The notes beneath the pieces were generated by a model. That model was not told the origin of the DNA and searched no databases. It saw only the letters and a program-made list of their open reading frames with translations. A program made the translations under genes and the position numbers. A stretch of 64,000 nucleotides of DNA. Origin: Candidatus Latescibacterota bacterium (GTDB lineage Bacteria; Latescibacterota; UBA2968; UBA8231). Shown here piece after piece: positions 1 to 64,000 of the stretch. Location of the stretch: the NCBI GenBank assembly GCA_965203355.1, contig OZ241889.1, positions 2,080,001 through 2,144,000 of the forward strand, read 5' to 3'. The stretch's first letter is position 1. Each line of letters opens with the position of its first letter.

Positions 1-1407
1 CCCATCGCCTTGATGATGCGGCCGGCCGATGCCGAGTTAAAGATAAGGGTTGACGAATACTTACTCGCACGGCGGCTTACGCGCCACCGCCAGCAGACCT
101 TTACCGACGACCTGCCCGGCTTAAAGGAGCGCGGCCGCTTGCGCATGATCACGCGCAACAACGCCATGACCTATTTCATCCATCGCGGCTTGCAGGTGGG
201 CTTTGAGTACGAGCTGATGAAAAAATTCGCTGATCAGCACGGCCTGCGCCTCGAAATCGTCATTCCAGACAACCACGCCGAGCTGCTGACCTATCTGAAC
301 GAGGGCAAAGGCGATGTGGTGGCGGCGGCCATGACCATTACGCCAGAGCGGGAAAAGCAGGCGGCCTTTGCCCAGCCCTATAACGAAGTCGATGAGCTAG
401 TGGTGGTGCGGGCCGACGACTATTCACTCAATCGCCTAGCGGATTTGGCCGGGCGCACGATCCACGTGCGCGCCAGCTCGTCGTTTTACACCACCCTGAA
501 GGCCCTAAAGGATTCCATTGCGGGCTTGCAGGTCGCGCTGCTGCCCGAAGATCTCGAGACCGAAGACATCTTGGCTGGCGTTGAGGAGGGCCGCTATGAC
601 CTTACTCTGTGCGATTCCAATTTGCTCGACGTGGAACGCGCCTACGGGCATCAGCTCAAGGCCGCTTTCAGCATCAAGCCGACGGTCTTGGGCTGGGCCG
701 TGCGAAAGGACAATCCGGCCTTGCTGGCCGCGCTCAACCAGTATGTACAAGAGGAAAAAGGCGGCTTGTTTTTCAACATGATGAAGAGGCGCTACTTCAA
801 GAACAAGCGCACCATCGCCAAGGCCAAGGATTCACTGAGGGTTGATCGGAGCGGTCGCCTGTCGCCCTATGACGATATGGTAAAAAAGTACGCCCGGCAG
901 TACGGCCAGGACTGGCGGTTGATTACCGCGCAGATGTACCAAGAATCCAAGTTCCATCCCCAAGCCACTAGCTGGGTTGGCGCGCGCGGGCTGATGCAGA
1001 TCATGCCGGTCACCGGGCGCGAGTTGGGATTTACCGACCTGTACGACCCAGAAGAGAGTATCCACGCTGGCGTAAAGTACCTGTCCCAACTGATCCGCCG
1101 CCTCGATCCGAAAATCCCCATGGAGGAGCGGACGCGCTTTGCGTTGGCCGCCTACAATGTCGGGTATGGGCACGTGCTTGATGCGCGCCGCTTGGCCCGC
1201 GAAAAGGGGTGGAATCCCAACAAGTGGTTTGGCCACGTGGAACAGGCGATGAAGCTACTCGCCAATCCGGCGTACTACAAGCGGATGCGTTACGGCTTTT
1301 GTCGCGGCGGCCAGCCCGTGCATTACGTAGGCAACATCCAGACCATGTACGACGCCTATGTCGGGATGTTGAGTATGGTGAGGACCGCGGGCCAAGAGGA
1401 CCTCTAA
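1..1407 (+). CDS. mltF: MltF-like lytic transglycosylase (periplasmic-binding domain + SLT domain), probably 5'-truncated by the window edge
   Basis: PBP domain (GFEYEL, GDVVAAAMTIT) then SLT motifs QES, GLMQI, AYNVG. The frame is open from base 1. Confidence 0.8.
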   Translation, partial: PIALMMRPADAELKIRVDEYLLARRLTRHRQQTFTDDLPGLKERGRLRMITRNNAMTYFIHRGLQVGFEYELMKKFADQHGLRLEIVIPDNHAELLTYLNEGKGDVVAAAMTITPEREKQAAFAQPYNEVDELVVVRADDYSLNRLADLAGRTIHVRASSSFYTTLKALKDSIAGLQVALLPEDLETEDILAGVEEGRYDLTLCDSNLLDVERAYGHQLKAAFSIKPTVLGWAVRKDNPALLAALNQYVQEEKGGLFFNMMKRRYFKNKRTIAKAKDSLRVDRSGRLSPYDDMVKKYARQYGQDWRLITAQMYQESKFHPQATSWVGARGLMQIMPVTGRELGFTDLYDPEESIHAGVKYLSQLIRRLDPKIPMEERTRFALAAYNVGYGHVLDARRLAREKGWNPNKWFGHVEQAMKLLANPAYYKRMRYGFCRGGQPVHYVGNIQTMYDAYVGMLSMVRTAGQEDL

Positions 1408-1414
1408 GCCCGTT

Positions 1415-2809
1415 TTACCCGCGCCCAAACACGTGTGCCGGCAGATACGTAGCCAATTCCGGCACAAACCACAGCCCCACTAACAGCAGCACTTGAATCG
1501 CGATAAAGGGCACGACTCCCCGGTAGATTTGCGGCGTGCTAATCTCGGAGGGGGCGACGCCGCGCAGGTAAAAGAGCGAGAAGCCAAACGGGGGCGTGAG
1601 AAAAGACGTCTGCAGGTTCAGGGCGATCATCACGCCCAACCACACCGGATCTAAGCCCATCGTCAAGAGGATCGGGCCGACGATGGGGACGACGACGAAG
1701 ATGATCTCAAAGAAATCGAGAAAGAAACCGAGCAAAAACATCACGGCCATCACCAGGGCAAAAGAGCCGAGCGCGCCGCCGGTTGCCTCGTGGGTTAGAA
1801 AGGCTTCGACTGCTTCGTCGCCCCCGTAGCCGCGAAAGACCAGCGAAAATGCGCTTGCGCCGATGAGTATGATAAAGACCATGGCGTTGATTTTGGTGGT
1901 GGTGTGCATGACTTCTTTGAGGGTGGCGCGGTTGAAATGCCCTTTGGCAAGCGACAAGAGCATGGCACCCACCGCGCCGACCGAAGCCGCTTCGGTGGGC
2001 GTGGCCACGCCGAAGAGGATGGAGCCGAGCACCCCGCCGATGAGGACTAGCGGGGGCACGAGGGCTGCGCCGAGGCGGCGGAAAAAGGCCGCGCTGAGCA
2101 TGGGTACGCGCTCTGCGGCTGGCACGGCTGGCACGGCAGCCGGCTTGAGGCGGCCGAGAGCGATTATATAGAGGATATAGAGGACCATCAGCGCGAAGCC
2201 GGGCACGAGTGCGCCCATAAAGAGGTCGCCGACCGAGACCGAGACCGGGGCGAAGTTGCCCATTTTGAGCTGGGCCTGCTGGTGCGCTGAGGAGATCACG
2301 TCGCCGAGGATGACGAGCACAATGCTGGGCGGGATGATCTGGCCGAGCGTCCCGGAGGCGCAGATGATGCCAGTGGCAACCGCTGGGGAGTACGCGCGTT
2401 TGAGCATGGCCGGCAGCGAAATAAGCCCCATGGTGACGACGGTCGCGCCGACGATGCCAGTCGAGGCCGCCAACAGGCCCCCGACGAGGCAGACCGAAAT
2501 CCCCAGTCCGCCGCACAAACCGCCGCAGAGCTGGGCCATGGTTTCGAGCAGGTCCTCGGCGATTTTCGAGCGTTCCAGCACGACCCCCATAAAGACAAAT
2601 AGCGGCACCGCCATCAGCGTCTCGTTAGACATGATGCCGTAAATGCGGGCGGGCAAAGCCGAGAGAAAGGCCCCGTCGAAGTGGCCGGTGAGCATGCCGA
2701 GTCCGGCAAAGCCGAAGGCCGTACCCGCGAGGCAAAAAGCCACGGGGAAGCCGGATAGTAGCACCGCGAAGGTGCAGAGGAACATGGCGAGGGGCGCGAG
2801 TTCGCTCAT
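1415..2809 (-). CDS. dctM: TRAP transporter large permease (DctM)
   Basis: Hydrophobic, with GTLGQIIPPSI, TPTEAA and LTPPFG motifs. Start reassigned to ATG 2809 (MSELAPL), overlapping the dctQ stop (ATGA). Confidence 0.92.
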   Translation of the reverse strand: MSELAPLAMFLCTFAVLLSGFPVAFCLAGTAFGFAGLGMLTGHFDGAFLSALPARIYGIMSNETLMAVPLFVFMGVVLERSKIAEDLLETMAQLCGGLCGGLGISVCLVGGLLAASTGIVGATVVTMGLISLPAMLKRAYSPAVATGIICASGTLGQIIPPSIVLVILGDVISSAHQQAQLKMGNFAPVSVSVGDLFMGALVPGFALMVLYILYIIALGRLKPAAVPAVPAAERVPMLSAAFFRRLGAALVPPLVLIGGVLGSILFGVATPTEAASVGAVGAMLLSLAKGHFNRATLKEVMHTTTKINAMVFIILIGASAFSLVFRGYGGDEAVEAFLTHEATGGALGSFALVMAVMFLLGFFLDFFEIIFVVVPIVGPILLTMGLDPVWLGVMIALNLQTSFLTPPFGFSLFYLRGVAPSEISTPQIYRGVVPFIAIQVLLLVGLWFVPELATYLPAHVFGRG

Positions 2810-3297
2810 TGGGTGCGGAGGGTTTGTACGCTGTGGTGAATGATGGCTAGGGCTTGCAAAAACAGCAGCACGAAGCACACCGGGATGGCGGTTTTGAGCA
2901 GATAGACCGCCTCTAAGCCGCCGCCGTCTTGAGAGCCTTCGAGCACGGCCCAAGAGTCGGCGACAAAGGGCAGCGACTGGTAGATCAGGACCGTGCAGCA
3001 CGGGATCAGGAGCAGGGCGCTGCCCAAGAGGTTGACGAGGGCTTTGCGCCGGACGTTCAAGGGCCGGTAGAGAATATCAACGCGGACGTGCTCGTCGTGC
3101 GAGAGGGTGTAGCCGGCTGCCAAAAGGAAGGTGAACGCATGCATGTACAGGGCTGTTTCCTGCATCCAGACCCAGCCGCGCCCAAAGAGGTAGCGCAAGA
3201 TCACGACGGCAAAAGTAACCAAGACCATGCCCAGCGTCAGCCAAGGCACGGTGTGGGCGATGCAGCGGTTGAGGCGTTCCATGGGCGCGTCAGCCAA
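2806..3297 (-). CDS. dctQ: TRAP transporter small permease (DctQ)
   Basis: About 4 TM segments, HVRVDI motif, lies between dctP and dctM. Confidence 0.9.
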   Translation of the reverse strand: MADAPMERLNRCIAHTVPWLTLGMVLVTFAVVILRYLFGRGWVWMQETALYMHAFTFLLAAGYTLSHDEHVRVDILYRPLNVRRKALVNLLGSALLLIPCCTVLIYQSLPFVADSWAVLEGSQDGGGLEAVYLLKTAIPVCFVLLFLQALAIIHHSVQTLRTQ

Positions 3298-4414
3298 AGG
3301 TCAGGGCGCGGGCCTGAGTGTAGGCTTGCTCGGAGACGCGCGTGTACGCGATGGAGTTTTTGCGGAAGGCGTCAAACGAGCTATAGACCCGGCGGGAAAA
3401 AGGGTCTTGGCCGGCGATCTCGGCGACGACTTCGGCCGCCACTTTGCCGATTTGCGTCAACAGCTCGTCGGAAAAGCGCCGGAGCTGGACCCCGTGTTTT
3501 TCCACCAACGTCTTGAGGGCGTGGCTGTTGCGTGCGGTGAACTCGCTGAGCATGTCGTCGTTGGCCGCTTGGCAGGCGTATGCGACGATGGCTTGGAGAT
3601 CTGCGGGGAGGGCCGCCAAGGCTTTTTTGTTGACCATGCACTCTAGCGCGGTCCCGGGCTCGTGCCAGCCCGGCCAGTAGTAGTATGTAGCGGCTTGGTG
3701 TAGCCCAAAGGCGAGATCGTTGTACGGGCCGACCCATTCGGTGGCGTCAATGGCGCCGGTCTTGAGGGCTTGGAAAATCTCGCCGCCGGGCAGGGCTTTG
3801 ACGGTGGCCTCGAGGCGGCGCAAGACCTCGCCGCCTAGGCCTGGCATCCGCATGACCAAACCGGAAAAGTCGGCTAGGGTGTTGATTTCTCGGTTGAACC
3901 AACCGCCCATCTGCACGCCCGTATTGCCGACGGGAAAGGCCCGGAGGTTGAAGGAGGCGTAGAGTTCGTCCCACAGGGCTTGGCCGCCGCCGTAGCGCAG
4001 CCAGCCGTTGATCTCGGCCGCGTTTAGCCCAAAGGGGACCGCCGAGAAAAACTGGGTTGCCTCGTGCTTGCCCTTCCAGTAGTAAGCCGCTCCGTGGCCC
4101 ATCTCGGCGGTGCCGCCAGAGACCGCGTCGAATACGCCCGAGGCCGGTACCAACTCACCCGCGCCGTACACCTTGACGTGTAGGCGTCCAGCGGACAGGG
4201 CCTCAATGCTGCGGGCGAGGTTGTTGGCCCCGGTGCCCAAGGCCGGAAAGTCCTTGGGCCACGTGGTGACCAGTTTCCATTTGAAGCGCTGTTGGGATTG
4301 GACCGCCGGGGCTACCTGCTGTTCGGCTTGGCCACAGGCGACCCAGCCGCCGGCCGCAACGAGCGGGGCGCTTTGGAGAAAGGAGCGGCGCGAGCGTGGT
4401 GCGGAATCGTGCAT
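3290..4414 (-). CDS. dctP: TRAP substrate-binding protein (DctP/TakP-like), Tat-exported
   Basis: SRRSFL Tat motif, WKLVTTWP, GNTGVQMGGWF, EWVGPYND, YYWPGWHEP. Confidence 0.9.
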   Translation of the reverse strand: MHDSAPRSRRSFLQSAPLVAAGGWVACGQAEQQVAPAVQSQQRFKWKLVTTWPKDFPALGTGANNLARSIEALSAGRLHVKVYGAGELVPASGVFDAVSGGTAEMGHGAAYYWKGKHEATQFFSAVPFGLNAAEINGWLRYGGGQALWDELYASFNLRAFPVGNTGVQMGGWFNREINTLADFSGLVMRMPGLGGEVLRRLEATVKALPGGEIFQALKTGAIDATEWVGPYNDLAFGLHQAATYYYWPGWHEPGTALECMVNKKALAALPADLQAIVAYACQAANDDMLSEFTARNSHALKTLVEKHGVQLRRFSDELLTQIGKVAAEVVAEIAGQDPFSRRVYSSFDAFRKNSIAYTRVSEQAYTQARALTFG

Positions 4415-4420
4415 GGAACC

Positions 4421-5101
4421 TCAGCTTTTGTCGAGGAGATGGCAGGAACCGTCGTCTTGGCCGACGATCACGAGATGGGTCATGCCGAGGAAAAGTCCGT
4501 TTTCCACGACCCCGGGCAAGGCGTTGAGCCAGCGCTCGGTGGCGCGGGCATCGTCGATCCCAGCGGGAAAGCGCGCGTCGATGACAAAGTTGCCGTTGTC
4601 GGTGACACACGGGATGTCTGGGGCGCGCAAGCGCAAGGCTGGTTCCGCGCCCTGTTCTTTGAGGTGCCGTGCGACGAGCGGATGGGACCAAGGGACGACC
4701 TCGACCGGCAGCGGGGCTTTGCTGCCGAGCCGGTCGACTAGCTTGGATGGATCGGCGACGATGATTTGGAAAGCGGCGATGGAGGCGACGATTTTCTCGC
4801 GCAGGAGCGCGCCGCCGAGGCCCTTGATCAAGTCGAGGTTGGGATCGACCTCGTCGGCTCCGTCGATGGTCAAATCAACGCTGGACACCTCGGCGAGCGT
4901 CGTCAGTTTAATGTTGAGGGAGCGGGCCAAGGTTGCCGTGGTTTCCGACGTGGGGATGGCCCTGACTGCTAGCCCGGCCGCGACGCGTTCTCCGAGGGCC
5001 CGGATGGCCCATTCGGCGGTCGAACCCGTGCCCAGCCCTACGGTCATCCCTGCTTTAATGTACTCGGCCGCCCGGCGGCCGGCCGCTTCTTTTGGCGTCA
5101 T
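4421..5101 (-). CDS. rpiA: Ribose-5-phosphate isomerase A
   Basis: GLGTGSTA, DGADEVD, KGLGGALLREK. Start taken at MTPKEAAG (5101). Confidence 0.95.
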   Translation of the reverse strand: MTPKEAAGRRAAEYIKAGMTVGLGTGSTAEWAIRALGERVAAGLAVRAIPTSETTATLARSLNIKLTTLAEVSSVDLTIDGADEVDPNLDLIKGLGGALLREKIVASIAAFQIIVADPSKLVDRLGSKAPLPVEVVPWSHPLVARHLKEQGAEPALRLRAPDIPCVTDNGNFVIDARFPAGIDDARATERWLNALPGVVENGLFLGMTHLVIVGQDDGSCHLLDKS

Positions 5102-5114
5102 GTCTCCACCCACT

Positions 5115-5582
5115 TTAGAGGCGCACACAGTAGTGAATCTGGCGGGCGACTTCTGCAAAGCCGAGGCTGGGATATAAGTGGGCGCCGATGGGGTTTCGCG
5201 CCAGCGTCTCGATCTTGGCGCACTCCATGCCAGCCGCGCGCAGGTGCGCTAAGCCGTGCTCTATGAGCTGGCGGCCCATGCCTTGGCCTTGGCAGTGCGG
5301 CAGGACGGCGAGGTTGGGAATCCCGCCGATTTTGCTCTCGCGGTCGATGCGAGTAGTGATGTAGCCGACGACCTCGCCGGCTTCTTCCCACACAAAGACG
5401 CCACTGGCCCGCTCGCCCGCTACATCGTCGTCCATGTGGCGCAGCTTGCGAAACTGCCAGTCGCGCCCGCCAATGAGTCCGAAGTGCTGCTCGATGCTGT
5501 GGTCGATGGATACGCCGGGGAAGCAGATGGCCGTGATGTGCTTGAGCGCGGGCAAGTCGGCTGGGCGATAGGGGCGAATCAC
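5115..5582 (-). CDS. GNAT family N-acetyltransferase
   Basis: IRPYRPAD start, AVLPHCQGQGMG acetyl-CoA motif, LYPSLGF. Confidence 0.85.
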   Translation of the reverse strand: MIRPYRPADLPALKHITAICFPGVSIDHSIEQHFGLIGGRDWQFRKLRHMDDDVAGERASGVFVWEEAGEVVGYITTRIDRESKIGGIPNLAVLPHCQGQGMGRQLIEHGLAHLRAAGMECAKIETLARNPIGAHLYPSLGFAEVARQIHYCVRL

Positions 5583-5586
5583 GAGA

Positions 5587-8500
5587 TCAGGTTCCAGAGG
5601 ATGCGGAAATCTGCAACAGCGCCGGGTCCGGGGCGGTCTGGCGGCCGGCTAGCAGCTCGGCGGCCCGCTCTTTGGCGGCCGCCATTTTGGGCTGGCGGAC
5701 GCCGCGGTAGCCGCGCACCGCTTCGGGCAGCGACAGAACTTGTAGCCAGGTGTGGTACTCGTCTGCGGACTGCGGAGCAAAGTCGGCGATCAGCCCCTCG
5801 TACCACGCGGCGAAATCGCGCTCTTCGCGGTGCCACCATGCCGAGCAAAGTCGGCGGAGGAACTTCATGCGGGCGACCCATTTTAGCGACCTGTCGCCTA
5901 GCTTGAGATCCGGGCGAAAATCCCGGCCAAAAAGACGCAGATGCGGCCGGTTCAGGTGGCGGTAGCGGATGCGGTCGCCGCGGCTGGGGTCAATGTTGTA
6001 GCGGATGCGGTCGCGCCGGTACTTTTCCTCGCAGGTGAGCAGATGAGCCACGTAGATTTCGTCCTTGATGGCGAGGACCTTGGCGAGCTGATAGATGACC
6101 GCGCGGGTGGCTGCGAACTCGAACTCGGGTCCGTCTTGGGCCTGTACGGCGAGCACTTGGTGGATATAGCGGTCGGCGTAATCGAGGTTTTCGTATTGGA
6201 TCAGGTCGTACACCCGCAGCGCGAAATGGTGCCGCGCCGTGGCGATGGGTGTATCGCGGATGCGGTCGCGGTAGGCTGCGGCGACGCGCTTGCCCCGCGT
6301 CCGGGCCAGCAGCGCGGTTTTGTCGGCGACGAGTTCGGCATAGCTAAGCGGTTGTTCTTCGAGCGGAAAATGGTTCGGATCGAGCGCTAGGTATCGGCCC
6401 ATGTTAAAGGCTTTTAGGTTGGTCTCCAGGTCGCGGCGCACGGCTTTGCCTATGGCCCAAAGCAAGGTGTCGAGCGCTAGGGAGAGCAAGCCGCGCTGGA
6501 AGGCCACGCCGAGCATCATGATGTTGGCGTAGAGTTTGTTGCCCAAGTAGTGCTCGCAGATGCGGAAGAGATCCGCGCCGAAGTAGTCGTCTGGACGAGT
6601 GTGCTGGCGGATGAGGTCGGCTTGGGCTGTGGCCGAGAAGTCCTCTTGGCCGATGAGCGTGTCGATGGTGGGGGTTTTGGCGGTGTTGACAATGGCGGCG
6701 GTGCGCGCTGAGTGGGCGATGCGATAGCGGCCTGCGGGGTCGAGGCCACGCGCTGCTTCGAGCACGTCGAGCCCGAGGAGCAAGTCGGCCTTGCCGCAGG
6801 GGATCAGCGGGGAGACCGGAGTGCCCTTGGGGGCGTAGCTCAAATGCGAATAGACCGAGCCGTTGCGGATGGCCAGCCCCTTTTTGTTGGTCAGCCGCAC
6901 CTCGTAGCCCTGCCGCACCCCCGCTTGCGCCAACACCGAGGCCACCACGTTGACGCCCATGCCGCCGACTCCGGCTATGTAGGTGTACCAGATGTCGGTG
7001 AGGGGGCGTTGTACGGGCGCGGGCAACTGGCTGGCGTCGATGGGAGGGGTTGAGACGGTGGCCGGGGCTTGGCGACGGACGGTAATCTCCTCAAAGGAGG
7101 GACAGGTTTTGTCGTCGCCGACTTCAACCCGGGTGCAAGCCCCATCGGCAACGCAGGCGGACGGGTCAATGGCGATCTTGGGGCCGTACTCGGTGTCGGC
7201 CGCGACCGTCAGGCCGCTGCAGCCGGTGGCTTGGGTGCATTCGAGGCAGTACTCGCAAACTTCTTCGCTGATGTTGATGTGCTTTTCGACTGGCAGAAAG
7301 CCCTGTTCTTTGGCGAGTACCCGCTGGTGCGCCCGCTCGCGGCGGTGGTAGGTAATGCCGCATTCCTTGTCGGCGATGATGATTTTGACCCCGTCGCGGA
7401 GCAAGGTTTTGCGGACGAGGGCGTCGTAGTCCTGGCGCTGGGAAGGGTCCATGCGGGCGATAAAGGTCGGCGAATCGCCGGCTAAGCCCGCGACGGCTTT
7501 TTCGATGTCTTGGGCAAAGGTCGGCTTACCCAACACATCGACGTCCACGCCTGGGGTGGGCTGATGCCCGGTCATGGCCGTGGTCTTGTTGTCGAGGATG
7601 ATGTAGGTGATGTCTTGGCCATTTTTGATGGAGTCCGAGATGGCGATCATGCCGGTGTGGAAAAAAGTCGAATCCCCCATGAAGACGACTTGTTTGTTGT
7701 CGATGAAGGGATCGATACCCGCGCCGGTGCCGCCGCCCAAGCCCATACCGGAAAGATTGTGCATCAACTCGGAAAACGGCGCGTATTTGAGCATGGAATA
7801 GCAGCCAATGTCGCCGTGAAAAACCAAATCTACCGGGGCTTCACCTGCCGAGGGCGCGGCCCAGTCGGCGGCGGCCTTCTTGAGTACGCTGGCCGAGTCG
7901 CGGTGCGGGCATCCCGGGCAGAAGGAGGGCGTACGCGGTGGAACGACCGTGGTGGAGGGCACGGGTGCTAAGGTGTCGAGTTCGGCCTGTAGTTTTTCGT
8001 GGTCAATGGGCAACTCGGCGTCCAGCGCAGCAAAAAGGCGGGATAGGGTTTGGACGATGAGCGAGGGGTGCAAGCCTTGCACATCGGGAAAGCCCGGCGT
8101 GTTGCCCGGAAAGCACTTGCCCCACAGCGCGTTGCCGCGCCCTTTTTGCCGCGCCAACTCAGCGGCGATCTGCGGCTCGATAAAGGCCCGTTTTTCCTCG
8201 ACCACGCAGAAAGCTTGGGCGCAGTCGGCAAAGCGCGCGATCAGGTGGGGATCGACCGGATACGTGATGCCCAGCTTGAGGATGGGAAAGTGCCCGGTCA
8301 GCCCGAGGATGTGCAAGGCGTGTTCGAGATAGCTATATGCCAAGCCAGAGGTGATAAAGCCCAGCGGCTTGGGGCCGTCGCTCGGCGGATAGAGGATTTG
8401 GTTGATGCACATCTCCTGCGCTAGCTGCCACAGGAGGGGATAGCGCTGATAGACGACCTCGCGCTCTTTGTGCGCCGTGGCCGGTGGGATGATGACGCGG

Positions 8501-9138
8501 TCGTCAGAGCAAATGGCCTTGGTGTCCAGTGTGCTGCGCTGCTTGCGGTTGAGGGTGGCAAAGCGATTGGGATAGACCGCGACGCTGCCGCCGCCGTCGG
8601 CTTGGTTGGAGGTGACCAGATAGGTCAAATAGAGACGCGTACGCCGCGACAGTTCAAAGCCCTGCCCGACCCAGTCCTTGATCTCCTGAAAGGTCGCGGG
8701 TTCGAGTACCGGCATGTAGAGATGCTGGGACAGGAAGCGCGAGTCAGCCGGTACTTGGGTCCCTTCCGACCAAGTGTCGTCGCCCACAGCGACTAGGACC
8801 CCGCCGCTGGGCGCGGCACCGACCATGTTGCCGAGGGCCAACCCGTCGGCCGCCACGTGCAGGCCAACGCTCTTCATCACGGCCAAGGCGCGGATGCCCT
8901 CCATCTGCGAGCCGTTGAGGCGGGCGGCGGCGAGGGCTTCGTTGTTGGCGATCTGGGCGACGATGCCGTGTTCGTTAAAGAGGTCCTTGTTGTTTTCGAG
9001 GGTCTCGAAAAGCTCGGCCAAGGGCGAGCCGGGGTACCCGGTAATGACGCCGACTTGGCTTTCTAAGGCACCCTTGACGATCAGTTCGTTGCCGGTGTAA
9101 ATGCCCGTGCCTTGTTCGAGTGAGAAGCGGGGATCCAT
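5587..9138 (-). CDS. Indolepyruvate:ferredoxin oxidoreductase family, fused alpha/beta polypeptide
   Basis: GYPGSP, FCPGCPH, TPP-binding GDSTFFH..N, ferredoxin cysteines, GVGGMGV beta domain. Confidence 0.88.
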   Translation of the reverse strand: MDPRFSLEQGTGIYTGNELIVKGALESQVGVITGYPGSPLAELFETLENNKDLFNEHGIVAQIANNEALAAARLNGSQMEGIRALAVMKSVGLHVAADGLALGNMVGAAPSGGVLVAVGDDTWSEGTQVPADSRFLSQHLYMPVLEPATFQEIKDWVGQGFELSRRTRLYLTYLVTSNQADGGGSVAVYPNRFATLNRKQRSTLDTKAICSDDRVIIPPATAHKEREVVYQRYPLLWQLAQEMCINQILYPPSDGPKPLGFITSGLAYSYLEHALHILGLTGHFPILKLGITYPVDPHLIARFADCAQAFCVVEEKRAFIEPQIAAELARQKGRGNALWGKCFPGNTPGFPDVQGLHPSLIVQTLSRLFAALDAELPIDHEKLQAELDTLAPVPSTTVVPPRTPSFCPGCPHRDSASVLKKAAADWAAPSAGEAPVDLVFHGDIGCYSMLKYAPFSELMHNLSGMGLGGGTGAGIDPFIDNKQVVFMGDSTFFHTGMIAISDSIKNGQDITYIILDNKTTAMTGHQPTPGVDVDVLGKPTFAQDIEKAVAGLAGDSPTFIARMDPSQRQDYDALVRKTLLRDGVKIIIADKECGITYHRRERAHQRVLAKEQGFLPVEKHINISEEVCEYCLECTQATGCSGLTVAADTEYGPKIAIDPSACVADGACTRVEVGDDKTCPSFEEITVRRQAPATVSTPPIDASQLPAPVQRPLTDIWYTYIAGVGGMGVNVVASVLAQAGVRQGYEVRLTNKKGLAIRNGSVYSHLSYAPKGTPVSPLIPCGKADLLLGLDVLEAARGLDPAGRYRIAHSARTAAIVNTAKTPTIDTLIGQEDFSATAQADLIRQHTRPDDYFGADLFRICEHYLGNKLYANIMMLGVAFQRGLLSLALDTLLWAIGKAVRRDLETNLKAFNMGRYLALDPNHFPLEEQPLSYAELVADKTALLARTRGKRVAAAYRDRIRDTPIATARHHFALRVYDLIQYENLDYADRYIHQVLAVQAQDGPEFEFAATRAVIYQLAKVLAIKDEIYVAHLLTCEEKYRRDRIRYNIDPSRGDRIRYRHLNRPHLRLFGRDFRPDLKLGDRSLKWVARMKFLRRLCSAWWHREERDFAAWYEGLIADFAPQSADEYHTWLQVLSLPEAVRGYRGVRQPKMAAAKERAAELLAGRQTAPDPALLQISASSGT

Positions 9139-9217
9139 GGTCCTAGCTGAGGCGATTGGGGAGCAAACGAAAACATAGTACGAGGTCTGAAGCGATTGTC
9201 AAGTCGGCTCGGTGGCC

Positions 9218-9754
9218 TCACGCTTCGGCGTCGAGCCAATAGCGTTGGTATTCTTCTAAGAAAGCAAGGGTCTGTAGATCGGCCATGCGGTCCGGGAAGA
9301 GCACGCCGTCGAGATGGTCGATTTCGTGCTGGAGGACGCGCGCGAAAAGCCCGGTTGCCTTTAGCTCCACTGCGCGCCCTTCGCGGTCGTAGCCCCGGAC
9401 CTCGACGGTTGCCGCGCGGGGGACCACGCCGCGCAGTTGGGGGATGCTCAAGCAGCCTTCCCAGCCGTCTATGCACTCGGGCGACCGAGCGATAAACTGC
9501 GGATTGAAGAGCACGGTCAGCGGGATGGAGGTCTCGTCTTGGGGATCGGCCGCCGGGTCGCCGAGCACGATCAGCCGCCGGGATTCAAACACTTGCGGCG
9601 CAGCCAAGCCAATGCCCTCGTAGTCGATCATGGTTTCGATCATGTCGTCGATTAAGTGCTGCGTCTGGGGGGTTTGCATTTGAGCGGGAGGGATTTCTGC
9701 GGCGCGTTGGCGCAGCACCGGATGCCCCATCCGCGACACCTTGCGAATGGCCAT
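9218..9754 (-). CDS. def: Peptide deformylase
   Basis: GIGLAAPQV, EGCLS, QHEIDHLDG. Confidence 0.97.
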   Translation of the reverse strand: MAIRKVSRMGHPVLRQRAAEIPPAQMQTPQTQHLIDDMIETMIDYEGIGLAAPQVFESRRLIVLGDPAADPQDETSIPLTVLFNPQFIARSPECIDGWEGCLSIPQLRGVVPRAATVEVRGYDREGRAVELKATGLFARVLQHEIDHLDGVLFPDRMADLQTLAFLEEYQRYWLDAEA

Positions 9755-9760
9755 AGCGCG

Positions 9761-10348
9761 TTACGGCGTTTGGGGTGGAGGCGTCGAGAGACAACAGCGG
9801 AAGCCCACTAAATCGAGATGGTAGGCCGAGTCGAGGAACCGCCCGTAGCGGGTGTCGGCGCGAGCTAGGTTGACGTTGTGGAAGAAGGAGCCGCCGCGCA
9901 CGACCCGCCAGCGATCGGCGTACGAGTACCAAGACGCGGTCCACTCCCAAGCATTGCCGATCATGTCGTAGATTCCGTAGGCGTTGGAGCAGCGTTCATA
10001 CGCGCCGCTGGGCACTAGGCCCGGCCCGCGTTGCCAGACTCCATCGACAGCAAAGCGCGTATTGCAGCGCCCGGACTCGAATTCCGCCCCATAGGAATAC
10101 GCGAAGTTCTGCGGCCCGGTGCAGGCTTGCTGCCATTCCTGTTCGGTACACAGCCGCTTGCCCTGCGCCGCACAGAGCGATTCCGCTTCGCCCCAAGTGA
10201 CATTGACTTGGGGCAGGGTGCCGCGCTGGTTGGGATACTCGTAGATGTCGATATAGAAGGCATTGTCGATCAGCACCATGCTTTCTACGTCGGCTGTGGC
10301 TAGGGCTGGGAGGGTGAGCAAAAGACAGAGAGCTAAGAGCTTATTCAT
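9761..10348 (-). CDS. Secreted formylglycine-generating-enzyme (SUMF1/FGE-sulfatase) domain protein
   Basis: Signal peptide, RLCTEQEW, YDMIGNAWEW, RGGSF, GFRC. Confidence 0.82.
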   Translation of the reverse strand: MNKLLALCLLLTLPALATADVESMVLIDNAFYIDIYEYPNQRGTLPQVNVTWGEAESLCAAQGKRLCTEQEWQQACTGPQNFAYSYGAEFESGRCNTRFAVDGVWQRGPGLVPSGAYERCSNAYGIYDMIGNAWEWTASWYSYADRWRVVRGGSFFHNVNLARADTRYGRFLDSAYHLDLVGFRCCLSTPPPQTP

Positions 10349-10354
10349 GGTCGC

Positions 10355-11146
10355 TCATTCGGCAAATTGCACCGCGCCAAAGCGGGCGGGGTGGTGAAAG
10401 CCGCGCTGGTAGGTCTCGCGCCAAGCCGTGTATTCGGTCTGCTCGTGATAGTGCTGATGGAGCGGGTCTGAGGCGGGGAGATCGTTTAGGCGGCTTTTTA
10501 GATTGCGCCCGCCCTTGCGTTCGATGCGGTAGAGGTTGAGCCGCCAGACATCGCCGGTGGTGGGGCGTCCCCCGCCGGTGATGCTATCGGCCATAGCGGC
10601 CCAAGGAATGGCGATTTCTGCGGTCCAGCCTTGGTCGAGCGAGAGCGAGTCGTTGGCGGTGCCGTGGGCTTGCACCGCTGTTTTAAGCCCGACGATGTCC
10701 CAGTCTTTGGACGAGTGCCACTCGGGCGACACCGAGTAGATCAGCAAATCGACGACCACATTGAGCGGGTTGACCTCCAATTCTAGGTAGCGTTTGCCAT
10801 CGCCGTCCGGGTCGATAAATACCTCCACGACTTCCTCCTCCCACAGTGGATCGTCTTCCTCTTTGTAAATGGCCCACATATCCGCATCTTGACAGACGAA
10901 GGCAAAGTAAAAGTAAGAACTATCCCACAACATCTTAGCCCGCGTGGGAAAGAGCACCTCGTCGTAATCGTTGAGGATGCGCTCAAAGCGATTGATTTGA
11001 TGCGCCCGTTCCCACGAGAATTCGTCCAATGTGCCATCGACGACGATGGGTTCCAAGGCACGTTGAACTGTGTAGTGCGCCTCCAGACTTATTTCGGCCT
11101 GCGCGGTAAGTGGGATGGCGAGCATGAGCATCGTCGAAAAGTGCAT
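10355..11146 (-). CDS. Carbohydrate-binding family 9-like (DOMON-like) secreted protein
   Basis: VDGTLDE, EEVVEVFIDPDGD, WTAEIAIPW, WRLNLYR. Start ATG 11146 follows an AAGGAG RBS. Confidence 0.75.
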   Translation of the reverse strand: MHFSTMLMLAIPLTAQAEISLEAHYTVQRALEPIVVDGTLDEFSWERAHQINRFERILNDYDEVLFPTRAKMLWDSSYFYFAFVCQDADMWAIYKEEDDPLWEEEVVEVFIDPDGDGKRYLELEVNPLNVVVDLLIYSVSPEWHSSKDWDIVGLKTAVQAHGTANDSLSLDQGWTAEIAIPWAAMADSITGGGRPTTGDVWRLNLYRIERKGGRNLKSRLNDLPASDPLHQHYHEQTEYTAWRETYQRGFHHPARFGAVQFAE

Positions 11147-11260
11147 ACCTGCTCCTTGTTTAGCGCGCTGAATATACGAAAATCGCCCGGGCGTACCAAA
11201 AGCGCAAAGGGGCGATGCCAAGCTGGCACCGCCCCGGTATCGGTTGTATTTTTGGTTTTT

Positions 11261-12751
11261 TTAGACGTCGTAGTATAGGGCGAACTCATAGGGGTGGGGC
11301 CGCAATTGGATGGCCTTGACCTCCTCGGTGCGCTTGTAGTTGATCCAGGCGTCGATCAGGTCCTCGGAGAACACCTCGCCCTGCAAGAGAAAGTCCCGGT
11401 CTTGCGCCAAGTGGTCCAACGACGCTTCCAACGACTCGGGCGTCTGCGGCACGCCGGCGCGCTCCTCGGCCGACAAGTCATACAGGTTCTTGTCCAACGG
11501 CTCGCCCGGGTCCAACTGCCGCTCGATGCCATCCAACCCAGCCATCAACATCGCCGCCAGTGCCAAGTAAATGTTGCACGACGCATCCGGGCAGCGGAAC
11601 TCCACCCGCTTGCTTTTGGGACTGGGCGAATACATCGGGATGCGCACCGACGCGCTGCGGTTGCGCTGCGAATAGGCCAAGTTGACCGGCGCTTCGTAGC
11701 CGGGCACCAGCCGCTTGTAGGAGTTGGTCGTCGGATTGGTAAACGCCAACAGCGCTGGCGCATGGTGCAGCAGGCCGCCGATGTAGTGCAAGGCCATCGG
11801 ACTCAGCCCGGCATAGCCGCTGCCGGCAAACAGCGGCTTATTGCCCTGCCACAGGCTCTGGTGGGTGTGCATGCCCGTGCCATTGTCCTCAAACAGCGGC
11901 TTGGGCATGAACGTGGCGGTCTGGCCGTGCTGCCGCGCCACATTCTTGACGATATACTTATACATCATCATCCGGTCGCCGCACTGCAACAGCGGACAAA
12001 AGCGAATGTCGATCTCGCCTTGGCCGGCGGTGCCAACCTCGTGATGGTGAATCTCCACGTCGATGCCGCAGGCGATCATGGTCTGCACCATCTCGGTGCG
12101 GAGGTCGTGCAGCGAATCGGTGGGGGGCACCGGGAAGTAGCCGCCCTTGTAATCGGGCTTGTAGCCGAGGTTGGCTCCGTCGGCACCGCTGTTCCAGCGG
12201 CCTTCCTGCGAGTCGATTTCGTAGAAGCCTTTATGAGGTTGCTGGTCGAAGCGGATGGCGTCGAAGATGAAAAACTCGGCTTCGGGGCCGAAATAGGCGG
12301 TGTCGGCCAGTCGGGTGCGCTGTAGGTAGGCTTGGGCGCGCTGGGCGACGCCGCGGGGGTCGCGGGCATAGGGCTGTCGGGTGATGGGGTCTTCAATGGA
12401 GCAAACAAGCGACAGAGTGGGCACCTCGGTGAACGGGTCCATGACGGCGGTGGTCGGGTCGGGCAGGACGAGCATGTCCGACTCGTTGATGGCCTGCCAG
12501 CCGCGAATGGACGAACCGTCGAATCCGAGGCCGTCTTCAAACAGGTCGGGGGTCAAGCCGGTGCTGGGCATGGTAAAGTGCTGCCAGGTGCCCGGCAGAT
12601 CGACGAACTTGAAATCGACCATCTGCGCTTGGTGCTGCCGGGCTAACGCCAAGGCCGCGTCAATAGCACTGGCTTGGGACGACTTCGGCTTGGCTTTGGT
12701 TTTAGCTTTGGCTTTGGTTTTAGCTTTGGTTGCTGCCTTGGCTTTGGCCAT
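11261..12751 (-). CDS. glnA: Type I glutamine synthetase
   Basis: [28 protein letters not shown], and the adenylylation-site NLYDL. Confidence 0.97.
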
Positions 12752-12788
12752 GACAATTCCTTTCTCAAAGTAGTGGTTGATATGGGAT

Positions 12789-12822
12789 CAGGGGGCGCGT
12801 TCCCCACAGCACGCGCCCCCTG
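12789..12822. other. GC-rich 12-bp stem-loop between the porin gene and glnA
   Basis: CAGGGGGCGCGT-N10-ACGCGCCCCCTG. There is no U-tract on the coding strand, so it is more likely an mRNA-stabilising or attenuating hairpin than a terminator. Confidence 0.55.
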
Positions 12823-12862
12823 CTTCTGGTCCGGGTTCCCAAGTTGGAAGGCCGACCAGGCT

Positions 12863-13510
12863 TTAGAAACTCCTGCCAAAAACGAGGAAGGTCGATTCTT
12901 TTTCGGGATTGAGAATGTACGAGGCAAAGTAGTCGCCCTTGCCCATGTTGAGGCCGACGCTGACTAAGGCCAGATCGGTCGTCGTAGTGTAAGCCCCATT
13001 GCCGAGGCCGACGGTGACGCTGACGGCGGTTTCTTCCAGCTCGCCCAAATCGTAGGTCGCTTCCGCCCAGAGCGAATCTTCGGAGTCGCCGGATACATTG
13101 TAAGCGACTAGGGCACTCAGCGGTACGCCATCGGGGGCGAGGGACGCGCTGACTTCGAGGATGTGTACCCCGTCCTCGTCGCTGTAGCTAAAGAAATCGT
13201 CGTCAGCGGTCAGGCCCGGGAAGTAGTAGTCGGTCAGGGTGATGCCGATGGGACCGGACGAGAAACTGGCGTACAGGTCGTTCTCGTTGGCGCCGCCGCT
13301 GGAGATCGCCCACGAGGACCAAGCTCCGATTTCGATGTTGCCGTGACTGATGGACATGCCCGGCTGGACGCTGACGGCATTGCCAAAGTCCGTGCCGCGC
13401 CACACGTAGCGGTTGACTACGTCGGCGCCAAAGCCAACCCCGGCATCCGCCGGAACGGCCGCCAAGGTCAGCGCAAAGAGAAGGGGTGCGGCAAAAAGCA
13501 AACGGTTCAT
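12863..13510 (-). CDS. Putative outer-membrane beta-barrel/porin (TorF/Gcw_chp-like)
   Basis: Signal peptide MNRLLFAAP, NRYVWRG motif, ENDLY, C-terminal Phe. Start reassigned to ATG 13510. Confidence 0.7.
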   Translation of the reverse strand: MNRLLFAAPLLFALTLAAVPADAGVGFGADVVNRYVWRGTDFGNAVSVQPGMSISHGNIEIGAWSSWAISSGGANENDLYASFSSGPIGITLTDYYFPGLTADDDFFSYSDEDGVHILEVSASLAPDGVPLSALVAYNVSGDSEDSLWAEATYDLGELEETAVSVTVGLGNGAYTTTTDLALVSVGLNMGKGDYFASYILNPEKESTFLVFGRSF

Positions 13511-13537
13511 CGAATTCTCCTTAAAGTGGTTTGAGGT

Positions 13538-13565
13538 AAAAGGTGGGGTCGGCTGCACCGACCCC
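13538..13565 (-). terminator. Possible intrinsic terminator/attenuator after glnK
   Basis: Minus strand GGGGTCGG-TGCAG-CCGACCCC then ACCTTTT. Confidence 0.45.
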
Positions 13566-13574
13566 TTGTTGTTA

Positions 13575-13913
13575 TTAAAGGGCACTTTCGCCCGTCTCGC
13601 CAGTGCGGATGCGCACGGCTTCTTGGATCGGCGAGGCAAATACCTTGCCATCGCCGACTTTGCCGGATTTGGCCGCCTCGACGATGGTGTTGATCGCCTG
13701 CTCGTGATCGGCGTCTTTGACGACGACCTCGATCTTGATTTTGGGGACGAAATCAATGCGGTACTCGGCGCCGCGATAGACCTCGCGGTGGCCGCGCTGG
13801 CGGCCAAAGCCCCGCACTTCGGTTACGGACATGCCGGCGATGCCCCGGGCGCCTAGGGCCTTTTGCACGGCCTCGAGGGCCGATGGCCGGAGGAATGCTT
13901 CAATTTTATACAT
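13575..13913 (-). CDS. glnK: P-II nitrogen regulatory protein
   Basis: GFGRQRG, YRGAEY T-loop, GDGKVF, RIRTGE. Adjacent to amtB. Confidence 0.95.
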   Translation of the reverse strand: MYKIEAFLRPSALEAVQKALGARGIAGMSVTEVRGFGRQRGHREVYRGAEYRIDFVPKIKIEVVVKDADHEQAINTIVEAAKSGKVGDGKVFASPIQEAVRIRTGETGESAL

Positions 13914-13932
13914 TGTTGGTTCCCTCCCTCGT

Positions 13933-15267
13933 TTAGTTGTTGATGTGCTGGAAATCCGCGTACGCGGGCTGGCCGTGCTCGCTTAGGTCGAGGCCCTCGT
14001 CCTCTTCCTCCTCCTCGACGCGGAACCCGAGCGTCGCCTTGACAACGTGTGCCAGGGCAAAGGAGAAGGCAAAGGCAAAGATGGCGTACGACAGCGTACC
14101 CAATAGCTGGATGCCCACGCTGTGGTCGGCGTTGGTGCTGAACAGCCCGACCGCGACCGTGCCCCAGATGCCGCAGATGCCGTGGACGGAGATGGCACCG
14201 ACCGGATCGTCGATCTTGATGCGGTCGATAAAGACAATGGCAAAAACTACGATGATTCCGGCGATCAGCCCAATCCAGATCGCTCCAGCCCAGGTGACCA
14301 CGTCGGCCCCCGCCGTGATGCCAACGAGGCCGGCGAGAATGCCGTTGAGTGCCATGGTGATGTCGGGCTTTTTGAGATAGACATACGAGGTAAAAATCGA
14401 GGCCATGCAGCCGGCTGCCGCCGCGAGGGTCGTGGTGACGAAAACCAGCGACACAGCCGCGGGGTCGGCGCTGAGCACCGAGCCGCCGTTGAAGCCGAAC
14501 CAGCCGAGCCACAGCAGGAAGACGCCGATCGTCGATAGCGGCATGCTGTGCCCGAGGATGGGCCTGATTTCTCCGTTGTGGTATTTGCCTTTGCGCGCCC
14601 CCAGCACCAGCACCGCGGCGAGAGCCGAGAAGCCGCCAAAGGCGTGGACGACCGACGATCCAGCGAAGTCGTAGAAACCGAGGTCGTCGAGCCAGCCGGC
14701 CCCCCACTTCCAAGAGCCGGCGATGGTGTAGCCAAAAGCCACCAAAATCGCGGCGTAGAGCATGAAGCCCGACAGCTTGACGCGCTCGGCAACGGCACCG
14801 GAGACGATGGTAGCGGCGGTGGCGGCGAACATGGCCTGGAAGATAAAGTCCGACCAGTAGGTATAATCGGCGTACTGATTGGTTAGGTTGGCCACATCGT
14901 CGTCAAAGCCGATCCAGCCCTTGAGGGCCAACACATCGGCGATGAGCCAGTCATCGCCCGGATACATGATATTGAAGCCGCACAAAGCGTAGGTGAGGAT
15001 ACCGGCCGAGATGATAAAGAGGTTCTTGAAGAGGATGTTGACCGTATTCTTCTGCCGGGTCAGGCCGGATTCGAGCGTGGCAAAACCCAAGTGCATGATG
15101 AAAACCAAGGCGGCGGCGATGAGAATCCACAGGTTATCTATCATGAATTTGGGATAGACCAAGGGCATGGCTTGGAAATCTCCCGCCGAAGCCTGAGTAG
15201 TCGCCCCAAGGACCACGGCACAGATCCAGAAGAGCGCAGGACGGTTGCGAAAAACAGACATGGGCAA
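13933..15267 (-). CDS. amtB: Ammonium transporter
   Basis: FQAMFAATAATIVSGAVAER, DFAGSSVVH, WFGFNGGS, DDPVGAISVHG. Confidence 0.97.
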   Translation of the reverse strand: MPMSVFRNRPALFWICAVVLGATTQASAGDFQAMPLVYPKFMIDNLWILIAAALVFIMHLGFATLESGLTRQKNTVNILFKNLFIISAGILTYALCGFNIMYPGDDWLIADVLALKGWIGFDDDVANLTNQYADYTYWSDFIFQAMFAATAATIVSGAVAERVKLSGFMLYAAILVAFGYTIAGSWKWGAGWLDDLGFYDFAGSSVVHAFGGFSALAAVLVLGARKGKYHNGEIRPILGHSMPLSTIGVFLLWLGWFGFNGGSVLSADPAAVSLVFVTTTLAAAAGCMASIFTSYVYLKKPDITMALNGILAGLVGITAGADVVTWAGAIWIGLIAGIIVVFAIVFIDRIKIDDPVGAISVHGICGIWGTVAVGLFSTNADHSVGIQLLGTLSYAIFAFAFSFALAHVVKATLGFRVEEEEEDEGLDLSEHGQPAYADFQHINN

Positions 15268-15334
15268 TCCCTTCCCTTGTTAAGGTATGATGAGGCATCT
15301 CATTGACGCCTCTTGATGGAACGTCGGAATTGCT

Positions 15335-15350
15335 TGCAAGAACCGTGCCA
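15335..15350 (-). promoter_or_regulatory. sigma54 (-24/-12) promoter of the amtB-glnK-porin-glnA operon
   Basis: Minus strand TGGCAC-GGTTC-TTGCA matches the TGGCAC-N5-TTGC consensus, about 70 bp upstream of amtB. Confidence 0.85.
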
Positions 15351-15443
15351 AGCGGATTGGGCGCAGGTACTTCGGAGTTGTTAGCCTATTGTAAATTCAG
15401 AAGTTAGAAAAAAAAATAATAAAGGGAAAAACGAGGCGGGCAT

Positions 15444-15489
15444 AACGACAAAATTGAAATAGCATTAATAAAATAACAATTTTGTCGTT
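15444..15489. promoter_or_regulatory. Putative enhancer (UAS) for the amtB sigma54 promoter
   Basis: Perfect 13-bp inverted repeat AACGACAAAATTG-N20-CAATTTTGTCGTT, 95-140 bp upstream of the -24 box. Confidence 0.65.
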
Positions 15490-15497
15490 TTAATGGT

Positions 15498-17051
15498 TCA
15501 TTTTTTGTAATTTTTCGGGTAGATGGCTAGTTTTTGCAGCCGATAAGAGAAAATGCGGGTCGTAGTACCGAGCGTGCGGGCGGCCTTGGCCATGTTGCCA
15601 CGGGCGTTCTTGAGGGCCTCGATGATGATTTCTCGTTCATAAGCCTGCATCATCGCATTAAAGGAGCCGGCGACCGGCGTTCCAGTGGCGTCGGCCGTTT
15701 GCAGGGAGGGGGGCAGGTGGTGGCCGTGGATGACGCCGTCGTTGCTGAGGATGATGGCCCGTTCAATGCAGTTTTCCAACTCGCGCACATTGCCCGGCCA
15801 GTGGTAGCTCATCATCATGTCAATGGCGGGTGTAGAAATGCGGTGCATCTCCACGCCGAGCTGACGAGAGTGCTTTTCGAGGAAGTGATCGGCGAGTTGC
15901 AGGATGTCGGATTTGCGCTCGCGCAAGGGCGGAATGAAGATGGGAAAGACATTGATCCGATAGAAGAGATCCTCGCGGAAAGTCCCCTCGACGATGGCTT
16001 TTTCCAAGTCTATGTGGGTCGCCGCGACGACGCGGACATCAATCGGCACCGGCCCGCGACCGCCGAGGCGCTCGACTTCGCGGTTTTGCAGTACGCGGAG
16101 CAGTTTGACCTGTGCGCCTAGGCTGAGTTCGCCGATTTCGTCGAGGAAAACCGTCCCGCCGTGCGCTCGTTCAAATCGGCCGGCTTTGCTCGTTGAAGCC
16201 CCGGTGTAAGCACCGCGCTCGTGGCCGAATAATTCGGATTCGACCAAGGTCTCTGGTAGGGCGGCGACGTGTACTTTAACAAAGGGTTTGTCGGCGCGTA
16301 AGCTGTTGTAATGTATGGCATCTGCGGCTAGTTCCTTCCCGGTGCCGCTGGCGCCGCGCAACAGGACCGTGGCATCGTTGGGAGCTACTTGGCCGATGAG
16401 CTGACAAACCTCCTGCATGGGACTGGAGTTGCCGATGAGGTTGGCCGGGTGGAAGCGCTCGCGGAGTTCGTTTTGCAGGCGCAAGTTTTCGTTGAGAAGC
16501 TGGGTTTGCTCGGCGCGGGCGCGTTGGCGGGCGGCGACCGATTGGCCGATCATGACGGATATGATGGACAGCAGCCGCACGGTATCTTGCAGGCTTTCGT
16601 TGTCCTTATAGGGAATGTCGACGCTAATGGTCCCTACTACCTGCTGCTGCTGGAGGATGGGCACGCAAATGAACGAGGTCTGGTTCTTGGCCACGCTGCC
16701 GCGTGCGCCAGTGCGGTTGAGGAAGAGCGGCTCGCTGCTGATGCGCGGCACGATCACGGGCTTGCCCGATTCCACGACCTTGCCGGTGATGCCTTCCCCG
16801 ACGTCGTAGCGGCCGCGCTTGATTTCCGATTTCGAGAGGCCATAGGCCACGTCGATGGAGACTTCGGTGGCCTCGCGGCTCAAGAGGCTGACCGTGCCCA
16901 AACTCATGTCGAGTTGGTCGCACATGAGCTTGAGGATGGCGTTGAGTGCCTCCTCAAACTTGGTGGTCGATCCTAGTATTTGCCCAATTTTGTGTAGGAT
17001 GGAGATTTGTTGTTGGGCACTGGTGGTCGGCGAGGTAGACATGTGATCCAT
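15498..17051 (-). CDS. NifA-like sigma54 enhancer-binding protein (GAF-AAA+-HTH)
   Basis: GAF domain (GEGITGKV, SFICVPI), GASGTGKE, GAYTGA, WPGNVRELEN, Fis-type HTH. Confidence 0.9.
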   Translation of the reverse strand: MDHMSTSPTTSAQQQISILHKIGQILGSTTKFEEALNAILKLMCDQLDMSLGTVSLLSREATEVSIDVAYGLSKSEIKRGRYDVGEGITGKVVESGKPVIVPRISSEPLFLNRTGARGSVAKNQTSFICVPILQQQQVVGTISVDIPYKDNESLQDTVRLLSIISVMIGQSVAARQRARAEQTQLLNENLRLQNELRERFHPANLIGNSSPMQEVCQLIGQVAPNDATVLLRGASGTGKELAADAIHYNSLRADKPFVKVHVAALPETLVESELFGHERGAYTGASTSKAGRFERAHGGTVFLDEIGELSLGAQVKLLRVLQNREVERLGGRGPVPIDVRVVAATHIDLEKAIVEGTFREDLFYRINVFPIFIPPLRERKSDILQLADHFLEKHSRQLGVEMHRISTPAIDMMMSYHWPGNVRELENCIERAIILSNDGVIHGHHLPPSLQTADATGTPVAGSFNAMMQAYEREIIIEALKNARGNMAKAARTLGTTTRIFSYRLQKLAIYPKNYKK

Positions 17052-17061
17052 TCTATTTTAC

Positions 17062-17103
17062 GACATTTTTGTCATTAGTATGTATGAAAACGACATTTTT
17101 GTA
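17062..17103. promoter_or_regulatory. Two GACA-N4-TGT(C/A) sites just upstream of the NifA-like gene (probable autoregulatory operator)
   Basis: GACATTTTTGTC (17062-17073) and GACATTTTTGTA (17092-17103), 30 bp apart. Same motif as the amtB UAS halves. Confidence 0.6.
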
Positions 17104-17219
17104 AATATCAAACAGCCCATATTCGCGGTCAAAACGGAAAATCGGCCAAAAATACAGTGGCATACCCGCAAGCGGGCCTCATTAAAGCTAAGTGCCGAAA
17201 ATGCGCGGCCTATTGTGTT

Positions 17220-17235
17220 AGCACAAGCTATGCCA
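17220..17235 (-). promoter_or_regulatory. Possible sigma54 promoter for the NifA-like gene
   Basis: Minus strand TGGCAT-AGCTT-GTGCT. GG-N10-GC spacing is correct, with two deviations from consensus. Confidence 0.4.
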
Positions 17236-17345
17236 TCGCCCGGCGACCGAGGGAAGGTCATTGCCGCCATGCCGCAACTCGGTTATAATGATGTTGCGAT
17301 GCGAATTTCTGTTATGCCAGTACACAGCGGTTGTGCGAGGTTGGC

Positions 17346-18119
17346 ATGAGTCGAGATATGACCGACCTATTAAATGAATGGTCCTTCGACCCAGAGGCGA
17401 ATGTGCGGAAAATATCGGGAAAGGACGGGGTTGCGAAGATCCAGATCCGGATCGACCAAGGGGCCTTTCAGGGCATTTTGCAACTCAATCTCGATGGCCG
17501 GCCCGACGGCCGACGGCCGCACGGGCGGGACTTTGCCCTCGATTACTACCGGGGCGAATTGGAAAAATACCGCTGCGAACACGAGGCCAGCGACGAGGGC
17601 TTCGCGCTCGATGAAGCGGCTTGCCGTGAGCTTTTTGACGAAGGGAGCCGCTTGTACAAGCGCTACGCCTTTCTGGTCCAACTACACGACTACCGGCGAG
17701 TCGTGCGCGATACCGAGCGCAATATGGCACTTTTTCGCTTTGTCAACCGCTATGCCGAGCGCGAAGAGGACCGCGACAACTTGGAGAGATGGTGGCCTTA
17801 TATCTTGCGCATCAACGGCGTGGCTCGGGCCATGATCTCCATCGGCGACCAGGACTACGACGGCGCGTTGGCGATCGTGCAGCGCACTCGGGCGCGGATT
17901 GGCACGTGGCCCGAGGTGGAGGCCGAGGAGTTCTACATCGAGCGCGAGCGTTCAGAAGCTGCGCTCGATGAGCTAGAAGAGGAAATTTTGCAAAAGAAGC
18001 CGCTGAGCCGACAAGAGCAGTTGGCGCGCTGGCTACAAGAAGCGGTCGATAGCGAAGACTTTGAAAAAGCCGCGCTGTTGCGCGACGAACTCAAGAAACT
18101 GCGGGCAGGCCAAGGCTGA
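17346..18119 (+). CDS. Conserved uncharacterised protein with C-terminal UvrB/UvrC (UVR) motif
   Basis: C-terminal LQEAVDSEDFEKAALLRDEL. Paralog at 52896..53666. Confidence 0.75.
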   Translation: MSRDMTDLLNEWSFDPEANVRKISGKDGVAKIQIRIDQGAFQGILQLNLDGRPDGRRPHGRDFALDYYRGELEKYRCEHEASDEGFALDEAACRELFDEGSRLYKRYAFLVQLHDYRRVVRDTERNMALFRFVNRYAEREEDRDNLERWWPYILRINGVARAMISIGDQDYDGALAIVQRTRARIGTWPEVEAEEFYIERERSEAALDELEEEILQKKPLSRQEQLARWLQEAVDSEDFEKAALLRDELKKLRAGQG

Positions 18120-18196
18120 CCGAGGCTGATGCCGCCCACTCCTACCGAATTGGCGGTCCGCTGCCCATGCCTAGGGCAGCGGACTCGCTGGCAATC

Positions 18197-19069
18197 CTAG
18201 TAAAAGTCCGTCTCATCCACCAGCGCGAGGAGCGACTGATAGCGATTCGGGTGGCGGAGCTTGCCCAAGGCGCGCTCCTTAAGCTGGCGCACGCGCTCCC
18301 GCGTCAGGCCCATCAACCCGCCGATCTGCTCCAAAGTCAGCGCTTGGCTGCCGTCGAGACCGAAGTAGAGGCGAATGATGCGCAACTCGCGGTCTTCGAG
18401 GCTGGCGAGGGCCTCCTGTAGATGGGCGCGTGCCGAGTTTTGCAAGACATCGCTGTCGGGCGTCGCTTGATTGTCGTCGGAGAGGAGGGTGTGCAAGCTG
18501 CGGTCGTCGTCGTCCTCAAAGGACTCGTCGAGCGAACGCACCGAGCGGGCGCTGAGCATCGTGTCGCGGACCTCCTCGGTTGGCAGGCCCAACTCCGCGG
18601 CGATTTCCTCGACATCTGGCTCATTCTCGCGGCCTTGGCCCAGCTTGCGCACGGCCCGCGAAATGTCCTTGAGCAGGCTGAGCTTGTTCAGCGGCAGGCG
18701 CACGGTGCGGGCGTGATCGGCGATGGTCTGCAAGATGGACTGCTTGATCCACCACACGGCGTACGAGATGAACTTGTATCCCTTGGTGCCGTCGAAGCGG
18801 TCAGCAGCGGTCAGCAAACCCACGTTGCCGGCGCTGATCAGGTCCTCTAGCGAGAGACCGCGATTCTGGTAGTTTTTGGCCACGTCGATGACGAAGCGCA
18901 GGTTGGCTTGCACCAACTCGTCGCGTGCGCCCATGTCGCCGTCTTGAATCCGAGCCGACAACTCGACTTCCCGCTCGCGGCTCAGCGGTCTAGAATCGGC
19001 GATGTCGTCGAAGTAGAGGCGCAGGGTGTTGTCCTCGTCATTGAGGATTTCTTGGATCGTGTAAGCCAT
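18197..19069 (-). CDS. sigma70-family (RpoD/SigA/RpoS-like, no region 1.1) sigma factor
   Basis: NLRFVIDVAKNY, DLISAGNVGL, KFISYAVWWIKQSI, TLEQIG..TRERVRQ. Confidence 0.93.
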   Translation of the reverse strand: MAYTIQEILNDEDNTLRLYFDDIADSRPLSREREVELSARIQDGDMGARDELVQANLRFVIDVAKNYQNRGLSLEDLISAGNVGLLTAADRFDGTKGYKFISYAVWWIKQSILQTIADHARTVRLPLNKLSLLKDISRAVRKLGQGRENEPDVEEIAAELGLPTEEVRDTMLSARSVRSLDESFEDDDDRSLHTLLSDDNQATPDSDVLQNSARAHLQEALASLEDRELRIIRLYFGLDGSQALTLEQIGGLMGLTRERVRQLKERALGKLRHPNRYQSLLALVDETDFY

Positions 19070-19714
19070 ATGTGAAAACTCCTATTAATAATGGGATTAG
19101 CAGGTGCAAATTTTTGCACTTAGTTCAACGAGATCGGAGCTTGTCCAAGGTGTGTTCCTTAAACTGGCGCACACGCCCCGCGTCAGACCCATCGAGACCG
19201 CGGTAGCGGTACAGGACGCGCTACTCGCGGTCTTCCTGGGTTGGCGGGTCCAGATTCGCGGCGATTTCCTCGATCGCGCGGCTTTAGCCCAGCTTGCGGG
19301 TGTGCGCGGCGACGGTCTGGAAGATGAACTGCTTGATCCACAACTCGGCGTACAAGATGAACTTGCATTCCTTGGTGCCGTCGAAGCGGTCAGCAGCGGT
19401 CAGCAAACCCACGTTGCCGGCGCTGATCAGGTCCTCTAGCGAGAGACCGCGATTCTGGTAGTTTTTGGCCACGTCGATGACGAAGCGCAGGTTGGCTTGC
19501 ACCAACTCGTCGCGTGCGCCCATGTCGCCGTCTTGAATCCGAGCCGACAACTCGACTTCCCGCTCGCGGCTCAGCGGTCTAGAATCGGCGATGTCGTCGA
19601 AGTAGAGGCGCAGGGTGTTGTCCTCGTCATTGAGGATTTCTTGGATCGTGTAAGCCATGTGTGAAAACTCCTATTAATAATGGGATTAGCAGGTGCAAAT
19701 TTTTGCACTTAGTT
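18781..19714. repeat. 345-bp near-identical direct repeat (18781..19125 and 19370..19714) covering the sigma 5' half, RBS and leader
   Basis: Offset 589 bp. Only one difference found by eye (19070 A vs 19659 G). Confidence 0.9.
19126..19658 (-). pseudogene. Truncated, internally deleted tandem copy of the sigma factor (124-aa ORF 19284..19658 plus decayed 3' remnant)
   Basis: First ~96 aa identical to 18197..19069. 19126..19369 aligns patchily to regions 2.4-4.2 of the intact gene, with multiple deletions. Confidence 0.85.
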
Positions 19715-19957
19715 GCAACAATTTTGGCTAGCTTAAATTGAGCTAGTTAGAAGCGTCAGACGCTAGGTGCTCAAAGTGCAAAAATTGCATCCTCATTGTT
19801 TTGGTTCAAGGTTGCAAAGCGTCTCCGCTTTGCCCAAGGTTCGAGCCAACAACATTGCTTGCTCTGTATTAACAGACAGTTACGGTCGATGCAGGCTGTG
19901 AAACTCTTCTGATTGTGCAGAAGGCAACCGGCCCTTCTATCGACTCACCTATAAGCA

Positions 19958-19973
19958 AGCAAATTCAGTGCCA
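19958..19973 (-). promoter_or_regulatory. sigma54 promoter upstream of the sigma70-family gene pair
   Basis: Minus strand TGGCAC-TGAAT-TTGCT. Confidence 0.8.
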
Positions 19974-20072
19974 CACTTTAAATTATTACGGTTAAATTAT
20001 TGTGAATATGGTACTTATGAGAAAGGCACTGTCGGGCGGGAAGCAGGTTGAGGGACCGCATAGGCCCAAAAA

Positions 20073-20085
20073 TGCAAAAATTGCA
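20073..20085. promoter_or_regulatory. TGCA-N5-TGCA putative enhancer site; related copies at 19777..19789, 19693..19708, 19104..19119
   Basis: TGCAAAAATTGCA 100 bp upstream of the -24 box. An identical 13-mer is at 19777, and GTGCAAATTTTTGCAC sits in the leader of both sigma copies. Confidence 0.6.
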
Positions 20086-20121
20086 GGAGTCGCCTAAAGT
20101 TTGCCGACGGCCGATGGCGTG

Positions 20122-21486
20122 TTACTTGGTCGTGATGTTGTACCGCTTGATCTTGTACTGCAAGGAGCGGACGCTAATGCCCAAAATGGCGGCCGCTTCG
20201 CGGCGGTTGCCCGTGAGGCGTTGGAGGGTTTGGCGGATGAGTTCGGCTTCGACTTCTTTGAGGGTGGAGCCGAGGGCCATTGAGAACTGCCCAGGGCCTT
20301 CGGCTAGCGCGCCGAACGGGCCGGGCAGGTGTTCGGGGAGGATGACCGCCGCCGAGGTGGTGACCACGAGCCGCTGCAGTATGTTGCGCAACTCGCGCAC
20401 ATTGCCCGGCCAATCATAGGTGATGAGGCTCTCCATAGCTTCCGGGCTGATCTTCTTGGCGGGTTTTTTTGCCGCACGGCAGGTTTCGTCGAGGCACATT
20501 TCGACTAAGACAGGGATGTCTTCTCGGCGTTGGCGCAAGGGGGGAATGTCGATGGGGACCACGTTGAGGCGGTAGTACAGATCTTCGCGGAAGCGCCCTG
20601 TTGCGACTGCGTCTTCGAGGTCGCGGTTCGTCGCGGCGATGATGCGCACATCGGCGCGGTGGACCTTTGGGTCGCCGAGTGGTTGGAATTCGTGGGATTC
20701 TAGGACGCGCAGCAGCTCGACCTGATTTTTGTGCGGGACTTCGCCGATCTCGTCGAGGAAGAGCGTCCCGCCCTCGGCGAGGGTGAAACGGCCGGGCCGG
20801 TCGGCGTTGGCACTGGTAAAGGCCCCGCGCTTGTGGCCGAACAATTCACTGGTAAAGAGTTCTTCGGTGAAGCCGCCGCAGTTGACGGCCACAAAGGGGG
20901 CTTTGCGGCGTCTGCTGCGGTCGTGGATGGCGCGTGCGACCAGATCCTTGCCAACGCCGGTTTCGCCGCGCAAGAGCACTGGCACGTCCGTTTCGGCCAC
21001 TTGTTTGATCGTGACCGCGGCCGCCTGCATGGCCGGGCTGCGGCGCACGAGGCGGCGAAAGGGGGCTTCTTTTTCGAGGCGATGGTGGAGCTTGCGGTTT
21101 TCGACGACGAGCTCGAAGCGGTCGAGGGCGCGTGCGACTACGAGACGCAACTGGTCTAGATCGACGGGTTTGGTCACTACGTCGTACGCGCCTTTGCGCA
21201 TGGCTTCGACCGCGGTGTGGGTGTTGTTGTGGTCCGTGAGTATGATGCACAGGGTGTCGGGGTATTGCTGGCCGATCTTCTGCAAAAGTTTCATCCCAGT
21301 GGAGCCGGGCATCTGCAAGTCGAGAATAGCCAAGTGGAAGTTGCCGACTTTCAGCATCCGGCGCACTTGGTCGCCGTCCGCGGCGGTTTCAATGGCATAG
21401 CCGGGTTTTTGCAATGCCTCTTGCAACCCTTCGCGGATAAAGAGCGATGAGTCGGCGATGAGGATGTTGGCTTGGAGTTGGGGCAT
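20122..21486 (-). CDS. NtrC/AtoC-family sigma54-dependent response regulator (REC-AAA+-HTH)
   Basis: LDLQMP receiver, GETGVGKD, GAFTSA, WPGNVREL, HTH. Confidence 0.92.
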   Translation of the reverse strand: MPQLQANILIADSSLFIREGLQEALQKPGYAIETAADGDQVRRMLKVGNFHLAILDLQMPGSTGMKLLQKIGQQYPDTLCIILTDHNNTHTAVEAMRKGAYDVVTKPVDLDQLRLVVARALDRFELVVENRKLHHRLEKEAPFRRLVRRSPAMQAAAVTIKQVAETDVPVLLRGETGVGKDLVARAIHDRSRRRKAPFVAVNCGGFTEELFTSELFGHKRGAFTSANADRPGRFTLAEGGTLFLDEIGEVPHKNQVELLRVLESHEFQPLGDPKVHRADVRIIAATNRDLEDAVATGRFREDLYYRLNVVPIDIPPLRQRREDIPVLVEMCLDETCRAAKKPAKKISPEAMESLITYDWPGNVRELRNILQRLVVTTSAAVILPEHLPGPFGALAEGPGQFSMALGSTLKEVEAELIRQTLQRLTGNRREAAAILGISVRSLQYKIKRYNITTK

Positions 21487-21530
21487 GCGCTCTTGTTGAC
21501 AGTGCTGGCGAGGAGACTAGCTTCTCCTGC

Positions 21531-22259
21531 ATGGAGAATAAACAAAACGCCACCGAACACAAGAGGCGCAATCGAGACATGTTCAACGCCATTGCGCGGC
21601 GCTACGACTTGCTCAACCACCTGCTCAGCGGTGGGGTGGATGTGTACTGGCGGTGGCGCGCCCTCCACGCCGCCCGGCACAAGCATCCGCAGCGCGTGTT
21701 GGATTTGGCTACGGGCACCGGCGATTTTGCCCTGGCGGCGGCCCGCTTGAGGCCCCAGCAGGTCGTCGGTATTGACATGGCGATTGAGATGCTGCGGCTG
21801 GGGGCGACCAAGGTGGCGGCCAAGTCGCCGTCCGCACGTGTGGAGTTGTTAGTCGGCGATGCCGAGCAACTGCCGTTTCAGGACAATACCTTCGATATGG
21901 TGACCGGGGCCTTTGGGGTGCGAAACTTTAGCCACATTCCCAGTGGCTTGGCCGAGGCGCGTCGGGTGCTCAAACCTGGTGGCCAGCTTTTGGTGCTCGA
22001 CTTCTGCGAGCCAGCGGCACCGCTGTTTCGGCCCTTGTACTTGTTTTACTTCCACAAAGTGCTGCCCTGGATCGGTGGCCTCGTCTCTGGCCAGCGCCAG
22101 GCCTACGCCTATTTGCCGCGCTCGGTGGGGACCTTTCCCCAGGGGCCGGCCTTTGTCGAATTGCTCGTCGCGGCTGGGTTCAGCCAAGCGCGATATGCGC
22201 CGCTAACGCTGGGCATTGCCGCGGTGTACCAAGGCGTCAAAGGGCCGGTTGACGAATGA
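21531..22259 (+). CDS. menG: Demethylmenaquinone methyltransferase UbiE/MenG
   Basis: MFNAIARRYDLLNHLLS, LDLATGTGD, GDAEQLPF. Confidence 0.92.
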   Translation: MENKQNATEHKRRNRDMFNAIARRYDLLNHLLSGGVDVYWRWRALHAARHKHPQRVLDLATGTGDFALAAARLRPQQVVGIDMAIEMLRLGATKVAAKSPSARVELLVGDAEQLPFQDNTFDMVTGAFGVRNFSHIPSGLAEARRVLKPGGQLLVLDFCEPAAPLFRPLYLFYFHKVLPWIGGLVSGQRQAYAYLPRSVGTFPQGPAFVELLVAAGFSQARYAPLTLGIAAVYQGVKGPVDE

Positions 22260-22299
22260 GATACCCATAGGTATTATGTACTAAACGCAGGAGAAATAA

Positions 22300-23424
22300 G
22301 TGATTTACGACGATCTTATTGGCCGCGCTGGGCTCGCGGATATCCACGACAAAGTGCTGGCTGGGCAGCGTTTGAGCTTGGACGACGGTCGGCGCTTGTA
22401 CGCCTGCGATGAGCTGCCCATCTTGGGCTATTTGGCCAATATCGTCCGCGAGCGCAAAAGCGGCGATACCGCGTACTACGTGCGCAACCAGCACATCAAC
22501 TACACCAACATCTGCAACAAGCTCTGCAAGTTTTGTTCCTTCTACGTCAAGCCCAAAGACGAGCGCGGCTACGCGTTGACCCCCGAGCAAGTCGCCGCGC
22601 GCGTTGCCGAGTACGACCAAGCCCCGATCACCGAGATCCACATGGTCGGCGGCGTCAATCCCAAGCTGCCCTACCAATACTATCTCGATGTCTTGCGGGC
22701 GATGAAGCAAGCCCGCCCCGCCGCGCATCTGAAGGCTTTCACCATGATCGAGATCGCCCAGATTCAGCGCATCGCCAAAAAGCCGCTGGAGGCGATTTTT
22801 GCCGATATGAAGGCGGCCGGGCTGGAGTCGCTGCCCGGCGGCGGGGCCGAGGTTTTCAGCGACCGGGTCCAAGGCGATCTCTTCTGGACCAAGGCGGATT
22901 CCGAGGAGTGGTTGGCGATCGCGCGGGCGGCGCATCAGGCCGGTCTGCCCTCCAATGCCACCATGCTCTACGGGCACATCGAAAATACCGAGGAGAAAGT
23001 TTATCACCTCGCGCGGCTGCGCGAAGTGCAGGACGAGACCGGCGGCTTTCTTTGCTACATCCCGCTTTCCTTTCACCCCGAGCGCACCGAGTTGGCGGAC
23101 TTGCCCGGGCCGACGGGTTGCCTCGATCTCAAGGAAATCGCCGTGGGGCGGCTGATGCTCGACAACTTCCCCCACGTCAAGACCTTCTGGATTATGAACA
23201 CCATTGAGATTTCGCAGACCGCGCTCTGGTACGGGGCCGACGACATCGACGGCACGGTCATGGACTACGAAATCACCCGCAAGAGTTTCACCGAGACGCA
23301 GCAGCGGCTGACGCAGGCCGAGCTCGTGCAGCGCATTGTCGAGGCCGGGCGCCGGCCCTTAGAGCGCGACTCCCTCTACCATATCGTCGCCGATACTCCG
23401 GCTCTGTTGGCAGCGGCTGGATAG
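22300..23424 (+). CDS. mqnE: Aminofutalosine synthase (radical SAM)
   Basis: HINYTNICNKLCKFC, PGGGAEVF, NATMLYGHIE, DNFPHVK, YGADDIDGT. Confidence 0.88.
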   Translation: MIYDDLIGRAGLADIHDKVLAGQRLSLDDGRRLYACDELPILGYLANIVRERKSGDTAYYVRNQHINYTNICNKLCKFCSFYVKPKDERGYALTPEQVAARVAEYDQAPITEIHMVGGVNPKLPYQYYLDVLRAMKQARPAAHLKAFTMIEIAQIQRIAKKPLEAIFADMKAAGLESLPGGGAEVFSDRVQGDLFWTKADSEEWLAIARAAHQAGLPSNATMLYGHIENTEEKVYHLARLREVQDETGGFLCYIPLSFHPERTELADLPGPTGCLDLKEIAVGRLMLDNFPHVKTFWIMNTIEISQTALWYGADDIDGTVMDYEITRKSFTETQQRLTQAELVQRIVEAGRRPLERDSLYHIVADTPALLAAAG

Positions 23425-24572
23425 TGCCCGTGATCGCCGATATTGCCGACAAGGTCTATGCTGGAGAGCGCCTCGCGCTCGATGAGGCCCGCCGCTTGTA
23501 CGCGCATCACAACCTCGCCGAGTTGGGGATGCTGGCGCATTGGGCGCGCCAGCAGAAACACCCGGAGCAGGTGGTCACCTACAACATTGGCCGCAACATC
23601 AACTACACCAATGTCTGCTGGGTCAAGTGCGACTTTTGCGCCTTTTACCGGCCGCCGGGTTCGAGCGAGGGCTACGTCCTGACCAATGAGCAGATTTTCG
23701 CCAAGATCGACGAGTTGGTGGCCTTTGGCGGCGATGAGCCTAAGTCCTGCGAAATCCTGATGCAGGGCGGCCTCAACCCCAAGCTGCGCCTCGATTACTA
23801 CGAACAATTGCTCTCGGCGATCCGGGACCGCTATCCGCAGGTACAGCTACACTGTCTTTCGGCTACGGAAATCATCTACATCGCGCACTTATCGCGCCTG
23901 CCGCTGGACGAGACCATTGGCCGCCTGCGTGCGGCCGGGCTGGATTCGATTCCGGGTGCTGGCGCTGAGATACTCAACGACGCAGTGCGCGATATTATCG
24001 GCTTTCGCAAGGATCGCACCGAGGAGTGGCTAACAGTGCATCGCGTGGCGCACGAGTTGGGGATGCCGACTACGGCGACGATGATGTACGGCCATGTAGA
24101 GACCGTCGAGCATCGCCTAGAGCACCTCGACCGCCTGCGGCAGGTACAGGACGAGCGCGGCGGCTTCACCGCCTTTATTGCGTGGAACTTCCAGCCCGAT
24201 CAAACGGACTTGGGGGCGGACTCGGCCCGCTGGAACGGGGTCAAAGCAACCGGGTACGACCATCTGCGCACGGTTGCCGTAGCGCGGCTCTTCCTCGACA
24301 ACATCCCCAACCTACAGGCTTCGTGGGTGACGCAAGGGCCTAAAATCGCCCAAGTCAGCTTGCGCTACGGCATCAACGACTTCGGCAGCACCATGCTCGA
24401 AGAAAACGTCGTCAGTGCCGCCGGCACCAGCCACACCAACGCGATGGGTTTGGACGCTATGGAACGGCTCATCCGCGACGCTGGCTTTGCGCCGCGACGG
24501 CGCAACACTTGCTATGAGCCGGTGGCTTCTCCCGGTCGAATCGACGCTTTGCAAGCGATCGTTCATTTATGA
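23424..24572 (+). CDS. mqnC: Cyclic dehypoxanthine futalosine synthase (radical SAM)
   Basis: RNINYTNVCWVKCDFC, ILMQGG, QASWVTQG, NDFGSTMLEENVV. Confidence 0.9.
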   Translation: MPVIADIADKVYAGERLALDEARRLYAHHNLAELGMLAHWARQQKHPEQVVTYNIGRNINYTNVCWVKCDFCAFYRPPGSSEGYVLTNEQIFAKIDELVAFGGDEPKSCEILMQGGLNPKLRLDYYEQLLSAIRDRYPQVQLHCLSATEIIYIAHLSRLPLDETIGRLRAAGLDSIPGAGAEILNDAVRDIIGFRKDRTEEWLTVHRVAHELGMPTTATMMYGHVETVEHRLEHLDRLRQVQDERGGFTAFIAWNFQPDQTDLGADSARWNGVKATGYDHLRTVAVARLFLDNIPNLQASWVTQGPKIAQVSLRYGINDFGSTMLEENVVSAAGTSHTNAMGLDAMERLIRDAGFAPRRRNTCYEPVASPGRIDALQAIVHL

Positions 24573-25363
24573 AGCCGCGCTTGGGCGCGGTCTCATACCT
24601 CAACACGCGGCCCCTCGTCGTTGCCCTCGAATGCGAGCCCGCGCCTTTCGCCCTGAGTTATTCGGTGCCCTCGCGCTGTGCGCGGGCGCTGGCCGAGGGC
24701 ACCATCGACGCCGGGATCATTCCCGCGATCGAATACGCCCGTAGTTCGCGCTCCTATTGGATCGTCCCTGATATCGCCATTGGTTCGCAGGGGGCGGTGT
24801 TGACGGTGCGCCTTTTTTGCCGCCGCCCGTTGCCGCAGGTTGAACGTATCGCCTTGGATACCAGTTCTCGCACTTCAGTGGCTTTGTTGTCCATTCTCCT
24901 GCGCGAAAAATTCGCTCTAACGCCGCAGTTGATCGAAGCTCCGCCCGATCTGGCGTCCATGTTTGAGTGCGCTGACGCGGCCCTGCTCATCGGCGATACG
25001 GTTTTCTCGCACTTGGACCGGGGCGTGGAGAGCTTGGACTTGGGTCGGGAATGGACGGCGATGACCGATCTGCCTTTTGTTTTTGCCTTTTGGGCTGGCC
25101 ATCCGCAGGCACTCACGCCCGCCCAAGTCCAACAATTGCAGCGGGCCAAAGAACAGGGGGTGCGTCAAGTGCCGTCCATTGCCGCCGCGTACAGCCGAGA
25201 ATGCGGGGGCTCGCGCGCATTCTACGAGCACTACCTGACGCACCACATCCGCTTTGATTTGGACGAGGCGGCCCAAGCTGGTTTGCGGCTGTTCTATCAA
25301 CTGGCCCACCGCCACGGCCTGATCGACGCGGTCCCGCGGCTGCGCTTTTATCCTGCGGCCTAA
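24569..25363 (+). CDS. mqnA: Chorismate dehydratase
   Basis: VSYLNTRPL, SRTSVAL, LLIGD, DLGREW..TDLPFVFAFW. Confidence 0.9.
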   Translation: MKPRLGAVSYLNTRPLVVALECEPAPFALSYSVPSRCARALAEGTIDAGIIPAIEYARSSRSYWIVPDIAIGSQGAVLTVRLFCRRPLPQVERIALDTSSRTSVALLSILLREKFALTPQLIEAPPDLASMFECADAALLIGDTVFSHLDRGVESLDLGREWTAMTDLPFVFAFWAGHPQALTPAQVQQLQRAKEQGVRQVPSIAAAYSRECGGSRAFYEHYLTHHIRFDLDEAAQAGLRLFYQLAHRHGLIDAVPRLRFYPAA

Positions 25364-25375
25364 AGGAAGGTCGGG

Positions 25376-26263
25376 ATGGCTCCCTGGCAGGCCATGGCGG
25401 TGTACGGCCGCATGATCAAATTTTCCCACAGCGTCTTTGCCCTGCCCTTTGCCTTTAGCGGTGCCTTGCTGGCCGCGATGTACGCGGGCATTACGCCCGC
25501 CCAGATTGGCTGGATTGCGCTGGCGATGGTGGGGGCACGCAGCGCGGCGATGGGTTTTAATCGCCTCGTCGACCGCCACCTCGACGCGGCCAATCCCCGC
25601 ACCCAAAACCGCGAACTGCCGCGCGGCGTGGTCTCGCTGCAAGCTGTGGGGTTGTTCGTGGTGCTGTCCGCTTTGGTCTTGGTCTGGGCCGCTTATCAGC
25701 TCAGCCCTTTGTGCTTTTATCTGTCGCCGCTGGTTTTGGCCGTGCTCTTGTTCTACTCGTTGACCAAGCGTTTTACTTGGGCCTCTCACTTGGTTTTGGG
25801 GCTGAGTTTGGGCGGTGCGCCGCTGGGTGCTTGGCTTGCGGTAGCCGGTGGTTTTGACCTCATACCGCTGCTGCTCGGCCTAGGGGTGTTGGTTTGGGTG
25901 GCTGGCTTTGACATCATCTACGCCTGCCCAGACCGCGCCTTTGACATTCGGGCTGGACTCCACTCCATCCCGGTTCGCTTTGGCCTGGCCCGCGCCCTGC
26001 ACCTGGCCCGCGCCTTGCACTCATTGTTCGTGGTGCTGCTGATTATCGTGGGCCGCCTGGCCGGCTTGAGCTTTTTGTACTGGTTGGGTGTCTTAGTGGT
26101 AGCTGGCTTGCTGGTGTACGAGCACCGGCTGGTGCGGGCCGACGATCTGTCCTGCATGAACACGGCCTTTATGACGGTCAACAGCGCGATCAGTCTGATT
26201 TACTTTGCCGCGATCTGGGCCGATCTGCTCGTCTTTGGCGAGGGAGAATTGCTGCGTTTTTGA
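25376..26263 (+). CDS. mqnP: UbiA-like polyprenyltransferase (MqnP)
   Basis: IKFSHSVFALPFA, NRLVDRHLDAANPRT, GFDIIYA. Located in the mqn operon. Confidence 0.85.
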   Translation: MAPWQAMAVYGRMIKFSHSVFALPFAFSGALLAAMYAGITPAQIGWIALAMVGARSAAMGFNRLVDRHLDAANPRTQNRELPRGVVSLQAVGLFVVLSALVLVWAAYQLSPLCFYLSPLVLAVLLFYSLTKRFTWASHLVLGLSLGGAPLGAWLAVAGGFDLIPLLLGLGVLVWVAGFDIIYACPDRAFDIRAGLHSIPVRFGLARALHLARALHSLFVVLLIIVGRLAGLSFLYWLGVLVVAGLLVYEHRLVRADDLSCMNTAFMTVNSAISLIYFAAIWADLLVFGEGELLRF

Positions 26264-26302
26264 CGGGGAGCTTGGTTGCGGGCGGCATGGGAATTAATTG
26301 AC

Positions 26303-29300
26303 ATGGCAGAATGCGAACACATCCTAGACAATCGCCAGCGGCGCGTCGTCGATTATTTGCGGCAGCACCTGTCCGCCGCCGAGATGTTTCGCCTCGTTTC
26401 GGCGTATTTCACCATTTACGGCTACGAGGCCCTGCAACGCTCATTGAGCGGCGTTGCGGATGTGCGCTTTCTCTTTGGGGATCCAGCCTCGGTCGGCGCG
26501 TTGGACCCCGGCGAGAGAGCACTAAAAGCCTTCGACCTGACCGAAGACGGGCTCGCGCCTCAACGCGCCTTGCAACAGAAATACCTCGCCCGACAATGCG
26601 AAGCATGGGTCCGCCGCCAAGGCGTCAAAATTCGCTCCATTGGCCAATCCAACTTCTTGCACGGCAAGATGTATCTCACTGAATCCGCTCACGGCGGCAC
26701 AGCGGTGGTTGGTAGCTCTAACTTCACGCGCGGTGGCTTGGGCTGCGGGACGAGTGCCAACGTGGAAATCAACTTGGCAACCCAAGACGCAGCTATTTGT
26801 AGCGAATTGCAGCAGTGGTTTGACGAGTTGTGGGCGGACAAGACGCTGACCAAGGATGTCAAAAAGGACGTGCTGGACGCGCTGGCGCGGCTCGGCCGGG
26901 AGTACGCGCCGGAGTTGATCTACTACAAAACGCTCTACGACTTGTTCCAAGCGGACATCGAAGCGAGGAAGGCCGGCGAAAGCCAGCTAAAAGATACGCA
27001 CCTATACGATACGGCCATTTGGAACGCGCTGTACGAATTCCAAAAAGACGGAGCTAAAAGTGCCATTGCCCGCCTGCTGCGACACAACGGTTGTATTTTG
27101 GCCGACGCTGTTGGTTTGGGAAAGACCTATACGGCCCTGGCGGTGATCAAGTTCTTTGAATTGCGCAATGAGCGAGTGCTGGTGTTATGCCCCAAAAAGC
27201 TGCGCGAAAACTGGGCGTTGTATCCTGTGCACAACGCCCAAACTGGCAATCCCTTCCTCGAAGACCGCTTTGGTTACACCTTGCTATCGCACACCGACTT
27301 GTCGCGCCGCTGGGGGCAAGCCGGTGCTATTGATCTGGCGCATTTCAACTGGCGCAATTTCGACTTGGTGGTCATTGACGAATCGCACAATTTCCGCAAT
27401 GACTCCAAGTCCCGCTCCGAAGAAGGCGGTGCGATTCGCCACAGTCGCTACTCGCGGTTGTTGGAAGAAGTTATCCAAGCCGGGACCCAAACCAAGGTGC
27501 TGATGCTTTCGGCGACACCGGTCAATACTTCGCTTATAGACCTTCGCAACCAGATTTATCTGATGACCGAAAAGCGCGAGGATGTGTTGCGAGAGAGCCT
27601 GGGCATTGACCACATCGGTACGCTGTTAAGGCAGGCGCAAAAGGAATTTAAGGCCTGGGAGACCACAGCCGAGAAAAGCGGCAAAAAAGACAAGACAACG
27701 TTACTGGAGAGATTGGGTGCTGATTTTTTTAGGCTGTTGGGCGGCGTTTCCATTGCGCGCTCGCGGCAACAGATCAAGCATTTCTACGCCGCAGAAATGG
27801 AGAGAATCGGCCAATTCCCCACGCGGCAACAGCCACAGAATCACTATCCGCTGACGGATCTGGAGGACGAACTTTCATACAAAAATTTATCCGCACAAAT
27901 CGAGCGGTTCGCTTTGTCCATCTACCGGCCGTCGAGCTACGTTACCAGTGCAGAGGCCAAGAAACGGTTGGCAGACGAGAAGAAGCAACTGCGGTTTAAT
28001 CAGGCCGATCGCGAGCGTTTCCTCATTGGCATGATACGAGTCAATTTTCTGAAACGTTTGGAGAGTTCGGCCCACTCGCTGATGGAAACGCTCGGACGCA
28101 CTATCGGCAAAATTGAAGCCTTGTTACAAAAGATAGATCGCTATGAGCAAAATCGGCTGCTGGACGAACGAGCGGACACCCTGCCAGACGACGATGACGA
28201 CGACGACGAATTTCTGATCAATCGGGCGCGCACTCCTTACCATCTGCGCGAGTTGGATTTGCCCCATTGGCAAGAGGACTTGCTAAAGGATAAGGAGACC
28301 TTGGAGGCGGTCTATGAACGGGTCCGCGTTATCACACCGGAGCGGGATGGCAAGCTGCGCAAGATCAAGGCGCACATTCGAGACAGAGCACAACATCCGA
28401 CGGTCGACCGGGATGGCCGGATCAACCGCAAGCTGTTGATATTTTCCACCTTCAAGGACACGGTCGAGTACCTGTACGAAAACTTGGCGACCTTGGCGCG
28501 CGAGTTGGGGTTGAACATGGCGATGGTCTCCGGGGATGTAACGCGCGTTGCTTCCGGCCCTAACAACTTTAACGCTATTCTGACCAACTTCGCGCCGCGG
28601 GCCCACGGACAGGCCAATAGCATGGACGAGATTGACCTGCTGATTGCTACGGATTGTATCTCAGAGGGGCAGAACCTGCAAGATTGCGATACCGTACTCA
28701 ACTACGACATCCACTGGAATCCAGTGCGCATCATCCAGCGCTTCGGCCGCATTGATCGCATCGGCAGCCGCAACCAGTCGGTGCGGATGATTAACTATTG
28801 GCCGACCAAGGACATGGAGGTCTATTTGCGCCTGCAAAGCCGCGTACAAGCGCGCATGGCCTTGGCGGACGCCACCGCCAGCGGCGCCGACGACCCATTG
28901 AACGAAGATCCGTCTGAGCCGCTTCAGATGGAGCTGAACTTCCGCGACGAGCAACTAAAGAAAATGCGCGAAGAGGTGCTGGACTTAGACGAGCTATCCG
29001 AAGGCGTTGTTATGAGCGACTTTACGCTCGATTACTTTTTTGCCCAATTGCTGCGGTATTTGGAGCAAAACAAGGCCGAACTGGAAGCCATGCCCTACGG
29101 GGCCTACGCCTTAGCCGATGGGGCGAGCGACGTCGCACAGCCGGGCGTGATATTTTTTCTGCGTCAGCGCAACGCCAGCACTGACACAAGAGAGCAAAGG
29201 GCCAGTCCAGTTCATCCGTACTATGCGGTATATGTCCGCGATGATGGCCATATCCGCTACGGTTGTAGCCATGCCCGGCAGGTGCTGGAATTGTTTGAAT

Positions 29301-29560
29301 CGGTAGCCCTCGGCAAGACCGAGCCGCTGCAAAGGTTATGTGATCAGTTCGACCGCGAAACCCAAAATGGCCAAGACATGGTTCGTTACGATAAATTGTT
29401 GAACGCCGTGATAGCTCATATCGGTGGGGCGGACAAAGCCGCGCAGATACGGCAACTGGGCATTCGCGGTCAGCGCAGTTTCAGGCTACCTGGGCAATCT
29501 GCCCCGCCGAGTAATGCGGATTTTGCGCTGACAACTTGGCTGATTATTGCAAAGGCATGA
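26303..29560 (+). CDS. PLD-nuclease/SF2 (SNF2-like) helicase associated with Type IIG R-M
   Basis: HGKMY..GSSNFT PLD motif, LADAVGLGKT, DESH, SATP, EGQNLQ, QRFGRIDRIG. Confidence 0.88.
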   Translation: MAECEHILDNRQRRVVDYLRQHLSAAEMFRLVSAYFTIYGYEALQRSLSGVADVRFLFGDPASVGALDPGERALKAFDLTEDGLAPQRALQQKYLARQCEAWVRRQGVKIRSIGQSNFLHGKMYLTESAHGGTAVVGSSNFTRGGLGCGTSANVEINLATQDAAICSELQQWFDELWADKTLTKDVKKDVLDALARLGREYAPELIYYKTLYDLFQADIEARKAGESQLKDTHLYDTAIWNALYEFQKDGAKSAIARLLRHNGCILADAVGLGKTYTALAVIKFFELRNERVLVLCPKKLRENWALYPVHNAQTGNPFLEDRFGYTLLSHTDLSRRWGQAGAIDLAHFNWRNFDLVVIDESHNFRNDSKSRSEEGGAIRHSRYSRLLEEVIQAGTQTKVLMLSATPVNTSLIDLRNQIYLMTEKREDVLRESLGIDHIGTLLRQAQKEFKAWETTAEKSGKKDKTTLLERLGADFFRLLGGVSIARSRQQIKHFYAAEMERIGQFPTRQQPQNHYPLTDLEDELSYKNLSAQIERFALSIYRPSSYVTSAEAKKRLADEKKQLRFNQADRERFLIGMIRVNFLKRLESSAHSLMETLGRTIGKIEALLQKIDRYEQNRLLDERADTLPDDDDDDDEFLINRARTPYHLRELDLPHWQEDLLKDKETLEAVYERVRVITPERDGKLRKIKAHIRDRAQHPTVDRDGRINRKLLIFSTFKDTVEYLYENLATLARELGLNMAMVSGDVTRVASGPNNFNAILTNFAPRAHGQANSMDEIDLLIATDCISEGQNLQDCDTVLNYDIHWNPVRIIQRFGRIDRIGSRNQSVRMINYWPTKDMEVYLRLQSRVQARMALADATASGADDPLNEDPSEPLQMELNFRDEQLKKMREEVLDLDELSEGVVMSDFTLDYFFAQLLRYLEQNKAELEAMPYGAYALADGASDVAQPGVIFFLRQRNASTDTREQRASPVHPYYAVYVRDDGHIRYGCSHARQVLELFESVALGKTEPLQRLCDQFDRETQNGQDMVRYDKLLNAVIAHIGGADKAAQIRQLGIRGQRSFRLPGQSAPPSNADFALTTWLIIAKA

Positions 29561-29594
29561 TAGAGGACGGATGCCATTCGCAAGGAAAAGATAT

Positions 29595-31283
29595 ATGAAT
29601 ATCAATGCCAGTATTATCGACCAGAGGGTATCGAGTATCCTTGAAGATCATTCCGAATGGCTGCCGGAAGGGAACGATATTAACAAAAAGAAGTCGGCGG
29701 CATTTGTGCTCCTGTGCATGTCAACGTGCCTTGAAATAACGCTTGCAGACAGTGCCGAATTGCTTACCGAGGGAGGGAACGATGCCGGCGTTGATGGACT
29801 TCACGTTGGCGAGGTTGAAGACGGTGATTTTCTCGTCGCGATTTTCCAAGGCAAGTACAAAGTCAAGGATCTGAGCGGAAAAGCAAATTTCCCGGAGAAC
29901 GATGTGCAAAAAGCTATAGGTACTGTACGGGTGCTGTTCGATCCCAATAGGAACGTCGCGCTAAACGAAAAAATAGCCCCTAAGATTGAAGAGATTCGCT
30001 CGTTGATACGCGATGCATATATTCCCAATGTTCGGGTGATCCTTTGCAATAACGGAGATCGGTGGACACCGCAAGCAGATAATTGGATAACTGGTGCAGA
30101 AGAGGATTACGGCGACAAAGTAAAATTTCTCCACTTCAACCACGATTCCATAGTCCGCATCTTGCAGCGCAGCAAACAGGTAGATACCATCCTGACACTG
30201 AGAGGGCAAGCTATCGTGGAAGATATGAACTATATGCGCGTTTTGGTCGGGCGCGTTTCCGTTCAGGAGATCCAACGACTGTTTAACGAACACGGAGACA
30301 GCCTACTCGAGCGCAATATCCGCCGCTACCTTGGCCTGCACACCAATCGCGTCAACACCGCAATTCACGAAACGCTTTGTGCGCCAAACAAATCTGACAA
30401 GTTTTATTTCTACAACAATGGCATTACCGCAGTCTGCGATCGATTTGATTACAACGCTTTTCAACAATCAGACTACCAGGTGCAACTCAAGAATATGCAG
30501 GTGATTAATGGGGGACAGACCTGTAAGACGATTCAAGAAACACTAAATGAAAGTTTGCCCAATATATTCGGCAAATCGGCTTATCTGTTGATTCGCATTT
30601 ACCAGTTGGCCGATACCCATAAAGAGTTTGTCCAAGACATCACTTATGCTACTAACAGTCAGAATCCAGTGGATCTCAGGGATTTGCGGTCTAACGATGA
30701 GATGCAGAAGCAGTTGGAGTTGGGCATGTCTGAGCTGGGCTATACGTATAAACGCAAGCGGGAGGAAGGTGGCAGTGATTCATCGATCATCACTAGTTCA
30801 ACTGCGGCAGAGGCCGTATTGGCAATCTGGCGAGAAAGGCCGCACCAAGCCAAATTTCGCCGCAAAGAGCATTTTGGAAAACTGTACGAGGATATTTTTA
30901 AGCCGCTCAACGCGGCTCAGGCACTACTCGCAGTCTTGATTTTCAGGGTTGTGGAGAACGAAAGAAAACGTCCGACAGCGGCAACGTCACCGGACTTTCT
31001 GCCCTATTCGTCCCACTACATCGCCATGTTGATCGGTCGCAAGTTGCTAAAATATAATGAACTCACCCTCGACCGAATTTCCCATCGAAACATTCAGGGA
31101 CTCTTACAGGTACTTAAGGAAAAGCAAGACCACTATTATGCGGATGCCATCCGATCGCTGGAAAATGCGTTAAAGGCTTGCTACGGCGATAGGGCTGTTT
31201 CACTCCAACAGTTGTCGGCGACTTTCAGGCGCGGCGACTTATTGGAGATGCTTGACGACCTCGATAAAATGGAGAAGGCATGA
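29595..31283 (+). CDS. AIPR family (abortive infection phage resistance) protein
   Basis: GGNDAGVDG, LLERNIRRYLG, FYFYNNGIT, QVINGGQT, TNSQNPV. Confidence 0.9.
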   Translation: MNINASIIDQRVSSILEDHSEWLPEGNDINKKKSAAFVLLCMSTCLEITLADSAELLTEGGNDAGVDGLHVGEVEDGDFLVAIFQGKYKVKDLSGKANFPENDVQKAIGTVRVLFDPNRNVALNEKIAPKIEEIRSLIRDAYIPNVRVILCNNGDRWTPQADNWITGAEEDYGDKVKFLHFNHDSIVRILQRSKQVDTILTLRGQAIVEDMNYMRVLVGRVSVQEIQRLFNEHGDSLLERNIRRYLGLHTNRVNTAIHETLCAPNKSDKFYFYNNGITAVCDRFDYNAFQQSDYQVQLKNMQVINGGQTCKTIQETLNESLPNIFGKSAYLLIRIYQLADTHKEFVQDITYATNSQNPVDLRDLRSNDEMQKQLELGMSELGYTYKRKREEGGSDSSIITSSTAAEAVLAIWRERPHQAKFRRKEHFGKLYEDIFKPLNAAQALLAVLIFRVVENERKRPTAATSPDFLPYSSHYIAMLIGRKLLKYNELTLDRISHRNIQGLLQVLKEKQDHYYADAIRSLENALKACYGDRAVSLQQLSATFRRGDLLEMLDDLDKMEKA

Positions 31284-31702
31284 AAGAGGACATACAAGCT
31301 TCCTTGATGAGGATGCCAAGCAACGACTTTAAGGCAGCAGCGCAAGATTTGTTAGCGGTCCTCGGCTATCGCAGCGCGCGTACGCTGGGCGGGCAGACGG
31401 GCGATGTGGCCGATTTCATCGCGCAGTTTCCCGCCCCAAAACCAAATACCAAGACTGAACTGGCATTCCGTGAGCACGTCCAATCGGTGCGGCTCGTCTT
31501 TCAGGTGACAAGCGACGAAATCACCGCTGTCCCCAAAATCCCGGCTGAAGAGTCCATAGATGAAATCGCCGCTGCGCTTGAAGTTCCGGTCAAAGTTATC
31601 CTAGAGACTATTTGCAGCGACCGCACGGTTAAACGCCGTGATTGCTCGTATCACTGGGCAGACAAAGCCACGCAGATACGGCCACTAGACATTCGCGGTT
31701 AG
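31280..31702 (+). pseudogene. Internally deleted relic of a second Type IIG R-M gene
   Basis: 31339..31529 matches 34107..34297 (about 5 mismatches in 191 bp), followed by VPKIP..EIAA, which resembles an MTase C-terminus. Confidence 0.8.
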
Positions 31703-31749
31703 GCTGTTGGTCAAACCCGCAAAACCGAGTAATGCGGCTTTTGCGCTGA
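31632..31749 (+). pseudogene. Decayed copy of the helicase 3' end
   Basis: Aligns to 29402..29531 (AACGCCGTGAT, GACAAAGCC.CGCAGATACGG, CATTCGCGGT, CCGAGTAATGCGG.TTTTGCGCTGA) with indels. Confidence 0.75.
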
Positions 31750-31775
31750 TCCAGCGCGCGAGCGGAGCAATCGCA

Positions 31776-32993
31776 ATGCCAGATTTTACAGAAGAAGAAC
31801 TGCTGCAAATCATCGCAGCCGGCGAAGCAGACCGCGTCGAATTCAAAGAGTCTTTGGCTGGCAACGCTGCTACTAGCATCAGGGAAGCGATCTGCGCTTT
31901 TGCCAATGATTTGGCTGGGCGCGAAAGCCCCGGCTTAGTCTTCATTGGTGTGAAGGACGATGGAACGATAGGCAACATAGCGGTCACCGATCCGTTGCTC
32001 CAGCAGTTGGCCGATATGAAAACCGACGGCAATATCGTACCGCCGCCCTCGTTGACAGTGGAGAAGCACCGACTGCAAGGCAGGGAAGTTGCGGTTATCA
32101 CCGTGCAACCTTCGAACTCGCCGCCCGTGCGCTTCAAGGGAGCCATCCACATTCGCATTGGCCCGCGCCGTGGCATTGCCTCCGCTCAGGACGAGAGGAT
32201 TCTCAATGAGAAGCGGCGATACGGAGACCGCCCTTTCGACCTACAGCCGATTCCGACCGCGAGCTTGTCCGATCTCGATCTGACCCAGTTTGAAAACGAA
32301 TACTTAACCGCCGCGTTTTCGGATGAAGTACTAGCGGCCAATGACCGCAGCTTATACGAGCAACTCGCGGCGACAAAAATGATCGTCGCCGCCGACCAGC
32401 CCACCGCAACTGTACTGGGCTTACTCGCAATCGGCAAGAACCCGCAGGATTTCTTGCATGGTGCCTATGTACAATTCCTCAGAATTGATGGCAACGAATA
32501 CACAGACAAAATAATCGATGCCCAAAAGATAGGCGGTTCCATCCCGCAACTCCTGCGCCAGCTCGAAGAAAAACTGACGGCCCACAATCGCATCGCGGTA
32601 GATATTACAACGAGCTACATTGAACAACGAACAGAACTGTATCCCGTGGCTGCCTTGCACCAGATTATCCGCAATGCCGTGATGCACAGGACGTACGAGG
32701 CAACTAACGCGCCCGTTCATGTCTATTGGTTCAACGACCGCCTTGAGGTGTTGAGCCCCGGTGGCGCATTTGGGGCGGTGACAGCCGAGCGGTTTGGGGA
32801 ACCGGGATTGGTTGATTATCGCAATCCAAATGTTGCAGACGCGATGAGAACTCTCGGATTTGTTCAGCGTTATGGTGTTGGAATACCCATCGCTAAAAAC
32901 CAGTTGGCGGCATCGGGACATCCAGAACTTGAGTTTGATGTTTCCAACACTTTTGTGCGGGTAACAGTAAAGTCGAGGAGAGGCAAACAATGA
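31776..32993 (+). CDS. Schlafen/AlbA_2 domain + HATPase_c_4-like protein
   Basis: EADRVEFKES, AICAFAND, FIGVKDDG; NAVMHRTY, SPGG, YRNP, GVGI. Confidence 0.82.
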   Translation: MPDFTEEELLQIIAAGEADRVEFKESLAGNAATSIREAICAFANDLAGRESPGLVFIGVKDDGTIGNIAVTDPLLQQLADMKTDGNIVPPPSLTVEKHRLQGREVAVITVQPSNSPPVRFKGAIHIRIGPRRGIASAQDERILNEKRRYGDRPFDLQPIPTASLSDLDLTQFENEYLTAAFSDEVLAANDRSLYEQLAATKMIVAADQPTATVLGLLAIGKNPQDFLHGAYVQFLRIDGNEYTDKIIDAQKIGGSIPQLLRQLEEKLTAHNRIAVDITTSYIEQRTELYPVAALHQIIRNAVMHRTYEATNAPVHVYWFNDRLEVLSPGGAFGAVTAERFGEPGLVDYRNPNVADAMRTLGFVQRYGVGIPIAKNQLAASGHPELEFDVSNTFVRVTVKSRRGKQ

Positions 32994-34000
32994 CCGTTCC
33001 AGTGTTGACATTCTTCAACAACAAGAGCGGCGTGGGCAAAACCTCGCTTGTCTATCATCTGGCGTGGATGCTGTCTGACATGGGGTATCGGGTGTTGGCT
33101 TGCGATCTCGATCCGCAGGCGAACCTCACAGCGGCATTGCTGGATGAAGATCCGTTGGAAAAGCTGTGGGATGAAGATAACGAGGTCGCCGCCCATACCA
33201 TCCTACAATGCGTCTGGCCGCTGACAAAAGAGGGCGATATCAAAGCCCCGGTGCTAACGAAAATTACATCTGCGTTGTGCCTGATTCCGGGCGACTTGGC
33301 ACTGGCCAGATTTGAAGATACGCTGTCATCAGCATGGCCTAACGCATTGGATTCTGGCGGGCTGTATCGTCCCTTCCGCATGCTGACGGCCTTCTCGACC
33401 GTCATGCAGTCCGGGGCTGCACAGATGGACGCCGCGGTCGTCTTGGTTGACGTCGGTCCCAGTTTAGGGGCCGTCAATCGCTCCGCGCTGATTGCTACCG
33501 ATTACATCGTCGTCCCACTGGGCACCAACTTGTTTTCGCTCCAGAGCCTGTGCCATCTCGGTCCGACGCTGAATCAGTGGCGGCAGGGCTGGCAGCGGCG
33601 GAGGGCCCACTGGACGCCACCGGATTTTCCGCTGCCAAATGGGGCTATGCAGCCCGTTGGCTATGTAGTGCAACAGCACGGCGTCCGGCTGAGTCGTCCC
33701 ATCAGGGCTTATGACAAATGGGTCAACCAAATGCCGGCAGAATACGCCCGCAGCCTGTGCGGGGACGCCGAAGGACCGTACCCCGCAACGCCAGCGCAAG
33801 ACGAACAAAACAACCTCGCCACCGTCAAACAATACCAGAGCTTAGTGACAATGGCGGAGGAAGCACGCAAGCCCATTTTTCACCTCACCACCGCCGATGG
33901 TGCCATGGGTAGCCATGCGGCCGCGGCAAACGACGCACGTCGGGATTTTCGGGATTTGGCGCAGAAGATCGTCCAGCGAATCAATATTGGGCACACGTAA
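32990..34000 (+). CDS. ParA/Soj-family ATPase
   Basis: FFNNKSGVGKT deviant Walker A, DLDPQANLT, DVGPSLGAVN. Confidence 0.88.
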   Translation: MTVPVLTFFNNKSGVGKTSLVYHLAWMLSDMGYRVLACDLDPQANLTAALLDEDPLEKLWDEDNEVAAHTILQCVWPLTKEGDIKAPVLTKITSALCLIPGDLALARFEDTLSSAWPNALDSGGLYRPFRMLTAFSTVMQSGAAQMDAAVVLVDVGPSLGAVNRSALIATDYIVVPLGTNLFSLQSLCHLGPTLNQWRQGWQRRRAHWTPPDFPLPNGAMQPVGYVVQQHGVRLSRPIRAYDKWVNQMPAEYARSLCGDAEGPYPATPAQDEQNNLATVKQYQSLVTMAEEARKPIFHLTTADGAMGSHAAAANDARRDFRDLAQKIVQRINIGHT

Positions 34001-34038
34001 ACTGTGTCCCCAAGGATTAACACAAGGAAAGCGACAAT

Positions 34039-37000
34039 ATGGACCGTATAAAAGAGGCGATACGCGCCACCCTTGCGAAAATTCCGCTGGGCGATTTTGC
34101 CGCGATAGCGCAAGATTTGTTAGCGGTCCTCGGCTATCGCAGCGCGCGTACGCTGGGCGGGCAGACGGGCGATGTGGCCGATTTCATCGCGCAGTTTCCC
34201 ATCCCGAAACCAAATACCAAGACTGAACTGGCATTCCGTGAGCAGGTCCAATCGGTGCGGCTCGTCTTTCAGGTGACAAGCGACGAAATTACCGCTGGGT
34301 TTGAAGCCCATTCCTTCGACAAAGGACAACAGCAGAGCTTCCTCTTTTTCGCCGTTGAACTCAAGGAAGCAACCTATCCTCGCGGCGAGTACGCGCAGTT
34401 CACCCGCGAAATCAACAAGCGCCTGAGTCAACCCTGCGTCGTTTTGTTCAGCACGGCCAATCATCGGCTCTCGCTGTCCTTTGTCCATCGCCGCGAGCAC
34501 AAGCGCGATCAACAGCGCGATGTGCTGGGTCGCGTGTCGCTGATACGGGAGGTGGACCCGACCCATCCCCACCGCGCCCATTTGGACATTTTGGCCGCCC
34601 TATCGCTGGCCAAGTGCGCGGATTGGCTAGGCCGCCATAACAAGCCGCACAATTTTGACGGGCTACTGGCCGCTTGGCTGGACAAACTGGACACCGAGGA
34701 ACTCAATCGTCAGTTCTATGACGAGCTGTTCGCTTGGTTCAAGAAAGCAGTCGCGGAAGCGAAGTTCCCGGCGACCGCATCGGCCGAGCAGCAGGTCATT
34801 CGGCTGATCACTCGCATCCTGTTCGTCTGGTTCATCAAGGAAAAGGACTTAGTCCGCGAGGAGTGGTTCGCACCCGCCGAAATGGAAAAGCTGCTGTGCA
34901 ACTTTGGCGGGTCCGACTACTACCGCGCTGTCTTGCAGAATCTTTTCTTCGCAACGCTCAACACCGAGATAGACGCGCGTGGTTTCAGCACCCAGACCGA
35001 GCCTAGCCACCGGGTTTTTTCGCGTTTCCGCTACCAATCGCTCATCCGCGATACAGCGCGATTCGAAGAGCTGATGCAGCAGACGCCATTCATCAACGGC
35101 GGCTTGTTCGACTGTTTGGACGACGAGGAATCGACAAGCGCCGGGGGCAGACGCATGGATATGTTCAGCGATCCCGATCCAAATGACGGTCCGCGCGCTG
35201 CCCAAGCGCGCCGCGAGGCGTGGCGAGAACTGAACGTTCCTGATGCCCTGTTCTTCGACCAGAGCGATGGGCTGTTTCCCCTGCTCAACCGCTACAAGTT
35301 CACGGTGGAGGAAAACACGCCCGTAGAGCAGGAAGTCGCTCTGGACCCGGAATTGCTCGGCAAGGTCTTTGAGAACTTACTGGCGGCCTACAACCCGGAA
35401 ACGCGCGAGACAGCGCGCAAGCAGACTGGCTCTTACTACACGCCGCGCGTCGTGGTGGATTACATGGTGGAGGAAGCCTTAGTCGCCGTGTTGACGGAAA
35501 AAGTGCCGCCCGACGATGGCGAAGTGGCGTATTGGCAAGAGCGATTGCGCTATTTGCTGGATTACGAAGACGCATTCGCCGACGCCAATGATCTTTTTGA
35601 AGAGGCCGAAGCCGAGGGCGTTGTGCGAGCGATTGCCGAGATCAAGGTGTTGGATCCGGCGGTCGGCTCTGGGGCGTTTCCAATGGGCATATTGCACAAG
35701 CTGACCTTGGCGTTGCAGCGGCTTGATCCTGACAATCAGCGTTGGCAAGCACTGCAAAAGAAACGGGCCAGACAACGGGCGGACGCGACGTTTGAAACTC
35801 ACGATCGGCAGAAACGCGATGCCGAGTTGCTGGAGATTAGTAAAACGTTCGAGCGGTATTCGGGCGATTTCGGGCGCAAGCTCTACTTGGTTCAAAACAG
35901 CATCTTTGGCGTAGATATTCAGCCGGTGGCCTGCCAAATCGCCAAGTTGCGCTTTTTCATTTCGCTGGCGATTGAGCAAGAAGCCGGGCGAGAAAGTGCC
36001 GACAACTTTGGCATCAAGCCGCTGCCCAATCTGGAGACGCGCTTTGTGGCGGCGAATACGCTGTTGAGCCTTGACAAGCCAGGCCAACTTAGTCTCGAAA
36101 GGGATGTGGTGAACCAGCTAAAACGGAAATTGAATGAAAACCGCGAGCAGCATTTTCACGCTACTACGCGCCAACAAAAATTGGACTGTCGGGAGAAGGA
36201 TGCGGAACTACGCGCAGCCTTGGCGGTGGAGTTGAAAGGAGTCGTCTTTTCGCCCGATACGGCGGAAAAAATTGCACGCTGGAATCCCTACGATCAGAAC
36301 GCTGTTGCCGATTGGTTTGACGCTGAGTACATGTTCGGCGAGCGTGGGGGATTTGATGTGGTGATTGGGAATCCGCCGTACATTCAGTTGCAGAAAAATG
36401 GCGGTGAATTAGGTAATCTCTACAAGAATGCCGGCTACGAAACTTTCGCCCGCACCGGCGATATATACCAACTTTTCTACGAGCGCGGTTGCCGGTTGTT
36501 CAGGCAGGATCAGGGCCTATTGGTCTATATCACCTCTAATAGCTGGCTCAAGGCCGAATACGGCAAAGCTCTGCGGCGCTATCTATCTGAGCGGCACACG
36601 CCGCTACGCCTGCTGGAAATGGGCAAGGATGTTTTTGAGAACGCCATTGTTGATACCAACGTCTTGATCGCACGTGGGGGCCACCATAAGACAACTGGCA
36701 AGGCTATAGATATGGATCGTTTGTCCGATAAATCTTTCCCGCCTGCCGAGTCTCTTTGGGGCGAACTGCGCCCGCAAGGTGAAAAGCCGTGGAGTGCGCT
36801 GTCGGCCATTGAACAGTCGATTATGGACAAGATGGAAGCTGTTGGAACGCCGCTGAAAGAGTGGGATATTGCGATTAACTACGGAATTAAGACCGGCTAT
36901 AATGCTGCCTTTATCATTGATGAAAAGACTAAAGAATCGCTGATCGCCGAAGATCCGCGCTCGGCCGACATTATCAAGCCCGTGCTGCGAGGGCGGGACA

Positions 37001-37623
37001 TAAAACGTTACCGAGCAGAGTGGGCGGGGTTGTGGATGATTGACGCGCATAACGGATACGATAGTATTCCTGCTGTTGATATTGACGAATACCCAGCCAT
37101 CAAAAATCATTTGGACAAGTTTTATCCCCAACTGAAAAAGCGACAAGATAAAGGCAGGACACCGTACAATCTCCGTAATTGCGCTTACTACGAAGTATTT
37201 GAAAAAGAAAAGCTATTTTGGATGCACATGGCACCGAGAGGTAGATTCGCATATTCCGACTCGGAGACTATTTTCTGTAACCAAAAGGCATTTGTTGTGA
37301 TCGGACATTCTCTCAAGTACCTCTGTGCGGTCTTGAATAGTCGTCTCATAACTTGGCAGGTCAAGAATATCGCAGTAACGACCGGTATGGGACTTACTCA
37401 ATGGGATAAATTCGTGGTAGAACGCCTACCCATTCCCCAAATATCCACCACAGATCAGCAGACCTTCATCTCCCTAGTTGACGAAATCCTGAAGGCCAAA
37501 ACCGTCAACCCAAAAGCCAATACCAGTGATCAGGAAGCAGAAATTGATCGGCTAGTCTATACCCTTTACGGCCTGACCGAAAAAGAAATCGCTGCAATAG
37601 TACTAGCGGAAAATTGTGAGTGA
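34039..37623 (+). CDS. Type IIG (Eco57I-like) restriction-modification enzyme, N6-adenine MTase with TaqI-like C-terminal TRD
   Basis: PFINGGLF, TGSYYTP, motif I LDPAVGSGAF, motif IV GNPPY, C-terminal AEIDRLVYTLYGLT. Confidence 0.92.
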   Translation: MDRIKEAIRATLAKIPLGDFAAIAQDLLAVLGYRSARTLGGQTGDVADFIAQFPIPKPNTKTELAFREQVQSVRLVFQVTSDEITAGFEAHSFDKGQQQSFLFFAVELKEATYPRGEYAQFTREINKRLSQPCVVLFSTANHRLSLSFVHRREHKRDQQRDVLGRVSLIREVDPTHPHRAHLDILAALSLAKCADWLGRHNKPHNFDGLLAAWLDKLDTEELNRQFYDELFAWFKKAVAEAKFPATASAEQQVIRLITRILFVWFIKEKDLVREEWFAPAEMEKLLCNFGGSDYYRAVLQNLFFATLNTEIDARGFSTQTEPSHRVFSRFRYQSLIRDTARFEELMQQTPFINGGLFDCLDDEESTSAGGRRMDMFSDPDPNDGPRAAQARREAWRELNVPDALFFDQSDGLFPLLNRYKFTVEENTPVEQEVALDPELLGKVFENLLAAYNPETRETARKQTGSYYTPRVVVDYMVEEALVAVLTEKVPPDDGEVAYWQERLRYLLDYEDAFADANDLFEEAEAEGVVRAIAEIKVLDPAVGSGAFPMGILHKLTLALQRLDPDNQRWQALQKKRARQRADATFETHDRQKRDAELLEISKTFERYSGDFGRKLYLVQNSIFGVDIQPVACQIAKLRFFISLAIEQEAGRESADNFGIKPLPNLETRFVAANTLLSLDKPGQLSLERDVVNQLKRKLNENREQHFHATTRQQKLDCREKDAELRAALAVELKGVVFSPDTAEKIARWNPYDQNAVADWFDAEYMFGERGGFDVVIGNPPYIQLQKNGGELGNLYKNAGYETFARTGDIYQLFYERGCRLFRQDQGLLVYITSNSWLKAEYGKALRRYLSERHTPLRLLEMGKDVFENAIVDTNVLIARGGHHKTTGKAIDMDRLSDKSFPPAESLWGELRPQGEKPWSALSAIEQSIMDKMEAVGTPLKEWDIAINYGIKTGYNAAFIIDEKTKESLIAEDPRSADIIKPVLRGRDIKRYRAEWAGLWMIDAHNGYDSIPAVDIDEYPAIKNHLDKFYPQLKKRQDKGRTPYNLRNCAYYEVFEKEKLFWMHMAPRGRFAYSDSETIFCNQKAFVVIGHSLKYLCAVLNSRLITWQVKNIAVTTGMGLTQWDKFVVERLPIPQISTTDQQTFISLVDEILKAKTVNPKANTSDQEAEIDRLVYTLYGLTEKEIAAIVLAENCE

Positions 37624-38420
37624 ATCAGGATCTAACTGACTGCGAGGCAACTCTTTATGCGTCACCTTGCTAGCTGGAAGGTCTAAGGTAAAGGCCGTTC
37701 TTCCACTGCGGAAATCTCCATCGCCGTCAGCCCATACAATTCGTAAACCTGTAGATCAATCTCGGCTTCAGTGTCGGATATATCGGCGTTCAAATCAGTC
37801 TCTTTAGCCGTCAAGATGTGGTCAACTAAGCGGATAAATGGACGCTGCACAGCAGCGGGGATTTCAGGGATGGGTATGGTTGTAACGGAAGCATTGATCC
37901 ATCGCGTCACACCCATTCCAGAATTCAGAGCCGTTTTGCTCATAAACCAAGTTATCAGCTTTGAGTTGAGCAAAGCGCATAGATACTTGATCGATTGACC
38001 AGACATCACAAATCCTGTGTTCAAACAGAACATTCCATCTACATCGTAGGCAAATCTTCCTTGCTCTGTGAGGTCCATCCAAATCAACTTTTCTTTGGCA
38101 AAGTTCTCGTGAGTACCCGAACTGTAATAATCTACTTGTAGTTGCCACCATTCGTAAGGCACCTTTCCCGTCCTAGGGTTAGCTCCACCCCTTCGTTTCA
38201 AAAGTTGCTTCTTGTATGGCAGTAGATGCCTATGTACCGCGGGATATTCATTTTCGGCAATTTTAGAATGACTATAAATTAGCCATAGCCCCGCCCACTC
38301 TGCTCGGTAACGTTTTATGTCTCGCCCTCGCAGCACGGGCTTGATAATGTCGGCCGAGCGCGGCTCTTCGGCGATCAGCGATTCTTTAGTCTTTTCATCA
38401 ATGATAAAGGCAGCGTTATA
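36898..38420. repeat. 132-bp inverted repeats (36898..37029 and 38289..38420) flanking an invertible 1259-bp two-TRD segment
   Basis: 129/132 identical by manual alignment. Both encode YNAAFIIDEKTKESLIAE(D/E)PRSADIIKPVLRGRDIKRYRAEWAG. Confidence 0.92.
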
Positions 38421-38432
38421 TCCAGTGAGCAC
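37683..38432 (-). CDS. Silent alternative C-terminal target-recognition domain (TaqI_C-like) of the Type IIG enzyme
   Basis: Intact 249-aa frame sharing the repeat-encoded segment, then divergent (YEWWQLQ, FAKEKLIW, KYLCALLNS, EIDLQVYELYGLT). Contains no MTase motifs. Confidence 0.85.
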   Translation of the reverse strand: MLTGYNAAFIIDEKTKESLIAEEPRSADIIKPVLRGRDIKRYRAEWAGLWLIYSHSKIAENEYPAVHRHLLPYKKQLLKRRGGANPRTGKVPYEWWQLQVDYYSSGTHENFAKEKLIWMDLTEQGRFAYDVDGMFCLNTGFVMSGQSIKYLCALLNSKLITWFMSKTALNSGMGVTRWINASVTTIPIPEIPAAVQRPFIRLVDHILTAKETDLNADISDTEAEIDLQVYELYGLTAMEISAVEERPLP

Positions 38433-38442
38433 CCCTCGATAA

Positions 38443-38484
38443 ATCGCAAAATATCACATTGCTCAAATAGTCATATTTTGCAAT
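38443..38484. repeat. 12-bp imperfect inverted repeat between the silent TRD and the recombinase
   Basis: ATCGCAAAATAT-N18-ATATTTTGCAAT (11/12). Confidence 0.55.
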
Positions 38485-38520
38485 CGCCTAAGACACTAAA
38501 ACCCTAACAAGGAGCTACCG

Positions 38521-39489
38521 TTGAGTTCTTTAGCCATGATTGAACAAGATTTCCATACCGAAGTCCTTTCCTCCGTATTGGCGACCAATACTCGTATTGC
38601 CTATGAGAAAGGATGGTCTCGGTTTTGCGACTACTGCACAAAAGAGCATATAGACGACCCATTATTGGCTTCCCCGGAACTGGTGGCACGTTTTCTCGTG
38701 CATAGCGCGACAAGGCCAAGCGAGCAAAGCGGTACCGTGCTATCTATGGGTACCGTGACGCTTTATAAGAGTGCCATCAACAAGAAATATACCGACGCCG
38801 GAAAGTCCTCCCCGACCAATCACCCCGTGGTCCGTGCCAGCCTCAAAGGGTTGGCCCGGCTCAAAGGGACCGCACGTCGTCGAGTAGAGGCCCTGAGAGA
38901 ATACCATATTCAAGCCATGCTTTCCCAATGTGCTGATACGACCATCGGTCGGCGCGACGCCGCCATAATGGCCCTTGGTTTCGCCGGTGCGCTACGACGC
39001 TCAGAAATATGCGGCCTAACTGTAGAGGATTTTGACTTCTTGGACCCCAACGAGGAAGCCAATCAGCGCATGTTTCTTACCATCCGCCGCTCCAAAACGG
39101 ATCAAGAGGGGAAAGGACAAACGATCGCGATCTTGGACGGCCGGGTGATCCGGCCCGTTCATCGGCTGAAAGTGTGGCTTAATGCGTCGGGGATCACACA
39201 CGGCCCCTTGTTTCAGACGATGAAACGGGGCGGCCATGTGCAGGGTAAGCCGCTGCACCATTCCGATATTCCACGCCTAGTCAAGCACTATGCGGCACGG
39301 ATTGGACTGGACCCCAAAGAAGTAGCCGGGCATTCCCTGCGGGCCGGTTTTGTCACCAGTGCCGCCGTGCATCGCGCCCGACTCGACAAAATCATGGCCG
39401 TCACCCGCCATACGAATCCGGCCACAGTCATGCAATACATTCGCGACGCCGATTCATTTACCGACCATGCCGGTGAAAATTTTTTATAA
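38521..39489 (+). CDS. Tyrosine recombinase, Cre-like
   Basis: RDAAIMALGFAGALRRSE (R), SKTD (K), HSLR, TRH, MQY (Y). AAGGAG RBS precedes the TTG start. Confidence 0.92.
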   Translation: MSSLAMIEQDFHTEVLSSVLATNTRIAYEKGWSRFCDYCTKEHIDDPLLASPELVARFLVHSATRPSEQSGTVLSMGTVTLYKSAINKKYTDAGKSSPTNHPVVRASLKGLARLKGTARRRVEALREYHIQAMLSQCADTTIGRRDAAIMALGFAGALRRSEICGLTVEDFDFLDPNEEANQRMFLTIRRSKTDQEGKGQTIAILDGRVIRPVHRLKVWLNASGITHGPLFQTMKRGGHVQGKPLHHSDIPRLVKHYAARIGLDPKEVAGHSLRAGFVTSAAVHRARLDKIMAVTRHTNPATVMQYIRDADSFTDHAGENFL

Positions 39490-39559
39490 GTTTGTTTCGG
39501 GCACTTTCGCTACCTTTGGGGCGTTAGTCCAACGGCATTGTCCATGTTCACGGCGTAAA

Positions 39560-39925
39560 TCCCGGGAGTCCTACTACGAATGCCTCCGGCTTAGCTCACA
39601 GCACTGGCACGACGGCAAACACGAACTAACGCCTTGGTTTAACTTCCTCTTCGCGATAGTCCGCCGCGCTTACGTCGAGTTGGAGGAACGCGCCGATCAG
39701 ATCAAGGCTCCGCGGGGTACTAAGTCCGACCGGGTACTCGCCGCCATCCGCGCCCAACCGGGCGCATTCCGCCTGAGTGATATAGAGCGCGATTGTCCCG
39801 GGGTGGGCCGCGAGTGGATTCGCACCCTCTTTGCGGAACTAAAGAAATCCGGCGACCTGGTTTGTAGCGGTCGCGGCCCGGGTGCGCGCTGGCGTTTTCG
39901 CGGGAATAAGGGTAGTAATACTTGA
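39560..39925 (+). pseudogene. C-terminal remnant of a Fic-family protein
   Basis: SRESYYECL..SSQHWHDGKH..PW and a winged-helix-like tail ending GRGPGARW, which I recognise from Fic proteins. The catalytic HPFxxGNGR region is absent. Confidence 0.55.
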
Positions 39926-39950
39926 GTAAGGGGAGTAATAAGGGTAGTAA
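39907..39950 (+). repeat. Three copies of 12-mer TAAGGG(T/G)AGTAA
   Basis: 39907-39918, 39927-39938, 39939-39950. Confidence 0.7.
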
Positions 39951-40041
39951 CTGAAGTGGCGAGCAGCAATATCCGCGCTAAAATCTGCGCCGAGTTGTCT
40001 GTTTTTCCGTATATTATCATAGCAACAGGTAGAGGTTTAAT

Positions 40042-41436
40042 ATGAAAATAAGCGTGAAAAACCTAGGCGTTCTGAAACAGGCGGAATTTGAGCTGGGCGA
40101 GTTGACTCTTATTTGCGGCTGCAATAATACGGGCAAAACCTACGTGACGTATGCCTTGTTTGGCTTTTTATGGCACTGGGAGCGTTTGTTAGAAGCCAAG
40201 ATTCCCAATAGGACCATCGAGGCTTTACTAAAGAACGGTGTAACGCGGGTTGATATTGAGCCCTATGCCATGAAAGCAGACGACATCCTTAAACGAGGTT
40301 GCCTAGAATATACCCGGAATCTACCGAGAGTCTTTGCCTCGAAACAGAGCCGCTTCAAAGGTGCCAAATTCCAAGTGGCTCTTAAGCCAGCAAAGATGTC
40401 ATCGATAAAGAACCGTGATTTTGAACGTAAAGTACAATCTGCTGAAGACGATATTCTCTTGCTGTCCAAGGCTAAAGGAGAAAAGGACTTAGTGGTCTCA
40501 CTGCTGATGGAGAAGGGGAAAAGAGCATTGCCTTCTGAAATGATTGAGGCAGTAATCTCAAGAGGAATTATTGAATTACTCTTTGGCAAGTTTCTCCCTC
40601 AGCCTTTTATTGCCAGTGCAGAACGCACTGGAGCGGCAATTTTTCGTAAGGAATTAAATTTTGCCCGGAACCGTTTGTTGAAAGAAATGATTCGGTCGGA
40701 TAAGAACATCGACCCGATGGAATTATTGTTTAAGTCCTATCAAGACTATCCCTTGCCGGTCGAAGTAAATGTAGACTTTATCCGGAAACTTGAAGATATT
40801 GCTAAAGAAGATAGTTTTCTTGTCGAAAAGCATCCACAAGTCCTGGATGACTTCGCTGCTATCGTCGGCGGAGAATACGTCGCTGGAAGTAATGACACGA
40901 TTTACTTCAAGCCCACACAAAAACAACTAAAACTGACAATGGACGAAAGTTCCAGCGCGGTACGTTCCTTGCTGGACATTGGCTTTTATTTACAGCACGT
41001 CGCAAAACCTGGCGATCTGCTGATGGTAGATGAGCCTGAATTAAACTTGCACCCGGAAAACCAGCGTCGCATGGCTCGGCTCTTCGTGCAGTTGGTTAAT
41101 CTGGGTATCCGCGTCTTCGTGACCACACACAGCGATTATATTGTTAAAGAACTAAATACCTTGATCATGCTTAATCAGGGCAAGCCCTATCTGAAGAAAA
41201 TCGCCGAACAAGAAGGTTACCAAGCCGAAGAGCTTGTAGCCGCTGAAAAGATCCGGGTCTATATCGCAGAAGAAGCATTGATGGAACAAAGGGAAGAGAG
41301 TAGGAGAAGTCAGTATCAAACACTTGTTTCGGCCAATATAGACCCAGAGCTGGGGATTGAAGTACGCAGTTTCGACCAGACGATCAATAAAATGAATGAG
41401 ATTCAGGAAGCCATTGTGTGGGGCGGAGATGAATGA
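40042..41436 (+). CDS. ABC-type (AAA_15/AAA_21) ATPase, putative defence
   Basis: GCNNTGKT, AERTG, SSSAVRS signature, MVDEPELNLHP, TTHS. Confidence 0.85.
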   Translation: MKISVKNLGVLKQAEFELGELTLICGCNNTGKTYVTYALFGFLWHWERLLEAKIPNRTIEALLKNGVTRVDIEPYAMKADDILKRGCLEYTRNLPRVFASKQSRFKGAKFQVALKPAKMSSIKNRDFERKVQSAEDDILLLSKAKGEKDLVVSLLMEKGKRALPSEMIEAVISRGIIELLFGKFLPQPFIASAERTGAAIFRKELNFARNRLLKEMIRSDKNIDPMELLFKSYQDYPLPVEVNVDFIRKLEDIAKEDSFLVEKHPQVLDDFAAIVGGEYVAGSNDTIYFKPTQKQLKLTMDESSSAVRSLLDIGFYLQHVAKPGDLLMVDEPELNLHPENQRRMARLFVQLVNLGIRVFVTTHSDYIVKELNTLIMLNQGKPYLKKIAEQEGYQAEELVAAEKIRVYIAEEALMEQREESRRSQYQTLVSANIDPELGIEVRSFDQTINKMNEIQEAIVWGGDE

Positions 41437-42032
41437 TGTCGGACTTTGACATATTACGGGATTTGATCCGGGATGAGGCATTGGCCTCGGTTGAGGATGA
41501 ATACGGCAAGGAGACTATTGTCCTGGAGGAACCTGGCAATCAACAACAATCAGCATATTCTCTGAAGATACGCAACGTGCCGGACGACTTTATCGCGTTC
41601 AAAATAGATGCTTTTCCGGCTCCAAGAAAAATCTTTAAAAACGATAAAGGAGAATGTAAACGGGCTGATTTTGTTATTATTGCCAGTGATGATAAGATAA
41701 ACTGGATTATTCACATTGAAATGAAAGGTGGCAACACAGGTTCGGGAAAAGAGATCAAGCAACAATTACGCGGGGCACGATGTCTCGTTGCCTACTGCCG
41801 CGCCATTGGTCGAGAATTCTGGCAAGAACCGAATTTCCTCAAAGAAAAAAATTACCAACAGCGTTTTATTAGTATTAAAAATATTCGGATACCAAAACGG
41901 CCAACACGGCCAGATTCAAAATCCGGTCAACACGACATGCCGGAAAACATGCTGAGAATCGACGGGTTGGCTAAAGGGAAATTACAATTTAACGAACTGG
42001 TCGGAAAAGCCTTAAAGAGACAAGGCCCATGA
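41433..42032 (+). CDS. Putative PD-(D/E)XK nuclease-fold protein, partner of the ATPase
   Basis: KRADFVII..HIEMK..IKQQL pattern. Translationally coupled to the ATPase. Confidence 0.55.
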   Translation: MMSDFDILRDLIRDEALASVEDEYGKETIVLEEPGNQQQSAYSLKIRNVPDDFIAFKIDAFPAPRKIFKNDKGECKRADFVIIASDDKINWIIHIEMKGGNTGSGKEIKQQLRGARCLVAYCRAIGREFWQEPNFLKEKNYQQRFISIKNIRIPKRPTRPDSKSGQHDMPENMLRIDGLAKGKLQFNELVGKALKRQGP

Positions 42033-43039
42033 CCACCCTATTCGTCACCGGCGGCGCCGGCTTCATCGGCTCCAATTTTATTCGCTACTGGCTATCGACC
42101 TATCCCGACGACCGCATCGTCAACTACGACTTGCTCACCTACGCCGGCAACTTGGCCAGCCTGCAAGACGTGGAAGAAAGCTACGGCGACCGCTACACCT
42201 TGGTCCGCGGCGATATTCAAAATGTCGATCTGACCCGCCATCTCTTTGCGATCCACCGCCCCGACTACGTGGTCAACTTTGCCGCTGAATCGCACAACAG
42301 CTTGGCCATTGTCAATCCCTCGGCCTTTTTCCAGACCAATGTCGTGGGGACGCAAAAGCTGTTGCAGGCCGCGGCCGACGCCCAAGTGCCGCGCTTCCAC
42401 CACATCTCCACCTGCGAGGTGTACGGCGATTTAGCCCTGGACGCGGACGAGTCCTTCAGCGAGGAATCGCCCTATCGGCCGCGCACCCCGTACAACGCAG
42501 CCAAAGCCGCGGCCGACCTGGCTGTGCGCGCTTATGGCAACACCTTTGGCTTGCCGGTGACGCTGTCGAACTGCGCCAACAACTTCGGCCCCTATCAATT
42601 CCCGGAGAAAGTCATTCCCTTCTTCGTCGTGCGTCTGCTCACCGGCCAGAAGATGCCGCTGTACAAATCGAGTCAGAATCGCCGCGAGTGGCTCCACGTT
42701 GATGACCACTGTCGGGCCATTGACCTCGTGCTAAAAAAAGGCGAAATCGGCCAGACGTACAACGTTGGCAGCGGCATTGAAAAAGACGTTGAAACCATTG
42801 CCGACCTCATCCTCGACGCTTTGGGGATGGATGCCGGGCACAAAACCTACGTCGAAGACCGGCCCGGCCACGATCGGCGCTACCTACTCGATTCGCGCAA
42901 GATTCGCGCCGAGCTAGGTTGGCAACCGCAAGTCGATTTTGCCGCTGGCTTCCGCGATACGGTCCACTGGTACCGCGACAACGCAGCTTGGTGGCGTCCC
43001 CTGCTCAAGAAAATCCAAGTCCGCGAAGAGAGCTGGTGA
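42029..43039 (+). CDS. rfbB: dTDP-glucose 4,6-dehydratase
   Basis: [42 protein letters not shown]. Confidence 0.93.
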
Positions 43040-43044
43040 AGACC

Positions 43045-45027
43045 ATGAGTACTGATTCCTTTGCCGCAATCGTCGGCGAGACCGATGAGAAAATCTATCA
43101 AGTCCGCACGCGCGCACCCGGCCCCAGCGGCAAGCTGCCGTTGACCATTGAGCAGGTCGTCGAAGCGCCGAGCGGCCACATCTTTGGCTACAGCCAAAAC
43201 GCGGGTATGGGCTGGGACCCCGACGAGTTGGGGCGAGGCGAGTTCCTCATCGTCAGCACGCAGGGCGGCATCCGCGCCCCAGATGGCCGGCCGATCGCGC
43301 TGGGCTACCACACGGGCCACTGGGAAATTGGCCTGCTGATGGAGGCCGCAGCCGAGGAAATCCACCGCGGCGGCGGCATTCCCTTTGCCGCTTATTGCTC
43401 AGACCCATGCGATGGCCGCTCGCAGGGCACAACGGGCATGTTCGATAGCCTGCCGTATCGCAATGACGCGGCCATGATCCTGCGCCGCTTGATCCGCTCG
43501 TTGCCAACGCGGCGCGGCGTGATGGGCGTGGGCACCTGCGACAAGGGCTTACCGGCGGTCCTCATCGCCCTCGCGGGTACGCCGGACCTGCCGGTCATTG
43601 TCGTGCCCGGCGGCGTGACCCTGCCGCCAGAAGAAGGCGAGGACGCGGGCAAGATCCAATCGGCGGGTTCGCGGTTGGCGCGGGGCGAGTTGGATATCGA
43701 CGACTTTCAGGTGCTCGGCTGCCGAGCCTGTGCCACGCCCGGGGGCGGTTGCCAGTTTTTGGGGACTGCGGCCACGACTCAAGTTGTGGGCGAGGCGCTG
43801 GGGCTGTCGCTGCCGCATTCGGCGCTGGCGCCTTCGGGAGAAGCGGTCTGGCGCGATATGGCCGTGCGCTCGGCGCGGGCCCTGATGGCGCTGGAGGCGG
43901 CCGGCATTCGCTCGCAGGAGTTGATCACCGATCCGGCGCTGCACAACGCCATGGTCGTCCACGCGGCCTTTGGCGGCTCGACGAACTTGATCCTGCACGT
44001 GCCCGCCATTGCCCATGCGGCCGGTCGCAAGCGGCCAGCAGTGGGGGATTGGGATCGGATCAATCGCGCGGTGCCGCGCTTGGTCGATGTGCTGCCCAAC
44101 GGCCCGGAGTTCCACGTTACGGTGCGCGCCTTTTTGGCCGGTGGGGTGCCGGAGGTCATGTTGCACTTGCGCCGCTTGGGGCTGTTGGAAGAGGACGCGA
44201 TGACGGTTACGGGCCGGACGCTGGGCGAAAATCTCGACTGGTGGGAGCAGGCGCCGCGCCGGCACCGCTTCCGCGAGGAACTGCGAAAGCTAGACGGGGT
44301 GGAGCCAGCCGACGTGATCATGGACGCCGATCGCGCCCGCGCCAAGGGCCTGACCAGCACCATCTGTTTCCCGGTCGGCAACCTCTCACCCGAGGGCTCG
44401 GTCGTCAAAAGCACGGCCATCGACGCGGCGCTGCTCGACGCGCAAGGGGTCTATCGGCACACCGGGCCGGCGAAGGTTTTTACCACCGAACGCGATACTA
44501 TCGCCGCGATTAAGAACGGCCAGATCGAGCCGGGCGATGTCTTGGTGATGATTAGTTGCGGGCCGATGGGCACGGGGATGGAGGAAGTGGCGCAGGTTAC
44601 GATCGCGCTCAAATACACGGACGTTGGCCAGCGCGTGGCCCTGCTCACAGACGCGCGGTTTTCCGGGTTTTCCTCGGGTCCTTGCATTGGGCACATCGGC
44701 CCGGAGGCTTTGGCTGGCGGGCCGATCGGCAAGCTGCAAGACGGCGACTTGATCGCCATTGAAATCGACTGCCAGAGCCTGCGCGGACGCATCGATTTGG
44801 TCGGCTGCGATGGCGCGGAGTTCGGCGCGGAGGAAGGCCAGCGGGTGCTGGCCGAGCGCCCCTTGCGCCCCGACTTGGCGCCCGAAGCAGCACTGCCCGA
44901 CGACACTAAGCTGTGGGCGGCACTGCAAAACGTCAGTGGCGGCACTTGGGGCGGTTGCGTCTATGATGTAGAGGCGATTGTCGCCGCGCTCGAAGCGGGC
45001 CGCAAAGCCCTAAAGGAGGCGTTGTGA
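43045..45027 (+). CDS. YjhG/YagF-family D-xylonate dehydratase (IlvD/Edd family)
   Basis: [41 protein letters not shown]. Confidence 0.88.
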
Positions 45028-45650
45028 GCGGCAAGCAAATCGTCGTCGGCGTTACCGGAGCGAGTGGGGCGCTCTACGCGGGCCGCCTCCTGCGTGCTCT
45101 GCTGATCGGCGGGCACCACGTGCATCTGGTCCTATCCAAATACGGGCGCTATCTGCTCGTCGAAGAGTTGGGTTTCCGTCCCGATAAGGAGAGCTTGCGC
45201 TCGTTTATAACGCGGTGCTACGGGGAGGAGACCCAAGCAGGTGAATTGTGCGAGTACAACGCCAGCGACCTAGCGGCTCCCATCGCCAGTGGTTCGGTGG
45301 CCGTCGACGGTATGGTGGTGGTGCCTTGTTCGGTCAAGACGCTGTCGAGCATTGCGCGCGGGGCCGCTGCGAGCCTGATTGAGCGCGCGGCCGATGTCAG
45401 CCTCAAGGAGCAGCGGCCCTTGGTGCTGGTGGTGCGCGAGACGCCGCTCAACCTGATTCAGTTGCGCAATATGACGGCCGCCGCCGAGGCCGGGGCCATC
45501 ATGCTGCCGGCCATGCCAGCCTTCTACCAAAAGCCGCAGACCTTTAGCGATTTGGGCGATTTTATCGCGGGCCGCGTCTGCAACGCGCTGCGGATCGAAC
45601 ACCAACTCTTCCCGCCTTGGCCGGGGCCAACCGGAAAAAAGCAACCCTAA
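45024..45650 (+). CDS. ubiX: Flavin prenyltransferase
   Basis: [34 protein letters not shown]. Confidence 0.93.
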
Positions 45651-47110
45651 ATCAGCGACGTTAGCTGGGTGCGAAACAACGCGCGCGGCAGCATGGCTTC
45701 GATCAGGCGACCTTCCTCTTTGGCAATGGCGCGACAGACGGTCCACGGTCCAAAGCGACAGAAAATTTCGCCTTTGAGGCTGGTGGGCGGATCGCAGTAG
45801 AGTGGACGCCCGGCGAACAAGTCTTGTAGTTGAGGCCAGTTCAGCTCGACGCTGGGGCCCTGCATGAGATGTCCCCACAGGGCAACGGTTTGCTGGGACA
45901 GGTAGTGGTACCCTTTGTGGGGGCGGGCCACCTTCATGCCGCCGCGAACAAAGTGGGGCAGATGCGCTTGGATGGCCGGCCCGAGCGCCGGTTGTCGGCA
46001 TAGGTGGCGGTTGCTGAGGGTAAAGATCTGATCCGAAGGGCAGGGCAAGGTGCCACTCCACCGCGCTTCGATGGCGCGTCTGGACTCGGCGGCCGCGGGA
46101 TCGGTCGTTGCGAGCTCCCAATCAGGGGCGTCTTCGAGGCTTGGCGTTGGCGTGCGTTTGGCAAGGCGCGCGACGAAAGCCCCTTCGGTGTCGTGGTGGT
46201 GGGGCCAAATGCGGACACAGCGGGCGAACTCGGCCGGGAATTGGCGGGCCAGCGCATCCGGTAGCGGCGGTCCGGCGGGCGCGGCGATGGGGAGGATCGC
46301 GACCTCTTCCTTGTAGCGGCGCAACAGCCCGAGCAGCACTTCTTCGTTTTCCTCCAGCGAGAGCGAGCACGTCGAATACACCAAGGTGCCGCCGGGGCGG
46401 AGCATCCGATAGGCGGCGTATAATAACCCCTTTTGTTGCTGGGCGAGGTTTTGGGCGTCTTGCGGCGACCAGTAGGCGAGCATGTTTTGGTCTTTGCGCA
46501 CGATGCCGTCGCCCGAGCAAGGCGCATCGACGAGGACGCGGTCGAAAAAGTTGGGAAAGTAGCGCGCCAGCATGGTCCCTGGGGCTTGAGTCAAGACGCA
46601 ATTGGCCACCCCGCAGCGCTCCAAATTGCCCACGAGAGCAGGCATGCGCTTGCGCTGGAGTTCGTTGGCTAGTAGCAAGCCGCTGTTCTGCATGTGCGCG
46701 GCAATCTGAGTGGCCTTGCCGCCTGGGGCGGCGCACAGGTCGAGGACGCGCTCGCCGGGCTGGGGGGCCAAGACCTCGACCGCTAGCATGGGGGCCTTGG
46801 CTTGGACGTAATACGCGCCCATAGCGTGTTCGAGGGTCTGGCCGAGGCTGGCGTCGCTTGCCGGCCAAGCGAAGCCCTCGCTGCACCAAGGTACGCTTTG
46901 GCCGCGTTGGCGGACGTAGGGTTGCACGTGTTGCGCTTGGGCTTGAAGCGGGTTCAAGCGCAGCGAAATGGGGGGCGGCGTACGCGCGCATTGATAAAAG
47001 GCCGTGCGCTCTGGGTCGTTGGGCAGCAGGCGACCGAGGTACTGGAGTAGTGCCTGTAACTTATCCGGGTCGTACGCTTTGCGCCTAGGTGGGGTTGTCT
47101 GTTTATTCAT
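45647..47110 (-). CDS. RsmB/RsmF (NOL1/NOP2) RNA m5C methyltransferase
   Basis: DLCAAPGGK, LVDAPCSG, YSTCS..ENE. Start taken at MNKQ (47110). Confidence 0.88.
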   Translation of the reverse strand: MNKQTTPPRRKAYDPDKLQALLQYLGRLLPNDPERTAFYQCARTPPPISLRLNPLQAQAQHVQPYVRQRGQSVPWCSEGFAWPASDASLGQTLEHAMGAYYVQAKAPMLAVEVLAPQPGERVLDLCAAPGGKATQIAAHMQNSGLLLANELQRKRMPALVGNLERCGVANCVLTQAPGTMLARYFPNFFDRVLVDAPCSGDGIVRKDQNMLAYWSPQDAQNLAQQQKGLLYAAYRMLRPGGTLVYSTCSLSLEENEEVLLGLLRRYKEEVAILPIAAPAGPPLPDALARQFPAEFARCVRIWPHHHDTEGAFVARLAKRTPTPSLEDAPDWELATTDPAAAESRRAIEARWSGTLPCPSDQIFTLSNRHLCRQPALGPAIQAHLPHFVRGGMKVARPHKGYHYLSQQTVALWGHLMQGPSVELNWPQLQDLFAGRPLYCDPPTSLKGEIFCRFGPWTVCRAIAKEEGRLIEAMLPRALFRTQLTSLI

Positions 47111-47153
47111 CGGGCGGTTATTCAATAATATAATAAGGCATACAGCAAGGAGC

Positions 47154-47828
47154 ATGGGCGTCACACGCTGCTTCGTCGTCAGCGATTTGCATCTCGGATC
47201 GGCTTACTTTTACCATCGCCACTTTTTGTCTTGGTTGGATGCTTTGCCTAAAGGGGTGCCGCTCGTGCTCAACGGCGATGTCATAGATGATCCGGGCCAA
47301 GCCCTGCCCGCCGCCCATCGGGCCGTGCTGGAGCGTCTCGTGCGCGAGTCGCAAGCCCGGCCCGTGGTTTGGGTGTGCGGCAATCGCGATGCTGAGTTTA
47401 AGCTGGCTGATTCCGGGCAGATTTGCTGGGTTGATAGCTGGCGACTCGACCAGCGATTGCTCGTAGTCCACGGCCATCGGCTCGACCGGCTGATGCCTAG
47501 GCATTCGGCGTTCAAGTGGGCCTTCCGCCGCTTGCACCGTTGCCGCATTTGGTTGGGCGGGCGCGATGCCCACGTAGCCGAGTACGCCAAGAAATGGCCT
47601 CTGTTCTACCGGGTGCTCAACGAGCACGTAGCGCGCAATGCCCTGCGCATGGCGCAACAGGTGGGGGTTGAAGCCGTAGCCTGCGGGCACACCCACGCGG
47701 CCATGGCGATTGAGCGACAGGGCCGCTACTATTTCAACACCGGCGCTTGGACCGAAAAACCCTTTCACTTTCTCGAAGTGGCCGCGGACCGCATGACCCT
47801 ACATACATACGAGGACGATTGTGATTAA
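47154..47828 (+). CDS. Calcineurin-like metallophosphoesterase (LpxH-like)
   Basis: SDLHLG, GDVID, GNRD, HGH, GHTH. Confidence 0.8.
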   Translation: MGVTRCFVVSDLHLGSAYFYHRHFLSWLDALPKGVPLVLNGDVIDDPGQALPAAHRAVLERLVRESQARPVVWVCGNRDAEFKLADSGQICWVDSWRLDQRLLVVHGHRLDRLMPRHSAFKWAFRRLHRCRIWLGGRDAHVAEYAKKWPLFYRVLNEHVARNALRMAQQVGVEAVACGHTHAAMAIERQGRYYFNTGAWTEKPFHFLEVAADRMTLHTYEDDCD

Positions 47829-50010
47829 ATGGACACTCTTATGGACGGCGGCTTTGGGGCTGCCAGCCAACGCGGCAGAAGGGGAGTTCACTTGGCCGCT
47901 GCGCCTTGCGCCCGCCCTGTCTTCCACCTTCGGCGAGTCGCGTTCCCGCGCTTTCCACGCCGGCATAGACCTCAAGACTTGGGGCGAAACCGGCCATCCC
48001 GTCCAAGCCCTGGCCGATGGCTATGTCTGGCGAGTGAGCACCTCACCTTGGGGCTATGGCCGGGCCTTGTACCAGAAATTGGCCGATGGTCGCATTGTGG
48101 TCTATGCCCATCTAGCGGGCTTTGCCGCGCCGGTGGCCGAGCGCGTGCAGCAAGCTCAGCAGCAGAGCGGACGCTACAGCGTGGAGTTTTATTTGGAGGA
48201 AGGAGAAATCCCAGTGCGCGGCGGCGCGGTCGTCGCTTGGAGTGGCGAGAGCGGCGCCGGTCCGCCTCATTTGCACCTAGAACTGCGCGACGCCCATAAC
48301 GCAGCGATCAATCCTCTGTTGCATGGGTTCGCCGTGGCCGATGCGATTGCGCCGACTTTGCAACGAGTCGCGATCACGCCGCATGGCCGCAAGGCCCAAG
48401 TCGAAGGAGGGCACGACCCCTATGTGCTGAATTTGCGCTGGCAGCCGAGTCCGGGGGAGTTTGTCGGCGGGCGGCCCGTGCAGGTGCTCGGCCCGGTGAG
48501 CATCAGTGCGCTGATGTACGATCGCGCCGATGCGGCGCCCAACAAGTTAGCGCCCTATCGCGCGGAATTGCACATCAACGGCGAGTTGGTTTTCGCGGCG
48601 CGCTACGAGCGGGTGGGCTACGGCGATATGCACCAGATGTATTTGGACCGGCCGCTGGCTGCTTTTAAGGGCGGGGTGGGCCGCTTTTACAACTTGTGCC
48701 GCCTGCCGGGCAATCGCCTCGAATTCTACGAGGGGCCTAGCGATGGCATACTAAACTTGGCCAAGGGGCGGCACGAGGCCGTCGTCGTCGCCGCGGATGT
48801 CAACGGCAACGAGAGCCGAGCGCGCTTTGGGTTGGTGGTTGATGAACCGCCGGTCCTTGCCGGGGCGCGGATTGCGGCAACCGCGAATGGAACCTTTATC
48901 GAAGCGCGGCTGAGCGATGCGGACGACCCGCTCATAGAAGTAGAATTGGCCAGCTCGCGCAATGGCGAGGACTGGCGGCGCGTCGATCGGCGGCAGAGCC
49001 GCTCGGGGCCGCTCAAGTGGCAGATCCACCGCAACGCTTCCTATTGGCGGATCCAAGCGCGGGATCCAGCCGGTGCCACGGCTTTTGCCGTTTGTCGCCT
49101 GCCCGAGACCGCGGTGCCGACCTTTGCGCTGGAACGCCGTCCCCACGCGGATTTCGTGGAGCTTGTGATGCGCTATGAACGAGTACCCAGCGCCGCGCCC
49201 TTAGTCCGCACGGATACCGTTAATATCAGCCCCCGCCAGACCGGCTTGCGCGAGTTCCGCGTCGCCGTGCCGCTCGATTCGAGCGATCGAACGGCGGGAT
49301 CGGTTTTGCTGCGGACGCCAGGGGCGGCCGTGCAAAGGGTCGTCCTCGATAGGCAATTCGTGCGGCCGGGGGTCCCGGCCAACCTGACCTATGCCAACGG
49401 CGCGGTCGAATTGGGCTTTGCCGCGACGAGCGCGTACGCGCCGTTTTTCCCGCAAGTCGAGCGATTTGAGCCGCAAGTGCCTGCTGCGCTCGTCGCAGCT
49501 GGGCCGGCTTTTGCCTTGGGGCCGGATGTTAGCTTTGACAGCCGGGTCGAGTTGCGGTTGCGCTACGACCAGCGGGAAACGCTGTCGCCGGAGAAACTGG
49601 GCATCTACCGAGAAGTCGCCGCTGAAAAGTGGGCACTGGTGAGCAATGAGTGGGATGCTGGGGGGCGGCAGGTGGTGGCGCGGGTGCGGCGCTTGGGCCG
49701 CTATGCGCTGTTGGCCGACTTGGAACCCCCTGAGATCAGCCGTTTGCAGCCCGCTGAAGGAGCCGTCGTTGGCGTGCGTCCAGCAATTCGCGGCACCGTG
49801 CGCGATCCGGGTGCGGGCATTGGGCAGGAGACCGACATTGAATTCGCGCTCGACGGACGCCGGCTGATCGCCGAATACGATCCAGAAGCCGGGCGCGTGC
49901 ATGGACATTTGCTGGAAGATTTGTTGCCGGGCGTGCATCGCCTCGTGCTGAGGGTGCGGGATATGAGCGGCAACCAAGCCGAGAGCCAGGCTGAATTTAC
50001 CGTGCGTTAG
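47821..50010 (+). CDS. M23 family metallopeptidase with C-terminal Ig-like domains
   Basis: FHAGIDLK, YAHL, PHLHLELR, INPL. Confidence 0.85.
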   Translation: MIKWTLLWTAALGLPANAAEGEFTWPLRLAPALSSTFGESRSRAFHAGIDLKTWGETGHPVQALADGYVWRVSTSPWGYGRALYQKLADGRIVVYAHLAGFAAPVAERVQQAQQQSGRYSVEFYLEEGEIPVRGGAVVAWSGESGAGPPHLHLELRDAHNAAINPLLHGFAVADAIAPTLQRVAITPHGRKAQVEGGHDPYVLNLRWQPSPGEFVGGRPVQVLGPVSISALMYDRADAAPNKLAPYRAELHINGELVFAARYERVGYGDMHQMYLDRPLAAFKGGVGRFYNLCRLPGNRLEFYEGPSDGILNLAKGRHEAVVVAADVNGNESRARFGLVVDEPPVLAGARIAATANGTFIEARLSDADDPLIEVELASSRNGEDWRRVDRRQSRSGPLKWQIHRNASYWRIQARDPAGATAFAVCRLPETAVPTFALERRPHADFVELVMRYERVPSAAPLVRTDTVNISPRQTGLREFRVAVPLDSSDRTAGSVLLRTPGAAVQRVVLDRQFVRPGVPANLTYANGAVELGFAATSAYAPFFPQVERFEPQVPAALVAAGPAFALGPDVSFDSRVELRLRYDQRETLSPEKLGIYREVAAEKWALVSNEWDAGGRQVVARVRRLGRYALLADLEPPEISRLQPAEGAVVGVRPAIRGTVRDPGAGIGQETDIEFALDGRRLIAEYDPEAGRVHGHLLEDLLPGVHRLVLRVRDMSGNQAESQAEFTVR

Positions 50011-51017
50011 CGCAGCGGTACCGGGGCACCGGCTTGGCGCAGCGACGCCTGTGCGGCCTCTAAGACGCGCACGACGCGCAGGCCGTCGCGGCCATCGCTG
50101 CGGGGTGTTTGGCCGGTGCGTACGCACTCGACGAAATGCTGGCACTCCAGCTTGAGCGGCTCGGCCATTTGCAGCCGCGGAATGACGACATCGCCAAAGC
50201 GCAGCGCAATGGAGTCGCCATAGGAATCGCATTGCGGCCGCTCGGCCGATTTGTCGTAGATGCGCACCTTTTCCGTGCTTTCTCCATCGTCAAAGACCGC
50301 CATCTTGCGGCTGCCGACCACGGTCAGGCGGCGGATGCGGTGCGGGTCGAGCCAAGAGAGTTGCATCTGCGCCATCTTGCCATCGGCAAAGTGCAAATTG
50401 GCAAAGACCACGTCTTCGATGGCGGGTTGTAGATAGCACTCGCCGCGGGCACTGACCGCATCCGGCTCTTGGCCGAGCAGGTACAGGATGACCGATATGT
50501 CGTGTGGTGCCAAGCTCCACAAGGCATTTTCGTCTCGGCGGACAATGCCCAAGTTGACGCGCTGGGAATACAGGTAATACAAGTCCCCGAGCGCCCCTTC
50601 TTTTACTAAATCGCGCAACATTTGCACGGCGGGATGGTACTTCAGCAGGTGCCCGACCATCAGCACCCGATCCCGCTCGGCGGCTAATTCGACCAAGTGG
50701 GCCGACGTGGCCGCGTCGAGGGTCATGGGCTTTTCGACGTACACATGCTTGCCCCGCTCGAGGGCGCGTCGAGCTAATTCGTAGTGCTGGGCCGCCGGGA
50801 CGGCCAACACGACGGCGTCGAGTGCGTCGTCGCCGAGCACTTCGTCGCAATGGGCGGTGGTGGGAATCGCTGGGTGCTGGCGCTGCATGGCGCGGCGGAT
50901 TTCCGGGCTGGCGTCGCACACTTGGCGCAGATGCACGTCGGGCAAGTCGCGGAAGACGCGGACTAGGTTTTTGCCCCAATACCCCGCGCCGATGCAGGCG
51001 ATTTGGACGCGGTTCAC
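50007..51017 (-). CDS. Gfo/Idh/MocA oxidoreductase
   Basis: IGAGYWGKN, EKP, LAPHD. Confidence 0.88.
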   Translation of the reverse strand: MNRVQIACIGAGYWGKNLVRVFRDLPDVHLRQVCDASPEIRRAMQRQHPAIPTTAHCDEVLGDDALDAVVLAVPAAQHYELARRALERGKHVYVEKPMTLDAATSAHLVELAAERDRVLMVGHLLKYHPAVQMLRDLVKEGALGDLYYLYSQRVNLGIVRRDENALWSLAPHDISVILYLLGQEPDAVSARGECYLQPAIEDVVFANLHFADGKMAQMQLSWLDPHRIRRLTVVGSRKMAVFDDGESTEKVRIYDKSAERPQCDSYGDSIALRFGDVVIPRLQMAEPLKLECQHFVECVRTGQTPRSDGRDGLRVVRVLEAAQASLRQAGAPVPLR

Positions 51018-51805
51018 GGGTGCTGGAAATAAGCGCCGATGTCGGCGGCTAAGTGCGCGAGGGCTTGGCTGCCTTCGGCCTGGGGGTGCGCTTTGGCGAT
51101 CGGCTCGCCCGCGTCGGCTTGGCTGCGGACGAGGGGGTCGAGCGGAATTTCGCCCAGATAGGGAATGTCCAAGCGGCTAGCGGTGGCGCGGCCGCCGCCG
51201 GCTCCGAAGATGGGGTCGGCATGGCCGCAGTGGCCGCAGCGGAAATAGCTCATGTTCTCGACTAAACCGACGATGGGTACCTCGGTCTGGCGGAACATCT
51301 CGACGCCGCGCCGCACGTCTTCGAGGGCAATGGCCGAAGGCGTAGTGATGATTAAGGCCGCAGTCAAGGGGGCCACTTGGGTCAGCGTGATTTGTACATC
51401 CCCGGTCCCAGGAGGTAGATCTATGAGCAAGAGGTCGAGTTCGCCCCAAGTGACGTTGAAGAGGAATTGGTGCATCATCTTGGCCAGCATGGGGCCGCGC
51501 CACACGACGGGGGTGCCCGGGTCGATTAGCAGCCCCATGGAAATGGCTTGGAGGCCGTGTGCGGACAAGGGGTGGATGCGGCCATCGGTTGCAGTCGGCC
51601 GGCCGGCTAGGCCGAGCAAGCCCGGGATGTTGGGGCCATAGATGTCGGCGTCGAGCAAGCCGACGCGCAGCCCTTGGTCGGCCAAGATCACGGCCAAGTT
51701 GGCGCAGAGCGTGGACTTGCCGACGCCGCCCTTGCCGCTGGATATGGCTAGTGTATCTTTAATGCCGGGAATGGGTTGGCGGTTGTGGGTCTGTGGGGCG
51801 TTCAC
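51014..51805 (-). CDS. Mrp/NBP35 (ApbC) Fe-S carrier ATPase
   Basis: SGKGGVGKST, DADIYGP, WRGPM, DLPPGTGD, ENMS..CxxC. GTG start assumed. Confidence 0.92.
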   Translation of the reverse strand: MNAPQTHNRQPIPGIKDTLAISSGKGGVGKSTLCANLAVILADQGLRVGLLDADIYGPNIPGLLGLAGRPTATDGRIHPLSAHGLQAISMGLLIDPGTPVVWRGPMLAKMMHQFLFNVTWGELDLLLIDLPPGTGDVQITLTQVAPLTAALIITTPSAIALEDVRRGVEMFRQTEVPIVGLVENMSYFRCGHCGHADPIFGAGGGRATASRLDIPYLGEIPLDPLVRSQADAGEPIAKAHPQAEGSQALAHLAADIGAYFQHP

Positions 51806-51888
51806 TGAGGTTCCTGCTGCGTAGTGGAAAAGCTGAAGTATAGAAGAAAGACTTCCTCGCGGCAAGGGGATAGACAAAGGAGCTAGCC

Positions 51889-52734
51889 ATGTATGGAGTC
51901 GCGCTTTTGGCGGTCGTTTTGATCCCCTTGGGTTGCACGAATGTCAACCAGATGCACCAGCTCTATCGGGCGGGCGACCACTCGCAGTTAGAGCGCATTA
52001 TGGAGATCGTCTCCCGCCAAGACTATCCCTATGCCACGCGACGCAAGGCCGCGCGCATTCTCGGCGAGATCGGCGATCCGCGCGCCGTGCCCGTGCTGAA
52101 AATGGCGCTTCAAGACTACGATCAGCGCACGACGCTCAAGCAGGACGCGCTCCGCGCCTTGGGCACCATCGGCGAGCAGAGCGCGGCCTTGGATATAGGA
52201 AGGCTGCTCAACTACTCGCTCAACACGGCCGACTCCGAGTTGCGGATGGCCGCCATTGAAGCGCTCGGGCAGATGGGGGGGGCCAAGGCGGCTGAAATTT
52301 TGGTCAATGCCCTCGACTACTACGACATGCTTACCCTGCGCTCTGAGCAGCGAACCCGCCGGGGGGTGTTCACCGGCGAGGAGCTATCTCCCTATCCCTA
52401 CGGACTGATGCAGCCGGACTCCACGGACGGCCCACGACGCTATCCAAATGTGGGATTGGATCCCTTTGGGGCGGGCGGGCAGCCGCGGGTGAGCATGTTC
52501 GGTACGCCCATTGAGCCGACGCAGATGGAATACGACCCCACGCCCGAAGAGCACACCCTGACCCATCAGGCGCTTACAGCGGTGGGGGCAGCCGCCATTC
52601 CAGTGATTGAAAATCACCTAGATGGCCTGCGCGTGAGCCGCCCGACCTTGCGCAAGGAGTTACTGACCATAATAAGCGAAATCACCGGGGTGCCGCCGGT
52701 GGTAGAAGCCGATTCCACAGCCGCCGATCTGTAG
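51889..52734 (+). CDS. HEAT-repeat lipoprotein
   Basis: PLGC lipobox-like motif; repeats AARILGEIGD, ALRALGTIG, AIEALGQMG. Confidence 0.7.
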   Translation: MYGVALLAVVLIPLGCTNVNQMHQLYRAGDHSQLERIMEIVSRQDYPYATRRKAARILGEIGDPRAVPVLKMALQDYDQRTTLKQDALRALGTIGEQSAALDIGRLLNYSLNTADSELRMAAIEALGQMGGAKAAEILVNALDYYDMLTLRSEQRTRRGVFTGEELSPYPYGLMQPDSTDGPRRYPNVGLDPFGAGGQPRVSMFGTPIEPTQMEYDPTPEEHTLTHQALTAVGAAAIPVIENHLDGLRVSRPTLRKELLTIISEITGVPPVVEADSTAADL

Positions 52735-52895
52735 TTTGACAAGGGTACGCCGAGCGCATATACTAGGGCGTTTCTATCCGAAAATCACCGAGACATGCGC
52801 TAGGCCCGCCTTGTTGAAGCGGAATGTGCAGACGCTTGGTTCGCCTGTTTACCCCCGGCCGGAAGGCCAAGTATAATTCGAGGTTTTCACCCATT

Positions 52896-53666
52896 ATGGA
52901 ACGCGATATCGGCCCGATCCTCAGCGACTGGAAATACGCCCCAGGCGAGTTGAGCGTGCGCAAGATACGAGGCGGCAATGGCAGCACCAAGCTCCAAATC
53001 CGCATGGATATGGGCTTGATGCAGTTAGAGTGGCGGGGCCGTCCCGACGCACTCCGGCCGCACGGCTATGGGTCGCTGTTGGATTACTACTGCCAAAAGC
53101 GGCGCGAGTGGGAAAAAGCACACGGCCCGGGCACCTTTCGCCTCTCGCACGAGGATTGTTCCGATCTGGCCCAAGAGGCCATGAAATACTACTGGCGGCG
53201 GATTGGTTTTTTTGAACTAAAAGAATACCAGCGCGCCGAAGAGGACGCCAAGCACAACCTCGCCATTCTCGACTTGTGCTACGAATACGCCGAGGAGGAC
53301 GAGGATCGTCAGTTAGCCGAACAATACCGCGTCTTTGTCACAGCGCATCGGGTGCAGGCGCGGGCCCTGGCCTATCTAGAGGCCGAAAACCACGCTGAGG
53401 CCCTAGCCGAGATCCGCCGAGGCGTCGTCGAAATTGAGGAATTTCTCGCCAAAATTGGTCGATTGGATCAGCTCGACGCATGCCCTGAGCTGCTCTTTTT
53501 GCGCGAGTGGGAGAGCGAGGTCGAAAGTACTCGACCGCGCACGTTGCGCGAGCGACTGACGGCCGATCTACAGGCCGCAGTAGAAGCAGAGCGATTTGAA
53601 CTGGCCGCTTCGCTCAGGGATCGCTTGCGCTCGCTCGAGGCCGAGCAAGCTGGCAGGCTGTCTTGA
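52896..53666 (+). CDS. Conserved uncharacterised protein with C-terminal UVR motif (paralog of 17346..18119)
   Basis: VRKIRG..KLQIR..GRPD..RPHG, C-terminal LQAAVEAERFELAASLRD. Confidence 0.75.
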   Translation: MERDIGPILSDWKYAPGELSVRKIRGGNGSTKLQIRMDMGLMQLEWRGRPDALRPHGYGSLLDYYCQKRREWEKAHGPGTFRLSHEDCSDLAQEAMKYYWRRIGFFELKEYQRAEEDAKHNLAILDLCYEYAEEDEDRQLAEQYRVFVTAHRVQARALAYLEAENHAEALAEIRRGVVEIEEFLAKIGRLDQLDACPELLFLREWESEVESTRPRTLRERLTADLQAAVEAERFELAASLRDRLRSLEAEQAGRLS

Positions 53667-55429
53667 AGGAGTGCTCATGGTCGAGGCGTGGGCTGAGGGG
53701 CACTGTCTCCCAGCCCTTTTACTTTGCCCTGTTGGCCTTGTTAAGTGCTTGCGGGCAAATGGCTCCCAAGACGACGCCCGATGTGCCGACGGTCCAGATT
53801 ACCCAAGAACAGCTACCCATAGTAGGAGACAACCTGCTCGACTTGCAGTTGTTCAGGCCAGGTACAGGTTCGCGCCACCTGCTAGCTCGGCTGACGTGGG
53901 AAACCCCTTCGGGCGCGCAGCGCAAGGTCGAGCACCGGCTACAGGTACCGCAGGGGCGTCTAGTGCGTTATGCGCTGCCGTATCGGTTGGCCGAGGCCGG
54001 CATACACCGCGCGGCCCTGCGGCTGTACGATCCTGAGCGCGACACGACTATCCATGTAGTTGAAGCGTTGCGCCTGTTTGCCCGGCCGGCTTGGGAGCTT
54101 TCGGGCGATCGCTCGTATTATACCGTAGAGGACGAGATCCGCTTCCGGTTGCGGCGCAATCGCCGCGCTGATACGACGGTCCCGGTGACGGTCGAGTTGC
54201 GGCGCGGCGGCGCGGTCTTGGATCGCTTGGCGGCAAACGTGGTTGGGCAGGAGGTCACTGGGGCCTTTGCCGCCGATACCTTGCCCGCCGGGCGCTATGA
54301 GTTAGTGGCGCGGTGGCTGGATCCGGTCGGCGGCGCGGACTCGCTGATCGCGGTCTGCGAGAAGTTTGCACCAGCCGCCCGAGAGGTGAAAATCGACCTG
54401 TTCAGCCAGTCCTTGCTCGTCAATGGCGAGCCGTTTTTTCCCATTGGGCTGTACTGGCTGCGGGAGGAGGTCCTCGCTCCAATGCGTCAGCTGCATTTCA
54501 ATGCTGGGGATTACTACTACAAGCTGCGTGGCGAAGAGGTCGCCGCGCTGATGGACGCAGCCGCCGTAGAGGGGATGCAGATACTCCTAGAAATGACCGA
54601 GTACGCCCGGCGCAAGCCCGAGCCGGATTATCGGGCCATTGCCGCCCTCGTCAAACGCTATCGCCAGCATCCGGCACTCTTGGCGTGGTATCTGGTTGAC
54701 GAGCCAGACGAGACCAAAATGGATCCTGCGTCGGCTTTGGCGATATACGAGTTAATTCGGGAACTCGATCCCTATCACCCCGTCTATTTGGTCAACAACC
54801 GACCGCACACATACGCCGCCTATTCGGACGCCAGCGATATATTGGCTATAGATGTCTATCCGATTCCGAATTATCCCATCAGTCAGGTGGGCGACTATAT
54901 GGAACGGGCGCGCTGGACTTCGCTGGAGCGCAAGCCAGTCTGGTTGATCGCCCAGGCCTTTGGCGGCGTAGAGCATTGGCCGCGCGCGCCGACGGCACGC
55001 GAGTTGCGGAACATGGTCTATCAAGGCTTGGTTGGCGGGGCCAAGGGCGTGTTGTTTTACCGCTATTGCGAGGAGAACGAACGACACATTCAGCCCCTCG
55101 CCTTGTGGCGAGAAGCACAGCACCTCGCGGCCGAGCTGGCCGAATTAGGCCCGGTGTTCTTGCAGGGGGAGCACCGCTTGGCGGCACAACCGACCAGTGG
55201 TGAAATTGCCGTGGCGATCAAAGAATACAAAGGCGCCTTTTACGTATTTGCCGTCAATGTCGCCGAAGATTCGCGGCGACTCGATTTGCGTCTGGAGGGC
55301 TTACCGCCGATGGGACGGGCCGAAGTGCTCGGTGGGCAGGCGGTGCCGACGCTGGCCAATGGGCGACTTGCTGCGGAGTTAGGGCCGCTCGGCACGGCGG
55401 TTTTTCGCTTGCAGACAGCGGGCATTTGA
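53663..55429 (+). CDS. Putative lipoprotein with glycoside-hydrolase-like TIM barrel
   Basis: LSAC lipobox, LVNGEPFFPIGLY, HPALLAWYLVDEP, DILAIDVYP. Start uncertain. Confidence 0.55.
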   Translation: MKECSWSRRGLRGTVSQPFYFALLALLSACGQMAPKTTPDVPTVQITQEQLPIVGDNLLDLQLFRPGTGSRHLLARLTWETPSGAQRKVEHRLQVPQGRLVRYALPYRLAEAGIHRAALRLYDPERDTTIHVVEALRLFARPAWELSGDRSYYTVEDEIRFRLRRNRRADTTVPVTVELRRGGAVLDRLAANVVGQEVTGAFAADTLPAGRYELVARWLDPVGGADSLIAVCEKFAPAAREVKIDLFSQSLLVNGEPFFPIGLYWLREEVLAPMRQLHFNAGDYYYKLRGEEVAALMDAAAVEGMQILLEMTEYARRKPEPDYRAIAALVKRYRQHPALLAWYLVDEPDETKMDPASALAIYELIRELDPYHPVYLVNNRPHTYAAYSDASDILAIDVYPIPNYPISQVGDYMERARWTSLERKPVWLIAQAFGGVEHWPRAPTARELRNMVYQGLVGGAKGVLFYRYCEENERHIQPLALWREAQHLAAELAELGPVFLQGEHRLAAQPTSGEIAVAIKEYKGAFYVFAVNVAEDSRRLDLRLEGLPPMGRAEVLGGQAVPTLANGRLAAELGPLGTAVFRLQTAGI

Positions 55430-55473
55430 ACAGGTAATCCACTGGCGTTGGAGCCAGTTAAAGGGAGAAAACG

Positions 55474-55962
55474 ATGGCTAAAAAGATGGCGCTCAATAAG
55501 CGAGAGCGAGAGCGGATGAAGAAGATTCTCTTAGTGCGCCGCGCTGAATTGCTCAGCGATTTGGACGGCACCGAGCACGAGATCGACGAGTTGCAAGATC
55601 CCAAGGCCGACGATCTCGACCGCGCAGTCGAGGCCGGAACCATGGAGCTTTTGGTGACGCTAGGGGATACTGAGCGCCGCGAGTTGGAGGAGGTCACGCT
55701 GGCGCTCGAGAAGCTAGAAAGCACGACGTATGGCAAGTGTGAAGCCTGTCTCGAACAGCCCTTAAACCTGTGTTCGACCTGCCCGTTTATTCCCAAGCCG
55801 CGCTTGGAGGCCCTGCCCACGGCGCGGCTGTGCGTGTCCTGTCAGGAGGCCGAGGAGCAGAACCAGATTCCGTCTTATACTCGGCTGCGCCCCCGGCGGA
55901 TGTTTGGCGAGGAAATAGAAGAATTCTCGCATCCGCTGATGGATTCAGAAGACGACAAATAG
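55474..55962 (+). CDS. DksA/TraR C4 zinc-finger protein
   Basis: DDLDRA coiled-coil tip, YGKCEAC..RLEALPTARLCVSC. Confidence 0.85.
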   Translation: MAKKMALNKRERERMKKILLVRRAELLSDLDGTEHEIDELQDPKADDLDRAVEAGTMELLVTLGDTERRELEEVTLALEKLESTTYGKCEACLEQPLNLCSTCPFIPKPRLEALPTARLCVSCQEAEEQNQIPSYTRLRPRRMFGEEIEEFSHPLMDSEDDK

Positions 55963-55983
55963 GCGCGTGATCCGCGCCGATAG

Positions 55984-56010
55984 CAAGGCGGCGCAGCTTG
56001 GGCCGCCTTG
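55984..56010. terminator. Hairpin between the convergent DksA-like and TolC genes
   Basis: CAAGGCGGC-N9-GCCGCCTTG, no U-tract. Confidence 0.35.
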
Positions 56011-56027
56011 GCGTGAGGATTGGGAGA

Positions 56028-57467
56028 CTAAGGAGCCAGCTCTTTTAGCTCGGCCATAGTGGCTAGCCGCACGTTTTTGAGCTGGCGCTGGTAGCCTATG
56101 ACTGCGGCTAAGGCGTTGATCTGGGCTTGCGTCAAGTTGCCTTGGGCCTGGAGCAATTGCTGGCTGTCGGCCAAGCCGAGTTCAAAACGGCTCTGCTCGA
56201 CGTCGTAGGTGCGCTGGGCAAATTCGAGGGCGGCTTGGCGCAGGTCGATCTGGCGCTCGGCCTCGTGGACGCGGCGCGTGGCGTCGCGAACTTGCTGGAT
56301 GATTAGACGGCGTTGGTGCTCGCGGCCGAGGCGGCTTTGCTCCAAGGCGATGCGCGCTTGGCTGACGTTGGCCCGCCGTTGGCCGCTGTCGATCAGCGGC
56401 AGCCTTATCTGCAGATCGACGCCCCAGCGATTGCGCTCGAAATTGTCGCTGACCGCGCTGATTTCGCTGCCGCGTCCCTGCATGCTGACATTGGCACCCA
56501 AGGTCGCGTTAATGCCGTTGCGGCGGCGGGCCTCCACGAGATTCAACTCGTTAATTTCCTCGGAAATTTCCGCTCGTTTCATGTCGGTGCGACGCGCCAA
56601 GCCTATTTCAAGGGCGCGTTGGTCGTCGATGGGGTGAATCTCGTATTGGACCTCAGCGTCGATTTCGAGCGGTTCCCACACGTCGAGTCCGAGGGTTTGG
56701 CGGAGCAGGTCGCGGCGCGATTCGATGTCGGTCTGCGCTTGGTCGTACGTGGCTTCGGCCTGCAGCATCTCCACCTGTAAGCGCAGGGCTTCCACTTCGG
56801 CGATGAGGCCGACCTCAAATTTTCGTTGAGCCAGTTCCAAGTTGGCGCGCGACTGGGCTAGGCGCTGTTCCTCTATTGCGAGTTCTTGGACGCTCTGTAC
56901 CAAAGCGTAGTAATCGTCGATGACTTGGCCTTCTAATTGGAGCCGCTGGCGGTCGAAGTTGAGGCGGGCGCTTTGCAGGCGGTACTCGGCGCGCTTGAGC
57001 GCGATTTCTTCGCTGGGCCGAGCGAGTAGCTCGCGCTCGTAAGCCAGGCGCGTCGAGCCCGAATAGTCGAGGAAGCCCTCGCGGCGATTGGACGAAAAGT
57101 CGCGGCGTAGAGCCACAGAGGTCAGCGTGAGTTGGCCGAGGTGGCGCAGGCGCTGGGTCATGCGCAGGTTGCCCGAGTAGGAGACATCGGTATTCTCTTC
57201 GCGGACTCGAGTTTGGAGGGCGACGTTTTCTTGGATGTCGCGCAGTGCGGTGAAACTAGGGGCGGTGAAAGAGGCGTCCATGTTGAAGGTAAAAGGCGCT
57301 TGGGCCGCCGTTAGTTGGACGCGACTGTTGTCTAGGGTTTGTTGGTCCATTTGGTGTTGTAGGTTGTTTTGCATGGCCAAGTCGATGCACTCTTGCAGCG
57401 AGAGCACCTCGGCCGTCGAACAGGTGGCGGCGATTAGCAAACTGACGAGTGCCCATTGGTGTTTCAT
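56028..57467 (-). CDS. TolC-family outer membrane efflux protein
   Basis: Signal peptide, LSLQECIDLAMQNN, RKFEVG and RFELG repeats. Confidence 0.85.
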   Translation of the reverse strand: MKHQWALVSLLIAATCSTAEVLSLQECIDLAMQNNLQHQMDQQTLDNSRVQLTAAQAPFTFNMDASFTAPSFTALRDIQENVALQTRVREENTDVSYSGNLRMTQRLRHLGQLTLTSVALRRDFSSNRREGFLDYSGSTRLAYERELLARPSEEIALKRAEYRLQSARLNFDRQRLQLEGQVIDDYYALVQSVQELAIEEQRLAQSRANLELAQRKFEVGLIAEVEALRLQVEMLQAEATYDQAQTDIESRRDLLRQTLGLDVWEPLEIDAEVQYEIHPIDDQRALEIGLARRTDMKRAEISEEINELNLVEARRRNGINATLGANVSMQGRGSEISAVSDNFERNRWGVDLQIRLPLIDSGQRRANVSQARIALEQSRLGREHQRRLIIQQVRDATRRVHEAERQIDLRQAALEFAQRTYDVEQSRFELGLADSQQLLQAQGNLTQAQINALAAVIGYQRQLKNVRLATMAELKELAP

Positions 57468-57633
57468 CGCGGGAGCTCCTTCTCATGGATGGCGAGCGAA
57501 AGGCAGCGGTTGTCTGTAATTATACAATACGGGTTTTACCACGCCAACCGCGCCGCCATTTTTCGCCAGCGAGTTTAATGGTTAATTTTAATTAATAGAC
57601 TTAAGCCTGTCGCGAATCCAAAGGAGCCATGCC

Positions 57634-58383
57634 ATGACGACCCTCACTTCGCAAGTGCTGGCGTACGAAAAAACCGCCGCCGACCTTGCCGTTAAAATCT
57701 TTGCCGACGGAGCCGACCGCGCCAGTATGCTGGCGAGTTATGCCAACCCGCTAGTCGCTGGATTTACGACCAATCCCACCTTGATGCGCCAAGCCGACGT
57801 TGCCGATTACCGGGCCTTTGCCCACGACATCGTCGCGGCCATTCCCGACCGCCATATTTCCTTTGAGGTCTTTTCAGACGAGTTTGACGACATGGAGCGC
57901 CAAGCCCGCGAGATCGCCACTTGGGGTGAAAACGTGTACGCCAAAATCCCGGTCAGCAACACCAAGGCCGCGGTCAGCTACGACTTGGTCCATCGGCTGT
58001 CTCACGCTGGGGTCAAGGTCAATGTCACGGCGATATTTCTGCTCGACCAAGTGAGAGAAGTGGCGGCCGCGGTCGAGGGCGGAGCACCGTGCTGCGTGTC
58101 GGTTTTTGCCGGCCGCATTGCCGACGCCGGGCTGGACTACATGCCGGTCATGGCCGAGTCGGTCGAGCTGCTCGCGTCCAACCCCCGAGCCGAGCTCATC
58201 TGGGCCAGCCCCCGCGAGGTGTACAATGTCGTCCAAGCCGATAGCATCGGCTGCCACATCATCACCTGCACCAGCGACATCATCAAAAAGCTGCCGACCT
58301 TGGGCAAGGAATTGGGGCAGTTCTCGCTAGAGACGGTGCAGATCTTTTACGCGGATGCGGCGGCGGCTGGGTACAGCCTGTGA
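57634..58383 (+). CDS. tal: Small (TalC/FSA-type) transaldolase
   Basis: FADGAD, GFTTNPTLM, YAKIP, VNVTAIF, SVFAGRIAD, WASPRE. Confidence 0.88.
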   Translation: MTTLTSQVLAYEKTAADLAVKIFADGADRASMLASYANPLVAGFTTNPTLMRQADVADYRAFAHDIVAAIPDRHISFEVFSDEFDDMERQAREIATWGENVYAKIPVSNTKAAVSYDLVHRLSHAGVKVNVTAIFLLDQVREVAAAVEGGAPCCVSVFAGRIADAGLDYMPVMAESVELLASNPRAELIWASPREVYNVVQADSIGCHIITCTSDIIKKLPTLGKELGQFSLETVQIFYADAAAAGYSL

Positions 58384-58977
58384 ATGCGGCGGATGAGTTA
58401 CACCCAACAATACTTGGCCGCGGCGGCGCAAGTCATTGAGCAGCTAGATCGCAAGGCGATTGAGGCGATAGTCCAACTCGTCGTCGAGACCCGTCAGGGC
58501 GACGGGCGGCTCTTTATTCTCGGCGTGGGGGGGAGCGCGGGCAATGCGAGCCACGCGGTCAATGACTTTCGCAAGATCGCGGGCATTGAGTCCTACGCCC
58601 CCACGGACAACGTCTCGGAACTGACGGCGCGGATCAACGACGAGGGCTGGGAGACGGCCTTTGCCAAATGGCTGGAGGGCAGTCGGTTAAACGAAAAGGA
58701 TCTGATCTTGGTCTTGTCCGTCGGCGGCGGCCATCGCCCACTGAATACCAGCGTCAACTTGGTTGCAGCACTGGAATACGCCAAAGAGGTCGGAGCCAAA
58801 ATCTGCGGCATCGTGGGGCGAGATGGCGGCTTTACGGCCCAAGCCGCCGATGCCTGCGCGATTGTGCCGACGGTCGCGCCGGATGCGGTCACGCCGCTGA
58901 CGGAATCCTTCCAAGCCGTTATATGGCATTTAATTGTTTCGCATCCCGAAGTACAAGTGGAGCGCACCAGATGGTAG
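58384..58977 (+). CDS. SIS-domain phosphoheptose isomerase (GmhA-like)
   Basis: GVGGSAGNASHAVNDFRK, LTARINDEGW, GRDGG. Confidence 0.8.
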   Translation: MRRMSYTQQYLAAAAQVIEQLDRKAIEAIVQLVVETRQGDGRLFILGVGGSAGNASHAVNDFRKIAGIESYAPTDNVSELTARINDEGWETAFAKWLEGSRLNEKDLILVLSVGGGHRPLNTSVNLVAALEYAKEVGAKICGIVGRDGGFTAQAADACAIVPTVAPDAVTPLTESFQAVIWHLIVSHPEVQVERTRW

Positions 58978-59008
58978 ATGCGCGCGCCTCTTCAACGAAA
59001 GGTTGAAC

Positions 59009-60061
59009 ATGTCTGCGGTCCCCCGAGGCCTGCGCCAGTTTTTGCACCGCTATATTCCAGACTTAGAAAAAGAAATGTTCTCGTTCCTCGCCGTGCGCGA
59101 ACCCGAGGGCTTCCTGTACCGGCTGATGCGCGACTACCCTGAGCGCGGCGGCAAGCGATTCCGCCCGGCGCTGGTGCTCTTGGCGTGTCAAGCCTGCGGC
59201 GGCGACGTGGAGAAAGCCATGCGGACGGCGGTGGCCTTTGAGATGTTCCAGTCGTTTGCCGTAGTGCACGACGATATTGAAGACGATTCGGAGATGCGGC
59301 GCGGCAAGCCCTGTTTGCACAAGTCGCACGGGGTCCCATTGGCTATCAACGTCGGCGATGCCCTGTACGCCAAGGTCTTTGAAATCCTCAGCGCAAATCG
59401 CGCCGCTTTGGGGGCGGATGTCGCGCTCGATTTGATGGAGGAGATGATCCGCGGCTCGTGCGAGACGTTTGAGGGACAGGCATACGACGTGGGCTGGATT
59501 CGCCAGCACTACATTCCCAGCGAGGGCGAGTTTATGACCATGCTGCGCAAAAAGACCGGGTGGTACACGGGCCGGGGGCCGTGTACGGCCGGGGCGATTA
59601 TCGCGGGTGCCAGCGTGGGCTTGCGAACTCGTATCGGCGATTTCGGCGAGTCCATGGCCATCGCGTTCCAGCTCCGCGACGACCTGCTGAACTTGAGTTC
59701 TTCCGCCCAGGACGCTGGCTCCGCTCCTGGCGTCACTTCCGGGGCCTACGGCAAGGAGCGGGGTGGAGATATTGCGGAAGGAAAGCGGACCTTGATTATC
59801 ATCGACCTCTTAGGCAAATGCACGGCTGAGGAACGCAAAGAAGTGCTGGCGATCTTGCACCAAGATCGCCAACGCAACACAACCGCCGATATCGAGCGGG
59901 TCATCGCCTTGGTTGAGCACTACGAATGCGACCGCTACGTCGAGCGCGTGTGCCAGCAGAAGGTCGCCGAGAGCTTGGGGCATCTGGGGAAACTTCCGGC
60001 CAATCCCTCGCGCGATATGCTGGGAGAAATGCTGGACTTTTTGGTCCAGCGTGCCTTTTAG
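59009..60061 (+). CDS. Polyprenyl diphosphate synthase
   Basis: GGKRFRP, HDDIED..RRG, KKT, FQLRDDLL, GDIAEGK. Confidence 0.9.
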   Translation: MSAVPRGLRQFLHRYIPDLEKEMFSFLAVREPEGFLYRLMRDYPERGGKRFRPALVLLACQACGGDVEKAMRTAVAFEMFQSFAVVHDDIEDDSEMRRGKPCLHKSHGVPLAINVGDALYAKVFEILSANRAALGADVALDLMEEMIRGSCETFEGQAYDVGWIRQHYIPSEGEFMTMLRKKTGWYTGRGPCTAGAIIAGASVGLRTRIGDFGESMAIAFQLRDDLLNLSSSAQDAGSAPGVTSGAYGKERGGDIAEGKRTLIIIDLLGKCTAEERKEVLAILHQDRQRNTTADIERVIALVEHYECDRYVERVCQQKVAESLGHLGKLPANPSRDMLGEMLDFLVQRAF

Positions 60062-61113
60062 TCCACTACTGGATTTTCCAAATAAGCGAGCAGTAACTGC
60101 GCGGTGTTGACGATGCCGTCCCACGCGCAGATTTCGTACCCGTGCGTGTTGTCGCCTGGGTAGCCAATCAACGCCGCGCGGGCAATGGCCCCGGACGTTT
60201 TGGCAATTGACGAGTCGCTGGAGTACGAAGTGAGGACGGCCGTTTGCGTACCGAACCCGCAAGCGGTGGCCAGGGCGTCAAAGCGGTCGATGATGCGCGC
60301 GTCGTACAGACCGCGACTGTCGCGGACGCCGATGATGGGATTGCCGCTATTGGCCGTGCCGTATTCGGTTGCCGCGGGTGCGATGTCAACGGCAACGGCC
60401 GCGTCAACCGGCAGCCGCCCGAGCGCGTAGATCGCGCCGTGACCGCCGATTTCTTCGCTGGAGCTGGCCACGAGATATACGTCTTGAGCGGGTCGGCTCT
60501 CCCGCAAGTGCCAGCCCACTTCGAGCATGGCCGCCAAGCCGGCGCGGCAATCGAGATTGTAGCCGCAGATGCAATCGCCTAGCCGCCAGAGCGTCTTGTG
60601 TTTGCCAGCGATGACGACCCGAGTGCCGGCGCGGATCCCGCGCTGAGCCAGTTCCTCGGCCGCGAGCCTCGTTTCAATCCACATCTGTTCCCACTTGATG
60701 GGTTGACCGTCTTTGAGTTGCCCGGCTGGACTTTCTGTGGAGACGTGTTTGGCACCGATGGAGAGCACGCCCGGGCAAAGGCCGTCCCGCGCTAGAATTT
60801 CTACTGGACTCTCGCCTAGTGCCCAAGGGTGCAAGCCGCCCAATGGCTGTATCCTAATTTTGCCGTCGGATTCAATGCGCTTGACGATTAGAGCGATCTC
60901 GTCCTTGTGGGCGACAGCGGCCACGGGCTGGTCGCGGCTTTGGCCCTTGATGTGGATGATGATGTTGTCGGCTGCGTCCTGCCAGACAGCGTCGCCGATG
61001 GGGGCGGCGAGCTCGGTGACGAGGGCGTCCATTGCGGATTCCGCGCCCGAGGGCGCGTGTGCGGCGAGCAGTTGCTCGACCAAGCCGTAGAGGCGTTGGG
61101 CATCAATGGTCAT
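60058..61113 (-). CDS. M42 family metallo-aminopeptidase
   Basis: PSGAE, AHKDEI, LDCRAG, EEIG, THGYE. Confidence 0.85.
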   Translation of the reverse strand: MTIDAQRLYGLVEQLLAAHAPSGAESAMDALVTELAAPIGDAVWQDAADNIIIHIKGQSRDQPVAAVAHKDEIALIVKRIESDGKIRIQPLGGLHPWALGESPVEILARDGLCPGVLSIGAKHVSTESPAGQLKDGQPIKWEQMWIETRLAAEELAQRGIRAGTRVVIAGKHKTLWRLGDCICGYNLDCRAGLAAMLEVGWHLRESRPAQDVYLVASSSEEIGGHGAIYALGRLPVDAAVAVDIAPAATEYGTANSGNPIIGVRDSRGLYDARIIDRFDALATACGFGTQTAVLTSYSSDSSIAKTSGAIARAALIGYPGDNTHGYEICAWDGIVNTAQLLLAYLENPVVD

Positions 61114-61201
61114 AGAGTGCTCCTAATGGAAAATGGACCAAGATAATTAGGAGCAACCTGCTGTGCAATGAAAACGCCGCTACGGGAAACTGGCCAAGCG
61201 A

Positions 61202-61810
61202 TCAGGCGGCCGCAGCGAGCGATCCGATTACTTCTTCGGCCAGCCCGCGCAAGGTCTTTTGCAGCCGCAGGCGGCCCCGGTTGACGCGCGATTTGACCGT
61301 GCCTACCGGGCAGTTGATGATCTTGGCAATTTCCTCGTATGAGAGTCCTTTCAAATCGCGGAGGAGCACGGCGGCGCGAAATTCTGAGGGCAGGTTCTCA
61401 ATGGCGGCGACGACGAGGGACTTGACGCGGTTGCCGTCGGTTTGTTCTCCGGGGAGTGGGTCTTTGGCCACCGGTTCGTAAAAGGCGGTTGTCTGTTCGT
61501 CGTCGCTGGGACTGATCGGAATCCAATTCCAGCGCTTGCGGCGGCGCAACTCGGTTTTGGCTAAGTTGCCGGCAATGGTGTAGAGCCAAGTGGAAACTTG
61601 TTCGATGGCTGGGTACTGGTGGCTGTGGCGCAGGCAGCGGAGAAAAGTCTCTTGCACGATATCCTCGGCTGTTTCTTTGTCGCCGACAAAGCGATAGACA
61701 AAGTTGTACAAGGGGATGCGGTAGCGTTTGACCAGTACGTTGAGGTGGCCTTGGTTTTCGGCCGCCCGCAGCAAGATTTCCCGATCCGTGAGTTCATTCA
61801 TAGCTATCAT
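61202..61810 (-). CDS. ECF sigma factor (RpoE-like)
   Basis: AEDIVQETF, TWLYTIA.N, LSYEEIA..GTVKSRVNRGR. Confidence 0.92.
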   Translation of the reverse strand: MIAMNELTDREILLRAAENQGHLNVLVKRYRIPLYNFVYRFVGDKETAEDIVQETFLRCLRHSHQYPAIEQVSTWLYTIAGNLAKTELRRRKRWNWIPISPSDDEQTTAFYEPVAKDPLPGEQTDGNRVKSLVVAAIENLPSEFRAAVLLRDLKGLSYEEIAKIINCPVGTVKSRVNRGRLRLQKTLRGLAEEVIGSLAAAA

Positions 61811-61870
61811 GGTTGTGCTCCTTTCTGGTGCGATTCAAGCGCCTATCGTCCTGATGGCTCTGTGTACATA

Positions 61871-61886
61871 TGCAATAATCGTGCCA
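61871..61886 (-). promoter_or_regulatory. sigma54 promoter of the ECF sigma gene
   Basis: Minus strand TGGCAC-GATTA-TTGCA, about 60 bp upstream of the start. Confidence 0.8.
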
Positions 61887-61963
61887 TTCATGTATTAAGG
61901 TGAAAATATGCGCCTTATTGCTCGTTTTTAGGGGTAATTGGCGACAAAAAGCTGGATATAGCA

Positions 61964-61995
61964 CTCAAAAATCTGAGAATTCTCAGATTTTTGAG
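61964..61995. promoter_or_regulatory. Perfect 32-bp palindrome (two CTCA-N6-TGAG sites), putative enhancer
   Basis: CTCAAAAATCTGAGAA|TTCTCAGATTTTTGAG, 80-110 bp upstream of the -24 box. Confidence 0.65.
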
Positions 61996-62081
61996 GCGCG
62001 TCTTTTGACAGGTACCGGGGCAAGCGGTAGATTTCGCCCCGGTAAATTCACCCGCGTACTTGCTGAAAATGGAGTGCTTTC

Positions 62082-62699
62082 GTGCAAGAGTTGGCCACGC
62101 GCTTGGAGGCCTTGTGCCAAGCCAAGGGGGCGGAAAAATTCTCGGCTGAAGAAATAGTCGAGTTGTTGACAGATGGCGAAGAGGTAGGTTGGATCGTCGA
62201 TCAAATACTACCAGCGGCCACTGAGGCCGATCGCAGCGAAATGGGCCAAGTGCTGGCCGAGATTGCCGCGGCGGCGGCGTCTGCTGATGTCGCAGATACC
62301 GACGATGAAGAACCGGCCGCCGTGGCGGATTTGGACTTGGCCCAATTCCAGCAAGCCCTGCCGCCCGGAGTTGACGTGCAGCAAGTCGAGCAAATGCTGC
62401 GCTCGCCCCGGGGAGCTATGCTGGCCGATTTTAGTGCCTTTTGCCAAGAGCGCGGGTTCGATGGCGAGTTGGGTCAAGCAGAGATGAGCGAGGCCATGCG
62501 GGCATTGCACGAGGAGTGGTTGCAGACGCCGCGCCCGGCGTTAAAAGGGAAAAAACCGGCCGACGCACTGGAGGGCGGTCGGCTCTTTCCCGGCAAGGTA
62601 GAGACCTTCCGCCGCGAAACCCCCAAGGTCGGACGCAACGATCCGTGTACCTGCGGCAGCGGCAAGAAGTTCAAAAGATGCTGCGGCAAGGCCGCTTGA
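62082..62699 (+). CDS. SEC-C motif protein
   Basis: C-terminal [20 protein letters not shown]. Confidence 0.8.
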
Positions 62700-62700
62700 G

Positions 62701-63243
62701 ATGGCCCAGATCGGCCCCTCCACGGCCATTGAAGGCGTCTATATCGCCGAGTTACAGTCGCACGGCGACGAGCGGGGCCGCTTTACCGAAGTGTACCGCA
62801 AAGAGTGGTTTCCCCAGCGCGGCTGGGATGCCTTGCAGTGGAGCCGCTCGGAGTCGCAGCAGGGGGTGCTGCGCGGCTTGCACTATCACCACCACCAAGT
62901 TGACTACTGGCACTGTGGCATGGGCAGGTTGCGCGTCGGGCTGCTCGATCTGCGCTGTAGTTCGCCGACGTGTCGGCAGGGGCAAGTCATCGAATTAGAC
63001 CAAGAGGCATTGCGGGGCGTCTTTATTCCGGCGGGGGTAGCGCATGGCTTTTACGCCGTCACCGACGCCATGCTTTTCTACTTAGTCGATGCCTACTACG
63101 ACGGCACGGACGAGTGGGGCGTGGCTTGGGACGATCCCGATGCGGGGTTGGACTGGGGTATTGAAGGGGGGCCGATTCTCTCGCCGCGAGACCAAAACAA
63201 CCCGAGGTTGCGGGATATTCCACTAGAGGAGTTGCCGAATTAA
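62701..63243 (+). CDS. rfbC: dTDP-4-dehydrorhamnose 3,5-epimerase
   Basis: DERGRF.E, VLRGLHY, IPAGVAHGF, WDDP, LSPRD. Confidence 0.9.
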   Translation: MAQIGPSTAIEGVYIAELQSHGDERGRFTEVYRKEWFPQRGWDALQWSRSESQQGVLRGLHYHHHQVDYWHCGMGRLRVGLLDLRCSSPTCRQGQVIELDQEALRGVFIPAGVAHGFYAVTDAMLFYLVDAYYDGTDEWGVAWDDPDAGLDWGIEGGPILSPRDQNNPRLRDIPLEELPN

Positions 63244-63280
63244 ATTACTGTAGCAAACAAAAAAAGGATATATCACCCAA

Positions 63281-64000
63281 ATGGAAGTCACCATCTCATC
63301 GTTCACAACACTGTGCATCGGCTTCGTACTTGGCGGGCTCGTTATAGGCTTAATTGTGAAACTCCGCACCCGCAGCAGCGATGCTCTCCGCGCCGAAATC
63401 AACACAGCTCAAAGCCGCATTCAAGATATTCTAGGCACCGCCGAGCAGCACAAAAAAGAAGCCGCACAATACCGGATTCAAGCTGCCGAAAGCGAGAAAG
63501 AGCAGGTGCGTCTTCAAACCCGCTTTGAACTCACTCAAACCGACTTAAAAAAACTCCAGTCCGAAAACTCAGATCTAAAAAAACGAATCGAGGATAATCA
63601 AAAAGAAGCGACAGCGATTGCCACCACTAACGCCGACCTCAAAGCCAAACTTGATGCGACCAACAAACAACTCGTGGAAAGAACTGACATCGAAAATACC
63701 CTTCTTGCCCAATTCAAAAACATCGCCACTGATGCTATTACCAATAACAACGAACAATTCCTCAAAAACGCTGACGACAAAATCGGAGCACTCGTCAAGC
63801 AAGCCAGCTCCGACTTTTCTCTCAGTAAAGACGCAGTACAAGAGATCATCAAGCCTTTGTCCGACGAACTCAAGCGCATCGAAGAAGCTCGCAACCAAGC
63901 TCAAGGGAGTCTCAAAGAGCAGATTTCAACTCTTGTCGAAAACAATAGTGCTCTGACGCGAGAAACCCGCAATCTCACTAACGCCCTCAAACGTCCAGAA
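63281..64000 (+). CDS. rmuC: DNA recombination protein RmuC, 3'-truncated by the window edge
   Basis: Not in the ORF track (no stop codon in the window). My translation of its ends gives MEVTISSF.. with an N-terminal TM segment, and IKPL..ETRNLTNALKRPE. Confidence 0.75.
   Translation, partial: MEVTISSFTTLCIGFVLGGLVIGLIVKLRTRSSDALRAEINTAQSRIQDILGTAEQHKKEAAQYRIQAAESEKEQVRLQTRFELTQTDLKKLQSENSDLKKRIEDNQKEATAIATTNADLKAKLDATNKQLVERTDIENTLLAQFKNIATDAITNNNEQFLKNADDKIGALVKQASSDFSLSKDAVQEIIKPLSDELKRIEEARNQAQGSLKEQISTLVENNSALTRETRNLTNALKRPE

Follow-up and report, generated by a model that had tools for sequence, protein, structure and literature searches.

Results

The methyltransferase locus in the window, i.e. 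the whole stretch of 64,000 nucleotides that was analysed, is probably a shufflon of target-recognition domains (TRDs), in which programmed inversion would alter the gene of the methyltransferase/specificity subunit. The subunit would belong to a restriction-like defence system of two genes, an Eco57I/TaqI_C methyltransferase acting together with a PLD-SNF2 helicase-nuclease. The adjacent tyrosine recombinase would recombine the 132-nt arms of an outer inverted repeat (IR1), which encode the conserved first 44 TRD codons, and flip 1259 bp, so joining the previously silent TRD in frame to the constant 997 amino acids (N-terminal domain, spacer and methyltransferase core). Cells would then alternate between enzymes of 1194 and 1198 amino acids that are expected to recognise different DNA motifs, and the switch would alter the methylome together with the targets of the helicase-nuclease attack. 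If this is true, a 1.3-kb flip changes which DNA sequence the methylase marks. There are relatives whose TRD contains a second nested repeat, in some cases also a third, and this may permit half-domain shuffling with four or more variants. Presumably it is the recombinase that catalyses the inversion, and we infer that inversion occurs at appreciable frequency in the strain of the window.

The expressed methyltransferase-TRD protein (34039–37623, forward strand, 1194 aa) is composed, from the N- to the C-terminus, of a DUF4391-like domain, an MmeI-like helical spacer, a gamma-class N6-adenine methyltransferase of the Eco57I family, a TaqI_C TRD and a short helical tail. Its Pfam matches are Eco57I (E 8e-34, residues 620–866), TaqI_C (E 8e-14, residues 980–1132) and, weakly, DUF4391; MmeI_hel was matched in the N-termini of 15 of 48 relatives. 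The SAM-binding motif and NPPY (residue 778) are present. An earlier note on this DNA had described the protein as a single-chain Type IIG restriction-modification enzyme, and the PADLOC REase_MTase_IIG model matches it strongly (E 3.6e-147), but no nuclease domain was found within the N-terminal 470 amino acids and we do not retain that classification. The nuclease activity of the system likely lies in the PLD domain of its SNF2 helicase partner, which is encoded at 26276–29560 on the forward strand (1094 aa; Pfam PLDc_2, SNF2-rel_dom and Helicase_C). This helicase matches the PADLOC model “HKD+Snf2” (E 2e-109) and contains the PLD motifs H-x-K...E and GSSN, a Walker A motif and a DESH box. 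In 44 of 79 relatives the methyltransferase is preceded by a PLD-SNF2 homologue whose end lies fewer than 400 nt away; the PLD-SNF2 protein is the usual operon partner of this methyltransferase family and probably its restriction component.

The left arm of IR1 (36898–37029, forward strand) lies inside the methyltransferase gene and encodes residues 954–997, the conserved start of the TRD. The right arm (38289–38420, reverse strand) is complementary to it at 129 of 132 positions, the mismatches falling at 36903, 36954 and 36996 of the left arm; an inverted-repeat search of the window extended the arms to 36892–37041 and 38277–38426 (150 nt, 94% complementary). Between the arms lies the putatively invertible segment (37030–38288, 1259 bp), in which the variable parts of the expressed and the silent TRD stand tail to tail, along with the methyltransferase stop codon and a 59-nt spacer. 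The GC content is 44.6% in this segment, 52% in the island and 60–61% in the island flanks. When the segment was inverted by script, the frame stayed open and the product had 1198 amino acids instead of the present 1194; the two proteins share a prefix of 999 residues, namely the 997 up to the repeat end and two that are identical by coincidence. Both the repeats with the 1259 bp between them, recovered by repeat search and direct comparison, and the in-frame swap after residue 997 thus agree with the earlier note. IR1 is not a chance repeat, because it is long and well preserved within coding sequence that is otherwise 54% identical, and because 18 of 80 relatives have the same layout.

The silent alternative TRD cassette (37683–38420, reverse strand, in an ORF at 37683–38432) starts at the IR1 block, is open to its stop codon and matches TaqI_C (E 6.6e-17), with neither a methyltransferase domain nor a credible start codon of its own. 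Silent and expressed TRD are 54% identical overall, near-identical across the repeat and 45% identical in the C-part; it is from this last value that we expect them to read different motifs. The silent C-part of the window shares 80% identity with the silent cassette in an orthologous island (L015), and dN/dS between silent cassettes was 0.07 both for this pair (C-part, 83 codons) and for the loci L007 and L011 (N-part, 57 codons). Silent cassettes are thus under purifying selection, which would be compatible with an expressed gene as well, and automatic annotation does call such ORFs genes, for instance on the plasmid pJM1F discussed below. The ORF is preceded by a divergent intergenic region of 88 nt. 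We nevertheless regard it as very improbable that the reverse ORF represents a gene in its own right, i.e. a stand-alone TaqI_C specificity or regulatory subunit divergent from the recombinase and involving no inversion. In 12 of the 18 silent cassettes no ATG, GTG or TTG occurs in frame after the upstream stop and before the conserved block, the single in-frame start in the window is a GTG four codons before the block that leaves no room for a ribosome-binding site, and a promoter scan gave nothing exceeding chance. Moreover, the cassette begins exactly where homology to the methyltransferase TRD begins, and an independent gene would leave the homogenised repeats and the linkage to the recombinase unexplained.

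A second, inner repeat (IR2) marks the boundary between the N- and C-parts of the TRD. In the window its left arm (37198–37253, forward strand; partner at 38047–38102) is degenerate, with only 71% complementarity over 56 nt, while the IR2 block of 36–49 nt is 93–100% identical between arms in six relatives (L015, L025, L029, L059, L062 and L071). The silent N-part of the window is an atypical third type without the conserved IR2 block, which we counted against the switch. With its inner repeat decayed, the window probably has two states only.

The tyrosine site-specific recombinase, the presumed invertase, is encoded at 38521–39489 on the forward strand (Pfam Phage_integrase, E 4.9e-16) and comprises 322 amino acids from a TTG start, or 317 from an alternative ATG at 38536, as in the public record. 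Its ORF begins 100 nt from the repeat/cassette module and, numbered from the TTG, R159, K192, H271, R274, H297 and Y306 are present, which bears out the adjacent recombinase with all catalytic residues that had been noted before. The epithet “Cre-like” does not hold: among solved structures XerD is the best match (E 6e-6), accompanied by a XerC-like protein, and outranks Cre (E 0.0065). The 120 matches listed, which include the record of the window itself, have identities of 67% or more; where a name is given, which is seldom, it is “site-specific integrase” or “integrase”. At module loci the homologues are 48–89% identical and occupy the same position.

It is conceivable, if unlikely, that the locus is the frozen relic of a switch that once worked, or that was acquired as a working one, with no meaningful inversion in this strain and with silent cassette and recombinase as passive remains. 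A second orientation was seen neither in the four public runs described below nor among public proteins: the silent TRD was not found at high identity on any full-length public protein (best 72%), and the methyltransferase of the window is the sole member of its 90% cluster. These observations were counted against the switch. The state of the inner repeat and of the silent N-part points in the same direction, and so do the three mismatches between the IR1 arms, from which it follows that the latest exchange between the arms was not very recent. Against a relic speak the six retained catalytic residues of a recombinase that is 88–90% identical to its closest relatives among the matches listed, the intact silent ORF with the low dN/dS of its C-part, and the 98% identity of IR1 across 132 nt beside adjoining TRD sequence that is 18–45% identical at the protein level.

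For comparison, the best 80 of 491 relatives found were used, of which 18 carry a reverse-strand TRD directly after the methyltransferase. A recombinase homologue lies beyond the reverse cassette at 17 of 17 evaluable loci and at none of 62 others (Fisher p 1e-17), with side and strand the same throughout; the 18th cassette locus is cut by a contig end and was therefore left out of this count. According to their record titles the 18 loci span seven phyla; they come from uncultured MAGs, and many of these have lineage names of the sponge-symbiont type. A genome scan found outer repeats of 73–184 nt in 15 of 18 module loci, only 24–27 nt in L003 and L022, and none in L024 and L075.

The 132 nt of near-identity would suffice for general, RecA-type homologous recombination, and inversions that persist after deletion of a nearby recombinase are noted in PMC9881135. 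That the inversion proceeds in this way and the recombinase has another job, e.g. integration of the defence island, is however improbable in view of its strict co-occurrence with the reverse cassette in constant orientation. Orthologous islands at the same chromosomal site lack it (L001, L004, L018 and L052), so the island can do without it, and loci with repeats only 76–82% identical still retain the module. Both repeats also carry synonymous codons specific to recombinase loci: the IR1 Thr codon is ACT in 31 of 35 module-locus arms versus 6 of 40 elsewhere (p 7e-11), and the IR2 Ala codon is GCT in 34 of 36 versus 20 of 38 (p 5e-5), related loci being treated as independent in both tests. 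These signatures are candidate recombinase sites; a comparison by eye found no motif common to IR1 and IR2.

Within two of the three orthologous loci the IR1 peptides are 98% identical, within L081 89%, and between loci the identity is 80–89%, which indicates concerted evolution. The islands of the window, L015 and L081 have common flanking housekeeping genes (88–95% amino acid identity), between which the same cassette sub-blocks occupy the expressed position in one island and the silent one in another. The N-part that the window expresses corresponds to the silent N-part of L015 (83% identity) and to the expressed N-part of L081 (88%); the window and L015 express related C-parts (83%), whose counterpart in L081 is silent (86%); and the expressed N-part of L015 is 95% identical to the silent N-part of L081. 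At the DNA level, positions 4931–5597 of L081 align in reverse to 37842–37176 of the window, both flanks aligning forward. Elsewhere, the silent cassette of L003 and the expressed cassette of L022 are 90% identical, and the expressed cassettes of L007 and L011 are 84–85% identical to the silent one of L015. Such swaps between species could in principle reflect horizontal cassette replacement instead of inversion. In four public runs, analysed as Logan contigs (k=31), contigs break at the repeat ends, so that they cannot tie a repeat arm to the segment or reveal its orientation.

These comparisons show that the module is conserved and strictly linked to the recombinase and that cassette blocks are swapped between orthologous islands. 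Of the phase-variable specificity proposed earlier, the invertible TRD cassette with its dedicated recombinase therefore stands and a switch of methylation and restriction specificity is very probable, given the recombinase counts, the swapped blocks and the purifying selection; its operation in this strain we state as a presumption.

Discussion

In Type I hsdS shufflons, for instance those of pneumococcus (SpnD39III, with CreX/PsrA) and Bacteroides fragilis, silent and expressed cassettes are combined with nested inverted repeats and a tyrosine invertase, and recombination of half-TRDs gives rise to several methylation specificities; inversion there acts on a separate S subunit, which has two TRDs. 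Huang et al. reportedly dealt with such shufflons in 2020. In the window, by contrast, the TRD forms the C-terminal end of the methyltransferase polypeptide, and a PLD-SNF2 protein takes the place of HsdR as motor-nuclease.

Switches at helicase-associated enzymes of this type had been called much less described, which is overstated: Milman, Yelin and Kishony (NAR 2023, PMC9881135) used long reads to confirm inversions in a Type II RM gene that has a PLD-SNF helicase upstream and belongs to the homologues of C. jejuni Cj0031. The kind of switch has thus been known since 2023, and the window is a further case. As described there, the Bacteroides ovatus locus (CP083813.1, 5322008–5329826) resembles the window in the PLD-SNF2 helicase directly upstream of a large methyltransferase/TRD protein with Eco57I-type annotation and in a target coding sequence altered between inverted repeats, with coexisting variants in long reads. 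The account of these inversions names no recombinase for that locus. In the loci described here the recombinase belongs to a distinct, highly conserved tyrosine clade, nested TRD repeats are documented, and the hosts are known as uncultured MAGs.

The same source describes pglX inversions of BREX type 1 in Lacticaseibacillus rhamnosus and Brevibacterium casei, where, as is proposed for the window, recombinase-linked inversions swap an internal variable region of a large Eco57I-family adenine methyltransferase. In the L. rhamnosus account two nested inversions affect the middle part of pglX, whereas in the window one inversion would exchange the whole C-terminus. An identity of our methyltransferase with BREX-1 PglX was rejected (89.8 bits with the NCBIfam model versus a cut-off of 500), and no brx or pglZ genes were found among the window ORFs scanned. 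Ni et al. (2025 preprint, PMC11741434) report gut-bacterial methyltransferase and specificity genes with inverted repeats, a neighbouring invertase and 2–8 genotypes, for which long reads and methylation motifs provided verification. Their hosts belong to gut taxa, and the account of these genes describes neither a PLD-SNF2 partner nor the recombinase clade of the window.

The Lactococcus cremoris JM1 plasmid pJM1F (NZ_CP016750.2), an analogue from a cultured host, encodes a helicase with PLDc_2, SNF2 and Helicase_C domains, an Eco57I/TaqI_C methyltransferase that is 31% identical to that of the window over 81% of its length and, after it, a reverse-strand TaqI_C ORF of 263 amino acids, with a 321-nt inverted repeat (71%). 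Helicase, methyltransferase and reverse cassette are thus as in the window, but the recombinase directly beyond the reverse ORF belongs to the serine invertases (Pfam Resolvase, Mpi family by annotation) and not to the tyrosine recombinases, so that the same design has been built with both recombinase classes. Beyond the kind known since 2023, the loci described here are widespread in MAGs with record titles that point to sponge symbionts and have nested repeats that would shuffle half-domains.

The predicted invertible segment and the adjacent recombinase

We consider it quite probable that the locus switches specificity at present or did so until recently. The methyltransferase gene (MTase; 34039-37623, forward strand) ends in a target-recognition domain (TRD), and a second, silent TRD cassette lies behind it on the reverse strand (37683-38420). 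A repeat search of the window returned an inverted repeat of 150 nt at 94% identity (arms 36892-37041 and 38277-38426). For the narrower arms 36898-37029 and 38289-38420, here called IR1, a script found 129 of 132 positions complementary (the exceptions being 36903, 36954 and 36996), which bears out the 132-nt inverted repeats around a coding segment described in an earlier note on this DNA. Scripted inversion of the 1259 bp between the arms (37030-38288) gave an open frame of 1198 aa compared with 1194 aa for the present ORF. The Pfam family TaqI_C matched both the C-terminus of the MTase (E 8e-14) and the reverse ORF 37683-38432 (E 6.6e-17), and the two TaqI_C regions are 54% identical; the in-frame alternative C-terminus that the note had predicted is thus encoded. 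A promoter and terminator scan of 33800-40100 gave no signal above shuffled expectation.

The note was also right about an intact tyrosine recombinase beside the segment. The ORF at 38521-39489 (forward strand) matches Phage_integrase in Pfam (E 4.9e-16), and the R-K-H-R-H-Y residues are all present as R159, K192, H271, R274, H297 and Y306, numbered from the TTG start. Its designation as Cre-like has to be dropped, since the PDB matches are led by XerD (E 6.4e-6), followed by a XerC-like protein (0.0018) and Cre (0.0065). The best NCBIfam match is archaeal XerA, with 56.9 bits against a cut-off of 220. Among the matches listed (at least 120, including the window's own record), no relative of the recombinase falls below 67% identity, and those few that bear a name are called "site-specific integrase" or "integrase". 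As far as these matches reach, the recombinase family is large and tight. The window's recombinase is the sole member of its protein cluster, and a scan of metagenome contigs with it as query returned one locus, L081.

Identity of the enzyme and its helicase partner

The MTase core belongs to the Eco57I family of gamma-class N6-adenine methyltransferases (Pfam E 8e-34), its SAM-binding and NPPY motifs are intact, and the closest solved methyltransferases are BseCI, CamA and TaqI. It is preceded by a weakly DUF4391-like N-terminal domain and an MmeI-like helical spacer and followed in the same polypeptide by the TaqI_C-type TRD (residues 980-1132). The Type IIG models of PADLOC match the protein strongly (E 3.6e-147). 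Of the label "Type IIG single-chain", the joining of MTase and TRD in one chain stands, whereas the nuclease domain it implies was not found. No nuclease family matched the N-termini of 48 relatives, in which weak matches were to DUF4391 (7/48) and MmeI_hel (15/48), and a Foldseek search of the PDB with an AlphaFold model of the N-terminal region (pLDDT 78.5; 48-sequence alignment) gave no match at E ≤ 0.001. Weak Foldseek rows for splicing endonucleases and a Holliday-junction resolvase (E ≥ 1) were discounted. The window's MTase has an E-x-K motif that the family consensus does not conserve, and the papers listed in a literature search on DUF4391 are unrelated.

Two other defence systems were considered and rejected. 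The match to BREX PglX reached 89.8 bits against a model cut-off of 500, and no BREX protein occurs among the neighbours scanned. For class 1 DISARM (DrmMI, DrmD, DrmA, DrmB), the score was 137.5 bits for DrmD against a cut-off of 610 and 71.7 bits for DrmMI in PADLOC, and no DUF1998 protein, the helicase partner in DISARM, was found among the ORFs scanned in 21531-45650.

A protein of 1094 aa encoded at 26276-29560 combines PLD and SNF2 domains, with the PLD H-x-K motif, a Walker A motif and a DESH box, and is the probable nuclease-motor of the system. In the window this helicase gene lies 4.5 kb upstream of the MTase with three genes in between. Among the relatives (79 of 80 loci evaluable), 44 have a helicase homologue whose end is under 400 nt from the MTase on the upstream side; in 14 the homologue is more distant upstream, and in 21 none was seen in the fetched flank. 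Due to the absence of a detectable nuclease domain in the MTase and the frequently adjoining PLD-SNF2 gene, the MTase is best described as the methylase and specificity subunit of a two-gene helicase-nuclease R-M-like system.

The three intervening genes (29547-34000), all of defence type, encode an AIPR/AbiU-like protein of 578 aa, a Schlafen AlbA_2 plus HATPase_c_4 protein of 428 aa and a ParA-like ATPase of 336 aa. In or near the systems of the 80 relatives, AIPR recurs at 6 loci, Schlafen at 13 and ParA at 10; because such genes recur there, the junction between helicase and MTase may be a hot spot of cargo insertion. The same region holds a remnant ORF of 140 aa (31280-31702). Over its first 250 nt this ORF copies the MTase 5' end (34048-34297) at 87%, and over its final ~75 nt it copies the helicase 3' end (29398-29473) at 84-87%. 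It resembles what a deletion joining two helicase-MTase systems in tandem would leave behind. Fragments resembling the MTase N-terminus also occur in relatives such as L001, L003, L009, L022 and L051.

The GC content is 52% in the island (26276-42032), 60-61% in the flanking housekeeping genes and 44.6% in the invertible segment. Directly behind the recombinase, at 40042-42032, lies a two-gene PD-T4-4 / PDC-M47 defence system composed of an AAA_15 ATPase (E 1e-217 to PDC-M47A) and a 199-aa partner, a pair also found downstream in L021, L051 and L053. Related genomes labelled Latescibacterota have an island at the same site, between ubiA and the epimerase gene, with different content.

Relatives and linkage of the module

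Relatives were collected by scanning one genome per prokaryote species, which gave 491 stretches, of which the best 80 were kept. These 80 loci are nearly all from metagenome-assembled genomes (MAGs) of Latescibacterota, Poribacteria, Chloroflexota, Gemmatimonadota, Binatia, Entotheonella and similar lineages, often with several MTase paralogues per genome. The MTase family is strongly expanded in some genomes: five of the 80 matches lie on one Poribacteria chromosome (L039, L044, L054, L058, L078) and three on one Caldilineaceae chromosome (L033, L040, L067). Going by record titles, MTase relatives at 50-80% identity are spread over many phyla, a distribution suggestive of heavy horizontal exchange.

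A tblastn search with the window's TRDs found a reverse-strand TRD right behind the MTase at 18 of the best 80 loci, which by record title come from seven phyla. At 17 of these 18 module loci a recombinase homologue (48-89% identical) lies directly beyond the cassette and has the strand that it has in the window; the remaining locus, L024, runs into a contig edge. Among the 62 loci without a reverse cassette, tblastn found no recombinase match (Fisher p 1e-17).

Nested repeats and candidate recombination sites

Outer repeats of 73-184 nt (76-100% identical) are present at 15 of the 18 module loci of the genome scan, the strongest case being 173 nt at 100% in L062. Loci L003 and L022 have short ones of 24-27 nt, and none were found in L024 and L075. 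Six loci carry an inner repeat of 36-49 nt (93-100%), and in L015 an additional 54-nt pair (80%), the third, lies close to the tail. Protein alignment and a per-codon comparison of the arms divide the TRD into five blocks, namely the IR1 block, an N-part, the inner-repeat (IR2) block, a variable C-part and a tail. The N-part comes in two main types, and nearly every locus has one of each across its two cassettes. In the window, the IR2 arms (37198-37253 and 38047-38102) are only 71% complementary and the silent N-part is of an atypical third type, so the window's switch probably has two states.

In an alignment of 20 module and 55 non-module loci, ACT encodes a Thr of IR1 in 31 of 35 arms of module loci compared with 6 of 40 elsewhere (p 7e-11), and GCT an Ala of IR2 in 34 of 36 compared with 20 of 38 (p 5e-5), p-values that overstate independence because the loci are related. 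The contrast between module and non-module loci persists across hosts that differ in GC content. These module-specific synonymous codons mark candidate sites of the recombinase. No core site emerged, and a search by eye for a motif common to IR1 and IR2 gave nothing convincing.

Evidence of cassette movement and of selection

The window and the related loci L015 and L081 are orthologous islands, with flanking genes at 88-95% amino acid identity where the fetched flanks reach. The flanks are MqnC, MqnD and UbiA on one side and the epimerase, IlvD and a flavoprotein on the other, the L081 stretch covering only the epimerase and IlvD. Among these three loci the same cassette blocks occur in expressed and in silent positions at 80-95% identity. 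The expressed N-part of the window resembles the silent one of L015 (83%) and the expressed one of L081 (88%), while the expressed N-part of L015 resembles the silent one of L081 (95%). For the C-parts, the window's expressed copy pairs with the expressed copy of L015 (83%) and the silent copy of L081 (86%), and the two silent copies of the window and L015 are 80% identical. At the DNA level, L081 4931-5597 aligns in reverse to window 37842-37176 (83%) with both flanks forward, and the breakpoint of the reversed match lies at the inner repeat. Further exchanges of position involve the silent cassette of L003 and the expressed one of L022 (90%), and the expressed cassettes of L007 and L011 and the silent one of L015 (84-85%). 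Identity between the IR1 peptides of one locus is 98% in the window and in L015 (89% in L081), compared with 80-89% across loci, which indicates concerted evolution of the arms.

A dN/dS of 0.07 was obtained for the silent C-parts of the window and L015 and again for the silent N-parts of L007 and L011, and pairs that include an expressed copy gave 0.09-0.44. Judged by these ratios, the silent cassettes are under purifying selection. Ahead of the conserved block, 12 of 18 silent cassettes lack a start codon in frame. Selection on a reading frame that lacks a start of its own argues that the silent cassettes must, at least on occasion, be translated within the MTase.

The island occurs without the module in L001, L004, L018 and L052. 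That of L018 is the most similar to the window's, its AIPR, Schlafen and ParA proteins being 92-93% identical. At L018 4551-11956 it encodes an MTase-like ORF of 1259 aa followed by a second ORF of 1170 aa. The MTase-like ORF showed no match to the variable part of either window TRD, and neither a reverse cassette nor a recombinase was found at this locus.

Sequencing runs and public proteins

Four of the seven public sequencing runs listed (X3, X4, X6, X7) were compared with window 33000-41000 as Logan contigs (k=31), and no joint with a change of strand was reported. The contigs end at the IR1 ends (35938-36933, 37000-38318, 38289-38414, and 38385 onward) because the repeat is longer than k, and are uninformative for or against inversion. 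In X4 and X7 a 126-nt arm contig combines the left-arm letter at 36954 with the right-arm letter at 36996. We rejected it as a recombinant arm, since such a chimera is expected when the arms collapse in a k=31 graph and bubbles are popped independently; its depth in X4 is 57.2 compared with an expected ~58 (1.35 x flank, own calculation). Run X6, labelled as a different organism, has one contig identical to the window over 37623-39511, which covers the silent cassette, the right arm and the recombinase. It has no cover at 37272-37538, in the expressed TRD, and such contig holes prove nothing; the strain may have the window's silent cassette together with another expressed TRD. Among the matches listed for the variable part of the silent TRD in longer public proteins (120 of 738 at E ≤ 0.001), none exceeds 72% identity, so that no protein of the inverted form was found there, and the window's MTase is alone in its 90% cluster.

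A possible portable module and its implications

Beyond this locus we propose, tentatively and with slightly less than even confidence in the proposal as a whole, that the reverse TRD cassette and the tyrosine invertase form a portable diversification module. The module would have spread horizontally over at least seven phyla and been plugged onto PLD-SNF2/methylase defence systems, and its hosts would be MAGs, many with names of sponge-symbiont lineages. The invertase sites would be short, nested within the TRD coding sequence in two or three places and flagged by the module-specific synonymous codons. Shuffling of half-domains would then give 4-8 recognition specificities per locus. If this is true, and given several paralogous systems in each genome, sponge microbiomes would hold a large and unexplored stock of phase-variable methylomes and of TRD parts open to natural recombination.

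If the window's locus does switch, one uncultured symbiont lineage would alternate its restriction and methylation specificity, a form of bet-hedging against the phages of a habitat extremely rich in viruses, and gene expression would possibly be reprogrammed. Metagenomic binning by methylation motif needs caution, because one genome may hold two or more motif sets. For the engineering of methylase and nuclease specificity, the family supplies a natural collection of TRD half-domains that can be exchanged at defined junctions, as well as a tyrosine invertase that is compact and conserved and has ~20-nt candidate sites within coding sequence.

Comparison with known systems

The earlier note had regarded such inversion as much less described for this type of enzyme, which does not agree with the published record. 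Milman et al. (PMC9881135) report 11 inversions in Type II RM enzymes confirmed with long reads. One of these is a Bacteroides ovatus locus with a PLD and SNF helicase gene immediately upstream, whose repeat-bearing homologues come from three phyla. The window resembles class b of that paper (a PLD-SNF2 helicase with a Cj0031-like MTase) in having a PLD and SNF2-helicase gene near the MTase (adjoining in the 44 of 79 relatives). By the annotation terms of the paper, Cj0031 and the B. ovatus enzyme would share the Eco57I family with the window's MTase. Inversion variants of MTase genes are also reported for gut bacteria by Ni et al. 2025 (PMC11741434).

Plasmid pJM1F of Lactococcus cremoris (locus L082, 1665-10158) has a homologous PLD-SNF2 helicase, an MTase and a reverse TaqI_C cassette, with an inverted repeat of 321 nt at 71%. 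In contrast to the tyrosine recombinase of the window, its recombinase is a serine invertase of the Mpi family. The host of pJM1F is a cultured dairy strain and would be a tractable model of the switch design. From the published inversions and the design of pJM1F, this kind of switch is already known. Our findings open no new category, as inversion-driven specificity switching of this enzyme type is in print. Among the papers that a literature search listed, none deals with inversions in R-M systems of sponge symbionts. The locus contributes the host range among uncultured MAGs, many of them with sponge-symbiont lineage names, together with the evidence from selection and codon usage and, as predicted from the compared loci, a dedicated and highly conserved clade of tyrosine invertases and nested repeats that would shuffle TRD half-domains.
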